64,000 bases of DNA from an uncultured Candidatus Binatia bacterium (lineage in GTDB: Bacteria; Desulfobacterota; Binatia; HRBIN30). Made by a program: the position numbers and the translations under genes. The stretch spans positions 28,629-92,628 of the forward strand of contig CAZGEJ010000016.1 of the NCBI GenBank assembly GCA_964524885.1. Reading direction: 5' to 3'. Positions 1-64,000 of the stretch are shown in pieces (positions within the stretch are counted from its first letter, which is position 1; each line of letters starts with the position of its first letter). The notes beneath the pieces were generated by a model. It saw nothing but the letters and a program-made list of their open reading frames with translations, had not been told where the DNA came from and ran no database searches.

Positions 1-295
1 GATCGGCAACGAGGCCTACATCCAGCAATTGGTGGCGGACGGCTTCATCGTGCGCACGCGCGCCGACGAGCCGACGCGGCACGCGCGCCAGAACGACACC
101 AGCATGCGCGAAGCCGCGCTCGCCAGCTCGGCGCATTTCATCAGCACCGACTACCCCGTGCCCGACCCTGACTTCGGCACCGGCTACATGGTCGAGATCC
201 CCGGCGGCACCCCCGCCGGCTGCAACCCCGTGAGCGCCCCCCCGGAGTGCACCAGCCTCGACATCGAGGATCCCGCCCTGCTGGGAGGATTCTGA
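1..295 (+). CDS. C-terminal fragment of a Ca2+-dependent phosphoinositide-specific phospholipase C-like protein (5' truncated by the window)
   Basis: Frame is open from position 2 (IGNEAYIQQLVADGFIVRTRAD...AHFISTDYP). These motifs resemble the bacterial PI-PLC-C1 family C-terminus. Confidence 0.65.
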   Translation, partial: IGNEAYIQQLVADGFIVRTRADEPTRHARQNDTSMREAALASSAHFISTDYPVPDPDFGTGYMVEIPGGTPAGCNPVSAPPECTSLDIEDPALLGGF

Positions 296-626
296 AGGAG
301 AATCCCCCGACTGGAACCGAAGCGAGTCCGCGTCTCGCCAGCACCGTTCGCGAGGACCGGGGTTCGGTTGGCCAACGCCTTACCGCCACACTCCCCTGCA
401 CCGCTCGATAGCGCGGCGAACGCTCTCTCCATCCCACGGAGTGTGCGTCCGTCACGGAAAACCTGAGCGTTCTGGGCAGCCCATCGCCGGCCCCAGCAAC
501 AGCACCGCATTCGCCTGTTGACACATGAACGCGCTTTGAGTGAAAAGCGCGCACGGATAGCAACAATGGATCGGGCTTAGCTTCCCGCAAGGCTGCCAAG
601 CCGCTTCTTTTACCTGGAGTTGACGA

Positions 627-1049
627 ATGCAACGTCTTCCAATCGGTTGCTGCGCTGTGGTGGGTATGCTCGTGCTGGCGCTTTCCCGCTCCGCCCTTGC
701 CTATTGCGAGCGCGACCCCTGCCGTCACCCCAATCCTCCGCCCGAAATCCTTGAGGCAACGAAGGACGAGTCATCCTACGAGGCGGGCGTCGCGGACAGT
801 CTACGGGCCGCCCTCGACCAACGATGCTGCCGCGGCGGTGTCTTTTGTCGCTGCGACGAAAGCCGGCCGAATCACCACCCTCCGGCGCCCTCGTGGCGCT
901 ACAATTCGGAATACCTGTTCGCCGTAAGCAAGGTCGTGCGCGACGAATGTCCGATTGCCGCCGCATGTATTCCATTGGTTCCATTGGCCTTGGGCGCCGA
1001 CATCGCCACGCTGCCGATCACAGCCATGTTCGGTCTCGTCGGACGCTGA
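627..1049 (+). CDS. Secreted Cys-rich hypothetical protein, weakly YceK/YidQ-like at the C-terminus
   Basis: Signal-peptide-like N-terminus, GGAG RBS before a TTG-less ATG, and C-terminal PLALGADIATLPIT. Confidence 0.5.
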   Translation: MQRLPIGCCAVVGMLVLALSRSALAYCERDPCRHPNPPPEILEATKDESSYEAGVADSLRAALDQRCCRGGVFCRCDESRPNHHPPAPSWRYNSEYLFAVSKVVRDECPIAAACIPLVPLALGADIATLPITAMFGLVGR

Positions 1050-1071
1050 GGATCGAGTCGAGGGGGAGATC

Positions 1072-2208
1072 ATGACAAACGAAATTCGTCGTATTTTGGC
1101 GTTCGGATGCGTGGGTGGGTTCTTAGCCACGCTCGCTGGGTGCGCGACACATCGGTTCGGGGAAGGCCGGGTTCTCGTCACCGATGCGGGGGAACGGCTC
1201 GCCATCGTTGCGCCGATCAACCTCGACGAGGACAACCGGATCGTTCCGCGGCAGGTCGTATGCCTCGAACCAAGCCCCGACGTGGCAAAGGCGGTGTCCG
1301 AGGCTCTATCCGCCAGCAGTGCCACGACGATCAAAGCCCAGGGCGCGGACGTGCCGGTCACCATGGATCTCGAGCAGGTGATGGCCTTGTCGAGCACGCG
1401 TGTCGAGGCAGTGGCTCAACTGACCGAACGATTGGCCACTATCCAATTGCTGCGCGACGCCCAGTACCGGGCTTGCGAGGCTTACGCCAACGGGGCCATT
1501 TCGGATGTCCTGTACGGTGTGCTCATCAGCCGCTTCGACGACACCATGGTCACCCTGCTGCTGGGTGAACTCGCGGCGGGCAACTTCGGTCGCTCGCTCG
1601 CGTCCGTCGGGGGCAAGGCTACGGGTTCGGCGTCGGCCCGCAAGGGCGCAGCGCGAGCGCTGGAGGACCTCATGGACAAGGAGAAAGAACTCGAGACAGC
1701 CGAGGAGAAGCTGAAAGACGAGAAGGACGCGCAGTCGAAGCTGGCCGCCGATGCAGAGGAGGGCGACAAGACCGCTGCGGCCGAGAAGGTGGGCGCGGCA
1801 CAGAAGGAGGTGGACGACGCGCGTGAGGCGGTCGAAACCGCGCGGAACAACGCTCTCGGGCTCATGAATGCCGCCGTCGCAGCGGAGGCGAGCGCAACCG
1901 CGGTCGGCGCAGGAGCCTTGGATTCCGTGACACGGGGGGGCGAAGCGGTCGCCAATGTCCTCGCGGCAATGCAGAGAACGTATCTGCACGACATCAATGC
2001 CGACCCTCAGATCGTCGCTTGCATCATGGCCCTCAGTTCGAAGCGCAAACTGGGAGGCGGTATCGAAGACCAGCAGGCTCGCGCTCGCTGCATGAAGGAA
2101 TTGGAGAGGTTGAGCATGCGTTCGCTCGATCTGCTCGAAGCCAAGATCTGCAAGGATGCGCAGGGTTGCGACATTGAGCATTCTGGAGAAGACGAAGACC
2201 TGAAGTGA
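1072..2208 (+). CDS. Hypothetical lipoprotein with a central coiled-coil
   Basis: GGGGGAG RBS before ATG 1072, lipobox LAGC, and an E/K/A-rich helical segment. Confidence 0.75.
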   Translation: MTNEIRRILAFGCVGGFLATLAGCATHRFGEGRVLVTDAGERLAIVAPINLDEDNRIVPRQVVCLEPSPDVAKAVSEALSASSATTIKAQGADVPVTMDLEQVMALSSTRVEAVAQLTERLATIQLLRDAQYRACEAYANGAISDVLYGVLISRFDDTMVTLLLGELAAGNFGRSLASVGGKATGSASARKGAARALEDLMDKEKELETAEEKLKDEKDAQSKLAADAEEGDKTAAAEKVGAAQKEVDDAREAVETARNNALGLMNAAVAAEASATAVGAGALDSVTRGGEAVANVLAAMQRTYLHDINADPQIVACIMALSSKRKLGGGIEDQQARARCMKELERLSMRSLDLLEAKICKDAQGCDIEHSGEDEDLK

Positions 2209-2960
2209 TAAGCCAAGCACCAATCCCATGCCCGACGATCACACGTAGCAACCGCCACGATCGAACGCAGAAGAGGAACGGCAGCACGAGTTCCGCATCG
2301 CGCACGCCCTGTAGGCAGGCGTTTCGCTCGCCACCGACGCGATCCGCAGTCTCTACTCCGATTCCCTGCCGGTCGCGTACCAAGGCGCTCAACTTGGTAC
2401 GCGACCGGCTGCTCAAAGTGTGGTGACGACGTCTGCGAAAGTGGCGAAGCCAACGCTCGCGCCGTCATCGAACGCACCTGGGACGTCCTCGACCCCAGCA
2501 ATCTCTGCTGGGAGCCGTTGAATCGATCGGTCGCAGCCGGCAGCGACGAGGATTTTTCGATAGCACTTCGATTGCCTGCACGTCGCGTGCGTACCCTCCC
2601 GCAGGGCAGGCTCCCTCGGGGCTTGAAGATCGTCCGTCCAATCGCCGACACCCGGGCTTGGTGCAGGAGCGGGGGCTTCGCCGACCACCACGCCGGCCGA
2701 AGGGCCGCGGCCCGGTGGCGGCACAAAACGTGGCCCCGCATCGCGCGCGACGGCGCCCCTCCTTCGGGGCCTCCAGGCTCCAGAGCTGCGGCCAGGCAGC
2801 ACCTGAACCGGCCACAGTGCCCCTAATTGGGTCGCGCCCCCGTCCTGGTTGGCTCGCTCGGCACAAAGGTTGGCCGGTGGGGCCAAGCGCGGCGGGGGCC
2901 GACGCATTATTTTCGCTTCACGGAAGCGATGGGGCTTTCGCTCACGCTGAGGAGGGAATC

Positions 2961-3659
2961 ATGTCGTTCGTTCGTCGATCGCTCGTGTTCGTCACCCTGG
3001 TGTCTCTGTCTGGGCCCGCCGCGGCTGCTTCGTGTCAGGTCAGCCGGGCGCGCGTGGTGCAGAAGTTCGAGGCCTGTGTCACCAAATGGCGCGTCGCCTG
3101 CTTCGACGACAAGGCCTCGTGCAACAACGAAAACCTCTCCAAGTGCGGCGTCACCCTCGCCTCCAAGTGGGCCAAGCTCGCCAAACTCGACTTCGGACCG
3201 TGTGCCGGCGAACGCTGGGTCGACAACGGCGACGGCAGCGTCACGGACAAACTCACCGACCTCGTCTGGGAACAGAAGACCGACGACGGCTCGGTGCACG
3301 ACATCGACAACCGCTACACCGAGTCGACCGGCACCCCTTACTCCGGCAATGGCACGGTCTACAGCGACTCCTTGCGCCAGCTCAACGCCGGCGCCGGCTT
3401 CGCCGGCAGCAACGCTTGGCGCCTGCCGAGCCTCGCCGAACTCACCTCTCTGCTCGAACGGCCTCACCCCTGCACCGATGCGCCGTGTTTCCCCCCCGCC
3501 CTCGCCGTCCATTCCGACTCCGTCGCCTACATGACCACGACACTGACCGACTCGCTCGGTAAGAACGGCCTGTGGACCCTGTACCCAGTCGACGCCACGG
3601 CCGCCGGCAACTTCCAGACCAGCACGCTGGGCGCCGTCGCCGTGCACGGAGGGCACTGA
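2961..3659 (+). CDS. Secreted DUF1566 (Lcl C-terminal domain) protein
   Basis: GAGGAGG RBS, signal peptide, and DNGDGSVTDKLTDLVWEQ plus WRLPSLAEL motifs typical of DUF1566. Confidence 0.8.
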   Translation: MSFVRRSLVFVTLVSLSGPAAAASCQVSRARVVQKFEACVTKWRVACFDDKASCNNENLSKCGVTLASKWAKLAKLDFGPCAGERWVDNGDGSVTDKLTDLVWEQKTDDGSVHDIDNRYTESTGTPYSGNGTVYSDSLRQLNAGAGFAGSNAWRLPSLAELTSLLERPHPCTDAPCFPPALAVHSDSVAYMTTTLTDSLGKNGLWTLYPVDATAAGNFQTSTLGAVAVHGGH

Positions 3660-3672
3660 CCGCCCTCCCCGG

Positions 3673-3723
3673 CACCCGGACCCGGCCGCCGCACCCCAGT
3701 TGCGCGCCGGCCGGGTCCGGGTG
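3673..3723 (+). terminator. GC-rich hairpin (16-bp perfect stem) after the DUF1566 gene
   Basis: cacccggacccggccg / cggccgggtccgggtg are exact inverted repeats; no U-tract follows. Confidence 0.5.
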
Positions 3724-3738
3724 TAACCAAGGCACTCC

Positions 3739-4446
3739 ATGAGCGTGCCTCTGTCCCCGCCCGATCTCGCCAACGCCGTCACCTCGTTCTGCACTATCGG
3801 TGCCGGTGTCGTGACCCTGCTGCTCTGCCGTTACGTCGGTGCCCAGCCCGACCGCTGGCTGCGCGCCTATCTCTGCATCTTCATCACCGGCATCCCGACC
3901 CTCGGCTGGCACGGCTGGGGCGGCGAGGCCTGGCGCGTCGCCGACATCGGCACCAACCTGCTGCTCGCCTACGTGCTGCAACTCGCCGTGCTCGGCGACT
4001 ACTACGGCACCGCCTTCCGCCGCCGCTTCACCCTCGTCTCGACCGTCGTCAACGGGCTCGGCATCCTTTGGCTGATCCGCGAAGGGTTGCAGGGCGGTGC
4101 GACCAGTGCACTCCGCCTCGGCGAAGGCGCCAGCTTCCAGATCGGCGAGCTGGTCCTCATCCTCGACGCCTTCGCCATCACCGGACTCTTCTACGCCCGC
4201 CGCCAAACCATCCCGGCCGCCGCCGCGCCGCTGTTGCGCTTGGTCGTCGCCTGCTTCCTCGTCGGCCTGTGGCTCGCCACCGCCGAAGGCAACGTCGTCG
4301 ACGGTCGCATCTGGTCGTATCACGCGCTGTGGCACGTCCTCGGCGCCTTCGGCTTCATCTTCCTCTGGGCCTTCAATCACGTACGCGTCCAAGAGGAAGA
4401 AAGGGCCAAGGGCCAAGGTACAAGGGCCAAGAGCCCGCCCCACTGA
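3739..4446 (+). CDS. CREST-superfamily (alkaline ceramidase-like) multi-TM hydrolase
   Basis: About 7 hydrophobic segments, with NAVTS, TLGWH (S/TxxxH), a conserved D in RVAD, and HALWH (HxxWH) metal-binding motifs. Confidence 0.65.
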   Translation: MSVPLSPPDLANAVTSFCTIGAGVVTLLLCRYVGAQPDRWLRAYLCIFITGIPTLGWHGWGGEAWRVADIGTNLLLAYVLQLAVLGDYYGTAFRRRFTLVSTVVNGLGILWLIREGLQGGATSALRLGEGASFQIGELVLILDAFAITGLFYARRQTIPAAAAPLLRLVVACFLVGLWLATAEGNVVDGRIWSYHALWHVLGAFGFIFLWAFNHVRVQEEERAKGQGTRAKSPPH

Positions 4447-4500
4447 CACAGTCATCGATCCGCATCTTGGCCCTTGGCCCTCAAACCTTGGTCCTAGACC
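4401..4500. repeat. Heptamer-built inverted repeat: (AAGGGCC)x5 ... (TTGGCCC)x4, with variant units
   Basis: Read directly at 4401-4435 and 4467-4494; a second copy lies at 58082-58201. Confidence 0.85.
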
Positions 4501-4517
4501 AACTTGGAGTCGTTTCC

Positions 4518-5963
4518 ATGAAGACCATCCCCGACCACGGCTGGAGTTCGCAAGACATCTTCGCCTCCCTCGAAGCATTCCGCGCCGACGACATGCCGTG
4601 GCGCGAAGGACGCACCTGGGCCTACATCTACGATCCGGGCGCCGAGGCCGAGAGCGTGATCAAGCAGGCCTACACCATGTACATGACGGAAAACGGCCTC
4701 GACCCGACCGTGTTTCCGTCGACCTTGCGCATGGAAACCGAACTCGTCGCCATGGGCGCGGCACACCTCGGGGGTGACGCAAACGTCGTCGGCAACTTCA
4801 CCAGCGGCGGCACCGAAAGCATCATGTGCGCCGTCAAGGCGGCACGCGACTGGGCCCGCGCCCACAAGCCGCACATCAAGGAACCCGAGATCCTGCTGCC
4901 GTCGACGGCACACGCCGCCTTCCAAAAGGCGGCTCACTACCTCTGCCTCAAGGTCGTCGTCGCGCCCGTCGATCCGGTGACCTTCCGCGCCGACCCCGAG
5001 GCCATGCGCCAGGCGATCACCCCCAACACCATCCTCATGGTCGGCTCGGCCATCTCCTATGCCCACGGCGTCGTCGACCCGATTCGCGAACTCGGCGCCC
5101 TCGCCCTCGAACACGGCATCCTGCTGCACGTCGACGGCTGCATGGGCGGCTTCCTGCTGCCGTACTTCAAACGGCTCGGACGCGACATTCCCGACTTCGA
5201 CTTCTCCGTCCCGGGCGTCACCTCGATGTCGATGGACTTCCACAAGTACGCCTTCGCCGCCAAGGGCGCCTCGGTCGTCCTCTACCGCAGCAAGGAATTG
5301 CGCCGCTACCAGATCTACGCCTGCTCCAACTGGACCGGCTACACGATCATCAACCCCACCGTGCAGAGCACCAAGTCGGCCGGCCCACTCGCCGCCGCCT
5401 GGGCCGTGCTGCACTTCTTCGGCGAGGCGGGCTACCTGGAGATCGCCCGGCAAGTGCTCGATGCGACCCGACGCATCGCCGACGCCATCGACCGCATGGA
5501 CGACTTGCGCCTGCTCGGGCGCCCCGACATGAACCTCGTCGCCTTCACCTCCGACACCGTCAGTGTCTTCCACGTCATCGACGAGATGAAGGCGCGTGGC
5601 TGGTACGTGCAGCCGCAGCTCTCCTACCAGAACTCGAAAGAGAACATTCACCTGTCGATCAACCCGGCGAGCGTCCGCTGGATCGACCCGATGCTCGCCG
5701 ACCTCGAGACCTGCGTCGCCGTCGCCAAGACGATGAAGTCGGGCGAACTCGCTGCCGCCGTGAAGGAGATGTTCGGCTCGATCGACGCGGACACGCTGAC
5801 ACCCGACAAGTTCGGCGAGATGCTCGGCATGGCCGGCATTCAGGGATCGACGCTGCCGTCGCGCATGGCGGAGATCAACGAGGTGCTCAACGCGCTGCCG
5901 GTCAAGATCCGGGAGAAGCTGATGACGGAGTACCTCAACGATCTCTACCAGACGCGCGCCTGA
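4518..5963 (+). CDS. PLP-dependent group II decarboxylase family, sphingosine-1-phosphate-lyase-like
   Basis: TSGGTESI, HVDGCMGGF and MDFHKY (PLP lysine) motifs; GGAG RBS before ATG 4518. Confidence 0.85.
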   Translation: MKTIPDHGWSSQDIFASLEAFRADDMPWREGRTWAYIYDPGAEAESVIKQAYTMYMTENGLDPTVFPSTLRMETELVAMGAAHLGGDANVVGNFTSGGTESIMCAVKAARDWARAHKPHIKEPEILLPSTAHAAFQKAAHYLCLKVVVAPVDPVTFRADPEAMRQAITPNTILMVGSAISYAHGVVDPIRELGALALEHGILLHVDGCMGGFLLPYFKRLGRDIPDFDFSVPGVTSMSMDFHKYAFAAKGASVVLYRSKELRRYQIYACSNWTGYTIINPTVQSTKSAGPLAAAWAVLHFFGEAGYLEIARQVLDATRRIADAIDRMDDLRLLGRPDMNLVAFTSDTVSVFHVIDEMKARGWYVQPQLSYQNSKENIHLSINPASVRWIDPMLADLETCVAVAKTMKSGELAAAVKEMFGSIDADTLTPDKFGEMLGMAGIQGSTLPSRMAEINEVLNALPVKIREKLMTEYLNDLYQTRA

Positions 5964-6016
5964 GCGGTCGCCGCGGCGTTCCGGTGGATGAGGCGATTCT
6001 CCTCACGTAAGCGCGT

Positions 6017-8920
6017 GTGAATCGTCGTGCGTTGCAACGGCGGCCGCGGCGGCTGCGCCGCTGGTTCGTCGCCGCGATCCTTCTGCTCACCGGCGCCGCG
6101 GCAGCCTGGCGCTTCGTCGCGCAGTCACTGTCGGTCAACTCCCTCGTACCGTTCGTCGAACGAACCCTCGAGCGCGCCGCCCCCGGCGTCGACCTGGAGA
6201 TCGCCTCGATTTCCCTGCGCTGGGGCGGCTTCCGGCGTGGCGTCGACTTGGCGCTCGAAGGCATCGCCGTGCATACCGGCGGCGCCCGTCTCGATGTCGC
6301 CGAGGTCCTGCTCAAGCTGAGCCTGCGCGCCCTCTTGCACGGCCACCTGGCGCCAGCGCAGATCGAGGTGATCCACCCTACCGGCAAACTGGTACGCGAC
6401 GCCGACGGCAAGATCCGCCTCGTCGCGTTCGGCGCCGGCACCGAACGCCCGGTGCGCGGTCGGGTCTTCGAGGACCTCCTCCGCGACCTCGCCTCCGAGG
6501 GCGATCCGGCGCGCCCGCTGACCTTCCTCCGCTCGATTCGCTTGAGCGGCGCCGAAGTTGAACTCACCGACCTCGTCTACGGCGTCACCTGGAGCGCGAC
6601 GGGCATCGAACTCGATCTCTACCCCGCGGGCACCGACATCGCCGGCGAGCTACGCGCCGACGTGCACATCGAAGAACACACCAGCCATCTCGAAGGTCGC
6701 CTCACGTACGACGGACCGACACGCACCTTCGACGGCGCCCTCGCCTTGACCACGATCCCCGTCGAGGCGCTGCTCGCCCGCGTGCCTTGGCTGCATCAGC
6801 GGCTGCGGCTGCGCAGCGAAGCGGAGGCCGACGTCGGCTTGGCCATCGACCTCGATGGCACCTTGCACCACTTCGATGCCCATTTGAGCCTCTCGGGCGG
6901 GGAGTTGCAGGTTCCCGGCTGGCTCGATGACCCCGAGCCACTGCGGCCATCGAGCTTCGCTGCCGGGTTCGTCGGTGCCGGAGGCTGGCGCGTCGGACCG
7001 ATGGCGCTCGAACTCGGCCCTCCCGACACCGCCAAGCTGCGCATCGACCTCGATGGCAACGTCGCCAATCCCGACAAGGAGGGCGGGCGCGTCGCGCAGT
7101 TGCGCTTGCGCTTGCCGCGACTCGCCGTCGAGGACCTCGTGCGCTACTGGCCCACCGGCGCCATCGACGGCACGCGCAAATGGATCGACCAACACATCAC
7201 CGCGGGCCGCATCGAGGCGCTTGAAGCGCGCGCCGTACTGCGACAACGCCCGAGCGAACCCATCCGCGTCGAGCGCATCGCTGGCGAATTCGACCTGCGC
7301 GATCTCGACGTGCCCTGGCACGATCGCGCTCCCGCCGTCACCGACCTTTCCGGCCACGCCCGTTTCGACCGCACCGATTTGCGCATCGGCGTCGACACCG
7401 CCCGCGTGAAGGGCCTGGAGATCGCCGCCAGCTCGGTCGACCTGCTCCACCTGGACCGCAAGAACGGCGACCTGCAGATCCATCTCGAAGGCCGGGGACC
7501 AGCTTCGACCGCGATGGAGGCGATCGACCTGCACCTGCCCTCGTTCCTCGGCACGGCCGACTCGCGCGGCGAGTCGGAGAACTCGAACATCTCCTTCAAG
7601 GCCGACATCGGCTTCACCATGAAGAAGCGGGTCCGGCTACGGGACTTGACCCTCGACGTCGACGCCCAGGTCGATGCGGTGCGTCTCGACTCCGACCTCG
7701 GCGAGGGCCTGTTCTCGGGCCGCCTGCGCTTCGTCTCGCCCGGCTCGCCCCAACGGCTGCTCGGAGATGTCGACCTCGGCCGCGTCGCCTCGGGCCTCGC
7801 CGTGCTCGGCTGGAACAAGCCGGTGGGCAAGCCGGCGCGCGCGCAGTTCGAGCTGCTGCTCGACGACGGCAAGGTGCGTACGATCGAATCGTTCGACCTG
7901 CAAGCCGACGGGCTGAGCACGCGCGGCTCGGCGCGTTTTCATCAAGACGGCCGCGGATTGCAGACCCTCGACCTGCGCTCGCTGCGCAGCGGCCGCACCA
8001 ACGTGGATCAGGCACGCGTCACCTGGACCGACAACGGCCTGCAAGTCCACCTCGAAGGAGGTGACGTCGACCTCGTTCCCTTGCGGCAGCGGCCGACTTC
8101 CTTGGCGACACACCGCGACCGCCCGCGGCTCGACGTCGAAGCCAAGAAGATCGACCGCCTGTTTCTCAACGAAACCGGTTGGCTGGCGGACGTCTCCGGC
8201 TCGCTGCAACGGGAGGGCAAGGACTGGCAACGACTGCAGATCACCGCCGCCATCCCCGATGCTTTCGTTTCGGCTCGCGCCGCACGACAGCCCGCACTGC
8301 GCCTGTCGCTGTCGCCCTCGAAGTACGCCGGCCTCCTCGACTTGCGACTCACCTCCGAGGACTTCGGCGGCTTGCTGCGCGCCCTGCACTGGAGCGACGA
8401 CGTCGACGGCGGCAGTCTGATCGTGCAAGGAGCGGATGTCGGCCGTCAGTTCCAACGTGGTCGACTGAGCGTGCGAGCCAGCGATTTCCACGTCGGCGAC
8501 GCCCCCTGGGCCGTGCGCTTGCTGACTCTCGCCTCCCTCGAGACCATCGTCAACTTGATGCAGACGAGCGCGTTGCACTTCGAGGAACTCGAAGGCGACC
8601 TGGAATTACGCGATGACCTCTTGCTCGTGCACGACGTGCTCGGACACGGTTCCTCGCTCGGCTGGAGGGCCCACGGCTCGGTGAACCTCGCCGCGTCGAC
8701 GCTCGACCTCGGCGGCACCTTGATCCCGGCGTACACCGCCAACCGTCTGCTCAACGCCGTGCCGGTGCTGCGCGAAGTGCTCGTCGGCGAGGGCATCCTG
8801 TCCGTCGACTACCGCATCAACGGCACCCTGGCGGCTCCGGTCATCGATACCAATCCGATGAGCGCCATCACCCCGGAGGCATTGCGCGACATCTTCGACC
8901 CCGGCCGTCGCCGCCGCTGA
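6017..8920 (+). CDS. AsmA-like / YhdP (DUF3971) envelope-spanning protein
   Basis: Single N-terminal TM, long beta-rich body, and an AsmA-like C-terminus (GSVNLAASTLDLGGTLIPAYTANRLLNAVPVL...YRINGTLAAP). Confidence 0.75.
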   Translation: MNRRALQRRPRRLRRWFVAAILLLTGAAAAWRFVAQSLSVNSLVPFVERTLERAAPGVDLEIASISLRWGGFRRGVDLALEGIAVHTGGARLDVAEVLLKLSLRALLHGHLAPAQIEVIHPTGKLVRDADGKIRLVAFGAGTERPVRGRVFEDLLRDLASEGDPARPLTFLRSIRLSGAEVELTDLVYGVTWSATGIELDLYPAGTDIAGELRADVHIEEHTSHLEGRLTYDGPTRTFDGALALTTIPVEALLARVPWLHQRLRLRSEAEADVGLAIDLDGTLHHFDAHLSLSGGELQVPGWLDDPEPLRPSSFAAGFVGAGGWRVGPMALELGPPDTAKLRIDLDGNVANPDKEGGRVAQLRLRLPRLAVEDLVRYWPTGAIDGTRKWIDQHITAGRIEALEARAVLRQRPSEPIRVERIAGEFDLRDLDVPWHDRAPAVTDLSGHARFDRTDLRIGVDTARVKGLEIAASSVDLLHLDRKNGDLQIHLEGRGPASTAMEAIDLHLPSFLGTADSRGESENSNISFKADIGFTMKKRVRLRDLTLDVDAQVDAVRLDSDLGEGLFSGRLRFVSPGSPQRLLGDVDLGRVASGLAVLGWNKPVGKPARAQFELLLDDGKVRTIESFDLQADGLSTRGSARFHQDGRGLQTLDLRSLRSGRTNVDQARVTWTDNGLQVHLEGGDVDLVPLRQRPTSLATHRDRPRLDVEAKKIDRLFLNETGWLADVSGSLQREGKDWQRLQITAAIPDAFVSARAARQPALRLSLSPSKYAGLLDLRLTSEDFGGLLRALHWSDDVDGGSLIVQGADVGRQFQRGRLSVRASDFHVGDAPWAVRLLTLASLETIVNLMQTSALHFEELEGDLELRDDLLLVHDVLGHGSSLGWRAHGSVNLAASTLDLGGTLIPAYTANRLLNAVPVLREVLVGEGILSVDYRINGTLAAPVIDTNPMSAITPEALRDIFDPGRRRR

Positions 8921-8937
8921 GGCGCCGTGGCGCGGGG

Positions 8938-9771
8938 TCAGTAACGCAACGTGATCATCAGGTTCGCCTGATCGGGGCCGAAGTTCAGAGCCGAACCCAT
9001 CGTCTCGCTCGGCGCGTCGGGCGTCTGGTTGAGGAACTGCTTGCCGATGTAGCGATGCAGCGCCTCGACCGGGTCGATGAGCACCAGCAGTGCGTCGCGC
9101 CCCAGCGACCGACGCCATTGGGCGATTCGGCGCCGCAACTGATAGCGAATCTCCCCTTGTACGCTGCCGATGGGCGATGTCGTGACCAAGTCGATGGCGC
9201 TCGGCTGCTGGACCCATGCCTCGATCAGATACTCCCAAGCAAAGGAGACGCCGCTCGAGAAGAGGAAGCTCTCGATCGGGCCGTAGTCGCGGTTGCGCAC
9301 CGTCAGGTAGGCCTCGGCGCCCATGATGGGGTGGAGGATGTAGTTGGCGACGATGCCGTCGCCGTCGTCCCAATCCGGGGGCTCGGTCCAGGCGTCGGCG
9401 AAGCGGTCGGCGGAGATCGGCGCCACGTTGAAGGCCGACGGGTCGATCATGAACAGCGGAATCGTCAGGCTCAGCGCGGTCGCCCATTCGAGGCTGGGGA
9501 CCCAGAGATTGTGGCGCGCGGGGTCCGGCGGGCTCGCGAGCCAATCCGGCTCCGCCGGAGCCGCGTCCTCAGCCGGTGCCGGCTCGGCGGGTTGCTCCGC
9601 GCCGGCGTCGGGCGCGGCAATGATGTCGCTGGAGGCCGCGAACTGAAGTCCGGCCTGAGGCCGAATCCCGAACGTACCGGACCTCCCCGGAACGGCCGTA
9701 TCGACCGCATGACCCGGCATGACCCAGGCGAACACACCCACGACGACGGCGGCAATGCCACGAAAACTCAT
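8938..9771 (-). CDS. DUF3943-like secreted/membrane protein
   Basis: Signal peptide from MSFRG; WDDGD..NYILHPIMGAEAY..RNR, FAWEYLIEA and PSAIDL motifs. Confidence 0.6.
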   Translation of the reverse strand: MSFRGIAAVVVGVFAWVMPGHAVDTAVPGRSGTFGIRPQAGLQFAASSDIIAAPDAGAEQPAEPAPAEDAAPAEPDWLASPPDPARHNLWVPSLEWATALSLTIPLFMIDPSAFNVAPISADRFADAWTEPPDWDDGDGIVANYILHPIMGAEAYLTVRNRDYGPIESFLFSSGVSFAWEYLIEAWVQQPSAIDLVTTSPIGSVQGEIRYQLRRRIAQWRRSLGRDALLVLIDPVEALHRYIGKQFLNQTPDAPSETMGSALNFGPDQANLMITLRY

Positions 9772-10066
9772 CTCGATTCTTCCCCAAACGTTTCGCTCCG
9801 GCGCCGCAACTCCAATCCGATGCGGGGATGCCGAGCCGCGCAATGGAGCACGGCGCAACGCGGCTGTCGACCGTCGCCGCCTACCGGCCTAGAGGTTGCG
9901 GGCATGAACGAGCCAAGCCCAGGGGTCGCAACAGGATCCCCAGGCGAAGGTCGTCGATGCATCCGTAGCGATCCGCCACGGTGCTCACCCGCTTGCAAAA
10001 GCGCCGAGGATCACGAACTAGAGGCTCCAGCGAAAACTCCCCGAGCTTTCGCGTCGAGGAAGTGTC

Positions 10067-11209
10067 GTGCCCGCCCGTGAGAGGAACGCCCCGAAGGTGA
10101 CCGTGTTCGGCTTCTATGGGCTCGGCAACTTCGGCGACGATTTGATGGGCTGGATGATCGCCCGCCATCTCGCCGCAATCGGGCATCCCAGCGTGCTCTG
10201 TAGCCTCTCCGACCAGCCCAGCGACAGTCTGCAGGTTGCGGACTTCACCGAAGCGTCGATCGCATCCACCAGGTCCATCGAACAGGCCTTGGAGAACTCC
10301 ACGGCCGCGGTCCTCGGCGGCGGCGGATTGCTCGTCCCGCATACCGATCGCAAGCTGAAGCGCTTCGCGACCTATTTCAGCAAGATCGAACACCTGCTCG
10401 ACGCGATCGCACATCGCGGCATCCCCCTGGCCTTGATCTCCGTCGGCGGCGATGGTGACCCATCGCCCGACAATCTCTCTCGACGAGCAAGGAAGGCCAT
10501 AGGACATGCGTCGATGATCACGACGAGAAATCCATCCGACGTCGCATTGCTCGAGAAATGCGGCATCACCAGTCACTGCTACCCGGACCTCGTTTGGCTG
10601 GCGAGCACCTTCCGTCGCCGCGGTAGGCCAATCGATTCGATGCGAAAAACGCCACACGACTGCGCTCGGCCTCTACGGATCGGGCTCGACCTGTACGCTT
10701 CGAACCTGATCGGCAAGGGCATGCTCCGCTTCCTTGGTCACCTGTATCGCCTGTCGTGGGGAACCTCCCACTTGCAGTTCGTTGCCATCTACAGCAAGCA
10801 CGCACGATGCGGCAGCTTCAGCGGCATGGGCGCGGCGCTATCGCCGGCGACCGTGGATCAGTATCAATTCCACGACTTCGAGTCCGACTTTGCCCAGCTC
10901 GCCTCGCTGGATTTGCTGATTTCCTCGCGGCTGCACGTTCCCATCGTCGCACTGCAGCTCGGAGTGCCGACGATCAGCATCTTCTCCGAGGCCAAGACGA
11001 GAATTTTCTTCGAAGCCAACGGCCTGGCCAACGCCTACCTCGGCGGCGATCGGACGAACGAGCTTTTCTCGCTTCTGCGCGACGAGGCCGCTCTACGTTC
11101 TTGGCTGGATGCCTTCGTATTGCCCGACCTGACGCGGCTGCGGACGGAATGCGGCGGACACTTTCGCCGCCTGCAAGAGTTCCTGGATTTCGATCATGGC
11201 CGGCCGTAG
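10067..11209 (+). CDS. Polysaccharide pyruvyl transferase family protein
   Basis: GFYGLGNFGDD, LGGGGLL and SSRLH motifs. Confidence 0.85.
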   Translation: MPARERNAPKVTVFGFYGLGNFGDDLMGWMIARHLAAIGHPSVLCSLSDQPSDSLQVADFTEASIASTRSIEQALENSTAAVLGGGGLLVPHTDRKLKRFATYFSKIEHLLDAIAHRGIPLALISVGGDGDPSPDNLSRRARKAIGHASMITTRNPSDVALLEKCGITSHCYPDLVWLASTFRRRGRPIDSMRKTPHDCARPLRIGLDLYASNLIGKGMLRFLGHLYRLSWGTSHLQFVAIYSKHARCGSFSGMGAALSPATVDQYQFHDFESDFAQLASLDLLISSRLHVPIVALQLGVPTISIFSEAKTRIFFEANGLANAYLGGDRTNELFSLLRDEAALRSWLDAFVLPDLTRLRTECGGHFRRLQEFLDFDHGRP

Positions 11210-11278
11210 TTCCGCCGTCGATGGCGCATGCGATGAGGGATTCCGTGGCAGCCGCTCGCGCCGCACGAGGCGACGCTC

Positions 11279-12127
11279 ATGAGCGACCACATCGAGGGAT
11301 ACATCCCCCTGTCGGTGATCGTCCCCTTCTACAACGCGATGCCGCATCTGGCGGCCTGCGCCGCATCGCTGCGACGACAACGGGAACGCTTCCCCGAGAC
11401 TGAAGTGCTCTTCGCCGATGCGGATTCGACGGATGATTCGAGTGCCTTCCTGACGGATTGCTTTCCCGAGTTTCGCCTCGTGCGCTCGGCAAGCCGCAAT
11501 GCCTACGCCGCCCGGAATCGTGCCGCCGAGTCGGCCAAGGGAACGATCTTGGCCTTTACCGATGCGGACTGCACCGTCGATTCGGAGTGGTTGAGTAGCG
11601 TACAGCGAGCCGTCGAGCATGGCGCTGACTTGGTGATCGGTCCGGTCGATGCGCCCCCGGGCGTGTCGTCCGCATTATGCGGCGTGCATGCCTACGAGAA
11701 CCGACGCATGGAAGAGATGTGTCGTGCGGGGGGACCATGCATCACCTACGCCTACACCAACAACTTCGCCATGCGTTCCGAGCTGTTCCGTTCCCTGGGA
11801 GGTTTCGATGAATCCCAGAGCCGCGGTGGCGACAGTGAACTGGCCTTGCGAGCTTTGGCGGCAGGCACGGCCACCATGGTGTACGCCCGCGGCATGAGGG
11901 TGGTCCATCTCGAAGTGTCGACGCTGCGCCAATGGTGGCTCAAAAAATTCCTTTACGGCCGTAGTCGCACGGCGCGCCGCACCAACCCTTCCGTCGTCGC
12001 TTACCGCAGCGCCCGCGTCGGGGGTGGAGACGCCGCGACGCTGGCGGCCCTCGGTCTTGGGCGCCTGTTCTACGAGGCGGGCAGCTTGGTGGGATGGTTC
12101 GCCCGGCGCCGGACGCCCTTGCGCTGA
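11279..12127 (+). CDS. Glycosyltransferase family 2
   Basis: SVIVPFYN, ARNRA, FTDADC and GGFDE motifs. Confidence 0.9.
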   Translation: MSDHIEGYIPLSVIVPFYNAMPHLAACAASLRRQRERFPETEVLFADADSTDDSSAFLTDCFPEFRLVRSASRNAYAARNRAAESAKGTILAFTDADCTVDSEWLSSVQRAVEHGADLVIGPVDAPPGVSSALCGVHAYENRRMEEMCRAGGPCITYAYTNNFAMRSELFRSLGGFDESQSRGGDSELALRALAAGTATMVYARGMRVVHLEVSTLRQWWLKKFLYGRSRTARRTNPSVVAYRSARVGGGDAATLAALGLGRLFYEAGSLVGWFARRRTPLR

Positions 12128-12216
12128 CATGCCACGACGCATGACCTGCGAGGTAATCCATCCCCATGTCCGCGTCGGTCCGAACCCGCAGCCGCTCCCT
12201 GGACGCCTCGGTAGAA

Positions 12217-12307
12217 GTGCGGCACCGGCGCCAAGTCGTTGAAAAACAAAGTGCCGGGGACGGGGGTCGAACCCGTATGGGCGAATGCCCGAGGGATTTT
12301 AAGTCCC
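12217..12307. repeat. att direct repeat, distal copy (3' part of tRNA-Leu plus 35 bp downstream)
   Basis: 91 bp identical to 24345-24435. Confidence 0.95.
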
Positions 12308-12419
12308 CTGGAGATGAGCCGAAATCGGACTGAAAACGACGGAAATGGACGCTGGGTGCGGGTTTCCGCGATTCCCGTATAGCTCCCGGAGTCCAAATCA
12401 ATCCAGCCCCGTCGCCCCA

Positions 12420-12442
12420 AATTGCGGAAGAATTGCGGAAGT
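12420..12442. promoter_or_regulatory. Putative integrase arm-type site, (AATTGCGGAAG)x2
   Basis: 23 bp identical to 24296-24318; a degenerate inverted copy is at 12363-12374. Confidence 0.7.
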
Positions 12443-12653
12443 TACAACTTGTGATCCGAGGGCAGCCGCTTCGCCACGCACGCCCCCCGAGTCGTCACCT
12501 CGACGGCGCTCCATGCGCCCTCCCCTCCCAGCCCTCCCCCGCGGGCGTGGCCAGCAGCCGTTGCTTCGCGGACGGTGTAGAATGGTGACTTGGGGGGCCG
12601 GGAAAGAACGCGGGACCCGGGCCGCGACAAGAGAATAGGAGTGGAAGTCCAAT

Positions 12654-13527
12654 ATGGCGAAACGTGGCACCTTAACTCATCGAAAGACGCGCAGGCTGGC
12701 GCGACTGCTCGGAGGCATCCCCCTGCCTTGTGCCCTCGGCGTCGCTGAGGCGCTCTGGCAAGCGACCATCATGCATGCGCCGGACGGAGCGATTGGGAGG
12801 TTATCGGACGAGTCGATAGCCGAAGAGATGTGGTGGGACAGCGACCCTTCCATTCTCGTAGCGGCGCTCGTCGATTCCGGCTTTCTCGATCGTCATGACG
12901 AGCACAGGTTGCTTGTACACGGGTGGTCGGAGCATGCCGACCCAGGAGTCCATATGGCGCTCGCCCGAAAGCGGGCATTCTTCGCCGACGGTTCGACGCC
13001 CAATTTCAACCGCCTGCCGTCACCAGAACGGCGAGCCGCCGCCGAGTTCTATAGCCGCGCCCCCGTGCTGGCGTAATGCAACCCCATGCGCACACTACCT
13101 GACGCCGTGCGCTCAGCACCGATATTCGTGCGCACGCAAGCAACATCCGTGCGCACGCCGTGCGCACGCAACGAACATCCGTGCGCTTGCCGTGCGCACG
13201 GAACTCCGCACCGTGCGCACGGCAAGCACACGCCGTGAGCGAATCCCCACCCCACCCCACCCCACCCCCCCTAAAGAAAAAGAGTCTAACCCGGTGGCGC
13301 CTCTACTAGCCCGTGACGGTACTAGGGCGCCCGCCGAGCCGGAGTCGACGCGCCACCCGGTCCAGCTCTGCTCTTCGACGATTCCGGACCCGAGCACCCA
13401 GGGACGCGAGCTTACGACGCCCGACCTAGTCGGAGTGCCTGAGGCGCCCCCCCTGCGGGGTTTGAGCAAGATGCACCTGCTCCGAGTAGTCGCGGGCGCC
13501 CTTGTCGCTCGGCCGGGTCGGCACTGA
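12654..13527 (+). pseudogene. Phage-type replication initiator (helix-turn-helix N-terminus), split by a +1 frameshift
   Basis: 12654-13076 resembles the N-terminus of phage replication proteins (THRKTRRLARLLG..ALW..APDG..SDESIAE..W..D...V.ALVDSGFLD..HGWSEH). The +1 frame continues through the iteron region and a PTPPHPTPPKEKE linker to a stop at 13527. Confidence 0.55.
13086..13243. repeat. Cluster of palindromic CGTGCGCACG repeats (putative iterons/origin)
   Basis: Perfect copies at 13127, 13148, 13159, 13191 and 13212; degenerate copies near 13086, 13106, 13180 and 13234. Confidence 0.75.
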
Positions 13528-15364
13528 CCGCCTGGGGAGGACGCCCGCTATCGCGTGACCTCGCGCCGTTGACGACGGTCGCCCCGACTCGCCACGCTCG
13601 TGCGTGCCGCACCCGCCGCGCCCCCAGACTCGACCGAACCCCGCCCAGGGGCTCCCAGCGCCCGCCAGGCGCCACGAACGCAGCAGAACGACCCAACCGT
13701 AAGCCGAGAACCAAAGGACGCCCACGGGCCATCCTGGCGCGCCCTGGGGCCATGCTCGCGGTCGGCCACCGCCTCGAAGGCGGACCGAGCGCCCCCGCAT
13801 CGGCCCGCGATGCTGCTGGACTCGTCGTCCCGCTGCAGCGACAGAACCACGGGACGAGCATCCCGCGACAGCGACGATTTGGCCCCAGGGGCGGCCGGCG
13901 ACATCTCGCGCAGTCGTTCGACTGGCGCGGCCTTCCCCCGACGCCCGAGACCTCGGCGTCTCCACGTCGCTCGAAACCCGCACAAGACCCCGAGACTAGG
14001 ACCCTGGGGGCCAATGTCGGACCAGGAGCCATGGTGGCGCGTCTGAGAGGCGCTTGGACGCTCGCAACCACGCGGCGTGCAGCCGGTGCACCGGACCCGT
14101 CGCCCTAGGGGCCGGCGCTCGCCGAAATCCGCGGCTGGACCGAAGCCCCCCGGGCGAGGCGCGCGCCCCGGGACGTCGAGACCCTCGCCACAAGCTACGG
14201 CCGGCACATACGCTCTGCGCGGCACGACGATGCTTCGCGTCCGTCGCTCGACCCCCATCTGCGGCGACCTGACAGCCCGGGCGCGAGATCCGCGAGACAG
14301 GTTCGATCGCCTGGCGGCAGACACCCGGAAGCATCTCGGCGACTAGTCGGAGGTTTGGCTGCGACTTCGCACCGCTTAGTCGTCTACTCATAAGCGGCGA
14401 GAGGCCGCCCTCGGGAAGCCCGACTTATCCCTGAGCCACGCGGGCGCATGGTGAGCCACCGCGTGCGGCAAGCGCCCCCAGAGCGCCGCTGGGGGCCAGC
14501 GCCCCAGGTCGTTGCCGCAGGCAGGTTGCGGCTGCACCAGGACGACGCACCCCCGAGTCTGAGGACGACCGTACCCATGGGGGTTCGGCGAAATAAGGGC
14601 ACCCATGGGGGGTCGGAGGCAAAATCGATCGCCGGAGCCTCGTGTTGGTCGTCGCCCACCACCGGCCGTGCGTCGATGCAGCGGCCTATCCGTGAGGCGG
14701 CGACCTCCCTCATCCGGTCGTCCGCAACTCAGCTCAGCAACCTCGGTGCACCAGAGGAAAGCGCGCGGGTGATGCGCCGAGAGCCCACAGACCAGCGCGC
14801 CACGGCGAGGCGTCGCGTCGCCGTGGCGTAGACGAACGATGGATGACGAGGCGCACGAAATTTTGCGGCACGGGACGCCCTGACCCGTGCCCACGCGCAA
14901 CCTGGCGGCGACCATCGGCTCGCAATTCGCGCCCGTCGGCGGCGCCGACTTAGACCTGCCAGCGCAAGCCCCGCTGCGCGAGCCGCCGCTACGCGCCGAC
15001 GATCTGTGGTGATCTTGGTCAACGCCGAACTCGGCGTGCCTCCTCGACCGACTCCCCAGCCACCCGCCGACGCCTTTAGCGTTCGGCATTTTGCCCGCCG
15101 TCAATGCGTGGGCACCAAGCCCTTGGAAGATCGAGAGTTTCTCTCCATGCCCGGCATATGCCGGCATAGTTGCTGCCGTCATTGCGCGGCTTGGATCCAC
15201 CGCCTCCCACCTGGGCCGGGTAGGTAGCAGGCTCTTCGCTCCTGGGAAGCTCGCTCGAACAAAGCGCCGGGGCGCGCATCCGATCTCGCCTCGCACCACG
15301 TCGGGCAATCGGTGCGCACCGCGATCACCCGCCGAGTACGGCCGCATGGGGGTCAATCGCCCGA

Positions 15365-15383
15365 TTGATTGCAATGCAATCAA
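15365..15383. promoter_or_regulatory. Inverted repeat TTGATTGCA-A-TGCAATCAA, probable FitAB autoregulatory operator
   Basis: Perfect 9-bp IR 32 bp upstream of fitA; the TGCAATCA half-site resembles the Neisseria FitAB half-site TGCTATCA. Confidence 0.65.
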
Positions 15384-15415
15384 CGCCTAATCTCCAGACG
15401 AACGGAGATCGCGCC

Positions 15416-15670
15416 ATGGCCAGCATCACTATCCGCAACCTCGAAGACGACTTGAAGCACCGACTGCGCGTCCGCGCCGCCGAGCACGGACGTTCGATGG
15501 AGGAGGAGGCGCGCGAAATTCTCCGGCACGCGATGACCGAACCCGCCCCGCCGCGCAACCTGGCCGCCGCCATCCGCTCGCGCTTCGCGCCTCTCGGCGG
15601 CGTCGATCTCGACCTGCCGGCACGCGACCCGCTGCGCGAGCCGCCACGATTCTCCGACGAGCCGTCATGA
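15416..15670 (+). CDS. fitA: FitA-like ribbon-helix-helix antitoxin
   Basis: MASITIRNLEDDLKHRLRVRAAEHGRSMEEEAREIL. Confidence 0.9.
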   Translation: MASITIRNLEDDLKHRLRVRAAEHGRSMEEEAREILRHAMTEPAPPRNLAAAIRSRFAPLGGVDLDLPARDPLREPPRFSDEPS

Positions 15671-16083
15671 TCGTGCTCGACACGAACGTCGTCTCGGAAC
15701 TGCTGCGGCCGGTTCCGGCGCCGCAGGTCGAGGCGTGGCTAGCGGCGCAGGACGGCGCGCAGGTGTACTTCACCGCGGTGGGCGAGGCCGAACTACGCTA
15801 CGGCGTGGCTGTCCTGCCGGCAGGCCGACGCCGCGCCGCGCTTGCCGCCGCCGTCGATGCCATGCTGGAGGAAGATTTCCGCGACCGCATCCTGTTCTTC
15901 GACCGCGGCGCCGCCCTCGCCTATGCGGCCATCGCCGCCGACCGACGCGCCGCCGGCCGCCCCATCAGCCAATTCGATTGCCAGATCGCCGCCATCTCCC
16001 GCGCCCACGGCGCCGCCGTGGCCACCCGCAACATCGACGACTTCGCCGGTTGCGGTATCGCCGTCATCGACCCGTGGGCCTAG
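15667..16083 (+). CDS. vapC: PIN-domain toxin (FitB/VapC)
   Basis: MIVLDTNVVSE, E in GEAEL, D..IAA and ATRN..DF motifs; ATGA overlap with the antitoxin. Confidence 0.92.
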   Translation: MIVLDTNVVSELLRPVPAPQVEAWLAAQDGAQVYFTAVGEAELRYGVAVLPAGRRRAALAAAVDAMLEEDFRDRILFFDRGAALAYAAIAADRRAAGRPISQFDCQIAAISRAHGAAVATRNIDDFAGCGIAVIDPWA

Positions 16084-16126
16084 ACCAGCGCGGCGCGACG
16101 AGACCTCGCCTTAAGGAATCGCCAAC

Positions 16127-17746
16127 ATGAAGTGGATCGCTCCGTCAGAAAAAGACGCTGCCTCGACCTCGCTGGAAAAGCGTCTGTGGGACGCCGCCGA
16201 CCAGTTCCGCGCCAACTCCGGCCTCAAGGCGCAGGAATACTCCGGTCCGATCCTGGGCTTGATCTTCTTGCGCTTCGCCGAGGTGCGCTTCGCCGCCCTG
16301 CGACAGAAGCTCGAACGAGCCGGCGCGACGTCCCGGCGCGGCAGCCGTGTCGACGAACCCGCCGCCTACCACGCCGAGAACGTTCTCTACCTCGCCCCAG
16401 AAACGCGCTTCGACCACCTGCTGACCCTGCCCGAAGCGGCCGACATCGGCGCCAAGGTCAACGCGGCGATGCGGGAGATCGAGAAGCACAACCCGCAGCT
16501 CGCCGGCGTGTTGCCCAAGACCTTCAACCTCTTCACCAGCACACTGCTGAAGGATCTCCTCAAGAAGGTCTCCGAAATTCCCGCATCGGTCGATTTCGAC
16601 GCCTTCGGCCGCATTTACGAGTACTTCCTCGGCGAGTTCGCACGCACGGAAGGACAGAAGGGCGGCGAGTTCTACACCCCCGCCAGCATCGTCAAGCTAC
16701 TCGTCGAGGTGATCGAGCCCTACCACGGTCGCATCCTCGACCCGGCCTGCGGCTCGGGTGGTATGTTCGTGCAGTCGGCGCGCTTCGTCGCCGAGCACCA
16801 GAAGAACCCCGCCGCCGAGCTGGCGATTTGCGGCGTCGAGAAGACGGACGAAACCGGGCGGCTCTGCCGCCTGAACCTCGCCGTGCACGGATTGGAGGGC
16901 GACATCCGCCACGGCGGCAACGTCAACAGCTACTACGACGACCCGCACGCGGCGACCGGCCAGTTCGACTTCGTGCTCGCCAATCCGCCCTTCAACGTCA
17001 ACGCGGTGGACAAAGAGCGGCTCAAGGACATGGTGGGCGACGGACGCCGCTACGCCTTCGGCCTACCGAAGACCGACAATGCCAACTACCTGTGGATCCA
17101 GCTCTTCCACTCGGCGCTCAACGCCCAGGGCCGCGCCGGCTTCGTCATGGCCAACTCCGCCTCCGACGCCCGCTCCAGCGAGCAGGAGCTGCGGCAGAAG
17201 CTGATCGAGGCACGCGCGGTGGATGTGATGGTCGCCGTCGGCTCCAACATGTTCTACACGGTGACGCTGCCGTGCACGCTGTGGTTCCTCGACCGCGGCA
17301 AGGCCAAGAGCAATCGCGCCGACACCGTGCTGTTCATCGAGGCCCGCCACATCTACCGGCAGGTAGACCGTGCCCATCGCGACTGGACGCCGGCGCAGAT
17401 CGGCTTCCTGGCCAACCTGGTACGCCTCTATCGCGGCGAAGCGCCCGACCTGACCTTAGGCGGCGACGAGACGGTGGCCAAGCTGAAGGAAGTCTTCGGC
17501 AAGAAGCCCGCCTACGCCGACGTGCCCGGCCTGTGCAAGGCCGCGACGCTGAAGGAGATCGAGGCCCAGGGCTGGTCGCTCAACCCCGGCCGCTACGTCG
17601 GCGTCGCGCCGGGCGAGGAAGTGAGCGACGAGGACTTCAAGGCGCAGCTAGAAGCGCTGAACGAGGAACTGGAGGCACTCAACGCCGAGGCGCGGACGCT
17701 GGAGCAGACCATCGCCGCCAATGTAGCGGGGATTCTGGAGGCGTGA
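16127..17746 (+). CDS. hsdM: Type I restriction-modification DNA methyltransferase subunit M
   Basis: [28 protein letters not shown] and NPPFN motifs. Confidence 0.96.
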
Positions 17747-17748
17747 GG

Positions 17749-18900
17749 ATGTCCGAGCTTCGACAACCAGTGTGGATCAATGCCGAGGACGTTCCGCCGC
17801 TCCCTGAAGGCTGGCGGTCTCTGCCAACGTCAGAGGCATGCATACAACTGAAGCCGGGGAAACTGTTCGACTCTAAAACTGTGTCCGAGAGCGGAAGCGT
17901 CCCAGTCCTGAACCAATCAGAGGCTGGTTTCCTTGGCTATCACGACGAGGAGCCCGGCGTCACTGCTTCACCTGAGGCCCCCGTCGTCACATTCGCGAAC
18001 CACACATGCGCGATGCGTCTGATGAAGCAGCCGTTCTCCAGCATCCAAAACATATTCCCGAAAATTGGTAAGCCGGGTGTCACGGATACTGTCTATTTCT
18101 ACTACGCAACTCTTGGGCGAGTGGGGCTGTCTGACTACAAGGGACATCATCCAGTATTCCGCCAGGCGCACATTCCGATTCCACCCCTCCCCATCCAGCA
18201 ACGCATCGCGGGCATCCTGTCGGCCTACGACGAGCTGATCGAGAACAGCCAGCGGCGCATCAAGATTCTGGAGTCGATGGCCCGCGCCCTCTACCGCGAG
18301 TGGTTCGTCCACTTCCACTTCCCCGGCCACGAATCCGTCCCCCGCGTCCCGTCCCCCCTCGGCGACATCCCGCAGGGGTGGGAGGTAAAGAAGCTCGATC
18401 AGGTCGCTGAAATCAAAGGCGGCAAGCAACTGGCAAAAGAGAGCATTCACGAGACAGGCGATTTTCCTGTCTTCGGCGGCAACGGCATCCAGGGCTACTC
18501 CGAAAAGGCGACTCACCAAGGATTTGTGATCGCATTTGGACGGGTTGGTGCTTATTGTGGCTCGATCCATTGGTCGTACGACGGAGCTTGGCTCAACAAC
18601 AACTCATCGTCAGTCGTGCCGACGGGGTACGATGAATTGATTCTGCATCACTTGCTCAATTTTAACTTCACCACACTGCGAGGCGGGGCTGCCCAGCCGT
18701 TTATCTCGAACAGCGCTCTGGCGAGCGTCGATTTGGTTTTCCCGTCTGACGTGCTCGCCGGGAAGTTCTGCTCGATCGTGAAGCCACTCCGCCAGCAGCA
18801 AGTAAGGCTCCAGCGCCAAATCCAGAACCTCCGTCGCACTCGTGACCTGCTGCTGCCGCGCCTGCTCTCTGGGCAGATCGATGTGGAAGCCATCGAATGA
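17749..18900 (+). CDS. hsdS: Type I R-M specificity subunit S
   Basis: Two lower-GC TRDs separated by PPLPIQQRIAGILSAYDELIE; ends LRRTRDLLLPRLLSG. Confidence 0.93.
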   Translation: MSELRQPVWINAEDVPPLPEGWRSLPTSEACIQLKPGKLFDSKTVSESGSVPVLNQSEAGFLGYHDEEPGVTASPEAPVVTFANHTCAMRLMKQPFSSIQNIFPKIGKPGVTDTVYFYYATLGRVGLSDYKGHHPVFRQAHIPIPPLPIQQRIAGILSAYDELIENSQRRIKILESMARALYREWFVHFHFPGHESVPRVPSPLGDIPQGWEVKKLDQVAEIKGGKQLAKESIHETGDFPVFGGNGIQGYSEKATHQGFVIAFGRVGAYCGSIHWSYDGAWLNNNSSSVVPTGYDELILHHLLNFNFTTLRGGAAQPFISNSALASVDLVFPSDVLAGKFCSIVKPLRQQQVRLQRQIQNLRRTRDLLLPRLLSGQIDVEAIE

Positions 18901-19850
18901 CGTCCAGTAGGAACCTGAGCAAGCTGGAGCGCGTTCCGCTGCGCGAGGCATGGAAGCATGAGGCGGGCGACTTTACGCCGTGGCTCGCGCAAGCCGAGAA
19001 CCTCGACGCGCTCGCTCAGGCACTCGGCGTGAGCGAGCTTGAACTTGCTTCTACCGAGCAGCGGGTCGGGGACTTCAAGCTCGACATCCTCTGCACCGAT
19101 GGCGACCAACAGGTCATCATCGAGAACCAGCTCGCGGAGACCGACCACAAGCACCTCGGCCAGATCTTGGCCTACGCCGCCGGTGTTGGCGCGCGCAAGG
19201 TGATTTGGGTGGCCGAGTCCTTTCGGCCCGAGCACGCGGCGGCATTGCGGTTCCTGAATGACAACACGACGGCTGACCTGAGCTTCTTCGGCGTGCAAGT
19301 GGAACTCTGGCGCATCGGTGACTCGCCGATGGCGCCGAAGTTCGAGGTGGTCGTGAAGCCCGATGATTGGGTCAAGACGGGTCGGGAGCAGGCACGGGCC
19401 GCTTCGTCGGCCTCGCCGACCAAGCAACTGCAGCTCAAGTTCTGGGCGGCACTCATCGACCGCCTCGCGAAGAACGCACCGCAGATTCGCCCGCAGAAGC
19501 CACGACCCCAGCATTGGCTGAACAACTCGATCGGCCGTTCCGGGTTCGGCCTCAACATCACAGCCAACACCCGCGACGAACGGCTCGGTGTCGAGCTGTG
19601 GATACCAGGCGAGGAGGCCAAGGCTCGCTTCGCTGCGCTGCTGACGCAGAAGGAGAGTATCGAGCGCGCGCTCGGGTTCGAACTCGAATGGCAAGAGCTG
19701 CCTGACGCCAAGGCGTGCCGGATCGTCACGTTCTATCCCAATGCATCCATCCAAGATGAGGCTCGCTGGGACGAGTACCTCCAGTGGCTGGAGCAGCGAT
19801 TGGTGGTGATGGACCGGGTGCTTCGTCCCATCGTGAAAGCGTTGCCATGA
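18897..19850 (+). CDS. DUF4268 protein with an N-terminal PD-(D/E)xK/NucS-like nuclease fold
   Basis: LREAWKHEAGDFTPWL, DILC..IIENQL..TDHKHLGQ, and a DUF4268-like C-terminal half. Confidence 0.75.
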   Translation: MTSSRNLSKLERVPLREAWKHEAGDFTPWLAQAENLDALAQALGVSELELASTEQRVGDFKLDILCTDGDQQVIIENQLAETDHKHLGQILAYAAGVGARKVIWVAESFRPEHAAALRFLNDNTTADLSFFGVQVELWRIGDSPMAPKFEVVVKPDDWVKTGREQARAASSASPTKQLQLKFWAALIDRLAKNAPQIRPQKPRPQHWLNNSIGRSGFGLNITANTRDERLGVELWIPGEEAKARFAALLTQKESIERALGFELEWQELPDAKACRIVTFYPNASIQDEARWDEYLQWLEQRLVVMDRVLRPIVKALP

Positions 19851-29336: not shown

Positions 29337-29678
29337 CTACTTGGCCGCTTTCTTGGACTTCTTCGCCGCCTTGGGAGCGGCTTGCTTGGCGGCCTTCTTG
29401 GCCGCCTTTTTCGTTTTCGGCTGCACCGCGCCGAGCGCCTCGTGCGCCAGCTTGCCGACCTCGTCGTTGACGCGGCGGATGGTTTCGTAGATCGCGCCCA
29501 GCGAGCGGTCCTGCAGGCGCCGCGCTTCCTTCACCGGCTGTTTGAGAGCGTCGACGCTGTCGAGGATCGACAACGGCAGGTCGGCGATGATGCGGTGGAT
29601 CTCTTCGACCGTCTTCGCCCCCTGCGCCACCGCGCCGCTCACCAGATCGGCGATGTCGCGGGCATTCGTCTTGGTCAT
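29337..29678 (-). CDS. Small helical protein with a histone-H1-like (AAKK)n tail
   Basis: MTKTNARDIADLV... ending KKAAKKAAKQAAPKAAKKSKKAAK; GGGAGG RBS. Confidence 0.75.
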   Translation of the reverse strand: MTKTNARDIADLVSGAVAQGAKTVEEIHRIIADLPLSILDSVDALKQPVKEARRLQDRSLGAIYETIRRVNDEVGKLAHEALGAVQPKTKKAAKKAAKQAAPKAAKKSKKAAK

Positions 29679-29818
29679 GGTTTCCCTCCCGGGTTGCGCC
29701 CATTGTCGGGAAAGATCACCGTCGGCGATGTCGACCGGCCCCTCGCCGTCGACATCCGGAGTTTTCCCTCTCGTAGGGTGCGCCGTTCCTCTGCCGGCGT
29801 CAAATCCGGCGGCGCCGG

Positions 29819-30706
29819 TCAACGTCCGAGCACGCGGTGCAACAACTCGGGATCGTCGGTGTACATGCCATCGACGCCATCGGCGATGAGCTGCCGCATC
29901 GTCGCCTCGTCGTTGATGGTCCACGGGTGCAGCTTGAGGCCGAAGCCATGCACCTTGGCGACGAACTCGGGGGTGACCATGGCGCGCGGCGGCTGGACCA
30001 TCAGGGCCGGCGGCACGTAGGGCGGCGTCATGCCAGGCTCCGCCACGCCGAGGGTGACGAGTTCCTGGCTGGTGAAGGCGGTCAGCATTTGCGGCTGCAA
30101 TTCGCGCACGCGCCCGACGGGGCGGCGGTCGAACGACGCGAGCACCGTGCGGTCGACGGCGTCGTAGCGCTCGAGCAAGGCGACCACCTGATCGGCGATT
30201 TCGGGCACGACCTGCTTGATCTCGATGGCCAACGGCACGTTCGGAAAGGCCGCCAGCGCTTCCTCCAGTGTCGGGATCGTCAAGCCACGCCCGCGCCACG
30301 GATAGGTGGCGCCACCGTCGCGTGTCCAGCGATAGCCGGCGTCGAGCGCCTTGATCTGGGCCAGCGTCATGTCGCGCACGGTACCGGTTCCGTCGGTGGT
30401 GCGGTCGACCGTGGCGTCGTGCAATATGACGACGACGCCGTCGCTGGTGGCGTGGACGTCGAACTCGATGACGTCGGCACCGACGCGCAGGGCGTTTTCG
30501 TAGGCGACCAACGTATGTTCGGGGGCGAGGCGGCCACCGCCGCGGTGGGCGATGTTGACGAAGCGGTCGCCGGTGAGCACCGAGGCGGGATCGACGCCGC
30601 CACCGCCGTCGTCATCGCCGCAACCGGCGAGAGCGACGACGAGCGCCAGCAGCAAGGGCACCGTCCAACGTGGCCGGCGACGACAGGGTTCAGCTTTCGA
30701 CGACAT
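29819..30706 (-). CDS. Glycerophosphodiester phosphodiesterase (lipoprotein)
   Basis: LAGC lipobox; IAHRGG, EFDVH, HD, IEIK, WTIN and DGMYTD motifs. Confidence 0.9.
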   Translation of the reverse strand: MSSKAEPCRRRPRWTVPLLLALVVALAGCGDDDGGGGVDPASVLTGDRFVNIAHRGGGRLAPEHTLVAYENALRVGADVIEFDVHATSDGVVVILHDATVDRTTDGTGTVRDMTLAQIKALDAGYRWTRDGGATYPWRGRGLTIPTLEEALAAFPNVPLAIEIKQVVPEIADQVVALLERYDAVDRTVLASFDRRPVGRVRELQPQMLTAFTSQELVTLGVAEPGMTPPYVPPALMVQPPRAMVTPEFVAKVHGFGLKLHPWTINDEATMRQLIADGVDGMYTDDPELLHRVLGR

Positions 30707-31115
30707 GCGGGACTCCCAGCACCGACAGCGGGATGTCGCGGGCGTCGCAGTAGCGCGTCAGGCCGGCACGCGCCAAGTCGAAGGCGACGTCGATCACCAT
30801 GACGTCGTCGTCGAATCCGTCCGGCAGGAAATCCGGGATCACGTCGATGTCTTGCAGCAGGTACAACAAGGCGACGGCGACCAAGCTGACGGTATAGAGG
30901 GGGATTTGCGGGCAGGCACCGGCGACGAAGTCGCGCACCAGATCGGTGGCCAGGGTGACACGCTGCACGACGCGCTCGTGGCCGTTTTCGAACTGTGCCG
31001 CCTTGGCATGGATTTCGTGGCGGCGATCATCGAGGGTTTCGATGTCGGCGAAGGCGATGATTTCGAACTTTTCGAGGAGGTAGCTGCGAACATCGTTGCG
31101 GTTGACGACCATCAT
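30690..31115 (-). CDS. DUF1232 (YkvA) family protein
   Basis: ALLYLLQDIDVIPDFLPDGFDDD motif. Confidence 0.75.
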   Translation of the reverse strand: MMVVNRNDVRSYLLEKFEIIAFADIETLDDRRHEIHAKAAQFENGHERVVQRVTLATDLVRDFVAGACPQIPLYTVSLVAVALLYLLQDIDVIPDFLPDGFDDDVMVIDVAFDLARAGLTRYCDARDIPLSVLGVPHVVES

Positions 31116-31260
31116 GGCCGGTACAAACAACGAAGGCGGCAAGCGGTCAAGACTCGCTTGGCTGCGTGCTTGCGCCACGGTCGCGCCGAGATTGGCTCAT
31201 TTGAGCCACACCGCCAGCCGATTGTCGCGATCGGCGCGCGCGCGGCGTCTCGCCGTCCCC

Positions 31261-31276
31261 TGGCACGCGCGATGCT
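31261..31276 (+). promoter_or_regulatory. Sigma54-type -24/-12 promoter
   Basis: TGGCAC-GCGCG-ATGCT versus consensus TGGCAC-N5-TTGCW. Confidence 0.6.
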
Positions 31277-31338
31277 TTCTCGTGTGAGGGCGGCGGAACG
31301 GCCGTCGTGGGAACCACGCAAAGGGGAGGACACTGGGT

Positions 31339-31497
31339 ATGGACGCAAGCAAGAAACCTTCGATGGCCTGGTTGGTGGCGGCGACCGCCGTGACCGTGAT
31401 CGGACTGTTGCTGCAAGCCGAGTTCTGGTCGTACCCGACGCCGCGGCCGCCGGAGGCGGTGCGCCTCGCCAACACATGGAGCCAGATGCCGCGCTGA
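31339..31497 (+). CDS. 52-aa single-TM small protein (absent from the ORF track)
   Basis: GGGGAGG RBS, ATG 31339, MDASKKPSMAWLVAATAVTVIGLLLQAEFWSYPTPRPPEAVRLANTWSQMPR, TGA at 31495. Confidence 0.6.
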   Translation: MDASKKPSMAWLVAATAVTVIGLLLQAEFWSYPTPRPPEAVRLANTWSQMPR

Positions 31498-31657
31498 GCC
31501 GCGGCGGCACCCCCCAGGTTCAGGACTGCTCCGGCGCTCCGGCGAGCACGTCGATGAAGGGATGCCCACCCTGGGGCATGGTCGCGGCGATCCTCCGAAT
31601 ATGGGAGGACCGTCGCAGCTTGACACTCCCGTGTGACCGCGACAACGTCGCGATCGC

Positions 31658-32443
31658 ATGCAGGAGATCATCACCTACGTTGCGAGACCGACAGCAACCC
31701 TACTGGGTTTGGCAGCAGGCTTTCAGTGCCTCGCCTGGTTCCTGCGCCGGCCCTGGTCCCCCAGGAGAGCGGGAACCCTGAGCGACGTCGCTTTCTTCTA
31801 CCTTCACTCTTTCTTCTCCAACGCCGCTTTGCTCATCGCCGTCGTTGCCCTCGTGCGACTTGGGCTACAGCCGCCCGACGCTCTTCGCGACGGATTGCAG
31901 CGCCTTCCCGTCGTAGCGCACGCGATCATCGCTTTCGTCTTGTCGGAAGTCGTCGTGTACTGGATCCATCGCGGTCTGCATCGCCTGCCCATGTGGCATG
32001 TTCATGCGGTGCATCACAGCTCGCCCACTCTGGATTGGCTGAGCACGTACCGCATGCACCCGTTCGAGGTGATGGCGTATGCGCTGGTCCTTCCGATGCT
32101 CCCTTGGCTCGGCATTTCATCCACCGCGTGCCTGTGGGTCGGCATGCTGCGCATCGTGCACAGCCCCCTCGTCCACGCCGACGTGCCTTGGACGTTCGGC
32201 CCCCTGCGCTTCGTGATCGCCAGTCCCGTATTCCACCGTTGGCACCACGAAACCGCGGCAGAGGCACAGGGCAAGAACTTCGCGTCTGCCTTGGCGCTAT
32301 GCGACGTTGTCTTTGGCACCTACTACTGCCCGAGGGGTATCGAGCCGCGCAGCTTCGGCGTACCCGACCCTGTTCCCGAGGGTGTCATCCGCCAACTGGC
32401 GTATCCACTACGCCGCGGCCTCTCGGCCCAGAGCAACGGCTAA
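31658..32443 (+). CDS. Sterol desaturase / fatty acid hydroxylase family protein
   Basis: His boxes YWIHRGLH, HAVHHS, HSPLVH and HRWHH. Confidence 0.9.
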   Translation: MQEIITYVARPTATLLGLAAGFQCLAWFLRRPWSPRRAGTLSDVAFFYLHSFFSNAALLIAVVALVRLGLQPPDALRDGLQRLPVVAHAIIAFVLSEVVVYWIHRGLHRLPMWHVHAVHHSSPTLDWLSTYRMHPFEVMAYALVLPMLPWLGISSTACLWVGMLRIVHSPLVHADVPWTFGPLRFVIASPVFHRWHHETAAEAQGKNFASALALCDVVFGTYYCPRGIEPRSFGVPDPVPEGVIRQLAYPLRRGLSAQSNG

Positions 32444-33075
32444 AGCGCCTCTTCTTCGATGCGGCGGCGGGTCGCCTCCAGGCGCGCCATGCCGCCCAGA
32501 TGCTCGAGAACGATCCGCCAGCTCGTCGTCGCCGGCGATTCGGCAAAGATCGAAAGTTCGATGTGCACTCCCTTGCCGTGGAACACGCTGTAGAGCGAAT
32601 TGCGCTCGGCGAGCAGTCCGAGGGCACCCCGGTCCCCGCTCCATTTCTCGTCCATCTTCTCGTGCCTCTCGCCCTTGCCGTGCTTCTTTTCGAGAAGCGC
32701 TTCGAGTTCGGCATAACGCGCGCGAACGCGGGACAGGTCACGATCCCTGACGAACCCACCGCCAACGGCAGTGATGCGGATCAATCGTTCGTCGTAACCG
32801 AAGGAAAGTACGGCGTAGGCCTGATCCGGCAGAGCACGCGGCAAGTCATGGACGACGTACGAATCGCCATACCGACTCGCCGTCGGATTGCCGAGGGCGA
32901 TGCCGAGATCGGCTACGTCCCTGGGCGACATCAGCCAAGTCAATCCGAAACTGGCCTCACCGACGGCTTCGACCGGTGACGGAACGGGCACCGTCGACGG
33001 CAGCGCGGCGGGCGATTGCCCGAGGGCGGGGTGACTCGCACCGATCAGCAGAACGACAATCCAGGCAATGGCCAT
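32440..33075 (-). CDS. Secreted hypothetical protein, last gene of the Tad-linked run
   Basis: Signal peptide; starts 13 bp after the upstream stop. Confidence 0.6.
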   Translation of the reverse strand: MAIAWIVVLLIGASHPALGQSPAALPSTVPVPSPVEAVGEASFGLTWLMSPRDVADLGIALGNPTASRYGDSYVVHDLPRALPDQAYAVLSFGYDERLIRITAVGGGFVRDRDLSRVRARYAELEALLEKKHGKGERHEKMDEKWSGDRGALGLLAERNSLYSVFHGKGVHIELSIFAESPATTSWRIVLEHLGGMARLEATRRRIEEEAL

Positions 33076-33088
33076 CGCGGCAACAAGT

Positions 33089-34060
33089 TCAGTAGACGTA
33101 GGGAAGGAAGCGCCAACGCACGCGACTGACGTATTCGTCGTAGGCGGGATCCTTGCGAAGCAATCGCTCCTCGACGATGGCCCTGCCCTGCAAAGCGACG
33201 ATCGAGCTGGCGACGAGGATCACGTTGTAGGCGCTGGGGTGAACCAGGGCATAGCCGACGTAACCGACCATGTAGCCCGCGTACATCGGATGCCGCACGA
33301 CGCCATGCAGGCTGCCGGTCTTGACGCCGCGATGGCTGGCAACGACCCCGATGCTGCGTCCCAGGGAAAGGGTACCCAGCAAGGCGATCGTCAGACCGAT
33401 GATCTGCAACGGCGCACCCAGCCACCCTAAATCGCTCATGGTCGCATTGGGTCGCAAGAAGAGCGGGATCGCCGTGCCACCGACACCCAGGATCCAGTCG
33501 AGGGGCCGTGTCGAGGTTTCGCGACTCGGCCGGCGGACGAGGAACAAGAACACGAGGATGCCTTCTTGGATGAGGATCGGAGCCGCCGTGAGCCATTGTG
33601 CCGGGTCCCCTTGGACGGCACGCAGGTGGCGCAGCAAGAACGACCCGAAGAATGCCGCCATGGCCAGGTTGGACACCCACGCGCCGAGCGTCTGCAACGG
33701 GTCACGCACCGCCTCTTCCGCGTGATCGATGGCGACGCGATCGCCCGGACGCAGACCACACTTGGCAATCGTGCCGACGGGCAACTCCAGGACGCTGTGC
33801 GCTTCGTTCACTTTCGGCGAGACGGTGTTCACCGGAAGAGCCTCGATGGCTTCGACGACGCGCAACTCCTCGTCGAGGAATACGACGTCGATCGCATACT
33901 TCATCAGGTACATGTGCACCTGTTTGCAGGGACGGATCCACAGCCCCTCGCCCTCGGGCAGGGATGGGGTCCCCAGCAGCCCCTTCATGCGCGTCCAGTG
34001 CGTGTGCGCCGTACGCAGCCGGGAACAAATCTCGGCCCCGCCAACTATCTGTGCGCGCAT
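33089..34060 (-). CDS. DUF192 / isoprenylcysteine carboxyl methyltransferase (ICMT/PEMT) family fusion
   Basis: N-terminal RMKGLLG..L..GEGLWIRPC..VHMY.MKYAIDVVFLD..VLELP; C-terminal TM bundle with GVVRHPMY and EERLL..Y..Y..RVRWRFLP. Confidence 0.8.
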   Translation of the reverse strand: MRAQIVGGAEICSRLRTAHTHWTRMKGLLGTPSLPEGEGLWIRPCKQVHMYLMKYAIDVVFLDEELRVVEAIEALPVNTVSPKVNEAHSVLELPVGTIAKCGLRPGDRVAIDHAEEAVRDPLQTLGAWVSNLAMAAFFGSFLLRHLRAVQGDPAQWLTAAPILIQEGILVFLFLVRRPSRETSTRPLDWILGVGGTAIPLFLRPNATMSDLGWLGAPLQIIGLTIALLGTLSLGRSIGVVASHRGVKTGSLHGVVRHPMYAGYMVGYVGYALVHPSAYNVILVASSIVALQGRAIVEERLLRKDPAYDEYVSRVRWRFLPYVY

Positions 34061-34072
34061 GCTGCGCCTCCT

Positions 34073-37000
34073 CTACGGTGTCGCCGTCGCGTCGGGAGTC
34101 GGCGTCTCGACCGGCGACTCGGTCGAGGTCGCGGTGGCCGTCGACGTCGGCAAGGCCGTCGGCGTCGGCTCCGGCGTCGCCGTATCCGTGACCGTGGGCG
34201 TCGCCGAAGGCGGTGGCGTGGCGGTATGGGTCGGCTCGGCGGTTGGGGTCGCCGTCAGCGTCGGCAGCGCGGTCTCCGTCGGAGTCGGCGTACCACCACG
34301 TTGCCGCGGCACCACCCGCGCCCGCGCCGCGATGACGTTGACGGCATCATACGAACCGTTGGCTCCGTCGTATTGGCCGTCGCCGTCGGCATCGTAGAGG
34401 AGCTCGTCGACCCCTGCGGTGTAGCTGCCGTCGAGGTCGAGGTCGACGAAAGCGTCCCGCGGTAGATCGGAATACGGCTCACCCTCGTCACGCACCCCAT
34501 TGCGATTGAGGTCGCTGAACGGCTCGGGCCCCAGTGTCGCCAGCGTGATCGCAAACGGCGCCAACGGTGCCGCCACATCGCAGGCGAGCGCCAGGGTGGC
34601 GCCGACGCCGCCTTGCACGTCGGTCAAGTCCGACTCCGAGATGAGACCTCGGCGCCCGTCGATGAAGAAGCCGACGACCTGACCCTCGGGCGCCAGGCTG
34701 CCGCGGAAGTTACCGGCCTGGGCCGACACGTTCGCCTCGACGCCGCCAATGCAGCTTCCGGACTCGTCGACGAGTTCGACGGAAGTATCCGCGAGTTGCA
34801 AACGCGATACGCTCGTGACGTCCACCAACGGACGCGGCGCCGGCTCTTCCGCCTTGATCGGCTGGATCACCACGGCGGCGGTGACGATGCGATCGAAGTC
34901 GTAGCGGCCGTTACCCGTGCCGTCGTAGGTGCCGTCGCCGTCGGCGTCGTAGATGAGCAGATCGCCCGGGCTGAAGGCGCCGTCGTCGTCGGCATCGAGG
35001 AAGGCATCGTCCGGCAGATCGGTGAACGGCTCGCTCGGGTCGAAGCGACCGTTGCGGTTGACGTCGGTGAAGGGCTCGACGCCGCGCATCGCGGCGACGA
35101 TGGTGATCGGCTCTTCGTGGTCGACCCCTTGCGGGCAGGCGGGCCGGAAGCTCGCGCGCGCCTCGCCCTCGACACCGATGAAGGCGGAAGTGGGCATGCC
35201 GCCACGCGTCGGTTCGACGAAGAAGGACACCATGGCGAAGCCCTCGAGGGCCGCGCCGCTGGTGTCGAACGGGGTCGCCGACACGTCGGTGGTTTCGCTG
35301 GTGATGCAGGCGCCGTTCTCATCGAACATCGCCAGGCGTTGCGGCTCCGCAGTGATCGCAATCTGCGCCACCGGTAGCGGACCGAGGTCGAGGGGATCGG
35401 CTGCCGGGCCACGATCGCCGGCGATCCACGGGAACAGCAGCAGCGTCTCGGCCACCACGATGTCGGCATCGTAGACGCCGTTGCTACCGGGGTCATAGGC
35501 GCCGTTGCCGTTGGCGTCGTGGATCAAGTAATCGCCGCGTTGCGGTTCGTAGACGCCGTCGTTGTCACTGTCGAGGAAAACCTCGCTCGGATAGTCGACG
35601 AATGGCTCTCCGAGGTCATGGCGCCGGTTGTTGTTGAGGTCGGCGAACGGCTCGCTACCGCGCGCCGCGGCGACGACGGTGATCGGCTGGGTCGCCGGCT
35701 CCGTGAACGCATTGCCGGCCGGGCAAAGGGAGTGCAATTGCGTCTGGCCATCACCCTCGGGGCCGGTCAGCACCTGCTCGACGACAACACCGCGGCCACG
35801 TTCGACGAAGATGCCGATCGCCGTCTCGGGCGGCACCGGCCGCCCCGCGAAGTCGCCTGCCAAGACGACGATGTCGCCGAGTTCATTGACGATGCAATTG
35901 CGGTTCTCGTCGAACATCTCGAAGCGCACCTCGGTTCCGGCACCGAAACTGAGGGACGACAGGCTCGTCTTCTTCGTCAGGATGTCGAACTCGGGCAAAC
36001 CGAAACGAGTCGGGATGAGCACGGCCTGGCTGCTGACGACGCGATCGTTGTCGTAACGTCCGTTCAGCATCGCGTCGTACTGGCCGTCCCCGTCCTCGTC
36101 GTAGACCAGATAGTCACCGAGATTGGGCTCGAAGACACCGTTGCGATTACCATCGAGGAAGACGTCGGGGGGCAAGTCGACGAACGCTTCGTTGGTATCG
36201 CGGCGACCGTTGCCGTTGCTGTCGGTGAAGGGTTCCCCACCGCGGGTCGCCGCGACGACGGTGATTTCGTCCATCGCGTCGGCTGGACAGAGCGAGCGCA
36301 AGGTCGAGATCGCTCGCCCGGTGGCGTCGGTGGCGGCAACAGGTCCGACCAGACCACGACCGGTTTCGGCGAAGAAAGCGATGGGGACGTCGGCGAGGGC
36401 ACGCCCGCGAGCGTCACCGGCGAGCGCAGTCAGCGACACGGGAACGTCGACCTGACAGCGCCCCGCCGCATCGAAGATCTCGTAGGCGACGTCATCGACG
36501 CCGAGTTGGAACGACATGGACGTCACGCCACGCGCTTCGCGGAAGGCATCCTCGGGCACGAGTTCGGTGCCGATCGGCTGCACCCGGAAAGTGACGCTGA
36601 GAACGGTGTTGGCGTCATAGGTGCCGTTGCCGCCGGCATCGTACAGTCCGTCACCATCGAGATCGCGAACGAGGAACTCGCCCGATTGCGGTTCGTAGAC
36701 GCCGTTGTCGTTGCCGTCGAGGAAGATCTCGTTGGGGAGATCGGTAAACGGCTCGCCGGTGTCGTAGCGTTGGTTCGAGTTGAGGTCGACGTACGGCTCA
36801 CTGCCGACGGTCACGGCGACGACGGTGATGGGCTCCTTGAAGTTGGCGGTGCACTTGTTGCGCAGAAGAACCTGCGCGCGCCCATCACCAGCGGTGTAGG
36901 ATGCGCCGGCGACGCTGCCACGGCCCTGCTCGACGTAGAAATGCACGCGCGCCGCGGGGTTGACCGGGCGGTCGCGCAGGTCCGTCACGAGGGTGGTGAG

Positions 37001-40000
37001 CACTGCGCTGGCATTCGCATCGCACGTGCCATCGGGGGAGACGGAGGTCATGGTCACATCGTCGGGTGTGGCCTCGATGGACATCGGTCGCTTGAAAGCG
37101 GGCGCAAGAGGATCACTCATGCGCTGGCCCGCGCTGTCCGTTGGAATGACGTGCGCCACGTCGGCGAGCACGACGTCGGCATCGTACACGCCGTTGCCAC
37201 CCGTCGGGCTCGGCCCCCGGTCGTACAGTCCGTTCCGGTTGGCGTCGTGGATCAAGAACTCACCGGCCAACGGCTCGAAAATGCCGTTGTCGTTTCCATC
37301 CAGGAAGATCTCGATCGGCTCGTCGAGAAACGGTTCGCCGACGTCGTAGACGCCGTTGGAGTTGAGGTCGGTGAAGGATTCCATGCCGCGCACGGCCGCG
37401 ACGACGGTGATCGGTTGATCGGCGTCGGCCGGGCAGAGGTTGTGGAACGTGGCCAATGCGAGGCCCTCGTCGTCGGTGCGCACCGATTCGGCGAGCACCG
37501 CGCGACCGCTTTCGACGAACAAGGCAATGGCAGTCTCCGGCGGCACCGGTCGGCCACGCAGGTCACCGGCGAGGACCTTGATCTGCGTCGGCGAGACATT
37601 GACCCGGCACCTGCCGTCGGCACCGAACATCACCAATTCGTACTCCCTCACTCCGACGGGCTCACTAGAGCCGGCGAACGAGGTGAAGCCGAGTCGAGAT
37701 ACCGCCGTCCGCGTCGACAGCACCCCCGCGGCGGGCATACCATTGCGGAAGGGGATCAACAGGGTCTCTGACGTGAGGATGTTGTCCGTGTCGTACACGC
37801 CGTTGCCGGCGGCATCGTACTGGCCATTCTGGTTCGCATCCCAGACGAGGAAGTCGCCGAGGGAGGGCTCGAACACACCATCGCGGTCGACATCCAGGAA
37901 GGCGTCACGTGGCAGGTCGACGAACGGCTCGCCCGCGTCGTAGACGCGGTTGCCGTTGAGATCGGTGAAGGGTTCCTTCCCGCGCACCGCCGCGACCACC
38001 GTGATCGGCTCGGCCGCATTCGGCGGGCAAGAGGCAACGATCGTTCCGGTCGCCACGCCATCGACGGTCGTCACGGCCGACTGAGAGACGACGCCGCGGC
38101 CGGGTGCGACGAAGAAGCCGACACGCACGCCGGCCAAGGCGTTGCCTTGAGAATCGCCCGCGAGGGCGACGATGTTGGCCGTGACGCCGGAACGGCAGCG
38201 TCCGAATTCGTCGAAGAGGTTCAGGCGCACGTCCTCCGCCTGCGCCGAGAAATTCAACCGGGAGACGTCGGTGGGTTCGCGCAACGGTTCGGTGGGGGGA
38301 GCCTCGGCGGAGCGAGGCACGATGACGGTCTTGCCGACGAGTACGACGCGCGCGTCGTAGGTACCGTTACTCCCGGGGTCGTACTGGCCATCGCCGTCGG
38401 CGTCGGCGATCAGGAATTCACCTAATTGCGGTTCGTAGAGGTTGTTGCCGTTGCCATCGAGGAACGCCTCGCTCGGCAGGTCGGTGAACGGCTCGCCGGC
38501 GTCCCAGCGGCCATTGCCGTTGACGTCGTCGAAGGGCTCCCTGGTGACGACGGCTGCGGCGACGTCGATCGGATTGTTGAGATCTTGCGGACACAAGGAA
38601 TGAAATTGCGCGTCGGCGCTGCCATTGGTCCCGACCAGCGCGGCCCCTTGTACGCTACCGCGCCCCGCCTCGACGAAGAAGGCCACGGGCGTTCCGGGAT
38701 TGAGCACACGACCGAGGGCGTCCGTCGGGGCGGCGGAGATCGTCGCCGTCACCGGGGAGCAGACGCCGGCCTCCGACACCACCAGGATGCTGCCGGGATC
38801 GGCAGCGACGAACAGCTGCGCCGCGCCCGTCGGCAGGCTGCCCAGGGGATCCTGAGCAGGACCACCATCCTCCTCCCTGTGCGGCACCATCACCACGGAC
38901 GCGACGATCACGTTGTCGGTGTCGTACCGTCCGTTGCCACCGTCGTCGTAGGTCTGGTTGTCATTGGTGTCGAACAGCAGGCGATCACCGACGAACGGAT
39001 CGTATCGACCGTCGCCATCGGCATCGAGGAAGGCTTCGCGCGGCAGATCGATGTACGGCTCGCCGTCGAGAACGCCATTGTCGTTGGCATCGGCGAAGGC
39101 GTCACCGTCGAGGCGACCGTTGTCGTTCCAATCGCGGAACGGCTCACCGGCATCGGGCCGTCCGTTGTTGTTCAGATCGCGATAGGGTTCGCCGCCGTCG
39201 TAGCGGAAGTTGCGGTTGCGGTCGAAGTAAGACTCGCCGCCGTCGAAACGATCGTTGGCGTTCAGATCCAGATACGGTTCCGGGCCGCGCGTCAGAGCGG
39301 TGACGGTGATCGGTTCGGCCGCGGCGGAAGAACCACAGAGCGAGCGGAAGGCGACCTGCGCGACGCCGTCGGCGTCGGTGCGGGCTTGTGCCGGGATGGT
39401 ACCTCGGCCGATCTCCGAGAAAAACGCGATCGGCGCATCGGGAGCAGCGGGACGCCCGGCGCTGTCACCGGCGACCACGACCACATCGGCGACCGCATTG
39501 ACGATACAGGCGCCGCCCTCGGTGAACATCTCGAATTCGATGTCGGTGCCGGCGCTGAAGCTCAACTGCGAGATTCCGGTGAGCGCGAAGTCGGGCGGCA
39601 GCGGTACCGGGCTGCGCGGCAGGAGCACGGCCTTGGCGGAACGAATGACGTCGGCGTCCCAGACTCCGTTGCCGTTGGGATCGAATGCGCCGTTGCCGTT
39701 CGGGTCCCACAGCAACAAGTCGCCGGCGGCCGGATCGAAGGCGCCGTCGTCGTCGCCGTCGAGGAATGCCTCGTTGGGCAGATCGGTGAACGGTTCGCCG
39801 GCGTCGAACACGCCGTTCGAGTTGAGGTCGGTGAACGGCTCGACGCCGCGCACGGCGGCGACGATGGTGATGTTTTCGTGAGCGTTGGCGGGGCAGAGCG
39901 AGCGGAAATTGACGCTGGCGCGGCCGTCCTCGTCGGTGATCGCCTGGCGCGGCAGCAATCCACGGCCGGTTTCGACGAAGAAGGTGATCGGGACATCCGC

Positions 40001-41131
40001 CAGGGGCGCGCCGAGGCGATCGCCGACGACGGCGACGATGGGACGCACGACGTCCTGCTGGCAGCGACCGGCGTCGTCGAACATCTCCACGGTGACGTCG
40101 CCACTGCCGACGGACAACAGGGAGACGTGGGTGGGGCCGGCGATGGTCGGGGTCACCACCGGCGTCCGCACGGGCGTGGGTGTCAGCTCAGGCGTGGGCG
40201 TCACCGAGGCCGGGGTCGAGGTCGGGCCGCCGGGGGTCGGCGTACGGGTGGCGGGACGATTGCCGTCGCTATCGACCGGGATCACCAAGGCGATCTCGGA
40301 GATCAGGGCATTGCCGTCGTAGCGTCCGTTACCGACGGCATCGAAGGTGCGGTTGCCGTTGGCGTCGACGGCGAGGAAGTCGTCCTTGGCCGGATCGAAC
40401 AAGCCGTCGAGGTCCGCGTCGAGGAAGGCATCGACGTCGAGGTCGATGTACGGCTCGCCGTCGAGGGTACCGTTGTTGTTGGCATCGGCGAAGGCCTCAC
40501 CGTCGAGCTGGCCGTTGGCATTGGCATCACGGAAAGGCTCATTGGGGTCGGGCCGACCATTGCGATTGCTGTCGGTATACGCCTCGCCACCGTCGTAACG
40601 GCCATTGCCGTTTTTATCGAGGTACGACTCGCCACCATCGAAGCGACCGTTCGAGTTGAGGTCGGAATACGGCTCGTTGCCGCGTGCCAGAACGAGAATG
40701 GTGATCGGGTCACTCGGGTCGGCGGTACAGAGGGAGCGGAAGGTCACTTCGGCCGTTCCGTCGGGGCCGGTCTTCGCCTCGGCATCGATCAAACCGCGGC
40801 CGCGCTCGACATAAAACGAGACGTCGACGTCCGGCACCGGTCGTCCGCGCACATCGCCGATGATGACGGAGACGCCGGTCGTTTGGTTGAGGAGACAGAA
40901 GCCCTCGTCGGAGATGAGTTCGAGGGTAATGTCAGCGGTGCCGGCGTTGAAACTGATGCGCGACGGTTCGCCGACTTCGGGACGCGGCGTGTTTTCCGGT
41001 TCGGGATTGCCCTCGTCGTAGGCACCTCCGCAACCGGCCGACGACACGCACAGCCCCGCCAACACCGCGACCACGTAACCGAACCGCACCCCTCTGCTCC
41101 GAGATCCCATGGAACACATCCTCCCCATCAT
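34073..41131 (-). CDS. Giant (2352 aa) repeat lipoprotein/adhesin with 11 Ig-like modules bearing DxNxNG Ca-binding-type loops
   Basis: SAGC lipobox; repeated units GD..GRP..FFVE.GRG..T..DG.A...SLCP..EPITVVA..RG.EPFTDLN.NG..D.GEPFTDLP.EAFLD; P/T-rich linker and tail. Confidence 0.85.
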   Translation of the reverse strand: MMGRMCSMGSRSRGVRFGYVVAVLAGLCVSSAGCGGAYDEGNPEPENTPRPEVGEPSRISFNAGTADITLELISDEGFCLLNQTTGVSVIIGDVRGRPVPDVDVSFYVERGRGLIDAEAKTGPDGTAEVTFRSLCTADPSDPITILVLARGNEPYSDLNSNGRFDGGESYLDKNGNGRYDGGEAYTDSNRNGRPDPNEPFRDANANGQLDGEAFADANNNGTLDGEPYIDLDVDAFLDADLDGLFDPAKDDFLAVDANGNRTFDAVGNGRYDGNALISEIALVIPVDSDGNRPATRTPTPGGPTSTPASVTPTPELTPTPVRTPVVTPTIAGPTHVSLLSVGSGDVTVEMFDDAGRCQQDVVRPIVAVVGDRLGAPLADVPITFFVETGRGLLPRQAITDEDGRASVNFRSLCPANAHENITIVAAVRGVEPFTDLNSNGVFDAGEPFTDLPNEAFLDGDDDGAFDPAAGDLLLWDPNGNGAFDPNGNGVWDADVIRSAKAVLLPRSPVPLPPDFALTGISQLSFSAGTDIEFEMFTEGGACIVNAVADVVVVAGDSAGRPAAPDAPIAFFSEIGRGTIPAQARTDADGVAQVAFRSLCGSSAAAEPITVTALTRGPEPYLDLNANDRFDGGESYFDRNRNFRYDGGEPYRDLNNNGRPDAGEPFRDWNDNGRLDGDAFADANDNGVLDGEPYIDLPREAFLDADGDGRYDPFVGDRLLFDTNDNQTYDDGGNGRYDTDNVIVASVVMVPHREEDGGPAQDPLGSLPTGAAQLFVAADPGSILVVSEAGVCSPVTATISAAPTDALGRVLNPGTPVAFFVEAGRGSVQGAALVGTNGSADAQFHSLCPQDLNNPIDVAAAVVTREPFDDVNGNGRWDAGEPFTDLPSEAFLDGNGNNLYEPQLGEFLIADADGDGQYDPGSNGTYDARVVLVGKTVIVPRSAEAPPTEPLREPTDVSRLNFSAQAEDVRLNLFDEFGRCRSGVTANIVALAGDSQGNALAGVRVGFFVAPGRGVVSQSAVTTVDGVATGTIVASCPPNAAEPITVVAAVRGKEPFTDLNGNRVYDAGEPFVDLPRDAFLDVDRDGVFEPSLGDFLVWDANQNGQYDAAGNGVYDTDNILTSETLLIPFRNGMPAAGVLSTRTAVSRLGFTSFAGSSEPVGVREYELVMFGADGRCRVNVSPTQIKVLAGDLRGRPVPPETAIALFVESGRAVLAESVRTDDEGLALATFHNLCPADADQPITVVAAVRGMESFTDLNSNGVYDVGEPFLDEPIEIFLDGNDNGIFEPLAGEFLIHDANRNGLYDRGPSPTGGNGVYDADVVLADVAHVIPTDSAGQRMSDPLAPAFKRPMSIEATPDDVTMTSVSPDGTCDANASAVLTTLVTDLRDRPVNPAARVHFYVEQGRGSVAGASYTAGDGRAQVLLRNKCTANFKEPITVVAVTVGSEPYVDLNSNQRYDTGEPFTDLPNEIFLDGNDNGVYEPQSGEFLVRDLDGDGLYDAGGNGTYDANTVLSVTFRVQPIGTELVPEDAFREARGVTSMSFQLGVDDVAYEIFDAAGRCQVDVPVSLTALAGDARGRALADVPIAFFAETGRGLVGPVAATDATGRAISTLRSLCPADAMDEITVVAATRGGEPFTDSNGNGRRDTNEAFVDLPPDVFLDGNRNGVFEPNLGDYLVYDEDGDGQYDAMLNGRYDNDRVVSSQAVLIPTRFGLPEFDILTKKTSLSSLSFGAGTEVRFEMFDENRNCIVNELGDIVVLAGDFAGRPVPPETAIGIFVERGRGVVVEQVLTGPEGDGQTQLHSLCPAGNAFTEPATQPITVVAAARGSEPFADLNNNRRHDLGEPFVDYPSEVFLDSDNDGVYEPQRGDYLIHDANGNGAYDPGSNGVYDADIVVAETLLLFPWIAGDRGPAADPLDLGPLPVAQIAITAEPQRLAMFDENGACITSETTDVSATPFDTSGAALEGFAMVSFFVEPTRGGMPTSAFIGVEGEARASFRPACPQGVDHEEPITIVAAMRGVEPFTDVNRNGRFDPSEPFTDLPDDAFLDADDDGAFSPGDLLIYDADGDGTYDGTGNGRYDFDRIVTAAVVIQPIKAEEPAPRPLVDVTSVSRLQLADTSVELVDESGSCIGGVEANVSAQAGNFRGSLAPEGQVVGFFIDGRRGLISESDLTDVQGGVGATLALACDVAAPLAPFAITLATLGPEPFSDLNRNGVRDEGEPYSDLPRDAFVDLDLDGSYTAGVDELLYDADGDGQYDGANGSYDAVNVIAARARVVPRQRGGTPTPTETALPTLTATPTAEPTHTATPPPSATPTVTDTATPEPTPTALPTSTATATSTESPVETPTPDATATP

Positions 41132-42054
41132 CGGTTGGCCAGCAACGTGGCGAAGTCGGCGAAACGTAGTGCCGCAGGCCCGATGACGATTACGAACAGC
41201 GGCGGCAAGAGAAACATGGCAAGCGGGATGAGAATCTTGATCGGCAGCTTACGCGCCGTCTCTTCCGCGCGCTGCCGGCGCTTGGTGCGCAACAAGTCGG
41301 CGTGCGCACGCAGGGTCACGGCCATACTCGCGCCGAGCCGATTGCTCTGGACGATCATGGCGGTCAGCGATTTCAGGTCGTCGACGCCATTGCGCGTACC
41401 CAGAGCGTAGAGCGAATCGTCGCGTCCGCGGCCGGCGCGGAGATCCTCGGCGACGACATTGAACTCGAAGCCCAGCGGGTCGTCGAGCGATCCCCGTTCT
41501 TCTCCCACCTTGGCAATGGCCGCATTGAGTCCCAGACCCGCCTCGAGGCAGATGACCATGAGATCGAGGGCGTCCGGCAGGGCGTGAATGATGGCCGTCT
41601 TGCGGCGGTTGCTCTTTCGGCTCAGCCAGTAGTTGGTGCCGAAGTGGCCGAGACAAAAGGCGCCCAGGGTATGCCACACCGAACTACCCAAGGGTTCGCC
41701 GCTCGTGACCCGCGGCACCAGAATGGCGAGAGCCGGAGCGAAGCTGAGGAGGGTGCGCATGCCGAGAAAAAATGGCAGGGCCGTCGCACTCCTGTACCCC
41801 GCGGAGGAGAGCAGCAATCCGATCGACTGATCGTTGCGGCGAAAGGCGAATCGGCCGATGCCGCTGACGACCGCCATGAGAAAGCCGGGGGCGCCGCCAC
41901 GGGTGCCGGGCTGGTCGAACCGGACGACCTCCTCCCCCGTGGTCAACGTTCTGAGGCGGGCCGCGATCGGCGACTCGGAGGTGGTGATGTAGAACGTCAC
42001 CAGAATGAGCAGGTTGATGATGGCGAAAACCGAGGCCGTGATGATGATCGTCAT
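41128..42054 (-). CDS. tadC: Tad inner-membrane platform protein TadC (copy 1)
   Basis: LPDALDLMVICLEAGLG..R.RRQRAEE.ARKLPIKILIPL. Confidence 0.92.
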   Translation of the reverse strand: MTIIITASVFAIINLLILVTFYITTSESPIAARLRTLTTGEEVVRFDQPGTRGGAPGFLMAVVSGIGRFAFRRNDQSIGLLLSSAGYRSATALPFFLGMRTLLSFAPALAILVPRVTSGEPLGSSVWHTLGAFCLGHFGTNYWLSRKSNRRKTAIIHALPDALDLMVICLEAGLGLNAAIAKVGEERGSLDDPLGFEFNVVAEDLRAGRGRDDSLYALGTRNGVDDLKSLTAMIVQSNRLGASMAVTLRAHADLLRTKRRQRAEETARKLPIKILIPLAMFLLPPLFVIVIGPAALRFADFATLLANR

Positions 42055-42057
42055 CGG

Positions 42058-43020
42058 TCAGACCTTGATTTGAACGATACGCTGGATCACCAGGTGGCCG
42101 GTGATGATGCTCACGGCGCAGTAGGCGAGCATGTAGTGTCCTGCCGACTTCGAGAGCATCGCCTCGAAATAGCCGGGCAGGATGAAATACAACAAGACAC
42201 CGACCGCCACCGGGAGGCAACTCAGAAGAATGCCGGACAAGCGTCCTTGCGCGGTCATCGTCTCGACGTCGCGCAACAGCTTGAAGCGTTCGCGGACCGT
42301 GTGCGAGACGTTCTCCAGAACCTCGACGAGATTGCCGCCCGATTCTTGGACGACGAGTACGCCGACGATGAACATCGGCAGATTCTCGTCCGGGACGCGT
42401 TCTTGCAGACCGAGCAGGGCCTCCCGCGTCGGCAGTCCGTGACGAATCTCTTCGGCGACGGTGTCGAGTTCCTGCGCGATCGGGTCGGGGAAGTCGTCGG
42501 CGACGACCTTCAACGAGGTGAGGAAGCTATGACCAGCCTGCAACGCCGCCTTGATCAAGTCGAGAGCGTCGGGCAACTGCTCGGCGAACTTCGCGACGCG
42601 CTGCTTGCGCATGCGATTGATGATCATCATCGGCACGAACAGCCCCATGCCGCCGAACGCGGCGGCAATCACAGGGGAGTCGGTCAACAGCATGCCGGCG
42701 AGAACACCGAGTGAACCGAGTAGCGGGATGAATAGGATCACCTCGCCCACGCGTCTCCGTAGCCCCGCCTGTCGCATGAGCAGCGCCAGTCGGCGCACGA
42801 AGGAACTGCTCTCGAGGATTCGATTGAGTGCTTGGATACTGGAAAGGCGGCGATCGAGCACCACGTCGCCCGTTTCGAATTCGCTCACCACGCCCGTCTG
42901 CTTGTCGAGCCGGTCGCGCAAGGTCGCGCGGGCCTCGTCGCGTTCGCCGAGGGACGTCGATAGGGCCCACCCCATGAGCACGACGGCGACGAAGAAGCTG
43001 ATGGCGATGATCGCAAGCAC
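42058..43020 (-). CDS. tadB: Tad platform protein TadB (copy 1)
   Basis: EQLPDALDL..ALQAGHS, ESGGNL and TAQGRLSG motifs. Confidence 0.92.
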   Translation of the reverse strand: MLAIIAISFFVAVVLMGWALSTSLGERDEARATLRDRLDKQTGVVSEFETGDVVLDRRLSSIQALNRILESSSFVRRLALLMRQAGLRRRVGEVILFIPLLGSLGVLAGMLLTDSPVIAAAFGGMGLFVPMMIINRMRKQRVAKFAEQLPDALDLIKAALQAGHSFLTSLKVVADDFPDPIAQELDTVAEEIRHGLPTREALLGLQERVPDENLPMFIVGVLVVQESGGNLVEVLENVSHTVRERFKLLRDVETMTAQGRLSGILLSCLPVAVGVLLYFILPGYFEAMLSKSAGHYMLAYCAVSIITGHLVIQRIVQIKV

Positions 43021-43033
43021 GACGCCAGTCTCC

Positions 43034-44449
43034 TCAACGACGAGTCAGGTACTCGAATGCCGCAAGGTCGACTTCGTGGCTCGAAGCCTTGAGGCGACTG
43101 AGGAAGGTCGGTCGGATACCGGTCGACTTGAACTGACCGATGATCTTGCCCGACTCGCCGATGCCCTCGCGCTCGAACACGAATACGTCCTGCAATTGAA
43201 GCGAGTCGCCCTCCATGCCCACCACCTCGGTGATACTGACCGTCTTGCGTCGGCCGTCGGCGAGGCGGGCGGTCTGGACGATGATGTCGAGAGCCGAGGC
43301 GATCTGCTGGCGCATGGCGCGCATCGGCAGCGTCAGGCCGGACATCTGCAGCATCATTTCGAGGCGGCCGAGAGCGTCGCGTGGCGTATTGGCGTGCAGC
43401 GTCGAAATCGAACCGTCGTGGCCGGTGTTCATCGCTTGCAACATGTCGAGCGCCTCGGCACCGCGCACCTCGCCGACGACGATGCGGTCGGGACGCATAC
43501 GCAAGCTGTTGCGCACGAGATCGCGGGCGGTCACCTCGCCGCGCCCTTCGATGTTGGGCGGACGCGACTCGAGCCGCACCACGTGCGGCTGTTGCAATTG
43601 TAGTTCGGCGGAGTCCTCGATCGTGACGATGCGTTCGGTGCGCGGGATGAACGACGACAGGCAGTTCAACAAGGTCGTCTTGCCTGAACCGGTGCCGCCG
43701 GAAACGAGGATGTTGAGCCGGGCCGAGACCATCGCCTTGAGCACGGCGACCATGGGCTCGGTGATCGATTCGTTGCGGATGAGGTCCTCGACGCCGAGTG
43801 GTTTGGCGCCGAAACGGCGGATCGACACGGCCGGTCCGTCGAGGGCCAGCGGCGGGATGATGGCGTTGACGCGCGAGCCGTCGGGTAGGCGCGCGTCGAC
43901 CATCGGCGAGCTCTCGTCGATGCGGCGGCCGATGCTGGCGACGATGCGGTCGATGATCTGCATCAGGTGATCATCGTCGCGAAAGATCACTTGCGTCAGC
44001 TCGAGTTTACCGAAGCGCTCGACGTAGACGTTCTGGCTGCCGTTGATGAGGATGTCGGTGACGTCCGGGTCGCGCATCAACGGCTCGATCGGGCCGAGGC
44101 CGTAGACCTCCGCCTGGATTTCTTCCGCCAACACGACGCGATCGCGCTGGCTGAGCGGCGAGCGATCCTCGTTGAGCAACTGCAGGATCACCTGGCGCAC
44201 TTGGGCGCTGGCTTCCTCGCGTGCCAACTGACCCAGGTTGCTCAAATCGACCGCTTGCAACAACTCGCGGTGGATCCGCAGCTTGAGGTCCTGGCGAGCG
44301 CGATCGGCGACGCTCAAGCGGCTCCGAATGGCCATCGACTTGGCCTCGGCCGACTGCGGCGCCAGGGGTGCGGGCGGCTGTGGCGTGACCGGAGCCGCCG
44401 GTGCGGGTTTCGGTTCGCCGTCGCCTGGCCCCTTGCGGAACAGTCTCAT
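43034..44449 (-). CDS. cpaF: Tad secretion ATPase CpaF/TadA (copy 1)
   Basis: [29 protein letters not shown] and MNTGHDG motifs. Confidence 0.96.
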
Positions 44450-45648
44450 CGATTCGCCCCTCGTCCGAAGCCGAACAATCGCTTGAGCAGCGGCGCGCCG
44501 CTGCTCTTGGCTTCCTGCCCGGTCAATTTCACCGCGAGTTCGCCGATGGCGTTGCTCAGAGCGCCATCGCGCGCCGTCAACGGTGTACCAGCGTTCATCG
44601 CCTCGCAGGCGGCGTTGAGGTCACGCGGTAGCGACAGCATCGGCTTCTTGCCGATGGCCGCCGCGGCGTCATCCTGCGAGATGCCGCTCTTGAAGAACTC
44701 GGTGGTCAGCACCTGGACGCGCTCGAGATCGATCTCGAGCCGTTGAAAGAGGTCCAGACTGCGTTGACCGGCGCGCAAACCGGGAATGGACAGATCCGTG
44801 AGCAACAAGATGTGCGTCGCCTGCTCGAAGACCGCCAGAGTGACGTCGGTCAGCGTACGCGGGGTGTCGACGAAGACGAAGCGGTGGGCACCACGCATGA
44901 GGTGGAGTCCGGCCTCGACCTGGTCGCGACCGATGCCGTCGGCGTCCTCGATGTCGTTCGGAGCCGGGAGCACCGCCACACCGCTGCTATGGCGCGTCAG
45001 GATGCCGTCGAGGAAGACGGCGTCCACCTCGGAATAGGTCTGCGCCATGGCGGCGAGCGACTGTCGCGGCGTCAAGTTGAGGAAGGCGGCGACATCACCA
45101 CGCTGCAGATCGAGATCGATGAGGCCGACGGGCTCGCTCGACAAGGTGGTCGCGCGCACCGCGAGATTGACCGCCAGGGTGGTGGCTCCGAGACCGCCGC
45201 GAGCGCCGAAGACGGTGATGACGTCTCCCTGCTGCGACGAGCCGGTGGGTTGAGTGCGCGTATGGCTGAGCCGCAGGAACGCTTTGTGCACCTCGGTCGG
45301 CACGAGCGGTAGCGACAAGAAGTCCGCGGCGCCTGCCGTCAAGGCCGAGCGCATGGTCTCGAGACTGGCATCGGCCGAGGCGGCGACGACGGTGAGATGC
45401 GGGTGTTGGTCGCGCAACTGCCGGATGCGCGCCACTCCTTCGGCAACCCGATCGGAGCCGATCTCGACGACGACCGCCACCCAACGCTGGTTCGGCAGCG
45501 CGGTGGCGACTTCGGAGTCCAGGCTGAACTGAATGTCGAAGTGGAAGGGTTCTCCCGCGGCTTGGACCTTGGCCCTGTCCGCCGCTTCGTTCGGGGTACT
45601 CACCCAAAGCAAAGGCCGGGAATTCGACTTGTCGCTTGCGCCTGCCAT
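44446..45648 (-). CDS. cpaE: CpaE/TadZ receiver-like plus MinD-like ATPase
   Basis: Degenerate receiver N-terminus, [16 protein letters not shown] and [10 protein letters not shown]. Confidence 0.88.
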
Positions 45649-45708
45649 AATCCTCGTTCGTCCACCCGTCGGACCTGCTGTGTTCGCTTAGACCCCTGCT
45701 CTGCCCCA

Positions 45709-46695
45709 TCACTCGACGAGTGTGATGACCCCGGTCCCGAAATAGGCGCCGCCACCACCACCGCTACCCGGGTCGGCGACGCGCCCTTGGAGTACCAAAC
45801 CCGTATCGGCGCTTGGTTCCGCGACGATATCGAACGTGGCGAATCCAGTGATCTCGCCCGTGCCGGCGCTGAAGGACTCGCACGGCACCACCGGCACTTG
45901 AATGCGCGTCACGCCCCGATTCCAAAGACAATGTTTCACGCAATTGAGCAATTCCGTCCTGAATCGGTGGGAGTTCGAGATCAGAGCGATCTGCTCCCTG
46001 ACTTGCACCGACCCTGTTCCGTCGTTGCTCCCCGCACAACGGGAGACCGGACAGTCACTCGCAAAGATTGCGACATAACTCGAAAGCGAGGACGGATCGC
46101 CACCGTAAGTCGTCCACCCGGTCTGCGGCAAGTTCCTCCCCCCTGCTCCCGAAAGCTGGGGCATGCAGGAATCGTCGTAGCAATCCTCGGGGAGTCGACA
46201 CGCACCGATGACGAGAGGAAGCGGTGGTGCCGGTATGTCGGATTCCCCCTGGACGGCCGCCACGGACCGAGCGCTGATGGCGATGGTTTGGCCCGACAAG
46301 ATCGGCGGCATCGTCTCGTTGGTGATCACCTCGACGGCGTTTTCGGGCCCGATGCCTGCCCGATAGCCGGTGGCCGGGGCGTAGTTGCCGGTGGTGATGC
46401 TGACGATGTTGGCGTCCGTAAGCGGCGACCCGCCGGCGACGGTGCTGAAGATGTTGGAGGTGACCATGGCCCGCGCTTCCAGCGTGGGCGAGTCACCCTG
46501 AAACAGCGCTTCAGCGCCGGCCAGCGCACCGGCATCGGCGGCGTTCTGCATCTCCGAGAGCACCGTGTACATCTGGCCCATGCCGACTCCCAGGCCGGCA
46601 AAGGCCAGGATCGCACCGATGGACACCGCACCGAACGGCAAGGCGAAGCCTCGCTGGTCGCGCAGGATGCTGAGCTGGGAGCGCATGGCACGCAA
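45709..46695 (-). CDS. TadG-like minor pilin
   Basis: RGF-type prepilin start and EMQNAADAGALAGA motif. Confidence 0.75.
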   Translation of the reverse strand: MRAMRSQLSILRDQRGFALPFGAVSIGAILAFAGLGVGMGQMYTVLSEMQNAADAGALAGAEALFQGDSPTLEARAMVTSNIFSTVAGGSPLTDANIVSITTGNYAPATGYRAGIGPENAVEVITNETMPPILSGQTIAISARSVAAVQGESDIPAPPLPLVIGACRLPEDCYDDSCMPQLSGAGGRNLPQTGWTTYGGDPSSLSSYVAIFASDCPVSRCAGSNDGTGSVQVREQIALISNSHRFRTELLNCVKHCLWNRGVTRIQVPVVPCESFSAGTGEITGFATFDIVAEPSADTGLVLQGRVADPGSGGGGGAYFGTGVITLVE

Positions 46696-46716
46696 CCTCC
46701 GATCCTCCGAGCGCCA

Positions 46717-48201
46717 TCAGGGAAGCGACGGCAAATCCGGGTCCGTCGCCTCGACAGGCGCATCCTTGATGACAGCCCCGTCCTCATCGGCAGCCGGGTC
46801 GGCGGCGTCATCGAGAAAACGCGGGCGCGTGTAGCCCGAACCGCGCATCGGCGTGCCAATGTCGTCGCGCGTCAGCGGCCCACGCGTGTCCGTCGGCAAG
46901 GGCACCTCGACGCCCGGCGCCATCGGCGAAACGATCGTCGGACGCACGACGACCATCAGCTCGGTATCCTGCTCGGAGTAGTTCGTCGAGCGAAAGGCGT
47001 AGCCGAGGTAAGGAATGTCCTTGAGGTAGGGAACGCCGGAGACCTCCTCTTGGATCTTGCGCTGCAGCAGACCGCCGAGGACGAGCGTTTCGCCATCGCG
47101 GAGGCGCGTCGTGGTCGACGCGCGGCGGGTGCGGAAGGTCGGAATGCCCTCGACCGTTTGGGTGAAATCCGCCTCGCTGACCTCGGGGGTCACGGTCAGA
47201 AAGATCTCACCGGAGTCGGTGACGCGCGGGATGAAGTTGACCAACGTTCCGAAAGGCTTGAACTCGATGTCGGCGACGAAGCCACTGGAGACGCGGATCG
47301 GGATTTCGCCACCCACCTGAAAGACCGCGGTCTGGCCGCTCATGGCCGTCAGCTTGGGCTGAGCCAGGACCGTGGCAAGACCTTCGGTCTGCAGGGCCTG
47401 GATGAAGGCCGCGACGTTTTCGTCGGGGAAGATCAGAGCATAGGTCGGTCCACCGTTGCCTGCCCGCAACGGCACCAGCGGGACTTGGCCGCCGTTGGGC
47501 GGCAACGGGAAGGTGACGTCCGGCGTCGGCGGCAGACCGGCGCCCATCCAGCCGGCGGCGATGAGTTCGTCGCGGGCGATGCGGAAATCGAGGCCATGCT
47601 GCTCGAGGGCGCTGCGATTGAGTTCGGCGACGGTGACTTCGAGCATCACCTGATCCGGGGTGAAATCGGCGACGATGAGCGGATGGATCACCATCTCGTC
47701 GTCTTGCCAGATGATGAGAGTCGTCTCGTGGAAGCGTGGTTCCTTGGTCAGGGTGCGGCCGAGGAACGTACCGCTGCGACCGACGCGAACGCCCGCGTTG
47801 GCGTCGTTCACGTTCTCTTCGGGCAATTCCTTGCCATTGAGAACGATGGTGTCGGGGCCGACGATGACCAGGCCGGCGATGTCAGGATTGCCGATCGATA
47901 CCCGCCGGGCGGGTCGGGGCAACCGCAGGATTTGCGACTTACCCGCCTGAACCCAGACGGTTTCGTTGGGTTGGAGGGTGTGCACCTTGGGGCTGCCTTG
48001 GCCGATGGCATGGGGATCGCGCTGGCGTTCGATCGCCGTGCGGACCGCCTCGCCCGACTGCTCGCGAAAGCTCTCGAGCTGTTCTTTGAATTGTGGACTC
48101 AGGCTGGGCTTTCCCGTCGCGCCGCACCCGGCCAGCATGACGGCACCCCCCAGAGCTACGACTCCTGTCCGCAGCGTGCGACGCAACAACCCCATCCTCA
48201 T
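46717..48201 (-). CDS. cpaC: Tad secretin CpaC/RcpA (with lipobox)
   Basis: LAGC, RVSIGNPDIA, QVMLEVTVAEL, LAQPKLTAMSGQTA.F.VGGEIP and VPYLKDIPYLG.AFR. Confidence 0.92.
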   Translation of the reverse strand: MRMGLLRRTLRTGVVALGGAVMLAGCGATGKPSLSPQFKEQLESFREQSGEAVRTAIERQRDPHAIGQGSPKVHTLQPNETVWVQAGKSQILRLPRPARRVSIGNPDIAGLVIVGPDTIVLNGKELPEENVNDANAGVRVGRSGTFLGRTLTKEPRFHETTLIIWQDDEMVIHPLIVADFTPDQVMLEVTVAELNRSALEQHGLDFRIARDELIAAGWMGAGLPPTPDVTFPLPPNGGQVPLVPLRAGNGGPTYALIFPDENVAAFIQALQTEGLATVLAQPKLTAMSGQTAVFQVGGEIPIRVSSGFVADIEFKPFGTLVNFIPRVTDSGEIFLTVTPEVSEADFTQTVEGIPTFRTRRASTTTRLRDGETLVLGGLLQRKIQEEVSGVPYLKDIPYLGYAFRSTNYSEQDTELMVVVRPTIVSPMAPGVEVPLPTDTRGPLTRDDIGTPMRGSGYTRPRFLDDAADPAADEDGAVIKDAPVEATDPDLPSLP

Positions 48202-48233
48202 CCCTTCCTTGGCTCCCGAATCAGGCCCGCACC

Positions 48234-49067
48234 CTAGTACGGTTGCCGGGTGCGTGTCTCCCCCAACAGCACTTCGACCGAGGGGCCGCGTCGCTGGGGG
48301 GCAGCCGCGGTAGGCGCGGCGGCTCTGGCCTTGGCAATGGCACCGTTCTTCTGCAGGAACAGTTTCTCGATCGACATACCCTGTGTGGTGATGTTGTCGG
48401 CGTCGCGGTAGCCACGCAACGCCAACACCACCGGCTCTTTACGAACGACGGCGAGCTTCTCGGCCTCTTCCGGGGTGATGAGCAACGTCACCGTCGGCAC
48501 TTCGACGGCGCCACCCTCTTGCTGCTCGATATGGGTTCCGGTGGCCAGAACGCGTACGTTCTGGACGATGACGCGACTGTGGTACTCGCGTTTGGTATCT
48601 CCCAGCTCGAGGCTCGCCGTAGCGACGACGTCGACGCGACTATTCGGCGTGATGAATCCACTGACGCCCGTCACCTTGTCGACCTTGACCGATACGGCGC
48701 GCATGCCGTCCTCGATCATCATCGGCAGGATACCTGCACTCTCGGTCGTCAGGTCGTTGGCATGAAAGGGCTGGTTCATGCGGATGCCGATTCGCGCCAC
48801 CTTGCCGACGACGGCCTCCGGCTGCTCGATGGCCCCCAGCGGGGCCGACTCCTTCGGCCACTTGATCAACTTGATGTGCTCCGGCTTGAGGCGCGTGCCG
48901 ATCTCGATCGGCGCCGCGGCGACCGCCACGGCCATGACGTCGCCGACGGACGAGGCGCGCGCTCGTTCCAGTTCGTCCTGCTGCCAGCGCAGATAGCGAT
49001 ACACGAAGGCGGCTCCGATGGCGGCGATGACGACCGCGAGCAAAAAGATGTTGGCTGGCCTTCTCAT
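48234..49067 (-). CDS. cpaB: Flp pilus assembly protein CpaB/RcpC (copy 1)
   Basis: SAF domain, GMRAVSVKV..GVSGFI.P..VDV and VTLL.TPEEAEKL. Confidence 0.92.
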   Translation of the reverse strand: MRRPANIFLLAVVIAAIGAAFVYRYLRWQQDELERARASSVGDVMAVAVAAAPIEIGTRLKPEHIKLIKWPKESAPLGAIEQPEAVVGKVARIGIRMNQPFHANDLTTESAGILPMMIEDGMRAVSVKVDKVTGVSGFITPNSRVDVVATASLELGDTKREYHSRVIVQNVRVLATGTHIEQQEGGAVEVPTVTLLITPEEAEKLAVVRKEPVVLALRGYRDADNITTQGMSIEKLFLQKNGAIAKARAAAPTAAAPQRRGPSVEVLLGETRTRQPY

Positions 49068-49091
49068 CGACCTCCTCGGAGCGCGCTGCGA

Positions 49092-58209: not shown

Positions 58210-59625
58210 TCACTTGGTCTCAAAATAAATGTTCTTCATCTCGGTGTAGTGCTCCATCGCGTGCATGCCGAGTTCACGCCCGAGGCCGGACTGCTTGTAG
58301 CCGCCAAAAGGGGCCTGCAGGTGCACGCTCGACGAGGAGTTGACCGAGAGATTGCCGGTGCGGATGGCGCGTGCCACGCGTAGCCCGCGCTTCAGATCAT
58401 TCGTCCACAACGAACCGGACAGGCCGTAGATCGTGTCGTTGGCGAGGGCGATGGCCTCGGCCTCGGTATCGAACGGCAGCACCACGACCACCGGCCCGAA
58501 GATTTCCTCGTCGACGATGCGCAGCTGCGACGCTTCGCTACGAAACACCGCCGGCCGCAGAAAATACCCTGGCCGATCCAGGTTCTCGCCGCCGGTGCAC
58601 AAGGTCGCCCCCTCGGCCTTGCCGATCGCGATGTAGTCTTGCACCGTTTTCTTCTGACCCGCCGAGATCAGTGGACCCATGCCGGTCGCCTCGTCCGCCG
58701 GCTCGCCGACGACGATCGCCTGGGTCTTCGCCACCAGCGCCTCGATGTAGGGTTCGAAGATCGTGCGTTCGACGAGGATGCGCGAGCGGGCACAGCAGTC
58801 CTGGCCGGCGTTGTCGAAGGCCGAGGCGATGGCGCCGTTGGCCACCTCGTCGAGGTCGACGTCGGCGAAGATGACGTTGGCCGACTTGCCGCCGAGTTCG
58901 AGACCGACGCGTTTGATGGTCTTGGCCGCGGCCGCCATGATCGAGCGGCCGGTGCCGGTCTCGCCGGTGAAGCCGATCTTGGCGATGTCCGGGTGCTCGG
59001 CCAACGCCGCGCCGATCTTGGCGCCCGGCCCTGGAATGACGTTCAGCACCCCCGGCGGCACCCCCGCCTCGAGAGCCAATTCGCCCAGACGCAGAGCGGT
59101 CAGCGGCGTCAGGCTGGCCGGCTTGAGCACCACCGTGTTGCCGCAGGCGAGAGCCGGCGCGACCTTCCAGGTGGCGATGACCATGGGGAAGTTCCACGGC
59201 ACGATCAGGCCGACGACGCCCAGCGGATCGTGCAGGGTGACGTTGAGCCCAGGTTTGTTGACCGACACGGTGTCGCCGAAAAACTTGTCGGCCGCGCCGG
59301 CGTAGTAGCGCAGGGTGTCGGCCACGTGTGCCGCCTCCCAGCGAGCACCGCCGATGGGCTTGCCGGCATTGCGCATCTCGAGCCGCGCCAACTCTTCGCC
59401 GTGCGCCCGCACCAGGTCGGCGAAGCGGAAAAGGATCTCGGCTCGACCCACGGCCCCTAGCGCCGCCCAGCCGGGAAAGGCGGCCTTGGCCGCGGCGATG
59501 GCGGCTTCGACATCCTCCGGCCCGGCCGCGGCGACACGGTCGAACACCTCGCCACGCGCCGGGTCGATGACTTCGATGACACCCTGGCCTGACGGCCGGC
59601 GATCTCCGATCAACAAATTGTGCAT
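58210..59625 (-). CDS. NAD-dependent aldehyde dehydrogenase (PuuC/AldC-like)
   Basis: PWNFP, FTGETGTG, LELGGKS, catalytic GQDCC and EEIFGPV. Confidence 0.93.
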   Translation of the reverse strand: MHNLLIGDRRPSGQGVIEVIDPARGEVFDRVAAAGPEDVEAAIAAAKAAFPGWAALGAVGRAEILFRFADLVRAHGEELARLEMRNAGKPIGGARWEAAHVADTLRYYAGAADKFFGDTVSVNKPGLNVTLHDPLGVVGLIVPWNFPMVIATWKVAPALACGNTVVLKPASLTPLTALRLGELALEAGVPPGVLNVIPGPGAKIGAALAEHPDIAKIGFTGETGTGRSIMAAAAKTIKRVGLELGGKSANVIFADVDLDEVANGAIASAFDNAGQDCCARSRILVERTIFEPYIEALVAKTQAIVVGEPADEATGMGPLISAGQKKTVQDYIAIGKAEGATLCTGGENLDRPGYFLRPAVFRSEASQLRIVDEEIFGPVVVVLPFDTEAEAIALANDTIYGLSGSLWTNDLKRGLRVARAIRTGNLSVNSSSSVHLQAPFGGYKQSGLGRELGMHAMEHYTEMKNIYFETK

Positions 59626-59728
59626 GGGTCCTATTTCTCTCCCTGGAATTCCGCTCGGCCGCGATGCGCAGCCACCCGTCGCGGCACGTCGGCGACGAGG
59701 CCGACGTGCCGCGGCGCTGGCGAGGCCG

Positions 59729-60508
59729 TCAATCGAGCGGCGTGACGTAGGCGCCGCTGAGTCCGCCGTCGACGAGGAACGTCGTGCCGTTGACGTACGA
59801 CGAATCGTCGGAGGCGAGGAACACCGCGGCCTTGGCGATCTCCTCGGCTTCAGCCAAGCGACCCATCGGCAAATGCACGAAGCGGCGGGCGCGCGCCGCC
59901 GGTTCGGCCAACAGGGTCTGCAGCATCGGCGTGTTCACCGGCCCCGGGCACAGGGCATTGGCGCGAATGCCGCGGCGGGCGAACTCGACCGCGATCTCGC
60001 GCGTCAACGCCAGTACCGCGCCCTTCGAGGCGGTGTAGGCGCTTTGCGACGTGGCCGCGCCCATCACGGCGACGAACGAGGCGGTGTTGATGATGCTGCC
60101 GCCGCCGGCGCGCAGCAGCGCCGGGATGCCGTACTTGCAACCGAAGGCGACGCCCTTGACGTTGACCGCCATGACGCGGTCGAACGTCTCCTCCGACGTC
60201 TCCAGCACCGAACCGTCTTCGTCCGGCATGATGCCGGCGTTGTTGAACAGCACGTGCAACGCGCCGAAATGCTTCTCCGCCGCGGCGATGGTGGCCTCGA
60301 CCTCGGCGGCGCGGGCGACGTCGGTGCGCACGAAGATGGCCTCGCCGCCGAGACGCTGGATCTCGTCGACGACGTGCTTGCCGCCATCCTCCATCGCGTC
60401 GCTGACGACGACCTTGGCCCCCTCGGCCGCGAAGGCCAACGCCGAGTGGCGTCCGATGCCGCGACCGCCACCCGTGATCAGTGCTACCTTACCTTCTAGC
60501 TTTCCCAT
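59729..60508 (-). CDS. Short-chain dehydrogenase/reductase
   Basis: TGGGRGIG, NNAG and YTASK motifs. Confidence 0.93.
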   Translation of the reverse strand: MGKLEGKVALITGGGRGIGRHSALAFAAEGAKVVVSDAMEDGGKHVVDEIQRLGGEAIFVRTDVARAAEVEATIAAAEKHFGALHVLFNNAGIMPDEDGSVLETSEETFDRVMAVNVKGVAFGCKYGIPALLRAGGGSIINTASFVAVMGAATSQSAYTASKGAVLALTREIAVEFARRGIRANALCPGPVNTPMLQTLLAEPAARARRFVHLPMGRLAEAEEIAKAAVFLASDDSSYVNGTTFLVDGGLSGAYVTPLD

Positions 60509-60546
60509 ACGGACTCCTCGGCGCACCTGCGGTGCGCATGGACGAT

Positions 60547-61293
60547 TTAGACTGTTGAACGTTGGCTGGACGCGAGCCCCGCGGCGCTGGACCGTTCGAC
60601 GGCGGCGACGAAAGCCGCAAACAGGCGATCGCTCGCCGGTTCGCCTTGCTGCATTTCGGGATGCCATTGCACGCCGAAGCACCACGGGTGATGCACGTGC
60701 TGCACCGCCTCGACGACACCGTCGGCCGCCCAGGCGACGGCTTCCAGTTCATTCCCGAGCCGATCGATCGCTTGATGATGCCACGACGCGACATCGACCT
60801 CGTCGCCGCCGAGGATCTCGGTCAAACGAGCCCCAGGCGTAAGGCTTACGGGATGGCGTGTCGGCAGGCGCGGCGGCAGCCGATGCGCCACGTCGTCGCC
60901 GTATTGATCCGGCAGGTGCACGTGGAGGCTGCCGCCGAGCACGACGTTGAGCACCTGCACGCCGCGACAGATGCAGAGGATCGGCAGGTTGCCGCGCCGC
61001 AAGGCGGCCCGCAGCAACTCCATTTCGAAGCGGTCGCGCTCGGCGCACACCATGTACACGGTCTCGTGCGGATCACCGCCGTACAGAGCCGGGTCGACGT
61101 CGCCGCCGCCGGCGAGCACCAGGCCGCCGACGAGATCGAGCAACGGCTCCACCTCGGCCTCCCCCGGCGGGAAGACGAGCGGCACGCCGCCGGCGGCGCG
61201 AATGGCGTCGACGTAGGTGCACGGCATGGCGAAGATCCTCGGCTCGCCGTCGCGATGGTACGACGAGATGCCGATGACGGGACGTTTCGGCAT
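60547..61293 (-). CDS. Gamma-glutamyl-gamma-aminobutyrate hydrolase family (peptidase C26, PuuD-like)
   Basis: LAGGGDVDP, ICRGVQ nucleophile and GVQWHPE. Confidence 0.9.
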   Translation of the reverse strand: MPKRPVIGISSYHRDGEPRIFAMPCTYVDAIRAAGGVPLVFPPGEAEVEPLLDLVGGLVLAGGGDVDPALYGGDPHETVYMVCAERDRFEMELLRAALRRGNLPILCICRGVQVLNVVLGGSLHVHLPDQYGDDVAHRLPPRLPTRHPVSLTPGARLTEILGGDEVDVASWHHQAIDRLGNELEAVAWAADGVVEAVQHVHHPWCFGVQWHPEMQQGEPASDRLFAAFVAAVERSSAAGLASSQRSTV

Positions 61294-62690
61294 CAGACGC
61301 GCTCGAGGTAGCGCCGCCGCTCCCAGCTGGTGACGACTTCGTCGAACTTGCGCTGCTCCGTGCGGGCGAAATGCAGCAAGTGTTCGACGACGTCCTCGCC
61401 GAAGGCCCGGCGGAACAAATCCGACGCCTCGAAGGCGACGATGGCATCGCGCAAGGTGGCGGGCACGCGCGGCAAGTCGCGCGCGGCGTAGACGTCGCCC
61501 GAGAACAACGGCGGCGGCTCGATGCGGTTCTCGATACCGTCGAGACCGGCGGCCAACAGGGCGGCGAAGGCGAGATAGGGGTTGGCGTCGGCGCCGGGGA
61601 TGCGGCACTCGACGCGCAGGCCGGAGCCGCTGCCGACGACGCGAAAGCCGGCGGTGCGGTTGTCGTACGACCAGGCGACGCTGGTCGGCGCGAACGAGCC
61701 GGCGACGAAGCGCTTGTAGGAGTTGACGGTGGGCGCGAAGAGCAGCGTCGAGGCGCAAGCGTGGTGCATCTGACCGCCGAGCCACCAACGAAAGAGATCG
61801 GGATGCTTGCTCAAGTCACCATCGAGCGGTGCCGGCCCCGAAAACACCGGCTTGTCGTCGGCCAGCGACCATAGGCTCGAATGGACGTGCATCGAGCTGC
61901 CGGCGTAGCGCTCGTCGAACTTGGCCATGAAGGTGACGGCCAGCCCTTGCTGCAGCGCGATCTCCTTCGCCGCTTGTTTGTAGATGCTGTGGCGGTCGGC
62001 CATCTCCAGCATCTCGGCGTAGCGCACGTTCAGCTCGGTCTGGCCGGGACCCCACTCGCCCTTGGAGAACTCGACCGGCACGCCCGAGTTGTCGAGGTGG
62101 CGCCGCAGCGCGCCGACGAGGGGCTCCGACTTGTAGCCTTGCAAGGTGTGGTAGTCCTCGATGTACCAGCCGAAGGTGTCGAGGTTCTCGAAGCTCTTGG
62201 CGTGGGCCGACTCGTAGGTTTCGCGCAAGATGAAGAACTCGAGTTCGGAAGCTGCCTTGCAGCGCAGGCCCATGGCCGCGGCGCGTTCGATCTGGCGTTT
62301 GAGGATGGTGCGCGGCGCCACGTCGACCGGCGCGTCGGTCTCGGCATTGCGCACGTCGCACATCACCAGCGCCGTCTTGTCGAGCCAAGTGGCGCGCCGC
62401 AGCGTCGCCAGGTCGACCGTGCAGTGCACGTCACCGTAACCGTCGGACCACGAGGCGAAGCGGTAGCCCGGTACCGGGTCCATCTCCATGTCGCAGGCCA
62501 GCAGATAGTCGCAGGCGTGCCAGCCGTGGCCGAGAATGTCATGGAGGAAATAGTCCGCGGTGATGCGTTTCCCCATCAGGCGGCCGTAGAGGTCGGGGAA
62601 GACGGTGAGGACGGTCTCGATCTCGCCGCGTGCCGCCAGTTCGCGCAGCTCGTCGACGCTCAACATGCCTTTTACCGCGGGGGCCTTCAT
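61293..62690 (-). CDS. Glutamine-synthetase-like gamma-glutamyl-amine ligase (GlnA4/PuuA-like)
   Basis: DLYGRLMGKR, ELEF, GEWGPGQTE, GSSMHVHSS, DNRT and ECRIPGADANPY. Confidence 0.9.
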   Translation of the reverse strand: MKAPAVKGMLSVDELRELAARGEIETVLTVFPDLYGRLMGKRITADYFLHDILGHGWHACDYLLACDMEMDPVPGYRFASWSDGYGDVHCTVDLATLRRATWLDKTALVMCDVRNAETDAPVDVAPRTILKRQIERAAAMGLRCKAASELEFFILRETYESAHAKSFENLDTFGWYIEDYHTLQGYKSEPLVGALRRHLDNSGVPVEFSKGEWGPGQTELNVRYAEMLEMADRHSIYKQAAKEIALQQGLAVTFMAKFDERYAGSSMHVHSSLWSLADDKPVFSGPAPLDGDLSKHPDLFRWWLGGQMHHACASTLLFAPTVNSYKRFVAGSFAPTSVAWSYDNRTAGFRVVGSGSGLRVECRIPGADANPYLAFAALLAAGLDGIENRIEPPPLFSGDVYAARDLPRVPATLRDAIVAFEASDLFRRAFGEDVVEHLLHFARTEQRKFDEVVTSWERRRYLERV

Positions 62691-62746
62691 GGCGCGCCTT
62701 CCTAGCACCAACCCGGGAAACAGCGAAGTCGGAATCGGCGCGGACG

Positions 62747-62772
62747 GGAACTTTCGGCTGGCGGCGGCGGTT
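62747..62772 (+). promoter_or_regulatory. ECF-type promoter GGAAC-N18-GTT upstream of the sigma gene
   Basis: Matches the SigH/SigR-class consensus GGAAY-N18-GTT. Confidence 0.55.
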
Positions 62773-62808
62773 CTTGGACCGTGAGAGACCTAGTGCTAAT
62801 GCGCCGAC

Positions 62809-63360
62809 GTGAACCAAACTGGGGGACCCTCTGTGAAGGCCGACTTCGAGTCGACCGCCCTTCCCCACTTGGACCAGCTCTACAGCACGGCCTCGTACCT
62901 GACGCGCGACCCGGAGCGGGCGGCGGACTTGGTGCAGGACACGCTGGTGCGGGCGATCCGCTTTTGGCACCGCTTCGAGCCCGGGACCAATTGCCGGGCT
63001 TGGCTCTTGACCATTCTCTACAACAGCTTTCGCAACCAGTACCGTTCCGACAAGAGCAGCGGCACCGCGATCGAATACGACGACGGCGTCGCCGGTACGC
63101 CGGGAACGGCGACCGACGATCCGGCCGACTTGGTGGCGGCAGCCGGACTCGACGACGAACTGGAGGCGGCGTTGGCGTCGCTGAGCGACGAGTTCCGCGA
63201 GGTCGTCGTGTTGGTGGACCTGCAGGAGTTGACCTACGAGGAGGCAGCGAGCGTGCTCGGACGCCCGATCGGCACGGTGCGTTCGCGACTGGCCCGCGCG
63301 CGGCAGCAGCTTCATACACGACTGGCCGAGTACGGGCGGCAACGCGGCTGGGTGAGGTAG
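62809..63360 (+). CDS. ECF RNA polymerase sigma factor
   Basis: AADLVQDT, RAWLLTIL.N, LTYEEAA and PIGTVRSRLARAR. Confidence 0.93.
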   Translation: MNQTGGPSVKADFESTALPHLDQLYSTASYLTRDPERAADLVQDTLVRAIRFWHRFEPGTNCRAWLLTILYNSFRNQYRSDKSSGTAIEYDDGVAGTPGTATDDPADLVAAAGLDDELEAALASLSDEFREVVVLVDLQELTYEEAASVLGRPIGTVRSRLARARQQLHTRLAEYGRQRGWVR

Positions 63361-63366
63361 CTCGAG

Positions 63367-64000
63367 ATGAACTGCGACGACTATCGTGATTGGGTCGCGG
63401 CCGACATCGACGGCCGACTCGACGCTCCCACGGCGCAGGCGTCACGCGCGCACGTCGAGACCTGTACCCACTGTGCCGCGTTGCGCGCGGCGCAAGCGGC
63501 GATGAGGGATCGCCTGCGCCGACACGAGGGCGCGACGATGCCGCCCGAGCTGCGCCGTCGCGTCCTCGCGGCCGTGCAACGGGAACTCACCGCCCCAGTC
63601 GACCCACCGGCGACCGGCGGCAGGGTGGTGCGGTTGCTGACCCGCCGGCGGCTGCTCATGGTCGGCGCCGTCGCCGCATCGTTCCTCGTCATGATGCTAC
63701 CGGTGGGTCGCTGGTCACAACCCGACCTGCTCGGCCTCTTGATCCAGGACGCCCGGGCAGCGGAGCATGAAGGGTTCGCATACGACCTGCGCAGCAACGA
63801 CATCGCGGCACTGCGGGATCATTATGCGCAAGCGGGAGTCGGCTTCACCGCCACCGCACCCGACTTGGCGAAGCGCGGCTACCGTCCGATCGGCGGCCGC
63901 GTCGAACGCGACGGCGAGGTGGCAGCGACCGTGACGGTGTACCACAGCGCCGGCGGCGGCGTCGTCGTCTGTCGCCGCTATGCGTACGAGCGGGTCGAGG
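63367..64000 (+). CDS. Zinc-finger (ZAS) transmembrane anti-sigma factor (3' truncated)
   Basis: MNCDD...HVETCTHC (HxxxCxxC) and a TM segment; frame stays open to the window end. Confidence 0.85.
   Translation, partial: MNCDDYRDWVAADIDGRLDAPTAQASRAHVETCTHCAALRAAQAAMRDRLRRHEGATMPPELRRRVLAAVQRELTAPVDPPATGGRVVRLLTRRRLLMVGAVAASFLVMMLPVGRWSQPDLLGLLIQDARAAEHEGFAYDLRSNDIAALRDHYAQAGVGFTATAPDLAKRGYRPIGGRVERDGEVAATVTVYHSAGGGVVVCRRYAYERVE

What the first reader, a model, noticed from the sequence alone, without database searches (positions are those of the whole stretch)
3739..5963. Ceramidase-like CREST protein next to an S1P-lyase-like enzyme: candidate bacterial sphingolipid catabolic operon
Seen: S/TxxxH, D and HxxWH CREST motifs in a ~7-TM protein, immediately upstream of a PLP enzyme with SPL-like GGTES/HVD..GGF/DxHKY motifs. 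Known: alkaline ceramidase and S1P lyase are steps of eukaryotic sphingolipid breakdown, and bacterial SPLs exist (Symbiobacterium, Legionella, Burkholderia). Inferred: the pair degrades ceramide or sphingoid lipids from prey or host membranes. A sphingosine kinase is not visible in this window.
Basis: partly seen in the sequence, partly recalled or inferred. Interest (0 to 1): 0.68.

Follow-up and report, generated by a model that had tools for sequence, protein, structure and literature searches.

The report
Bacterial ceramidase-like and lyase gene pair
An uncultured biofilm bacterium carries a membrane enzyme related to human alkaline ceramidase next to an enzyme related to sphingosine-1-phosphate lyase, and the same pairing recurs in several bacterial phyla, which suggests an undescribed bacterial route for breaking down ceramide-like lipids.

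Summary
Window 3739-4446 (+) encodes a 235-aa seven-helix membrane protein. Window 4518-5963 (+) encodes a 481-aa soluble PLP enzyme; its real start is ATG 4518.

The membrane protein belongs to a small bacterial family that matches vertebrate ACER3 profile-to-profile (hhalign 95%, E 3e-8). The family keeps every Zn-site residue of ACER3: T54/H58 on TM2, D69 on TM3, H195/H199 on TM7, plus W198.

The PLP enzyme groups with S1P lyases by sequence (StSPL E 3e-96; MfnA 1e-27) and by fold (top 21 Foldseek hits are all SPLs). It keeps the PLP-binding and SPL-specific residues.

Among 73 loci that encode the membrane protein, the lyase gene is the only neighbour that recurs across phyla. It is adjacent in 14 loci, on the same strand, in both gene orders.

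Two findings weaken the "S1P" reading. Two residues of the phosphate pocket are changed throughout this lyase clade: H129 to Asp and A103 to Tyr. No kinase gene lies in the window.

The pair is probably a ceramide-like lipid amidase plus a long-chain-base lyase. The substrate head group and the source of the lipid remain open. I rate it a new variant of a known kind, interest about 0.6.

The parts
3739..4446 (+). MEM: a 235-aa seven-helix inner-membrane protein, a bacterial alkaline-ceramidase-like (CREST) putative Zn hydrolase
   Evidence: AF2 pLDDT 95.4 with 7 helices. The family of 76 has invariant T54, H58, D69, H195, W198 and H199. hhalign of the family profile against the ACER3 profile gives 95.1%, E 3e-8. 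Pfam Ceramidase scores E 0.037 for the window protein alone, and 16 of 76 members match at E<=0.01.
3898..3945 (+). Codons for T54 (3898-3900), H58 (3910-3912) and D69 (3943-3945): the TxxxH motif on TM2 and the Asp on TM3
   Evidence: These align with ACER3 S77, H81 and D92. Their roles in ACER3 are given in PMC6303388. Codons checked.
4321..4335 (+). Codons for H195, W198 and H199: the HxxWH motif on TM7
   Evidence: These align with ACER3 H217, W220 and H221. H217 and H221 bind Zn, and W220 contacts the ceramide carbonyl in the docking model. Codons checked.
4447..4517 (+). 71-bp spacer between the two genes, with GGAG at 4506-4509, 8 nt before ATG 4518; no terminator-like site
   Evidence: Sequence read. 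The terminator scan found nothing between the genes.
4518..5963 (+). SPL-like: a 481-aa soluble PLP enzyme of the sphingosine-1-phosphate-lyase family, belonging to a clade with an altered head-group pocket
   Evidence: PDB phmmer: StSPL 3e-96, Burkholderia 9e-81, human 1e-80, MfnA 1e-27, GAD 1e-15. Foldseek: the top 21 hits are all SPLs, TMq up to 0.82. Residue mapping.
4623..4703 (+). Codons for Y36 (4623-4625, at the StSPL A103 position), Y38 (= Y105), N59 (= N126) and D62 (4701-4703, at the StSPL H129 position)
   Evidence: Y36 and D62 are present in 120/120 close homologues and in all 10 of the MEM-adjacent lyases tested. Characterised S1P lyases have A/T and H/Q/R at these positions.
5133..5264 (+). 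Codons for D206, C208, H242, K243 (the PLP Schiff-base lysine) and K249 (= StSPL K317)
   Evidence: All are conserved. The equivalents of K317 and C276 are absent from the decarboxylase MfnA.
6017..8920 (+). YhdP/AsmA-like 967-aa envelope protein, 53 bp downstream on the same strand; probably co-transcribed here, but not part of the conserved pair
   Evidence: Pfam YhdP 9.7e-32. It is found downstream only in the closest relatives, L001 and L002.

Best explanation
The two genes form a two-step module for taking apart a ceramide-like lipid, that is, an N-acylated long-chain amino alcohol.

Step 1. MEM sits in the inner membrane. It uses a Zn ion held by H58, H195 and H199, with a water activated by D69 and T54, to hydrolyse the amide bond. 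This releases a fatty acid and a free long-chain base. The charge distribution of its loops predicts that the N-terminus and the Zn site face the periplasm.

Step 2. The base reaches the cytoplasm. There the soluble PLP enzyme binds it as an external aldimine, displacing K243, and cuts the C2-C3 bond by retro-aldol cleavage with help from Y38 and K249. The products are a fatty aldehyde and a two-carbon amine.

Shown here: homology of both proteins, conservation of their catalytic residues, and a conserved same-strand gene pair.

Inferred: the substrate class, the order of the two steps, and the topology.

Open: whether the base must first be phosphorylated by an unlinked kinase, and whether the lipid is the cell's own or foreign.
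For: MEM:
- It has seven helices.
- The family profile matches the ACER3 profile at 95.1%, E 3e-8. N12, G51, T54, H58, D69, H195, W198 and H199 lie on ACER3 N36, G74, S77, H81, D92, H217, W220 and H221.
- The roles of those ACER3 residues are taken from PMC6303388.
- Distant family members match Pfam Ceramidase over nearly its full length, and one exceeds the gathering score.

SPL-like:
- It is far closer to S1P lyases than to decarboxylases in sequence and in fold.
- It scores below the NCBIfam cut-offs for MfnA and GAD.
- The PLP-binding residues and the SPL-specific Y105, K317 and C276 equivalents are conserved. MfnA lacks them.

Linkage:
- In 73 MEM loci the lyase is the only neighbour that recurs across phyla.
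- It is adjacent in 14 loci, on the same strand, with gaps of 11-71 bp and in both gene orders.
- The MAG labels of these loci span Myxococcota, Spirochaetales, Nitrospirales, Hyphomonadaceae and Hydrogenedentota.
- No terminator-like site lies between the genes.

Topology: K+R counts average 10.3 on the odd loops plus C-terminus and 2.35 on the N-terminus plus even loops, across 76 sequences.
Against: - No biochemical data exist for either family.
- The window protein alone is below Pfam's Ceramidase threshold (13.9 against 32.5 bits).
- Sequence and profile searches of the PDB with MEM found nothing significant.
- The fold search returned only generic seven-helix hits. ADIPOR1 scored TMq 0.56 at rank 37, and ACER3 was not in the top 50.
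- About 80% of MEM loci have no lyase within 10 kb.
- Four lyase-clade loci taken from long contigs had no MEM nearby.
- The lyase pocket carries Asp and Tyr where S1P lyases bind phosphate.
- The ACER N-terminal Ca site is absent.
- The predicted topology is the reverse of ACER3's.
Confidence: 0.55

Rival explanations
1. The pathway is like the eukaryotic one and uses an unlinked kinase. MEM makes the free base, a sphingoid-base kinase encoded elsewhere in the genome phosphorylates it, and the PLP enzyme is a true S1P lyase yielding phosphoethanolamine.
For: The enzyme is closest to proven S1P lyases in sequence and fold. Y105, N126, K317 and S353 (here Thr) of the phosphate site are retained. 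The Burkholderia lyases cleave S1P with Q or R at the H129 position, so that position tolerates change.
Against: An acidic Asp at the H129 position and a bulky Tyr at the A103 position are invariant in the clade and are seen in no characterised S1P lyase. No kinase domain lies in the 64-kb window. No third gene is conserved beside the pair.
Confidence: 0.25
2. The pair acts on a non-sphingoid N-acyl amino lipid, such as an ornithine, lysine or serine-glycine lipid or an N-acyl amino acid. MEM is then a general lipid amidase or esterase. The PLP enzyme decarboxylates or otherwise converts the released amine.
For: CREST enzymes also act on esters and other lipids. The Asp at the H129 position is shared with the decarboxylase MfnA. 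The NCBIfam MfnA model gives 234 bits. Many MEM carriers, such as Anaerolineae, are not known sphingolipid producers (own knowledge). A fatty-acid hydroxylase weakly like OlsE lies in the window.
Against: The SPL-specific residues Y105, K317 and C276 are conserved and are missing from MfnA. The MfnA and GAD models score below their cut-offs. Sequence and fold rank all SPLs ahead of every decarboxylase. Only the Ceramidase family is hit in Pfam.
Confidence: 0.15
3. The two genes are not functionally coupled. Their adjacency reflects shared descent inside one lineage plus a few transfers. MEM is a PAQR-like membrane-homeostasis protein and the lyase works on its own.
For: Most pair-bearing loci fall in one MEM clade. 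Most MEM genes and most genes of this lyase clade are unpaired. MAG taxonomy labels can be wrong.
Against: The pair occurs in both gene orders and in at least three further MEM subclades (L044, L059, L066), always on the same strand with short gaps. No other neighbour recurs in this way. Chance adjacency of two rare single-copy genes is very unlikely.
Confidence: 0.08

Closest known systems
Alkaline ceramidases (human ACER3, PDB 6G7O; Pfam PF05875; CREST superfamily)
   Same: Seven transmembrane helices. S/TxxxH on TM2, Asp on TM3 and HxxWH on TM7 align residue for residue. The conserved N in TM1 and G before the S/T also align.
   Different: Sequence identity is about 16%, and the window protein is below the Pfam threshold. 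It lacks the N-terminal ~29 residues that hold the Ca site and the C21-C196 disulfide. It has Thr where ACER3 has Ser77. Its predicted topology is N-out/C-in, against N-in/C-out for ACER3. Its activity is untested.
Bacterial 'hypothetical groups 1 and 2' of the CREST paper (Pei et al. 2011, PMC3146951)
   Same: They are bacterial seven-helix CREST proteins that group with alkaline ceramidases and have unknown function.
   Different: I did not test whether the present family is one of those groups. That paper found no informative gene neighbourhood, whereas a conserved lyase partner is seen here.
Symbiobacterium thermophilum S1P lyase (StSPL, PDB 3MAD) and the other characterised SPLs (human SGPL1, yeast Dpl1p, Burkholderia S1PL2021/2025, Legionella LpSPL)
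   Same: 42% identity to StSPL over 414 residues. TMq is 0.81-0.82. The equivalents of K311, D274, H201, H310, G168/T169, C276, Y105, N126 and K317 are all kept.
   Different: H129 is replaced by D62 and A103 by Y36, invariantly across the clade. The first ~70 residues of StSPL are absent. There is a ~60-residue C-terminal extension with a conserved LPxRMAxINExLNALP motif.
Eukaryotic sphingolipid exit pathway (ceramidase, sphingosine kinase, S1P lyase, fatty aldehyde dehydrogenase)
   Same: Homologues of the first and last committed enzymes lie side by side.
   Different: No kinase is linked. An aldehyde dehydrogenase lies near the pair only in L001 and is 52 kb away in the window. In eukaryotes the genes are not clustered.
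Pseudomonas aeruginosa sphingosine-responsive genes (the neutral ceramidase CerN from own knowledge; sphBCD from PMC11398299)
   Same: They represent bacterial handling of ceramide and sphingosine.
   Different: They use a soluble secreted neutral ceramidase and oxidoreductase-type proteins, which are not homologous to either gene here (own knowledge, not tested).

Membership tests
CREST superfamily / alkaline ceramidase family (PF05875) | Seven transmembrane helices | tested here: met
   The AF2 model has pLDDT 95.4 and helices at 7-32, 38-60, 63-88, 91-117, 135-153, 163-180 and 194-229.
CREST superfamily / alkaline ceramidase family (PF05875) | Conserved S/TxxxH (TM2), Asp (TM3) and HxxxH (TM7), which form the Zn/water site | tested here: met
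   T54, H58, D69, H195 and H199 are invariant in 76 sequences. They align to ACER3 S77, H81, D92, H217 and H221.
CREST superfamily / alkaline ceramidase family (PF05875) | The window protein itself passes the curated Pfam score | tested here: not met
   It scores 13.9 bits, E 0.037, against a cut-off of 32.5, and only residues 189-223 match.
CREST superfamily / alkaline ceramidase family (PF05875) | Significant homology at the family level | tested here: met
   hhalign of A2 against the ACER3 profile gives 95.1%, E 3e-8, over 197 columns. Sixteen of 76 members hit PF05875 at E<=0.01, the best at 4.6e-8. P0292 scores 34.6 bits, above the cut-off.
CREST superfamily / alkaline ceramidase family (PF05875) | Three-dimensional Zn geometry and fold match to ACER3/ADIPOR | tested here: inconclusive
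   Foldseek gave only generic seven-helix matches with no E<=0.001. ADIPOR1 5lxg scored TMq 0.56 and SID1 0.55.
ACER subfamily (eukaryotic alkaline ceramidases) | N-terminal Ca-binding segment (D19-W-C-E-x-N24 and A32-E-F34) with the C21-C196 disulfide | tested here: not met
   The alignment starts at ACER3 residue 30. The window protein has only 6 residues before TM1, and E33 aligns to the non-conserved D9.
ACER subfamily (eukaryotic alkaline ceramidases) | Topology with a cytoplasmic N-terminus, so the Zn site is on the cytoplasmic side | tested here: not met
   The positive-inside count predicts N-out/C-in: K+R 10.3 against 2.35. ACER3 is N-in. This is a prediction only.
ACER subfamily (eukaryotic alkaline ceramidases) | Hydrolysis of ceramide to a sphingoid base and a fatty acid | not testable with these tools
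   This needs an enzyme assay.
Sphingosine-1-phosphate lyase (EC 4.1.2.27) | Fold-type I PLP enzyme closest to SPLs within the group II decarboxylase-like family | tested here: met
   phmmer gives StSPL 326 bits, human 275, MfnA 100 and GAD 61. The top 21 Foldseek hits are all SPLs.
Sphingosine-1-phosphate lyase (EC 4.1.2.27) | PLP-binding residues (StSPL K311, D274, H201, H310, G168, T169, C276) | tested here: met
   The window has K243, D206, H132, H242, G98, T99 and C208, and they are conserved in 119-120 of 120 homologues.
Sphingosine-1-phosphate lyase (EC 4.1.2.27) | SPL-specific substrate and catalytic residues Y105, N126 and K317 | tested here: met
   The window has Y38, N59 and K249, invariant in the clade. 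MfnA lacks the Y105 and K317 equivalents.
Sphingosine-1-phosphate lyase (EC 4.1.2.27) | Phosphate-pocket residues: H (or Q/R) at StSPL 129 and a small residue (A/T) at 103 | tested here: not met
   The window has D62 and Y36, as do 120/120 close homologues and all 10 of the MEM-adjacent lyases tested. The reference residues come from McLean et al., Table S2, and PMC10243590.
Sphingosine-1-phosphate lyase (EC 4.1.2.27) | Cleavage of S1P to hexadecenal and phosphoethanolamine | not testable with these tools
   This needs an enzyme assay.
Group II amino-acid decarboxylases (MfnA, GAD) | Passing the curated equivalog scores | tested here: not met
   TIGR03812 MfnA scores 234.2 against a cut-off of 299.4. 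TIGR01788 GAD scores 101.6 against 380.4.

The most novel reading that the evidence does not exclude
The pair is a self-sufficient, kinase-independent route. A periplasm-facing intramembrane ceramidase frees a long-chain base. A lyase clade whose phosphate pocket has been rebuilt (Asp for His129, Tyr for Ala103) then cleaves the unphosphorylated base directly into a fatty aldehyde and ethanolamine. That would be a new enzyme activity, a sphingoid-base lyase, and the first defined bacterial sphingolipid catabolic pathway.
Probability: 0.2. Interest if true: 0.8.

Novelty: new variant of a known kind. Interest (0 to 1): 0.6.

Why it matters
How bacteria break down sphingolipids is largely unknown, whether the lipids are their own (Myxococcota, Bacteroidota and some Alphaproteobacteria make them) or come from hosts and prey. 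No bacterial intramembrane ceramidase of the CREST type turned up in the literature searches I ran.

Bacterial CREST proteins related to ceramidases have been 'hypothetical' since 2011, with no informative gene context. A conserved pairing with an S1P-lyase-family gene gives them a concrete, testable function.

The pairing also highlights a very large lyase clade: more than 7,900 database proteins match it, and the closest 120 are 70-85% identical across phyla. Its altered head-group pocket suggests a substrate other than S1P. Both proteins are small and could be expressed and assayed with standard methods.

Tried and rejected
- Sequence (phmmer) and profile (hmmsearch) searches of the PDB with MEM and its family found nothing significant. 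SID1 appeared only at E about 2.
- hhalign of the family against the single ACER3 sequence was weak (16.6%). It became significant only against an ACER3 profile.
- Foldseek with the MEM model returned GPCRs and rhodopsins and cannot separate seven-helix folds.
- I looked for a MEM-lyase fusion protein. The long ORFs that span both genes are out-of-frame upstream extensions, not fusions (frames checked by hand).
- I looked for a third conserved gene or a kinase near the pair and found none. An SDR lies near MEM in 6 loci and a TonB-dependent receptor in 5 Halieaceae-type loci. The YhdP-like gene follows only in the closest relatives.
- The contexts of four unpaired lyase genes share no common theme.
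- The promoter scan found nothing, and sigma-70 consensus is not expected to be informative here.
- RNA evidence is thin. A few short metatranscriptome contigs, mostly 95-99% identical, lie on the lyase gene, and none crosses the gene junction.
- Seven literature searches found no description of the pair.
- The organism could not be named. The nearest named relatives of MEM are Myxococcota MAGs, and the DNA occurs in biofilm and drinking-water metagenomes.
Full report
**What is in the sequence.** The region holds three co-oriented ORFs with the high third-position GC typical of genes in this window.
- MEM, 3739-4446, 235 aa.
- A PLP enzyme whose mechanical ORF starts at TTG 4068. Its homologues all begin at the Met encoded by ATG 4518, which has a GGAG 8 nt upstream. 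This gives 481 aa ending at 5963.
- A 967-aa YhdP/AsmA-like protein, 6017-8920.

The gaps between them are 71 and 53 bp, and no terminator-like site lies between the genes.

**The membrane protein.** On its own it barely touches Pfam Ceramidase (E 0.037, 13.9 bits against a cut-off of 32.5, C-terminal 35 residues only), and it finds nothing in the PDB by sequence.

It belongs to a compact family. A word-indexed search found 114 proteins. An exhaustive HMM search of 1.84 billion cluster representatives found only 128 clusters at E<=1e-3. Nearly all are unnamed or called 'hypothetical protein'.

In an alignment of 76 members, N12, T50, G51, T54, H58, D69, N73, D87, H195, W198 and H199 are invariant. 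Sixteen of the 76 match PF05875 at E<=0.01 (best 4.6e-8) and no other family is matched. More distant members match the model over nearly its full length, and one exceeds the gathering score.

I recalled the human ACER3 sequence from memory and checked it: residues 2-244 are identical to PDB 6g7o_A. A profile of 37 diverse family members, compared with a profile of 23 vertebrate ACER3 sequences, gives hhalign probability 95.1%, E 3e-8, over 197 columns. The match covers window residues 6-222 and ACER3 30-239. The narrower 76-sequence profile gives 73.6%.

The alignment pairs these residues:
- N12 with N36
- G51 with G74
- T54 with S77
- H58 with H81
- D69 with D92
- H195 with H217
- W198 with W220
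- H199 with H221

In the ACER3 crystal structure, H81, H217 and H221 hold the Zn, and S77 and D92 hold the attacking water. In the ceramide docking model, W220 contacts the ceramide carbonyl (PMC6303388).

AlphaFold2 gives a confident seven-helix bundle (pLDDT 95.4). The residues sit on helices 2, 3 and 7, as they do in ACER3.

The fold search was not informative. It returned only generic seven-helix hits, with ADIPOR1 at TMq 0.56, SID1 at 0.55 and nothing at E<=0.001.

The family differs from the ACERs in three ways:
- The N-terminal Ca-binding segment is missing.
- Thr replaces Ser77.
- The positive-inside rule, averaged over 76 sequences, puts the N-terminus and hence the Zn site on the periplasmic side (K+R 10.3 against 2.35). 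ACER3 has a cytoplasmic N-terminus.

**The PLP enzyme.** A PDB sequence search ranks the S1P lyases first: StSPL 3e-96, Burkholderia 9e-81, human 1e-80, Aspergillus 3e-77, yeast 2e-76, Legionella 4e-52. MfnA follows at 1e-27 and GAD at about 1e-15 (the Aspergillus entry 8cmx is named). The NCBIfam MfnA and GAD equivalog models score below their cut-offs.

An AF2 model (pLDDT 79) gives 21 S1P-lyase chains as the top Foldseek hits, with TMq up to 0.82. MfnA and GAD follow.

I mapped the window protein onto StSPL using residue roles from PMC10243590 and McLean et al., Table S2.
- The PLP-binding residues are kept: K243, D206, H132, H242, G98/T99 and C208.
- The SPL-specific residues are kept: Y38 (= Y105), N59 (= N126) and K249 (= K317).
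- The decarboxylase MfnA, whose recalled sequence I verified against 3f9t, lacks the Y105, K317 and C276 equivalents.
- Two head-group residues differ. H129 is Asp62 and A103 is Tyr36. This holds in 120 of 120 close homologues and in all 10 of the MEM-adjacent lyases tested, including ones only 47-52% identical to the window protein.

Characterised S1P lyases carry H, Q or R at position 129 and A or T at position 103. An acidic residue and a bulky one in the phosphate pocket argue against a phosphate monoester head group. They fit a smaller, uncharged or cationic one.

The clade is very large: more than 7,900 proteins match at E<=1e-20, and the closest 120 are 70-85% identical across phyla. 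It lacks the first ~70 residues of StSPL and has a conserved ~60-residue C-terminal extension.

**Linkage.** A scan of one genome per species returned 79 loci that encode MEM relatives. tblastn and neighbour clustering over 73 full-length loci show that the lyase is the only neighbour recurring across phyla. It is adjacent in 14 loci including the window, always on the same strand, with gaps of 11-71 bp. The order is MEM then lyase in nine loci and lyase then MEM in four (L007, L010, L031, L066); in a fourteenth locus (L057) the clustered lyase-like ORF lies about 2 kb from MEM on the opposite strand.

In a rough NJ tree the pairs fill 9 of 11 tips of the Myxococcota-type clade. They also appear singly in a Hyphomonadaceae locus and a Hydrogenedens locus, and in a Nitrospirales locus (L044) that dropped out of the tree but shows the adjacency. 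This pattern fits functional coupling and movement of the pair as a unit.

The coupling is not obligatory. About 80% of MEM loci, Anaerolineae above all, have no lyase within 10 kb. Four lyase genes examined on long contigs have varied neighbours and no MEM.

The YhdP-like gene follows the pair only in the closest relatives. No kinase domain was found in the window, and no third gene is conserved beside the pair.

**Interpretation.** The best-supported reading is a two-enzyme module. An intramembrane Zn amidase deacylates a ceramide-like lipid, and a PLP retro-aldolase splits the released long-chain base.

The homology, the catalytic residues and the synteny are shown. The substrates, the topology and the flow between the two steps are inferred.

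Three questions stay open:
- whether the rebuilt pocket lets the lyase take the free base directly, which is the most novel reading;
- whether the lipid is not a sphingolipid at all.

The source of the lipid, own membrane or prey or host, cannot be addressed from sequence. The DNA comes from biofilm and drinking-water metagenomes. The nearest named relatives of MEM are Myxococcota MAGs, a phylum known to make sphingolipids (and own knowledge).

**Novelty.** Seven full-text searches found no description of this pair or of a characterised bacterial CREST ceramidase. The 2011 CREST paper lists bacterial ceramidase-like groups of unknown function and reports no informative neighbourhood for them. 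Annotation pipelines already call some members of the lyase clade 'sphinganine-1-phosphate aldolase'.

I therefore rate it a new variant of a known kind. It is a bacterial, operon-encoded counterpart of two steps of the eukaryotic pathway, with a divergent lyase pocket, no linked kinase and an apparently inverted ceramidase topology.

Noticed in passing
window 15365-24467: A likely mobile island: a FitA-like RHH antitoxin plus a PIN toxin (15365-16083), a type I restriction-modification system with hsdM (16127-17746), hsdS (17743-18900), a DUF4268 protein (18897-19850) and hsdR (19784-23032), then a tyrosine integrase (23250-24467).
   Followed up: partly
window 41128-50245 and 50856-55600: Two paralogous Tad/Flp pilus gene sets lie in tandem on the minus strand. 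The first has TadB/C-like T2SSF x2, a T2SSE ATPase, a ParA-like response regulator, TadG-like, a secretin, RcpC, TadE and a prepilin peptidase. The second is shorter: T2SSF x2, the ATPase, RcpC and TadE.
   Followed up: partly
window 34073-41131 (-): A giant 2,352-aa protein with Big_1 (bacterial Ig-like) repeats and a weak alpha-2-macroglobulin MG3 hit lies directly upstream of the first Tad cluster.
   Followed up: no
window 29-295, 29819-30706, 31658-32443, 33089-34060: Other lipid-related genes are scattered in the window: the C-terminal end of a Ca-dependent PI-PLC that runs off the window start, a glycerophosphodiester phosphodiesterase, a fatty-acid hydroxylase family protein (weakly OlsE-like, 96 bits against a cut-off of 475), and a DUF192-PEMT fusion. 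Myxobacteria have FA2H-like hydroxylases tied to sphingolipid formation (PMC10002949), but I did not test this gene for that role.
   Followed up: partly
window 4447-4517: The spacer between MEM and the lyase holds four CTTGG copies within 48 nt, where the window average is 1.7 per kb. The motif is absent from the equivalent spacers of six related loci, so it is either a local regulatory site or chance.
   Followed up: partly
window 5775-5960 (lyase residues ~420-481): The lyase clade has a conserved C-terminal extension with the motif LPxRMAxINExLNALPxxxRExLLxEYLNxL. The extension has no counterpart in MfnA, and the StSPL fragment I aligned stops before it; its possible role (membrane or partner contact) is unknown.
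   Followed up: no
L044 10768-12195 and L066 8508-9935: The MEM-adjacent lyases of MAGs labelled Nitrospirales and Hydrogenedens are 75% identical to each other, but only 47-48% identical to the window protein. This suggests horizontal transfer of the pair or mis-binning of the contigs.
   Followed up: no
window 12100-15400: A stretch of about 3.3 kb has only ORFs with weak codon bias and no Pfam match. It lies just upstream of the toxin-antitoxin and R-M island.
   Followed up: partly
L048, L053, L064, L070, L075 (about 10.66-13.2 kb in most): In Halieaceae-type gammaproteobacterial loci the MEM gene converges on a TonB-dependent receptor gene of about 800 aa. An SDR lies near MEM in six other loci. 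These are alternative partners for MEM and may hint at an imported substrate.
   Followed up: no

What the first reader, a model, noticed from the sequence alone, without database searches (positions are those of the whole stretch)
34073..41131. 2352-aa Ca-loop/Ig repeat lipoprotein translationally coupled to tadC
Its ATG overlaps the tadC stop. It has 11 modules, each with a Cys pair, an invasin-like Ig core and an inserted run of DxNxNG/DxDxDG loops (longer in modules 1 and 3), and ends in a bare P/T-rich tail. This looks like a Ca2+-stiffened surface adhesin, possibly displayed with or through the Tad apparatus, an arrangement I do not recognise from characterised Tad systems.
Basis: partly seen in the sequence, partly recalled or inferred. 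Interest (0 to 1): 0.75.

Follow-up and report, generated by a model that had tools for sequence, protein, structure and literature searches.

The report
Giant Ig-repeat lipoprotein in Tad operon
A 2,352-residue lipoprotein made of 11 intimin-like Ig modules, each carrying calcium-loop motifs, sits directly after tadC in every related pilus locus I could inspect, so it is probably a pilus-linked surface adhesin of a kind not yet described.

Summary
ORF 34073-41131 (-) encodes a 2,352-aa acidic lipoprotein with 11 diverged modules. Each module has a Cys pair, a Big_1/intimin-type Ig core and EF-hand-like DxNxNG loops. Modules 1 and 3 carry 59 extra residues (four more loops), and the protein ends in a P/T-rich tail. 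One correction: the ATG/TGA overlap exists, but the likely start is Met8 (GGAGG 9 nt upstream), which leaves a 17-nt gap.

The tad linkage is conserved. In all 12 loci with upstream sequence, from Candidatus Binatia MAGs or unnamed metagenomes, the homologue directly follows tadC. In all 12 with downstream sequence, a DUF192(-PEMT) gene follows it.

Relatives are also pilus-linked. About 2,000-aa lipoproteins follow pilMNOPQ-aro genes (4/4). About 350-aa single-module lipoproteins lie between pilQ and aroK in Burkholderiales (6/6).

AlphaFold models are confident (pLDDT 92-93). Only the Ig core has a PDB match. The loop region matches no Pfam family.

Best reading: an exported, Ca2+-stiffened Ig rod that works with the Tad pilus, probably as a surface adhesin. 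Surface exposure, Ca2+ binding and the export route are inferred, not shown. I rate it a new variant of a known kind.

The parts
34073..41131 (-). Longest ORF of the giant lipoprotein (2352 aa; mature form about 244 kDa, pI 4.1)
41108..41110 (-). Probable true start codon (Met8). GGAGG at 41124-41120 lies 9 nt upstream.
   Evidence: Sequence read. The database gene call P0001 (2345 aa) starts here.
41128..41131 (-). ATGA overlap between the first in-frame ATG and the tadC stop codon
41030..41110 (-). Lipoprotein signal peptide with lipobox SSAG|C (Cys34 codon 41030-41032), followed by GG
   Evidence: The lipobox is conserved in P0002-P0007.
40154..40987 (-). Module 1 (aa 49-326). It is the family-wide conserved membrane-proximal module and includes the P/T linker at 40130-40258.
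40460..40636 (-). Insertion in module 1: 59 residues forming four extra ~15-residue EF-hand-like loops (aa 166-224)
39599..40153 (-). Module 2 (aa 327-511), the module modelled by AlphaFold2 (pLDDT 93.1)
38852..39598 (-). Module 3 (aa 512-760) with the long loop insertion at 39065-39241; AlphaFold2 pLDDT 91.5
34844..38851 (-). Modules 4-10. Boundaries: 38288-38851, 37700-38287, 37115-37699, 36548-37114, 35987-36547, 35399-35986, 34844-35398.
34298..34843 (-). Module 11, the most divergent module. The same module type ends a block in P0002 and P0003.
34076..34297 (-). P/T-rich C-terminal tail (aa 2279-2352). It corresponds to an internal linker in orthologue P0002.
41128..42054 (-). tadC (T2SSF platform protein)
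42058..43020 (-). tadB (T2SSF platform protein)
43034..44449 (-). tadA/cpaF ATPase (T2SSE)
44446..45648 (-). tadZ/cpaE (receiver-like domain plus ParA-type ATPase)
45709..46695 (-). TadG/TadE-like pseudopilin (PF13400)
46717..48201 (-). cpaC/rcpA secretin
48234..49067 (-). cpaB/rcpC
49092..49574 (-). tadE-like minor pilin
49586..50245 (-). Prepilin peptidase, assigned by position and by similarity to Peptidase_A24 genes in L002, L003 and L015
50203..50397 (-). Flp-type pilin (MVAFIKNLVKDTKGQDLAEYG...)
33089..34060 (-). DUF192 fused to a PEMT/ICMT-like membrane methyltransferase, 12 nt after the giant's stop. A DUF192 gene is the downstream neighbour in 12/12 informative loci.
32440..33075 (-). 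211-aa protein with no family match, conserved after DUF192 in L001, L004, L019 and L020. The L001 copy begins with a signal-peptide-like N-terminus.

Best explanation
The gene encodes an exported, lipid-anchored, strongly acidic rod. It is built from 11 old, diverged modules. Each module is an intimin/invasin-type (Big_1) Ig domain with one probable disulfide. A subdomain of about 65 residues, carrying three to four EF-hand-like loops, follows the Big_1-matching core.

Proposed mechanism (inferred): after Sec export and lipidation at Cys34, Ca2+ fills the loops (34 loop motifs, 10 with the full 12-residue EF-hand pattern) and stiffens the chain. My estimate for the rod is about 45-55 nm, with flexible P/T hinges after module 1 and at the C-terminus.

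The gene is co-transcribed with the Tad (Flp) pilus genes and is functionally tied to that machine. The most likely role is a surface adhesin or spacer: the pilus makes first contact, and the rod then holds the cell to the surface or to other cells. The membrane-proximal module 1, the only part conserved across the whole family, is the likely point of contact with the envelope or the pilus machine.

Shown: the sequence anatomy, the confident fold, and the conserved synteny. Inferred: Ca2+ binding, outer-membrane or surface location, adhesion, and the export route.
For: - Lipobox: present here and conserved in all six homologues.
- Modules: 11 modules with Cys pairs. Big_1 scores 116 bits.
- Structure: AlphaFold2 gives pLDDT 93.1 and 91.5, with one long final strand after the loop region. 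Foldseek's best hit is intimin D00-D0.
- Loops: EF-hand ligand positions D109, N111, N113, D117 and E120 are invariant or at least 90% conserved in 43 modules. There are 34 loop motifs against 0.6 expected by chance. The mature protein has pI 4.06, with 368 acidic and 146 basic residues.
- Age of the repeats: modules are 30-58% identical to each other, yet show 1:1 positional orthology with P0002 at 54-81%. They are maintained, not recently amplified.
- Operon structure: 17 nt (or an overlap) to tadC and 12 nt to the next gene. No promoter or terminator signal exceeds the shuffle expectation.
- Synteny: tadC is immediately upstream in 12/12 loci and DUF192 immediately downstream in 12/12. This includes the P0007/L006/L008 type, in which every module except module 1 has been replaced by other Ig repeats.
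- Relatives beside pilMNOPQ operons.
- Precedents: Lig lipoproteins with Ca2+-binding Big domains (PMC3012076), and the invasin-like lipoprotein InvL, which reaches the surface through a T2SS (PMC9245377).
Against: - There is no experimental evidence of any kind. The close homologues all come from metagenome assemblies, and the two with a named organism are Candidatus Binatia MAGs.
- The loop region matches no Pfam Ca2+-binding family (best EF-hand_6 E=0.41) and no PDB fold. No recognisable ligand-binding tip domain was found.
- I could not inspect model coordinates, so neither the disulfide nor the rod geometry was verified.
- The conserved gene order lies within one clade. Part of it could be inheritance rather than function.
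- A lipoprotein directly after tadC or after a secretin gene could equally be a machine component (compare TadD and CpaD; PMC13170226).
Confidence: 0.5

Rival explanations
1. It is a structural accessory of the pilus machine rather than an adhesin. Module 1 docks on the secretin, doing the job that the lipoproteins TadD (pilotin) or CpaD (belt around the secretin) do elsewhere. The remaining modules would form a spacer or crown around the pilus exit.
For: - The gene sits directly after tadC, which from my own knowledge of Aggregatibacter and Pseudomonas tad loci is where tadD lies.
- No TPR (TadD-like) gene was detected among the ORFs I scanned in the locus and its flanks. That scan did not cover every ORF.
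- In Burkholderiales the single-module homologue is the gene immediately after the pilQ secretin in 6/6 loci.
- Only module 1 is conserved across the whole family.
- Tad systems use varied outer-membrane lipoproteins with the secretin (PMC13170226).
Against: - The protein has no TPR or OmpA-like domain.
- A protein of about 244 kDa with variable module number (about 7 to 15) and swappable arrays behaves like a surface adhesin, not a stoichiometric machine part.
- In the pilMNOPQ-aro loci the giant is separated from pilQ by aro genes and a small lipoprotein.
Confidence: 0.2
2. It is a substrate of the Tad machine. After lipidation it is pushed through the CpaC secretin by the Flp filament acting as a piston, as T2SSs do for surface lipoproteins. 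It then stays lipid-anchored on the outer leaflet or is released.
For: - Operon-encoded proteins are exported by related machines: TcpF by the toxin-coregulated pilus (PMC10120004, PMC9565799) and CofJ with CFA/III (PMC6048534).
- InvL, an invasin-like lipoprotein, needs the T2SS to reach the surface (PMC9245377).
- Linkage to Tad and T4aP secretin operons is conserved.
- No other secretion system genes were found nearby.
Against: - I know of no report of protein secretion by a Tad system.
- A rod of about 244 kDa made of folded, probably disulfide-bonded modules would have to pass a pore sized for a 4-5.5 nm pilus (PMC13170226).
- No export signal was identified.
- Nothing in the sequence distinguishes this route from other ways of exposing lipoproteins on the surface.
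Confidence: 0.2
3. It is a hitch-hiker: a general cell-surface or matrix protein whose position after tadC has simply been inherited within one clade, with no functional dependence on the pilus.
For: - All Tad-linked homologues come from related genomes (TadA 70-77% identical). The only organism names available are Candidatus Binatia.
- Modules of this type also occur in several thousand other large proteins whose genomic context I did not examine (3881 representatives at E<=1e-3).
Against: - Gene order is kept in 12/12 loci, while the giant itself has diverged to 27-42% identity or had its array replaced.
- Intergenic gaps are very short.
- A second and a third association with type IVa pilus operons exist. 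One is in a different phylum: the Burkholderiales proteins match the module profile at E 1e-13 to 1e-6 even when scaled to 1.8e9 sequences.
Confidence: 0.1

Closest known systems
Leptospira LigA/LigB (surface lipoproteins with 12-13 tandem Big domains; PMC3012076, PMC3236721)
   Same: Both have an N-terminal lipobox followed by a long array of bacterial Ig-like domains. Ca2+ binding by the Ig modules has been reported for Lig. Both fit an adhesin-on-a-stalk design.
   Different: Lig domains are described as plain Big folds without an added loop subdomain, and no Big_2 match was found here. Here the core is Big_1, followed by a ~65-residue EF-hand-like loop subdomain. From my knowledge, lig genes are not pilus-linked.
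Acinetobacter InvL (invasin-like lipoprotein and T2SS substrate; PMC9245377)
   Same: Both are lipoproteins of the intimin/invasin structural class that lack the T5SS beta-barrel. InvL's surface display depends on a type IV filament superfamily machine, which is the best precedent for a display-through-the-machine idea.
   Different: InvL was found in a T2SS secretome screen rather than by operon position. The paper describes no Ca-loop modules. The machine is a T2SS, not Tad.
Intimin/invasin (Big_1, inverse autotransporters; PDB 6tqd, 6tpl, 1f00)
   Same: The Ig core matches by Pfam (116 bits) and is the best Foldseek hit.
   Different: No N-terminal beta-barrel or LysM domain and no C-terminal lectin-like tip were detected. 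The match covers only about 91-96 of 185-249 residues (TM normalised to query 0.24-0.34).
Ca2+-stiffened Ig rods: S. aureus SdrD B repeats, SiiE, RTX adhesins (PMC6272769; SdrD from my own knowledge)
   Same: Tandem Ig-like repeats whose Ca2+ sites make a rigid spacer. SdrD B repeats contain EF-hand-like loops.
   Different: The SdrD_B Pfam match is only E 0.13-0.32. Those proteins are sortase- or T1SS-dependent. No RTX, T1SS or LPXTG features were detected here.
Tad outer-membrane lipoproteins TadD, CpaO and CpaD (PMC13170226)
   Same: All are lipoproteins encoded in tad loci. TadD acts as a secretin pilotin and CpaD forms a belt around the secretin. This gene lies directly after tadC.
   Different: Those are small: CpaD is 225 aa with an OmpA-like fold, and CpaO is alpha-helical and horseshoe-shaped. 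This protein is 2352 aa of Ig modules with no TPR or OmpA match.
Operon-encoded proteins exported by type IVb pili: TcpF and CofJ (PMC10120004, PMC9565799, PMC6048534)
   Same: Each is a non-pilin protein encoded within a type IV pilus operon and needed together with the pilus.
   Different: They are small soluble proteins that bind the minor pilin at the pilus tip. They are neither lipoproteins nor repeat proteins.

Membership tests
Big_1 / intimin-invasin Ig domain (PF02369) | Pfam Big_1 score above the gathering threshold | tested here: met
   The whole protein scores 116.1 bits against a cut-off of 34.9, over 7 stretches. Single modules alone score only 24-32 bits.
Big_1 / intimin-invasin Ig domain (PF02369) | Ig fold superimposable on intimin or invasin domains | tested here: met
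   Foldseek's best hits are intimin 6tqd, 6tpl and 1f00, probability 1.0, rmsd about 4.1-4.3 A over 91-96 residues.
Inverse autotransporter adhesins (intimin/invasin, T5eSS) | N-terminal outer-membrane beta-barrel translocator (with or without LysM) | tested here: not met
   The N-terminus is a lipobox followed about 15 residues later by module 1. No barrel or LysM family was hit.
Inverse autotransporter adhesins (intimin/invasin, T5eSS) | C-terminal lectin-like receptor-binding tip | tested here: not met
   The C-terminus is module 11 plus a P/T tail, with no other domain hit.
Bacterial lipoprotein | Signal peptide ending in a lipobox with an invariant Cys | tested here: met
   The sequence is ...VAVLAGLCVSSAG|C34GG. 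It aligns with L-x-[AG]-C-G-G in P0002-P0007 and in further family members.
Bacterial lipoprotein | Actual lipidation and membrane or leaflet location | not testable with these tools
   Needs globomycin or palmitate labelling, fractionation and protease shaving.
EF-hand-like / DxDxDG Ca2+-binding loops | Oxygen ligands at loop positions 1, 3, 5, 9 and 12, with Gly at position 6 | tested here: met
   D109, N111, N113, D117 and E120 are invariant or at least 90% conserved in 43 modules. There are 34 core motifs and 10 full 12-residue motifs, against 0.6 and 0.01 expected.
EF-hand-like / DxDxDG Ca2+-binding loops | Match to a curated Ca2+-binding family (EF-hand, TSP3, dockerin, RTX) | tested here: not met
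   The long loop run gave no Pfam hit. The short one gave only EF-hand_6 at E=0.41 and SdrD_B at E=0.32. No PDB sequence hit had E<0.1.
EF-hand-like / DxDxDG Ca2+-binding loops | Measured Ca2+ binding | not testable with these tools
   Needs ITC, 45Ca overlay, or CD with and without EGTA.
TadD-type pilotin | TPR-containing lipoprotein encoded after tadC | tested here: not met
   The lipoprotein feature and the position are met, but no TPR family is detected.
Type IV (pseudo)pilins / Tad tip minor pilins (PMC12075869) | Class III signal peptide cleaved by the prepilin peptidase, with a TadE/F/G N-terminal helix | tested here: not met
   The N-terminus carries a lipobox (signal peptidase II type) and has no TadE or Tad Pfam hit. 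The true pseudopilins of the locus are at 49092-49574 and 45709-46695.
RTX/T1SS giant adhesins | C-terminal RTX nonapeptides and a T1SS signal, with T1SS genes nearby | tested here: not met
   No HemolysinCabind hit, and the neighbouring genes scanned encode no T1SS components.
Proposed family: pilus-operon-linked Big_1/EF-loop lipoproteins | Lipobox, a module of the module-1 type, and a gene placed directly after tadC or in a pilMNOPQ operon | tested here: met
   tadC is upstream in 12/12 loci. The pilMNOPQ-aro context holds in 4/4 and the pilQ-X-aroK context in 6/6. The profile matches at E 1e-13 to 1e-6 with Z=1.8e9.

The most novel reading that the evidence does not exclude
Lipoproteins built on a Big_1 Ig core plus an EF-hand-like loop may form a previously unrecognised accessory class of type IV filament machines. 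They range from about 350-aa single-module forms between pilQ and aroK in Burkholderiales to 1,500-3,100-aa arrays after tadC or pilMNOPQ-aro in Binatia-like bacteria. Module 1 would dock on the secretin. The array would then be threaded or displayed through or around the secretin, which would make Tad and type IVa pilus machines lipoprotein-display systems in the manner of T2SSs.
Probability: 0.25. Interest if true: 0.8.

Novelty: new variant of a known kind. Interest (0 to 1): 0.62.

Why it matters
Tad pili are widespread adhesion, predation and colonisation organelles, and their outer-membrane components and partners differ between lineages and are still being worked out (PMC13170226). Here a large, confidently folded but unclassified lipoprotein keeps a fixed position in the tad operon, and its relatives are fixed in type IVa pilus operons of another phylum. 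That points to a missing partner, either an adhesin or a machine part, of type IV filament systems.

It also defines a composite module, an Ig domain with an added EF-hand-like loop subdomain, that has no solved structure.

The small Burkholderiales homologue makes the idea directly testable. It occurs in a named strain, Aquabacterium lacunae KMB7, and in a Methylibium MAG, whereas the organisms carrying the giant form are known only from metagenome assemblies.

Tried and rejected
- The 43-module alignment was too diverse to seed a genome scan. I replaced it with a module-1 alignment.
- A profile search against PDB sequences found nothing below E=0.17.
- NCBIfam has no family for the giant.
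- A Pfam scan of the isolated loop regions found no family.
- An in-silico splice that removed the loop region only extended the Big_1 match from profile positions 21-73 to about 19-85 of 93. It did not capture the last strand, so the sequence test for 'loops inserted inside the Ig domain' is inconclusive. The only support is the DSSP pattern of one long terminal strand after the loops.
- The promoter and terminator scan gave counts no higher than shuffles.
- Literature searches for DUF192/COG1430 and for a gene between pilQ and aroK found nothing relevant.
- Rejected: pilin or tip minor pilin (lipobox, not a prepilin signal); RTX/T1SS adhesin; inverse autotransporter (no barrel); PEP-CTERM sorting (the tail has no PEP motif, TM helix or basic end, although an exosortase-like gene lies downstream in L005).
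Three of them (L011, L012, L026) share flanking synteny (PrpD, FtsJ), so I count these loci as one lineage.
Full report

Yes. The minus-strand ORF 34073..41131 encodes 2352 aa. Its first ATG (41131-41129) overlaps the TGA (41130-41128) of the upstream ORF 41128..42054, a T2SSF/TadC platform protein.

The overlap is probably not the functional start. A GGAGG (41124-41120) lies 9 nt before Met8 (41110-41108). The database gene call for the identical protein (P0001, 2345 aa) begins at Met8. In orthologous loci the tadC-to-giant gap is 12-76 nt, with no overlap. Either way the genes are packed as an operon: 17 nt upstream and 12 nt to the next gene. A promoter and terminator scan found nothing above shuffle expectation.

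**2. Anatomy**

- After a signal peptide and lipobox (SSAG|C34-GG) come 11 modules of about 185-196 aa.
- Each module has a Cys pair 56-58 residues apart.
- Modules 1 and 3 carry a 59-residue insertion made of four extra ~15-residue repeats of D-x-N-x-N-G-x-x-D-x-G-E-x-[YF] (aa 166-224 and 631-689).
- A P/T linker follows module 1, and a 74-residue P/T tail ends the protein.
- There are 34 D-x-[DN]-x-[DN]-G motifs, against 0.6 expected from 1000 composition shuffles (maximum 5). Ten match the full 12-residue EF-hand pattern.
- The mature protein is about 244 kDa with pI 4.06.
- In an alignment of 43 canonical modules from six proteins, both Cys are invariant. So, at 90% or better, are D109, N111, N113, D117 and E120, which are positions 1, 3, 5, 9 and 12 of the first loop and correspond to the EF-hand ligand positions.

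**3. Fold**

Pfam finds Big_1 for the whole protein (116 bits, 7 stretches). Single modules score 24-32 bits, below the cut-off.

AlphaFold2 with module alignments gives confident models. Module 2 has pLDDT 93.1 and pTM 0.87. Module 3 has pLDDT 91.5 and pTM 0.85. Both show a beta-sandwich core, then a mostly non-regular loop region, then one long final strand.

Foldseek against the PDB finds intimin D00-D0, D0-D1 and 1f00 as best hits, but only over 91-96 residues (TM normalised to query 0.24-0.34). The loop subdomain has no match among the hits listed. It also has no Pfam family, no NCBIfam family and no PDB sequence relative.

Whether the loops are truly inserted between the last two Ig strands rests on the DSSP pattern. 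A sequence splice test was inconclusive, and I could not inspect coordinates.

**4. Relatives and context**

Close homologues are rare. Six were found among 5.8 billion clustered proteins (P0002-P0007), all from metagenome assemblies. All have canonical lipoboxes. Module numbers range from about 7 to 15, and some have P/T tails while others do not.

The window protein and P0002 (67% identity) show 1:1 positional orthology of modules 1-11 (54-81%). Modules within the window protein are only 30-58% identical to each other. The array is therefore old and maintained. P0002 continues with four more modules after the stretch that forms the window's tail, so the tail is a linker type.

In the P0007/L006/L008 type, only the lipobox and module 1 are kept. 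The rest is a different Ig repeat separated by P/T linkers.

Gene order:
- tadC lies immediately upstream in 12 of 12 loci that include upstream sequence (window, L001, L002, L003, L005-L008, L015-L018).
- A DUF192 gene, usually fused to a PEMT/ICMT-like methyltransferase, lies immediately downstream in 12 of 12 (window, L001-L006, L008, L018-L021).
- A 211-aa protein with no family match follows in several loci.
- The only organism names obtained are Candidatus Binatia MAGs.

The full locus reads flp, prepilin peptidase, tadE, cpaB, cpaC, tadG-like, tadZ, tadA, tadB, tadC, giant, DUF192-PEMT, 211-aa. No TPR (TadD-like) gene was detected among the ORFs I scanned in the locus and its flanks.

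**5. A wider pattern**

A profile of the module finds 3881 representatives at E<=1e-3 and 65 at E<=1e-30 among 1.84 billion. Some of these scores are probably inflated by the D/N/G-rich loops.

One group consists of lipoproteins of about 1,650-3,150 aa with Big_1 and Invasin_D3, an L-x-A-C-poly-Gly lipobox, and often P/T tails. All four that I looked up lie after pilMNOPQ, aroK and/or aroB, and a Cys-rich lipoprotein of about 200-230 aa. Three of those loci (L011, L012, L026) share flanking synteny, so I count these loci as one lineage.

Independently, a ~350-aa lipoprotein with one such module and exactly one DxNxNGxYDxGE loop lies between pilQ and aroK in 6 of 6 loci from Burkholderiales or their metagenomic relatives (Aquabacterium lacunae, a Burkholderiaceae MAG, Methylibium, and unnamed metagenome contigs). 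These proteins match the Binatia module profile at E 1e-13 to 1e-6 even when scaled to 1.8e9 sequences.

Lipoproteins of this module family are thus linked to type IV filament operons in at least three settings.

**6. Mechanism**

My best-supported reading has confidence about 0.5. The protein is an exported, lipid-anchored Ig rod, stiffened by Ca2+, that works with the Tad pilus as a surface adhesin or spacer. Module 1 would be the conserved membrane-proximal contact.

Shown: the anatomy, the confident fold and the synteny. Inferred: Ca2+ binding, surface exposure, the rod length of about 45-55 nm, and adhesion.

Rivals:
- A secretin-associated machine lipoprotein in the role of TadD or CpaD (0.2; PMC13170226).
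- Export through the Tad secretin as a T2SS-like lipoprotein substrate (0.2). This is a sub-mechanism compatible with the main reading. Precedents are InvL (PMC9245377), TcpF (PMC10120004, PMC9565799) and CofJ (PMC6048534).
- An inherited hitch-hiker with no functional tie to the pilus (0.1).

It is not a pilin or tip minor pilin (PMC12075869), because it carries a lipobox and not a prepilin signal.

**7. Comparison and novelty**

It works like Lig-type or InvL-type Ig lipoprotein adhesins and like Ca2+-rigidified Ig rods (SdrD B repeats, SiiE). It fails membership of the inverse autotransporters (no barrel, no lectin tip), the RTX adhesins and the TadD pilotins.

The composite module and the conserved placement in Tad and T4aP operons appear undescribed in the literature I could search.

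Rating: a new variant of a known kind, interest 0.62. A more novel reading is that this is a new class of secretin-associated or secretin-displayed lipoproteins of type IV filament machines. I give that about 0.25 probability.

Noticed in passing
window 50856-55600 (-): A second, partial tad gene set lies directly upstream of the main locus: TadE-like 55091-55600, CpaB 54229-55059, TadA 52793-54163, TadB-like 51793-52767, TadC-like 50856-51782. It has no secretin, no TadZ and no giant lipoprotein. L002 also has a T2SSF gene before flp.
   Followed up: partly
L010 9776-10825 (Aquabacterium lacunae NZ_SIXI01000001); also L009, L022-L025: A ~350-aa lipoprotein (LSAC|GGG) with one Big_1 core and one DxNxNGxYDxGE loop lies between pilQ and aroK in 6/6 loci from Burkholderiales or their metagenomic relatives. 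It appears to be an uncharacterised member of the pilMNOPQ operon.
   Followed up: partly
L011 10001-15241, L012 10001-15925, L013 7517-15709, L026 10001-17176: Big_1 + Invasin_D3 lipoproteins of 1,746-2,730 aa with poly-Gly after the lipobox follow pilMNOPQ, aroK and/or aroB, and a Cys-rich lipoprotein of about 200-230 aa. The C-terminal motif of P0011 (...SPNGGGVFLIASGTVD) resembles that of the Tad-linked P0007.
   Followed up: partly
window 33089-34060 (-): A DUF192 (COG1430) domain fused to a PEMT/ICMT-like membrane methyltransferase is the invariable downstream neighbour of the giant. It is DUF192 alone in L003 and L004, and apparently also in L020 and L021. Its function and its relation to the giant or the pilus are unknown.
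   Followed up: partly
window 32440-33075 (-): A 211-aa protein with no Pfam or NCBIfam match is conserved after DUF192 in L001 (59% identity), L004, L019 and L020. The L001 copy begins with a signal-peptide-like N-terminus.
   Followed up: partly
L006 10001-17581 (P0007); L008: A Tad-linked variant keeps the lipobox and module 1 but replaces the rest with about 13 copies of a different Ig-like repeat (Cys pair 16 residues apart). The copies are separated by P/T linkers, and Ca-loop modules appear again at the C-terminus.
   Followed up: partly
window module 1, aa ~79-90 (about 40862-40897): Module 1 carries a conserved C-x-x-N-x-T motif (CLLNQTT here; N-Q-T, N-E-T or N-V-T in orthologues) that is absent from the other modules. 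Whether it matters for glycosylation, for structure or not at all is unknown.
   Followed up: no
window 23250-24467 (+) and 25875-29282 (+): A phage-integrase-family gene and a 1135-aa ORF with a weak HZS_alpha middle-domain hit lie downstream of the tad block. A GDPD phosphodiesterase gene is at 29819-30706 (-).
   Followed up: no
L005 8129-8671: An exosortase (EpsH-like) gene lies just downstream of the DUF192-PEMT gene in one orthologous locus. The giant has no PEP-CTERM signal.
   Followed up: no
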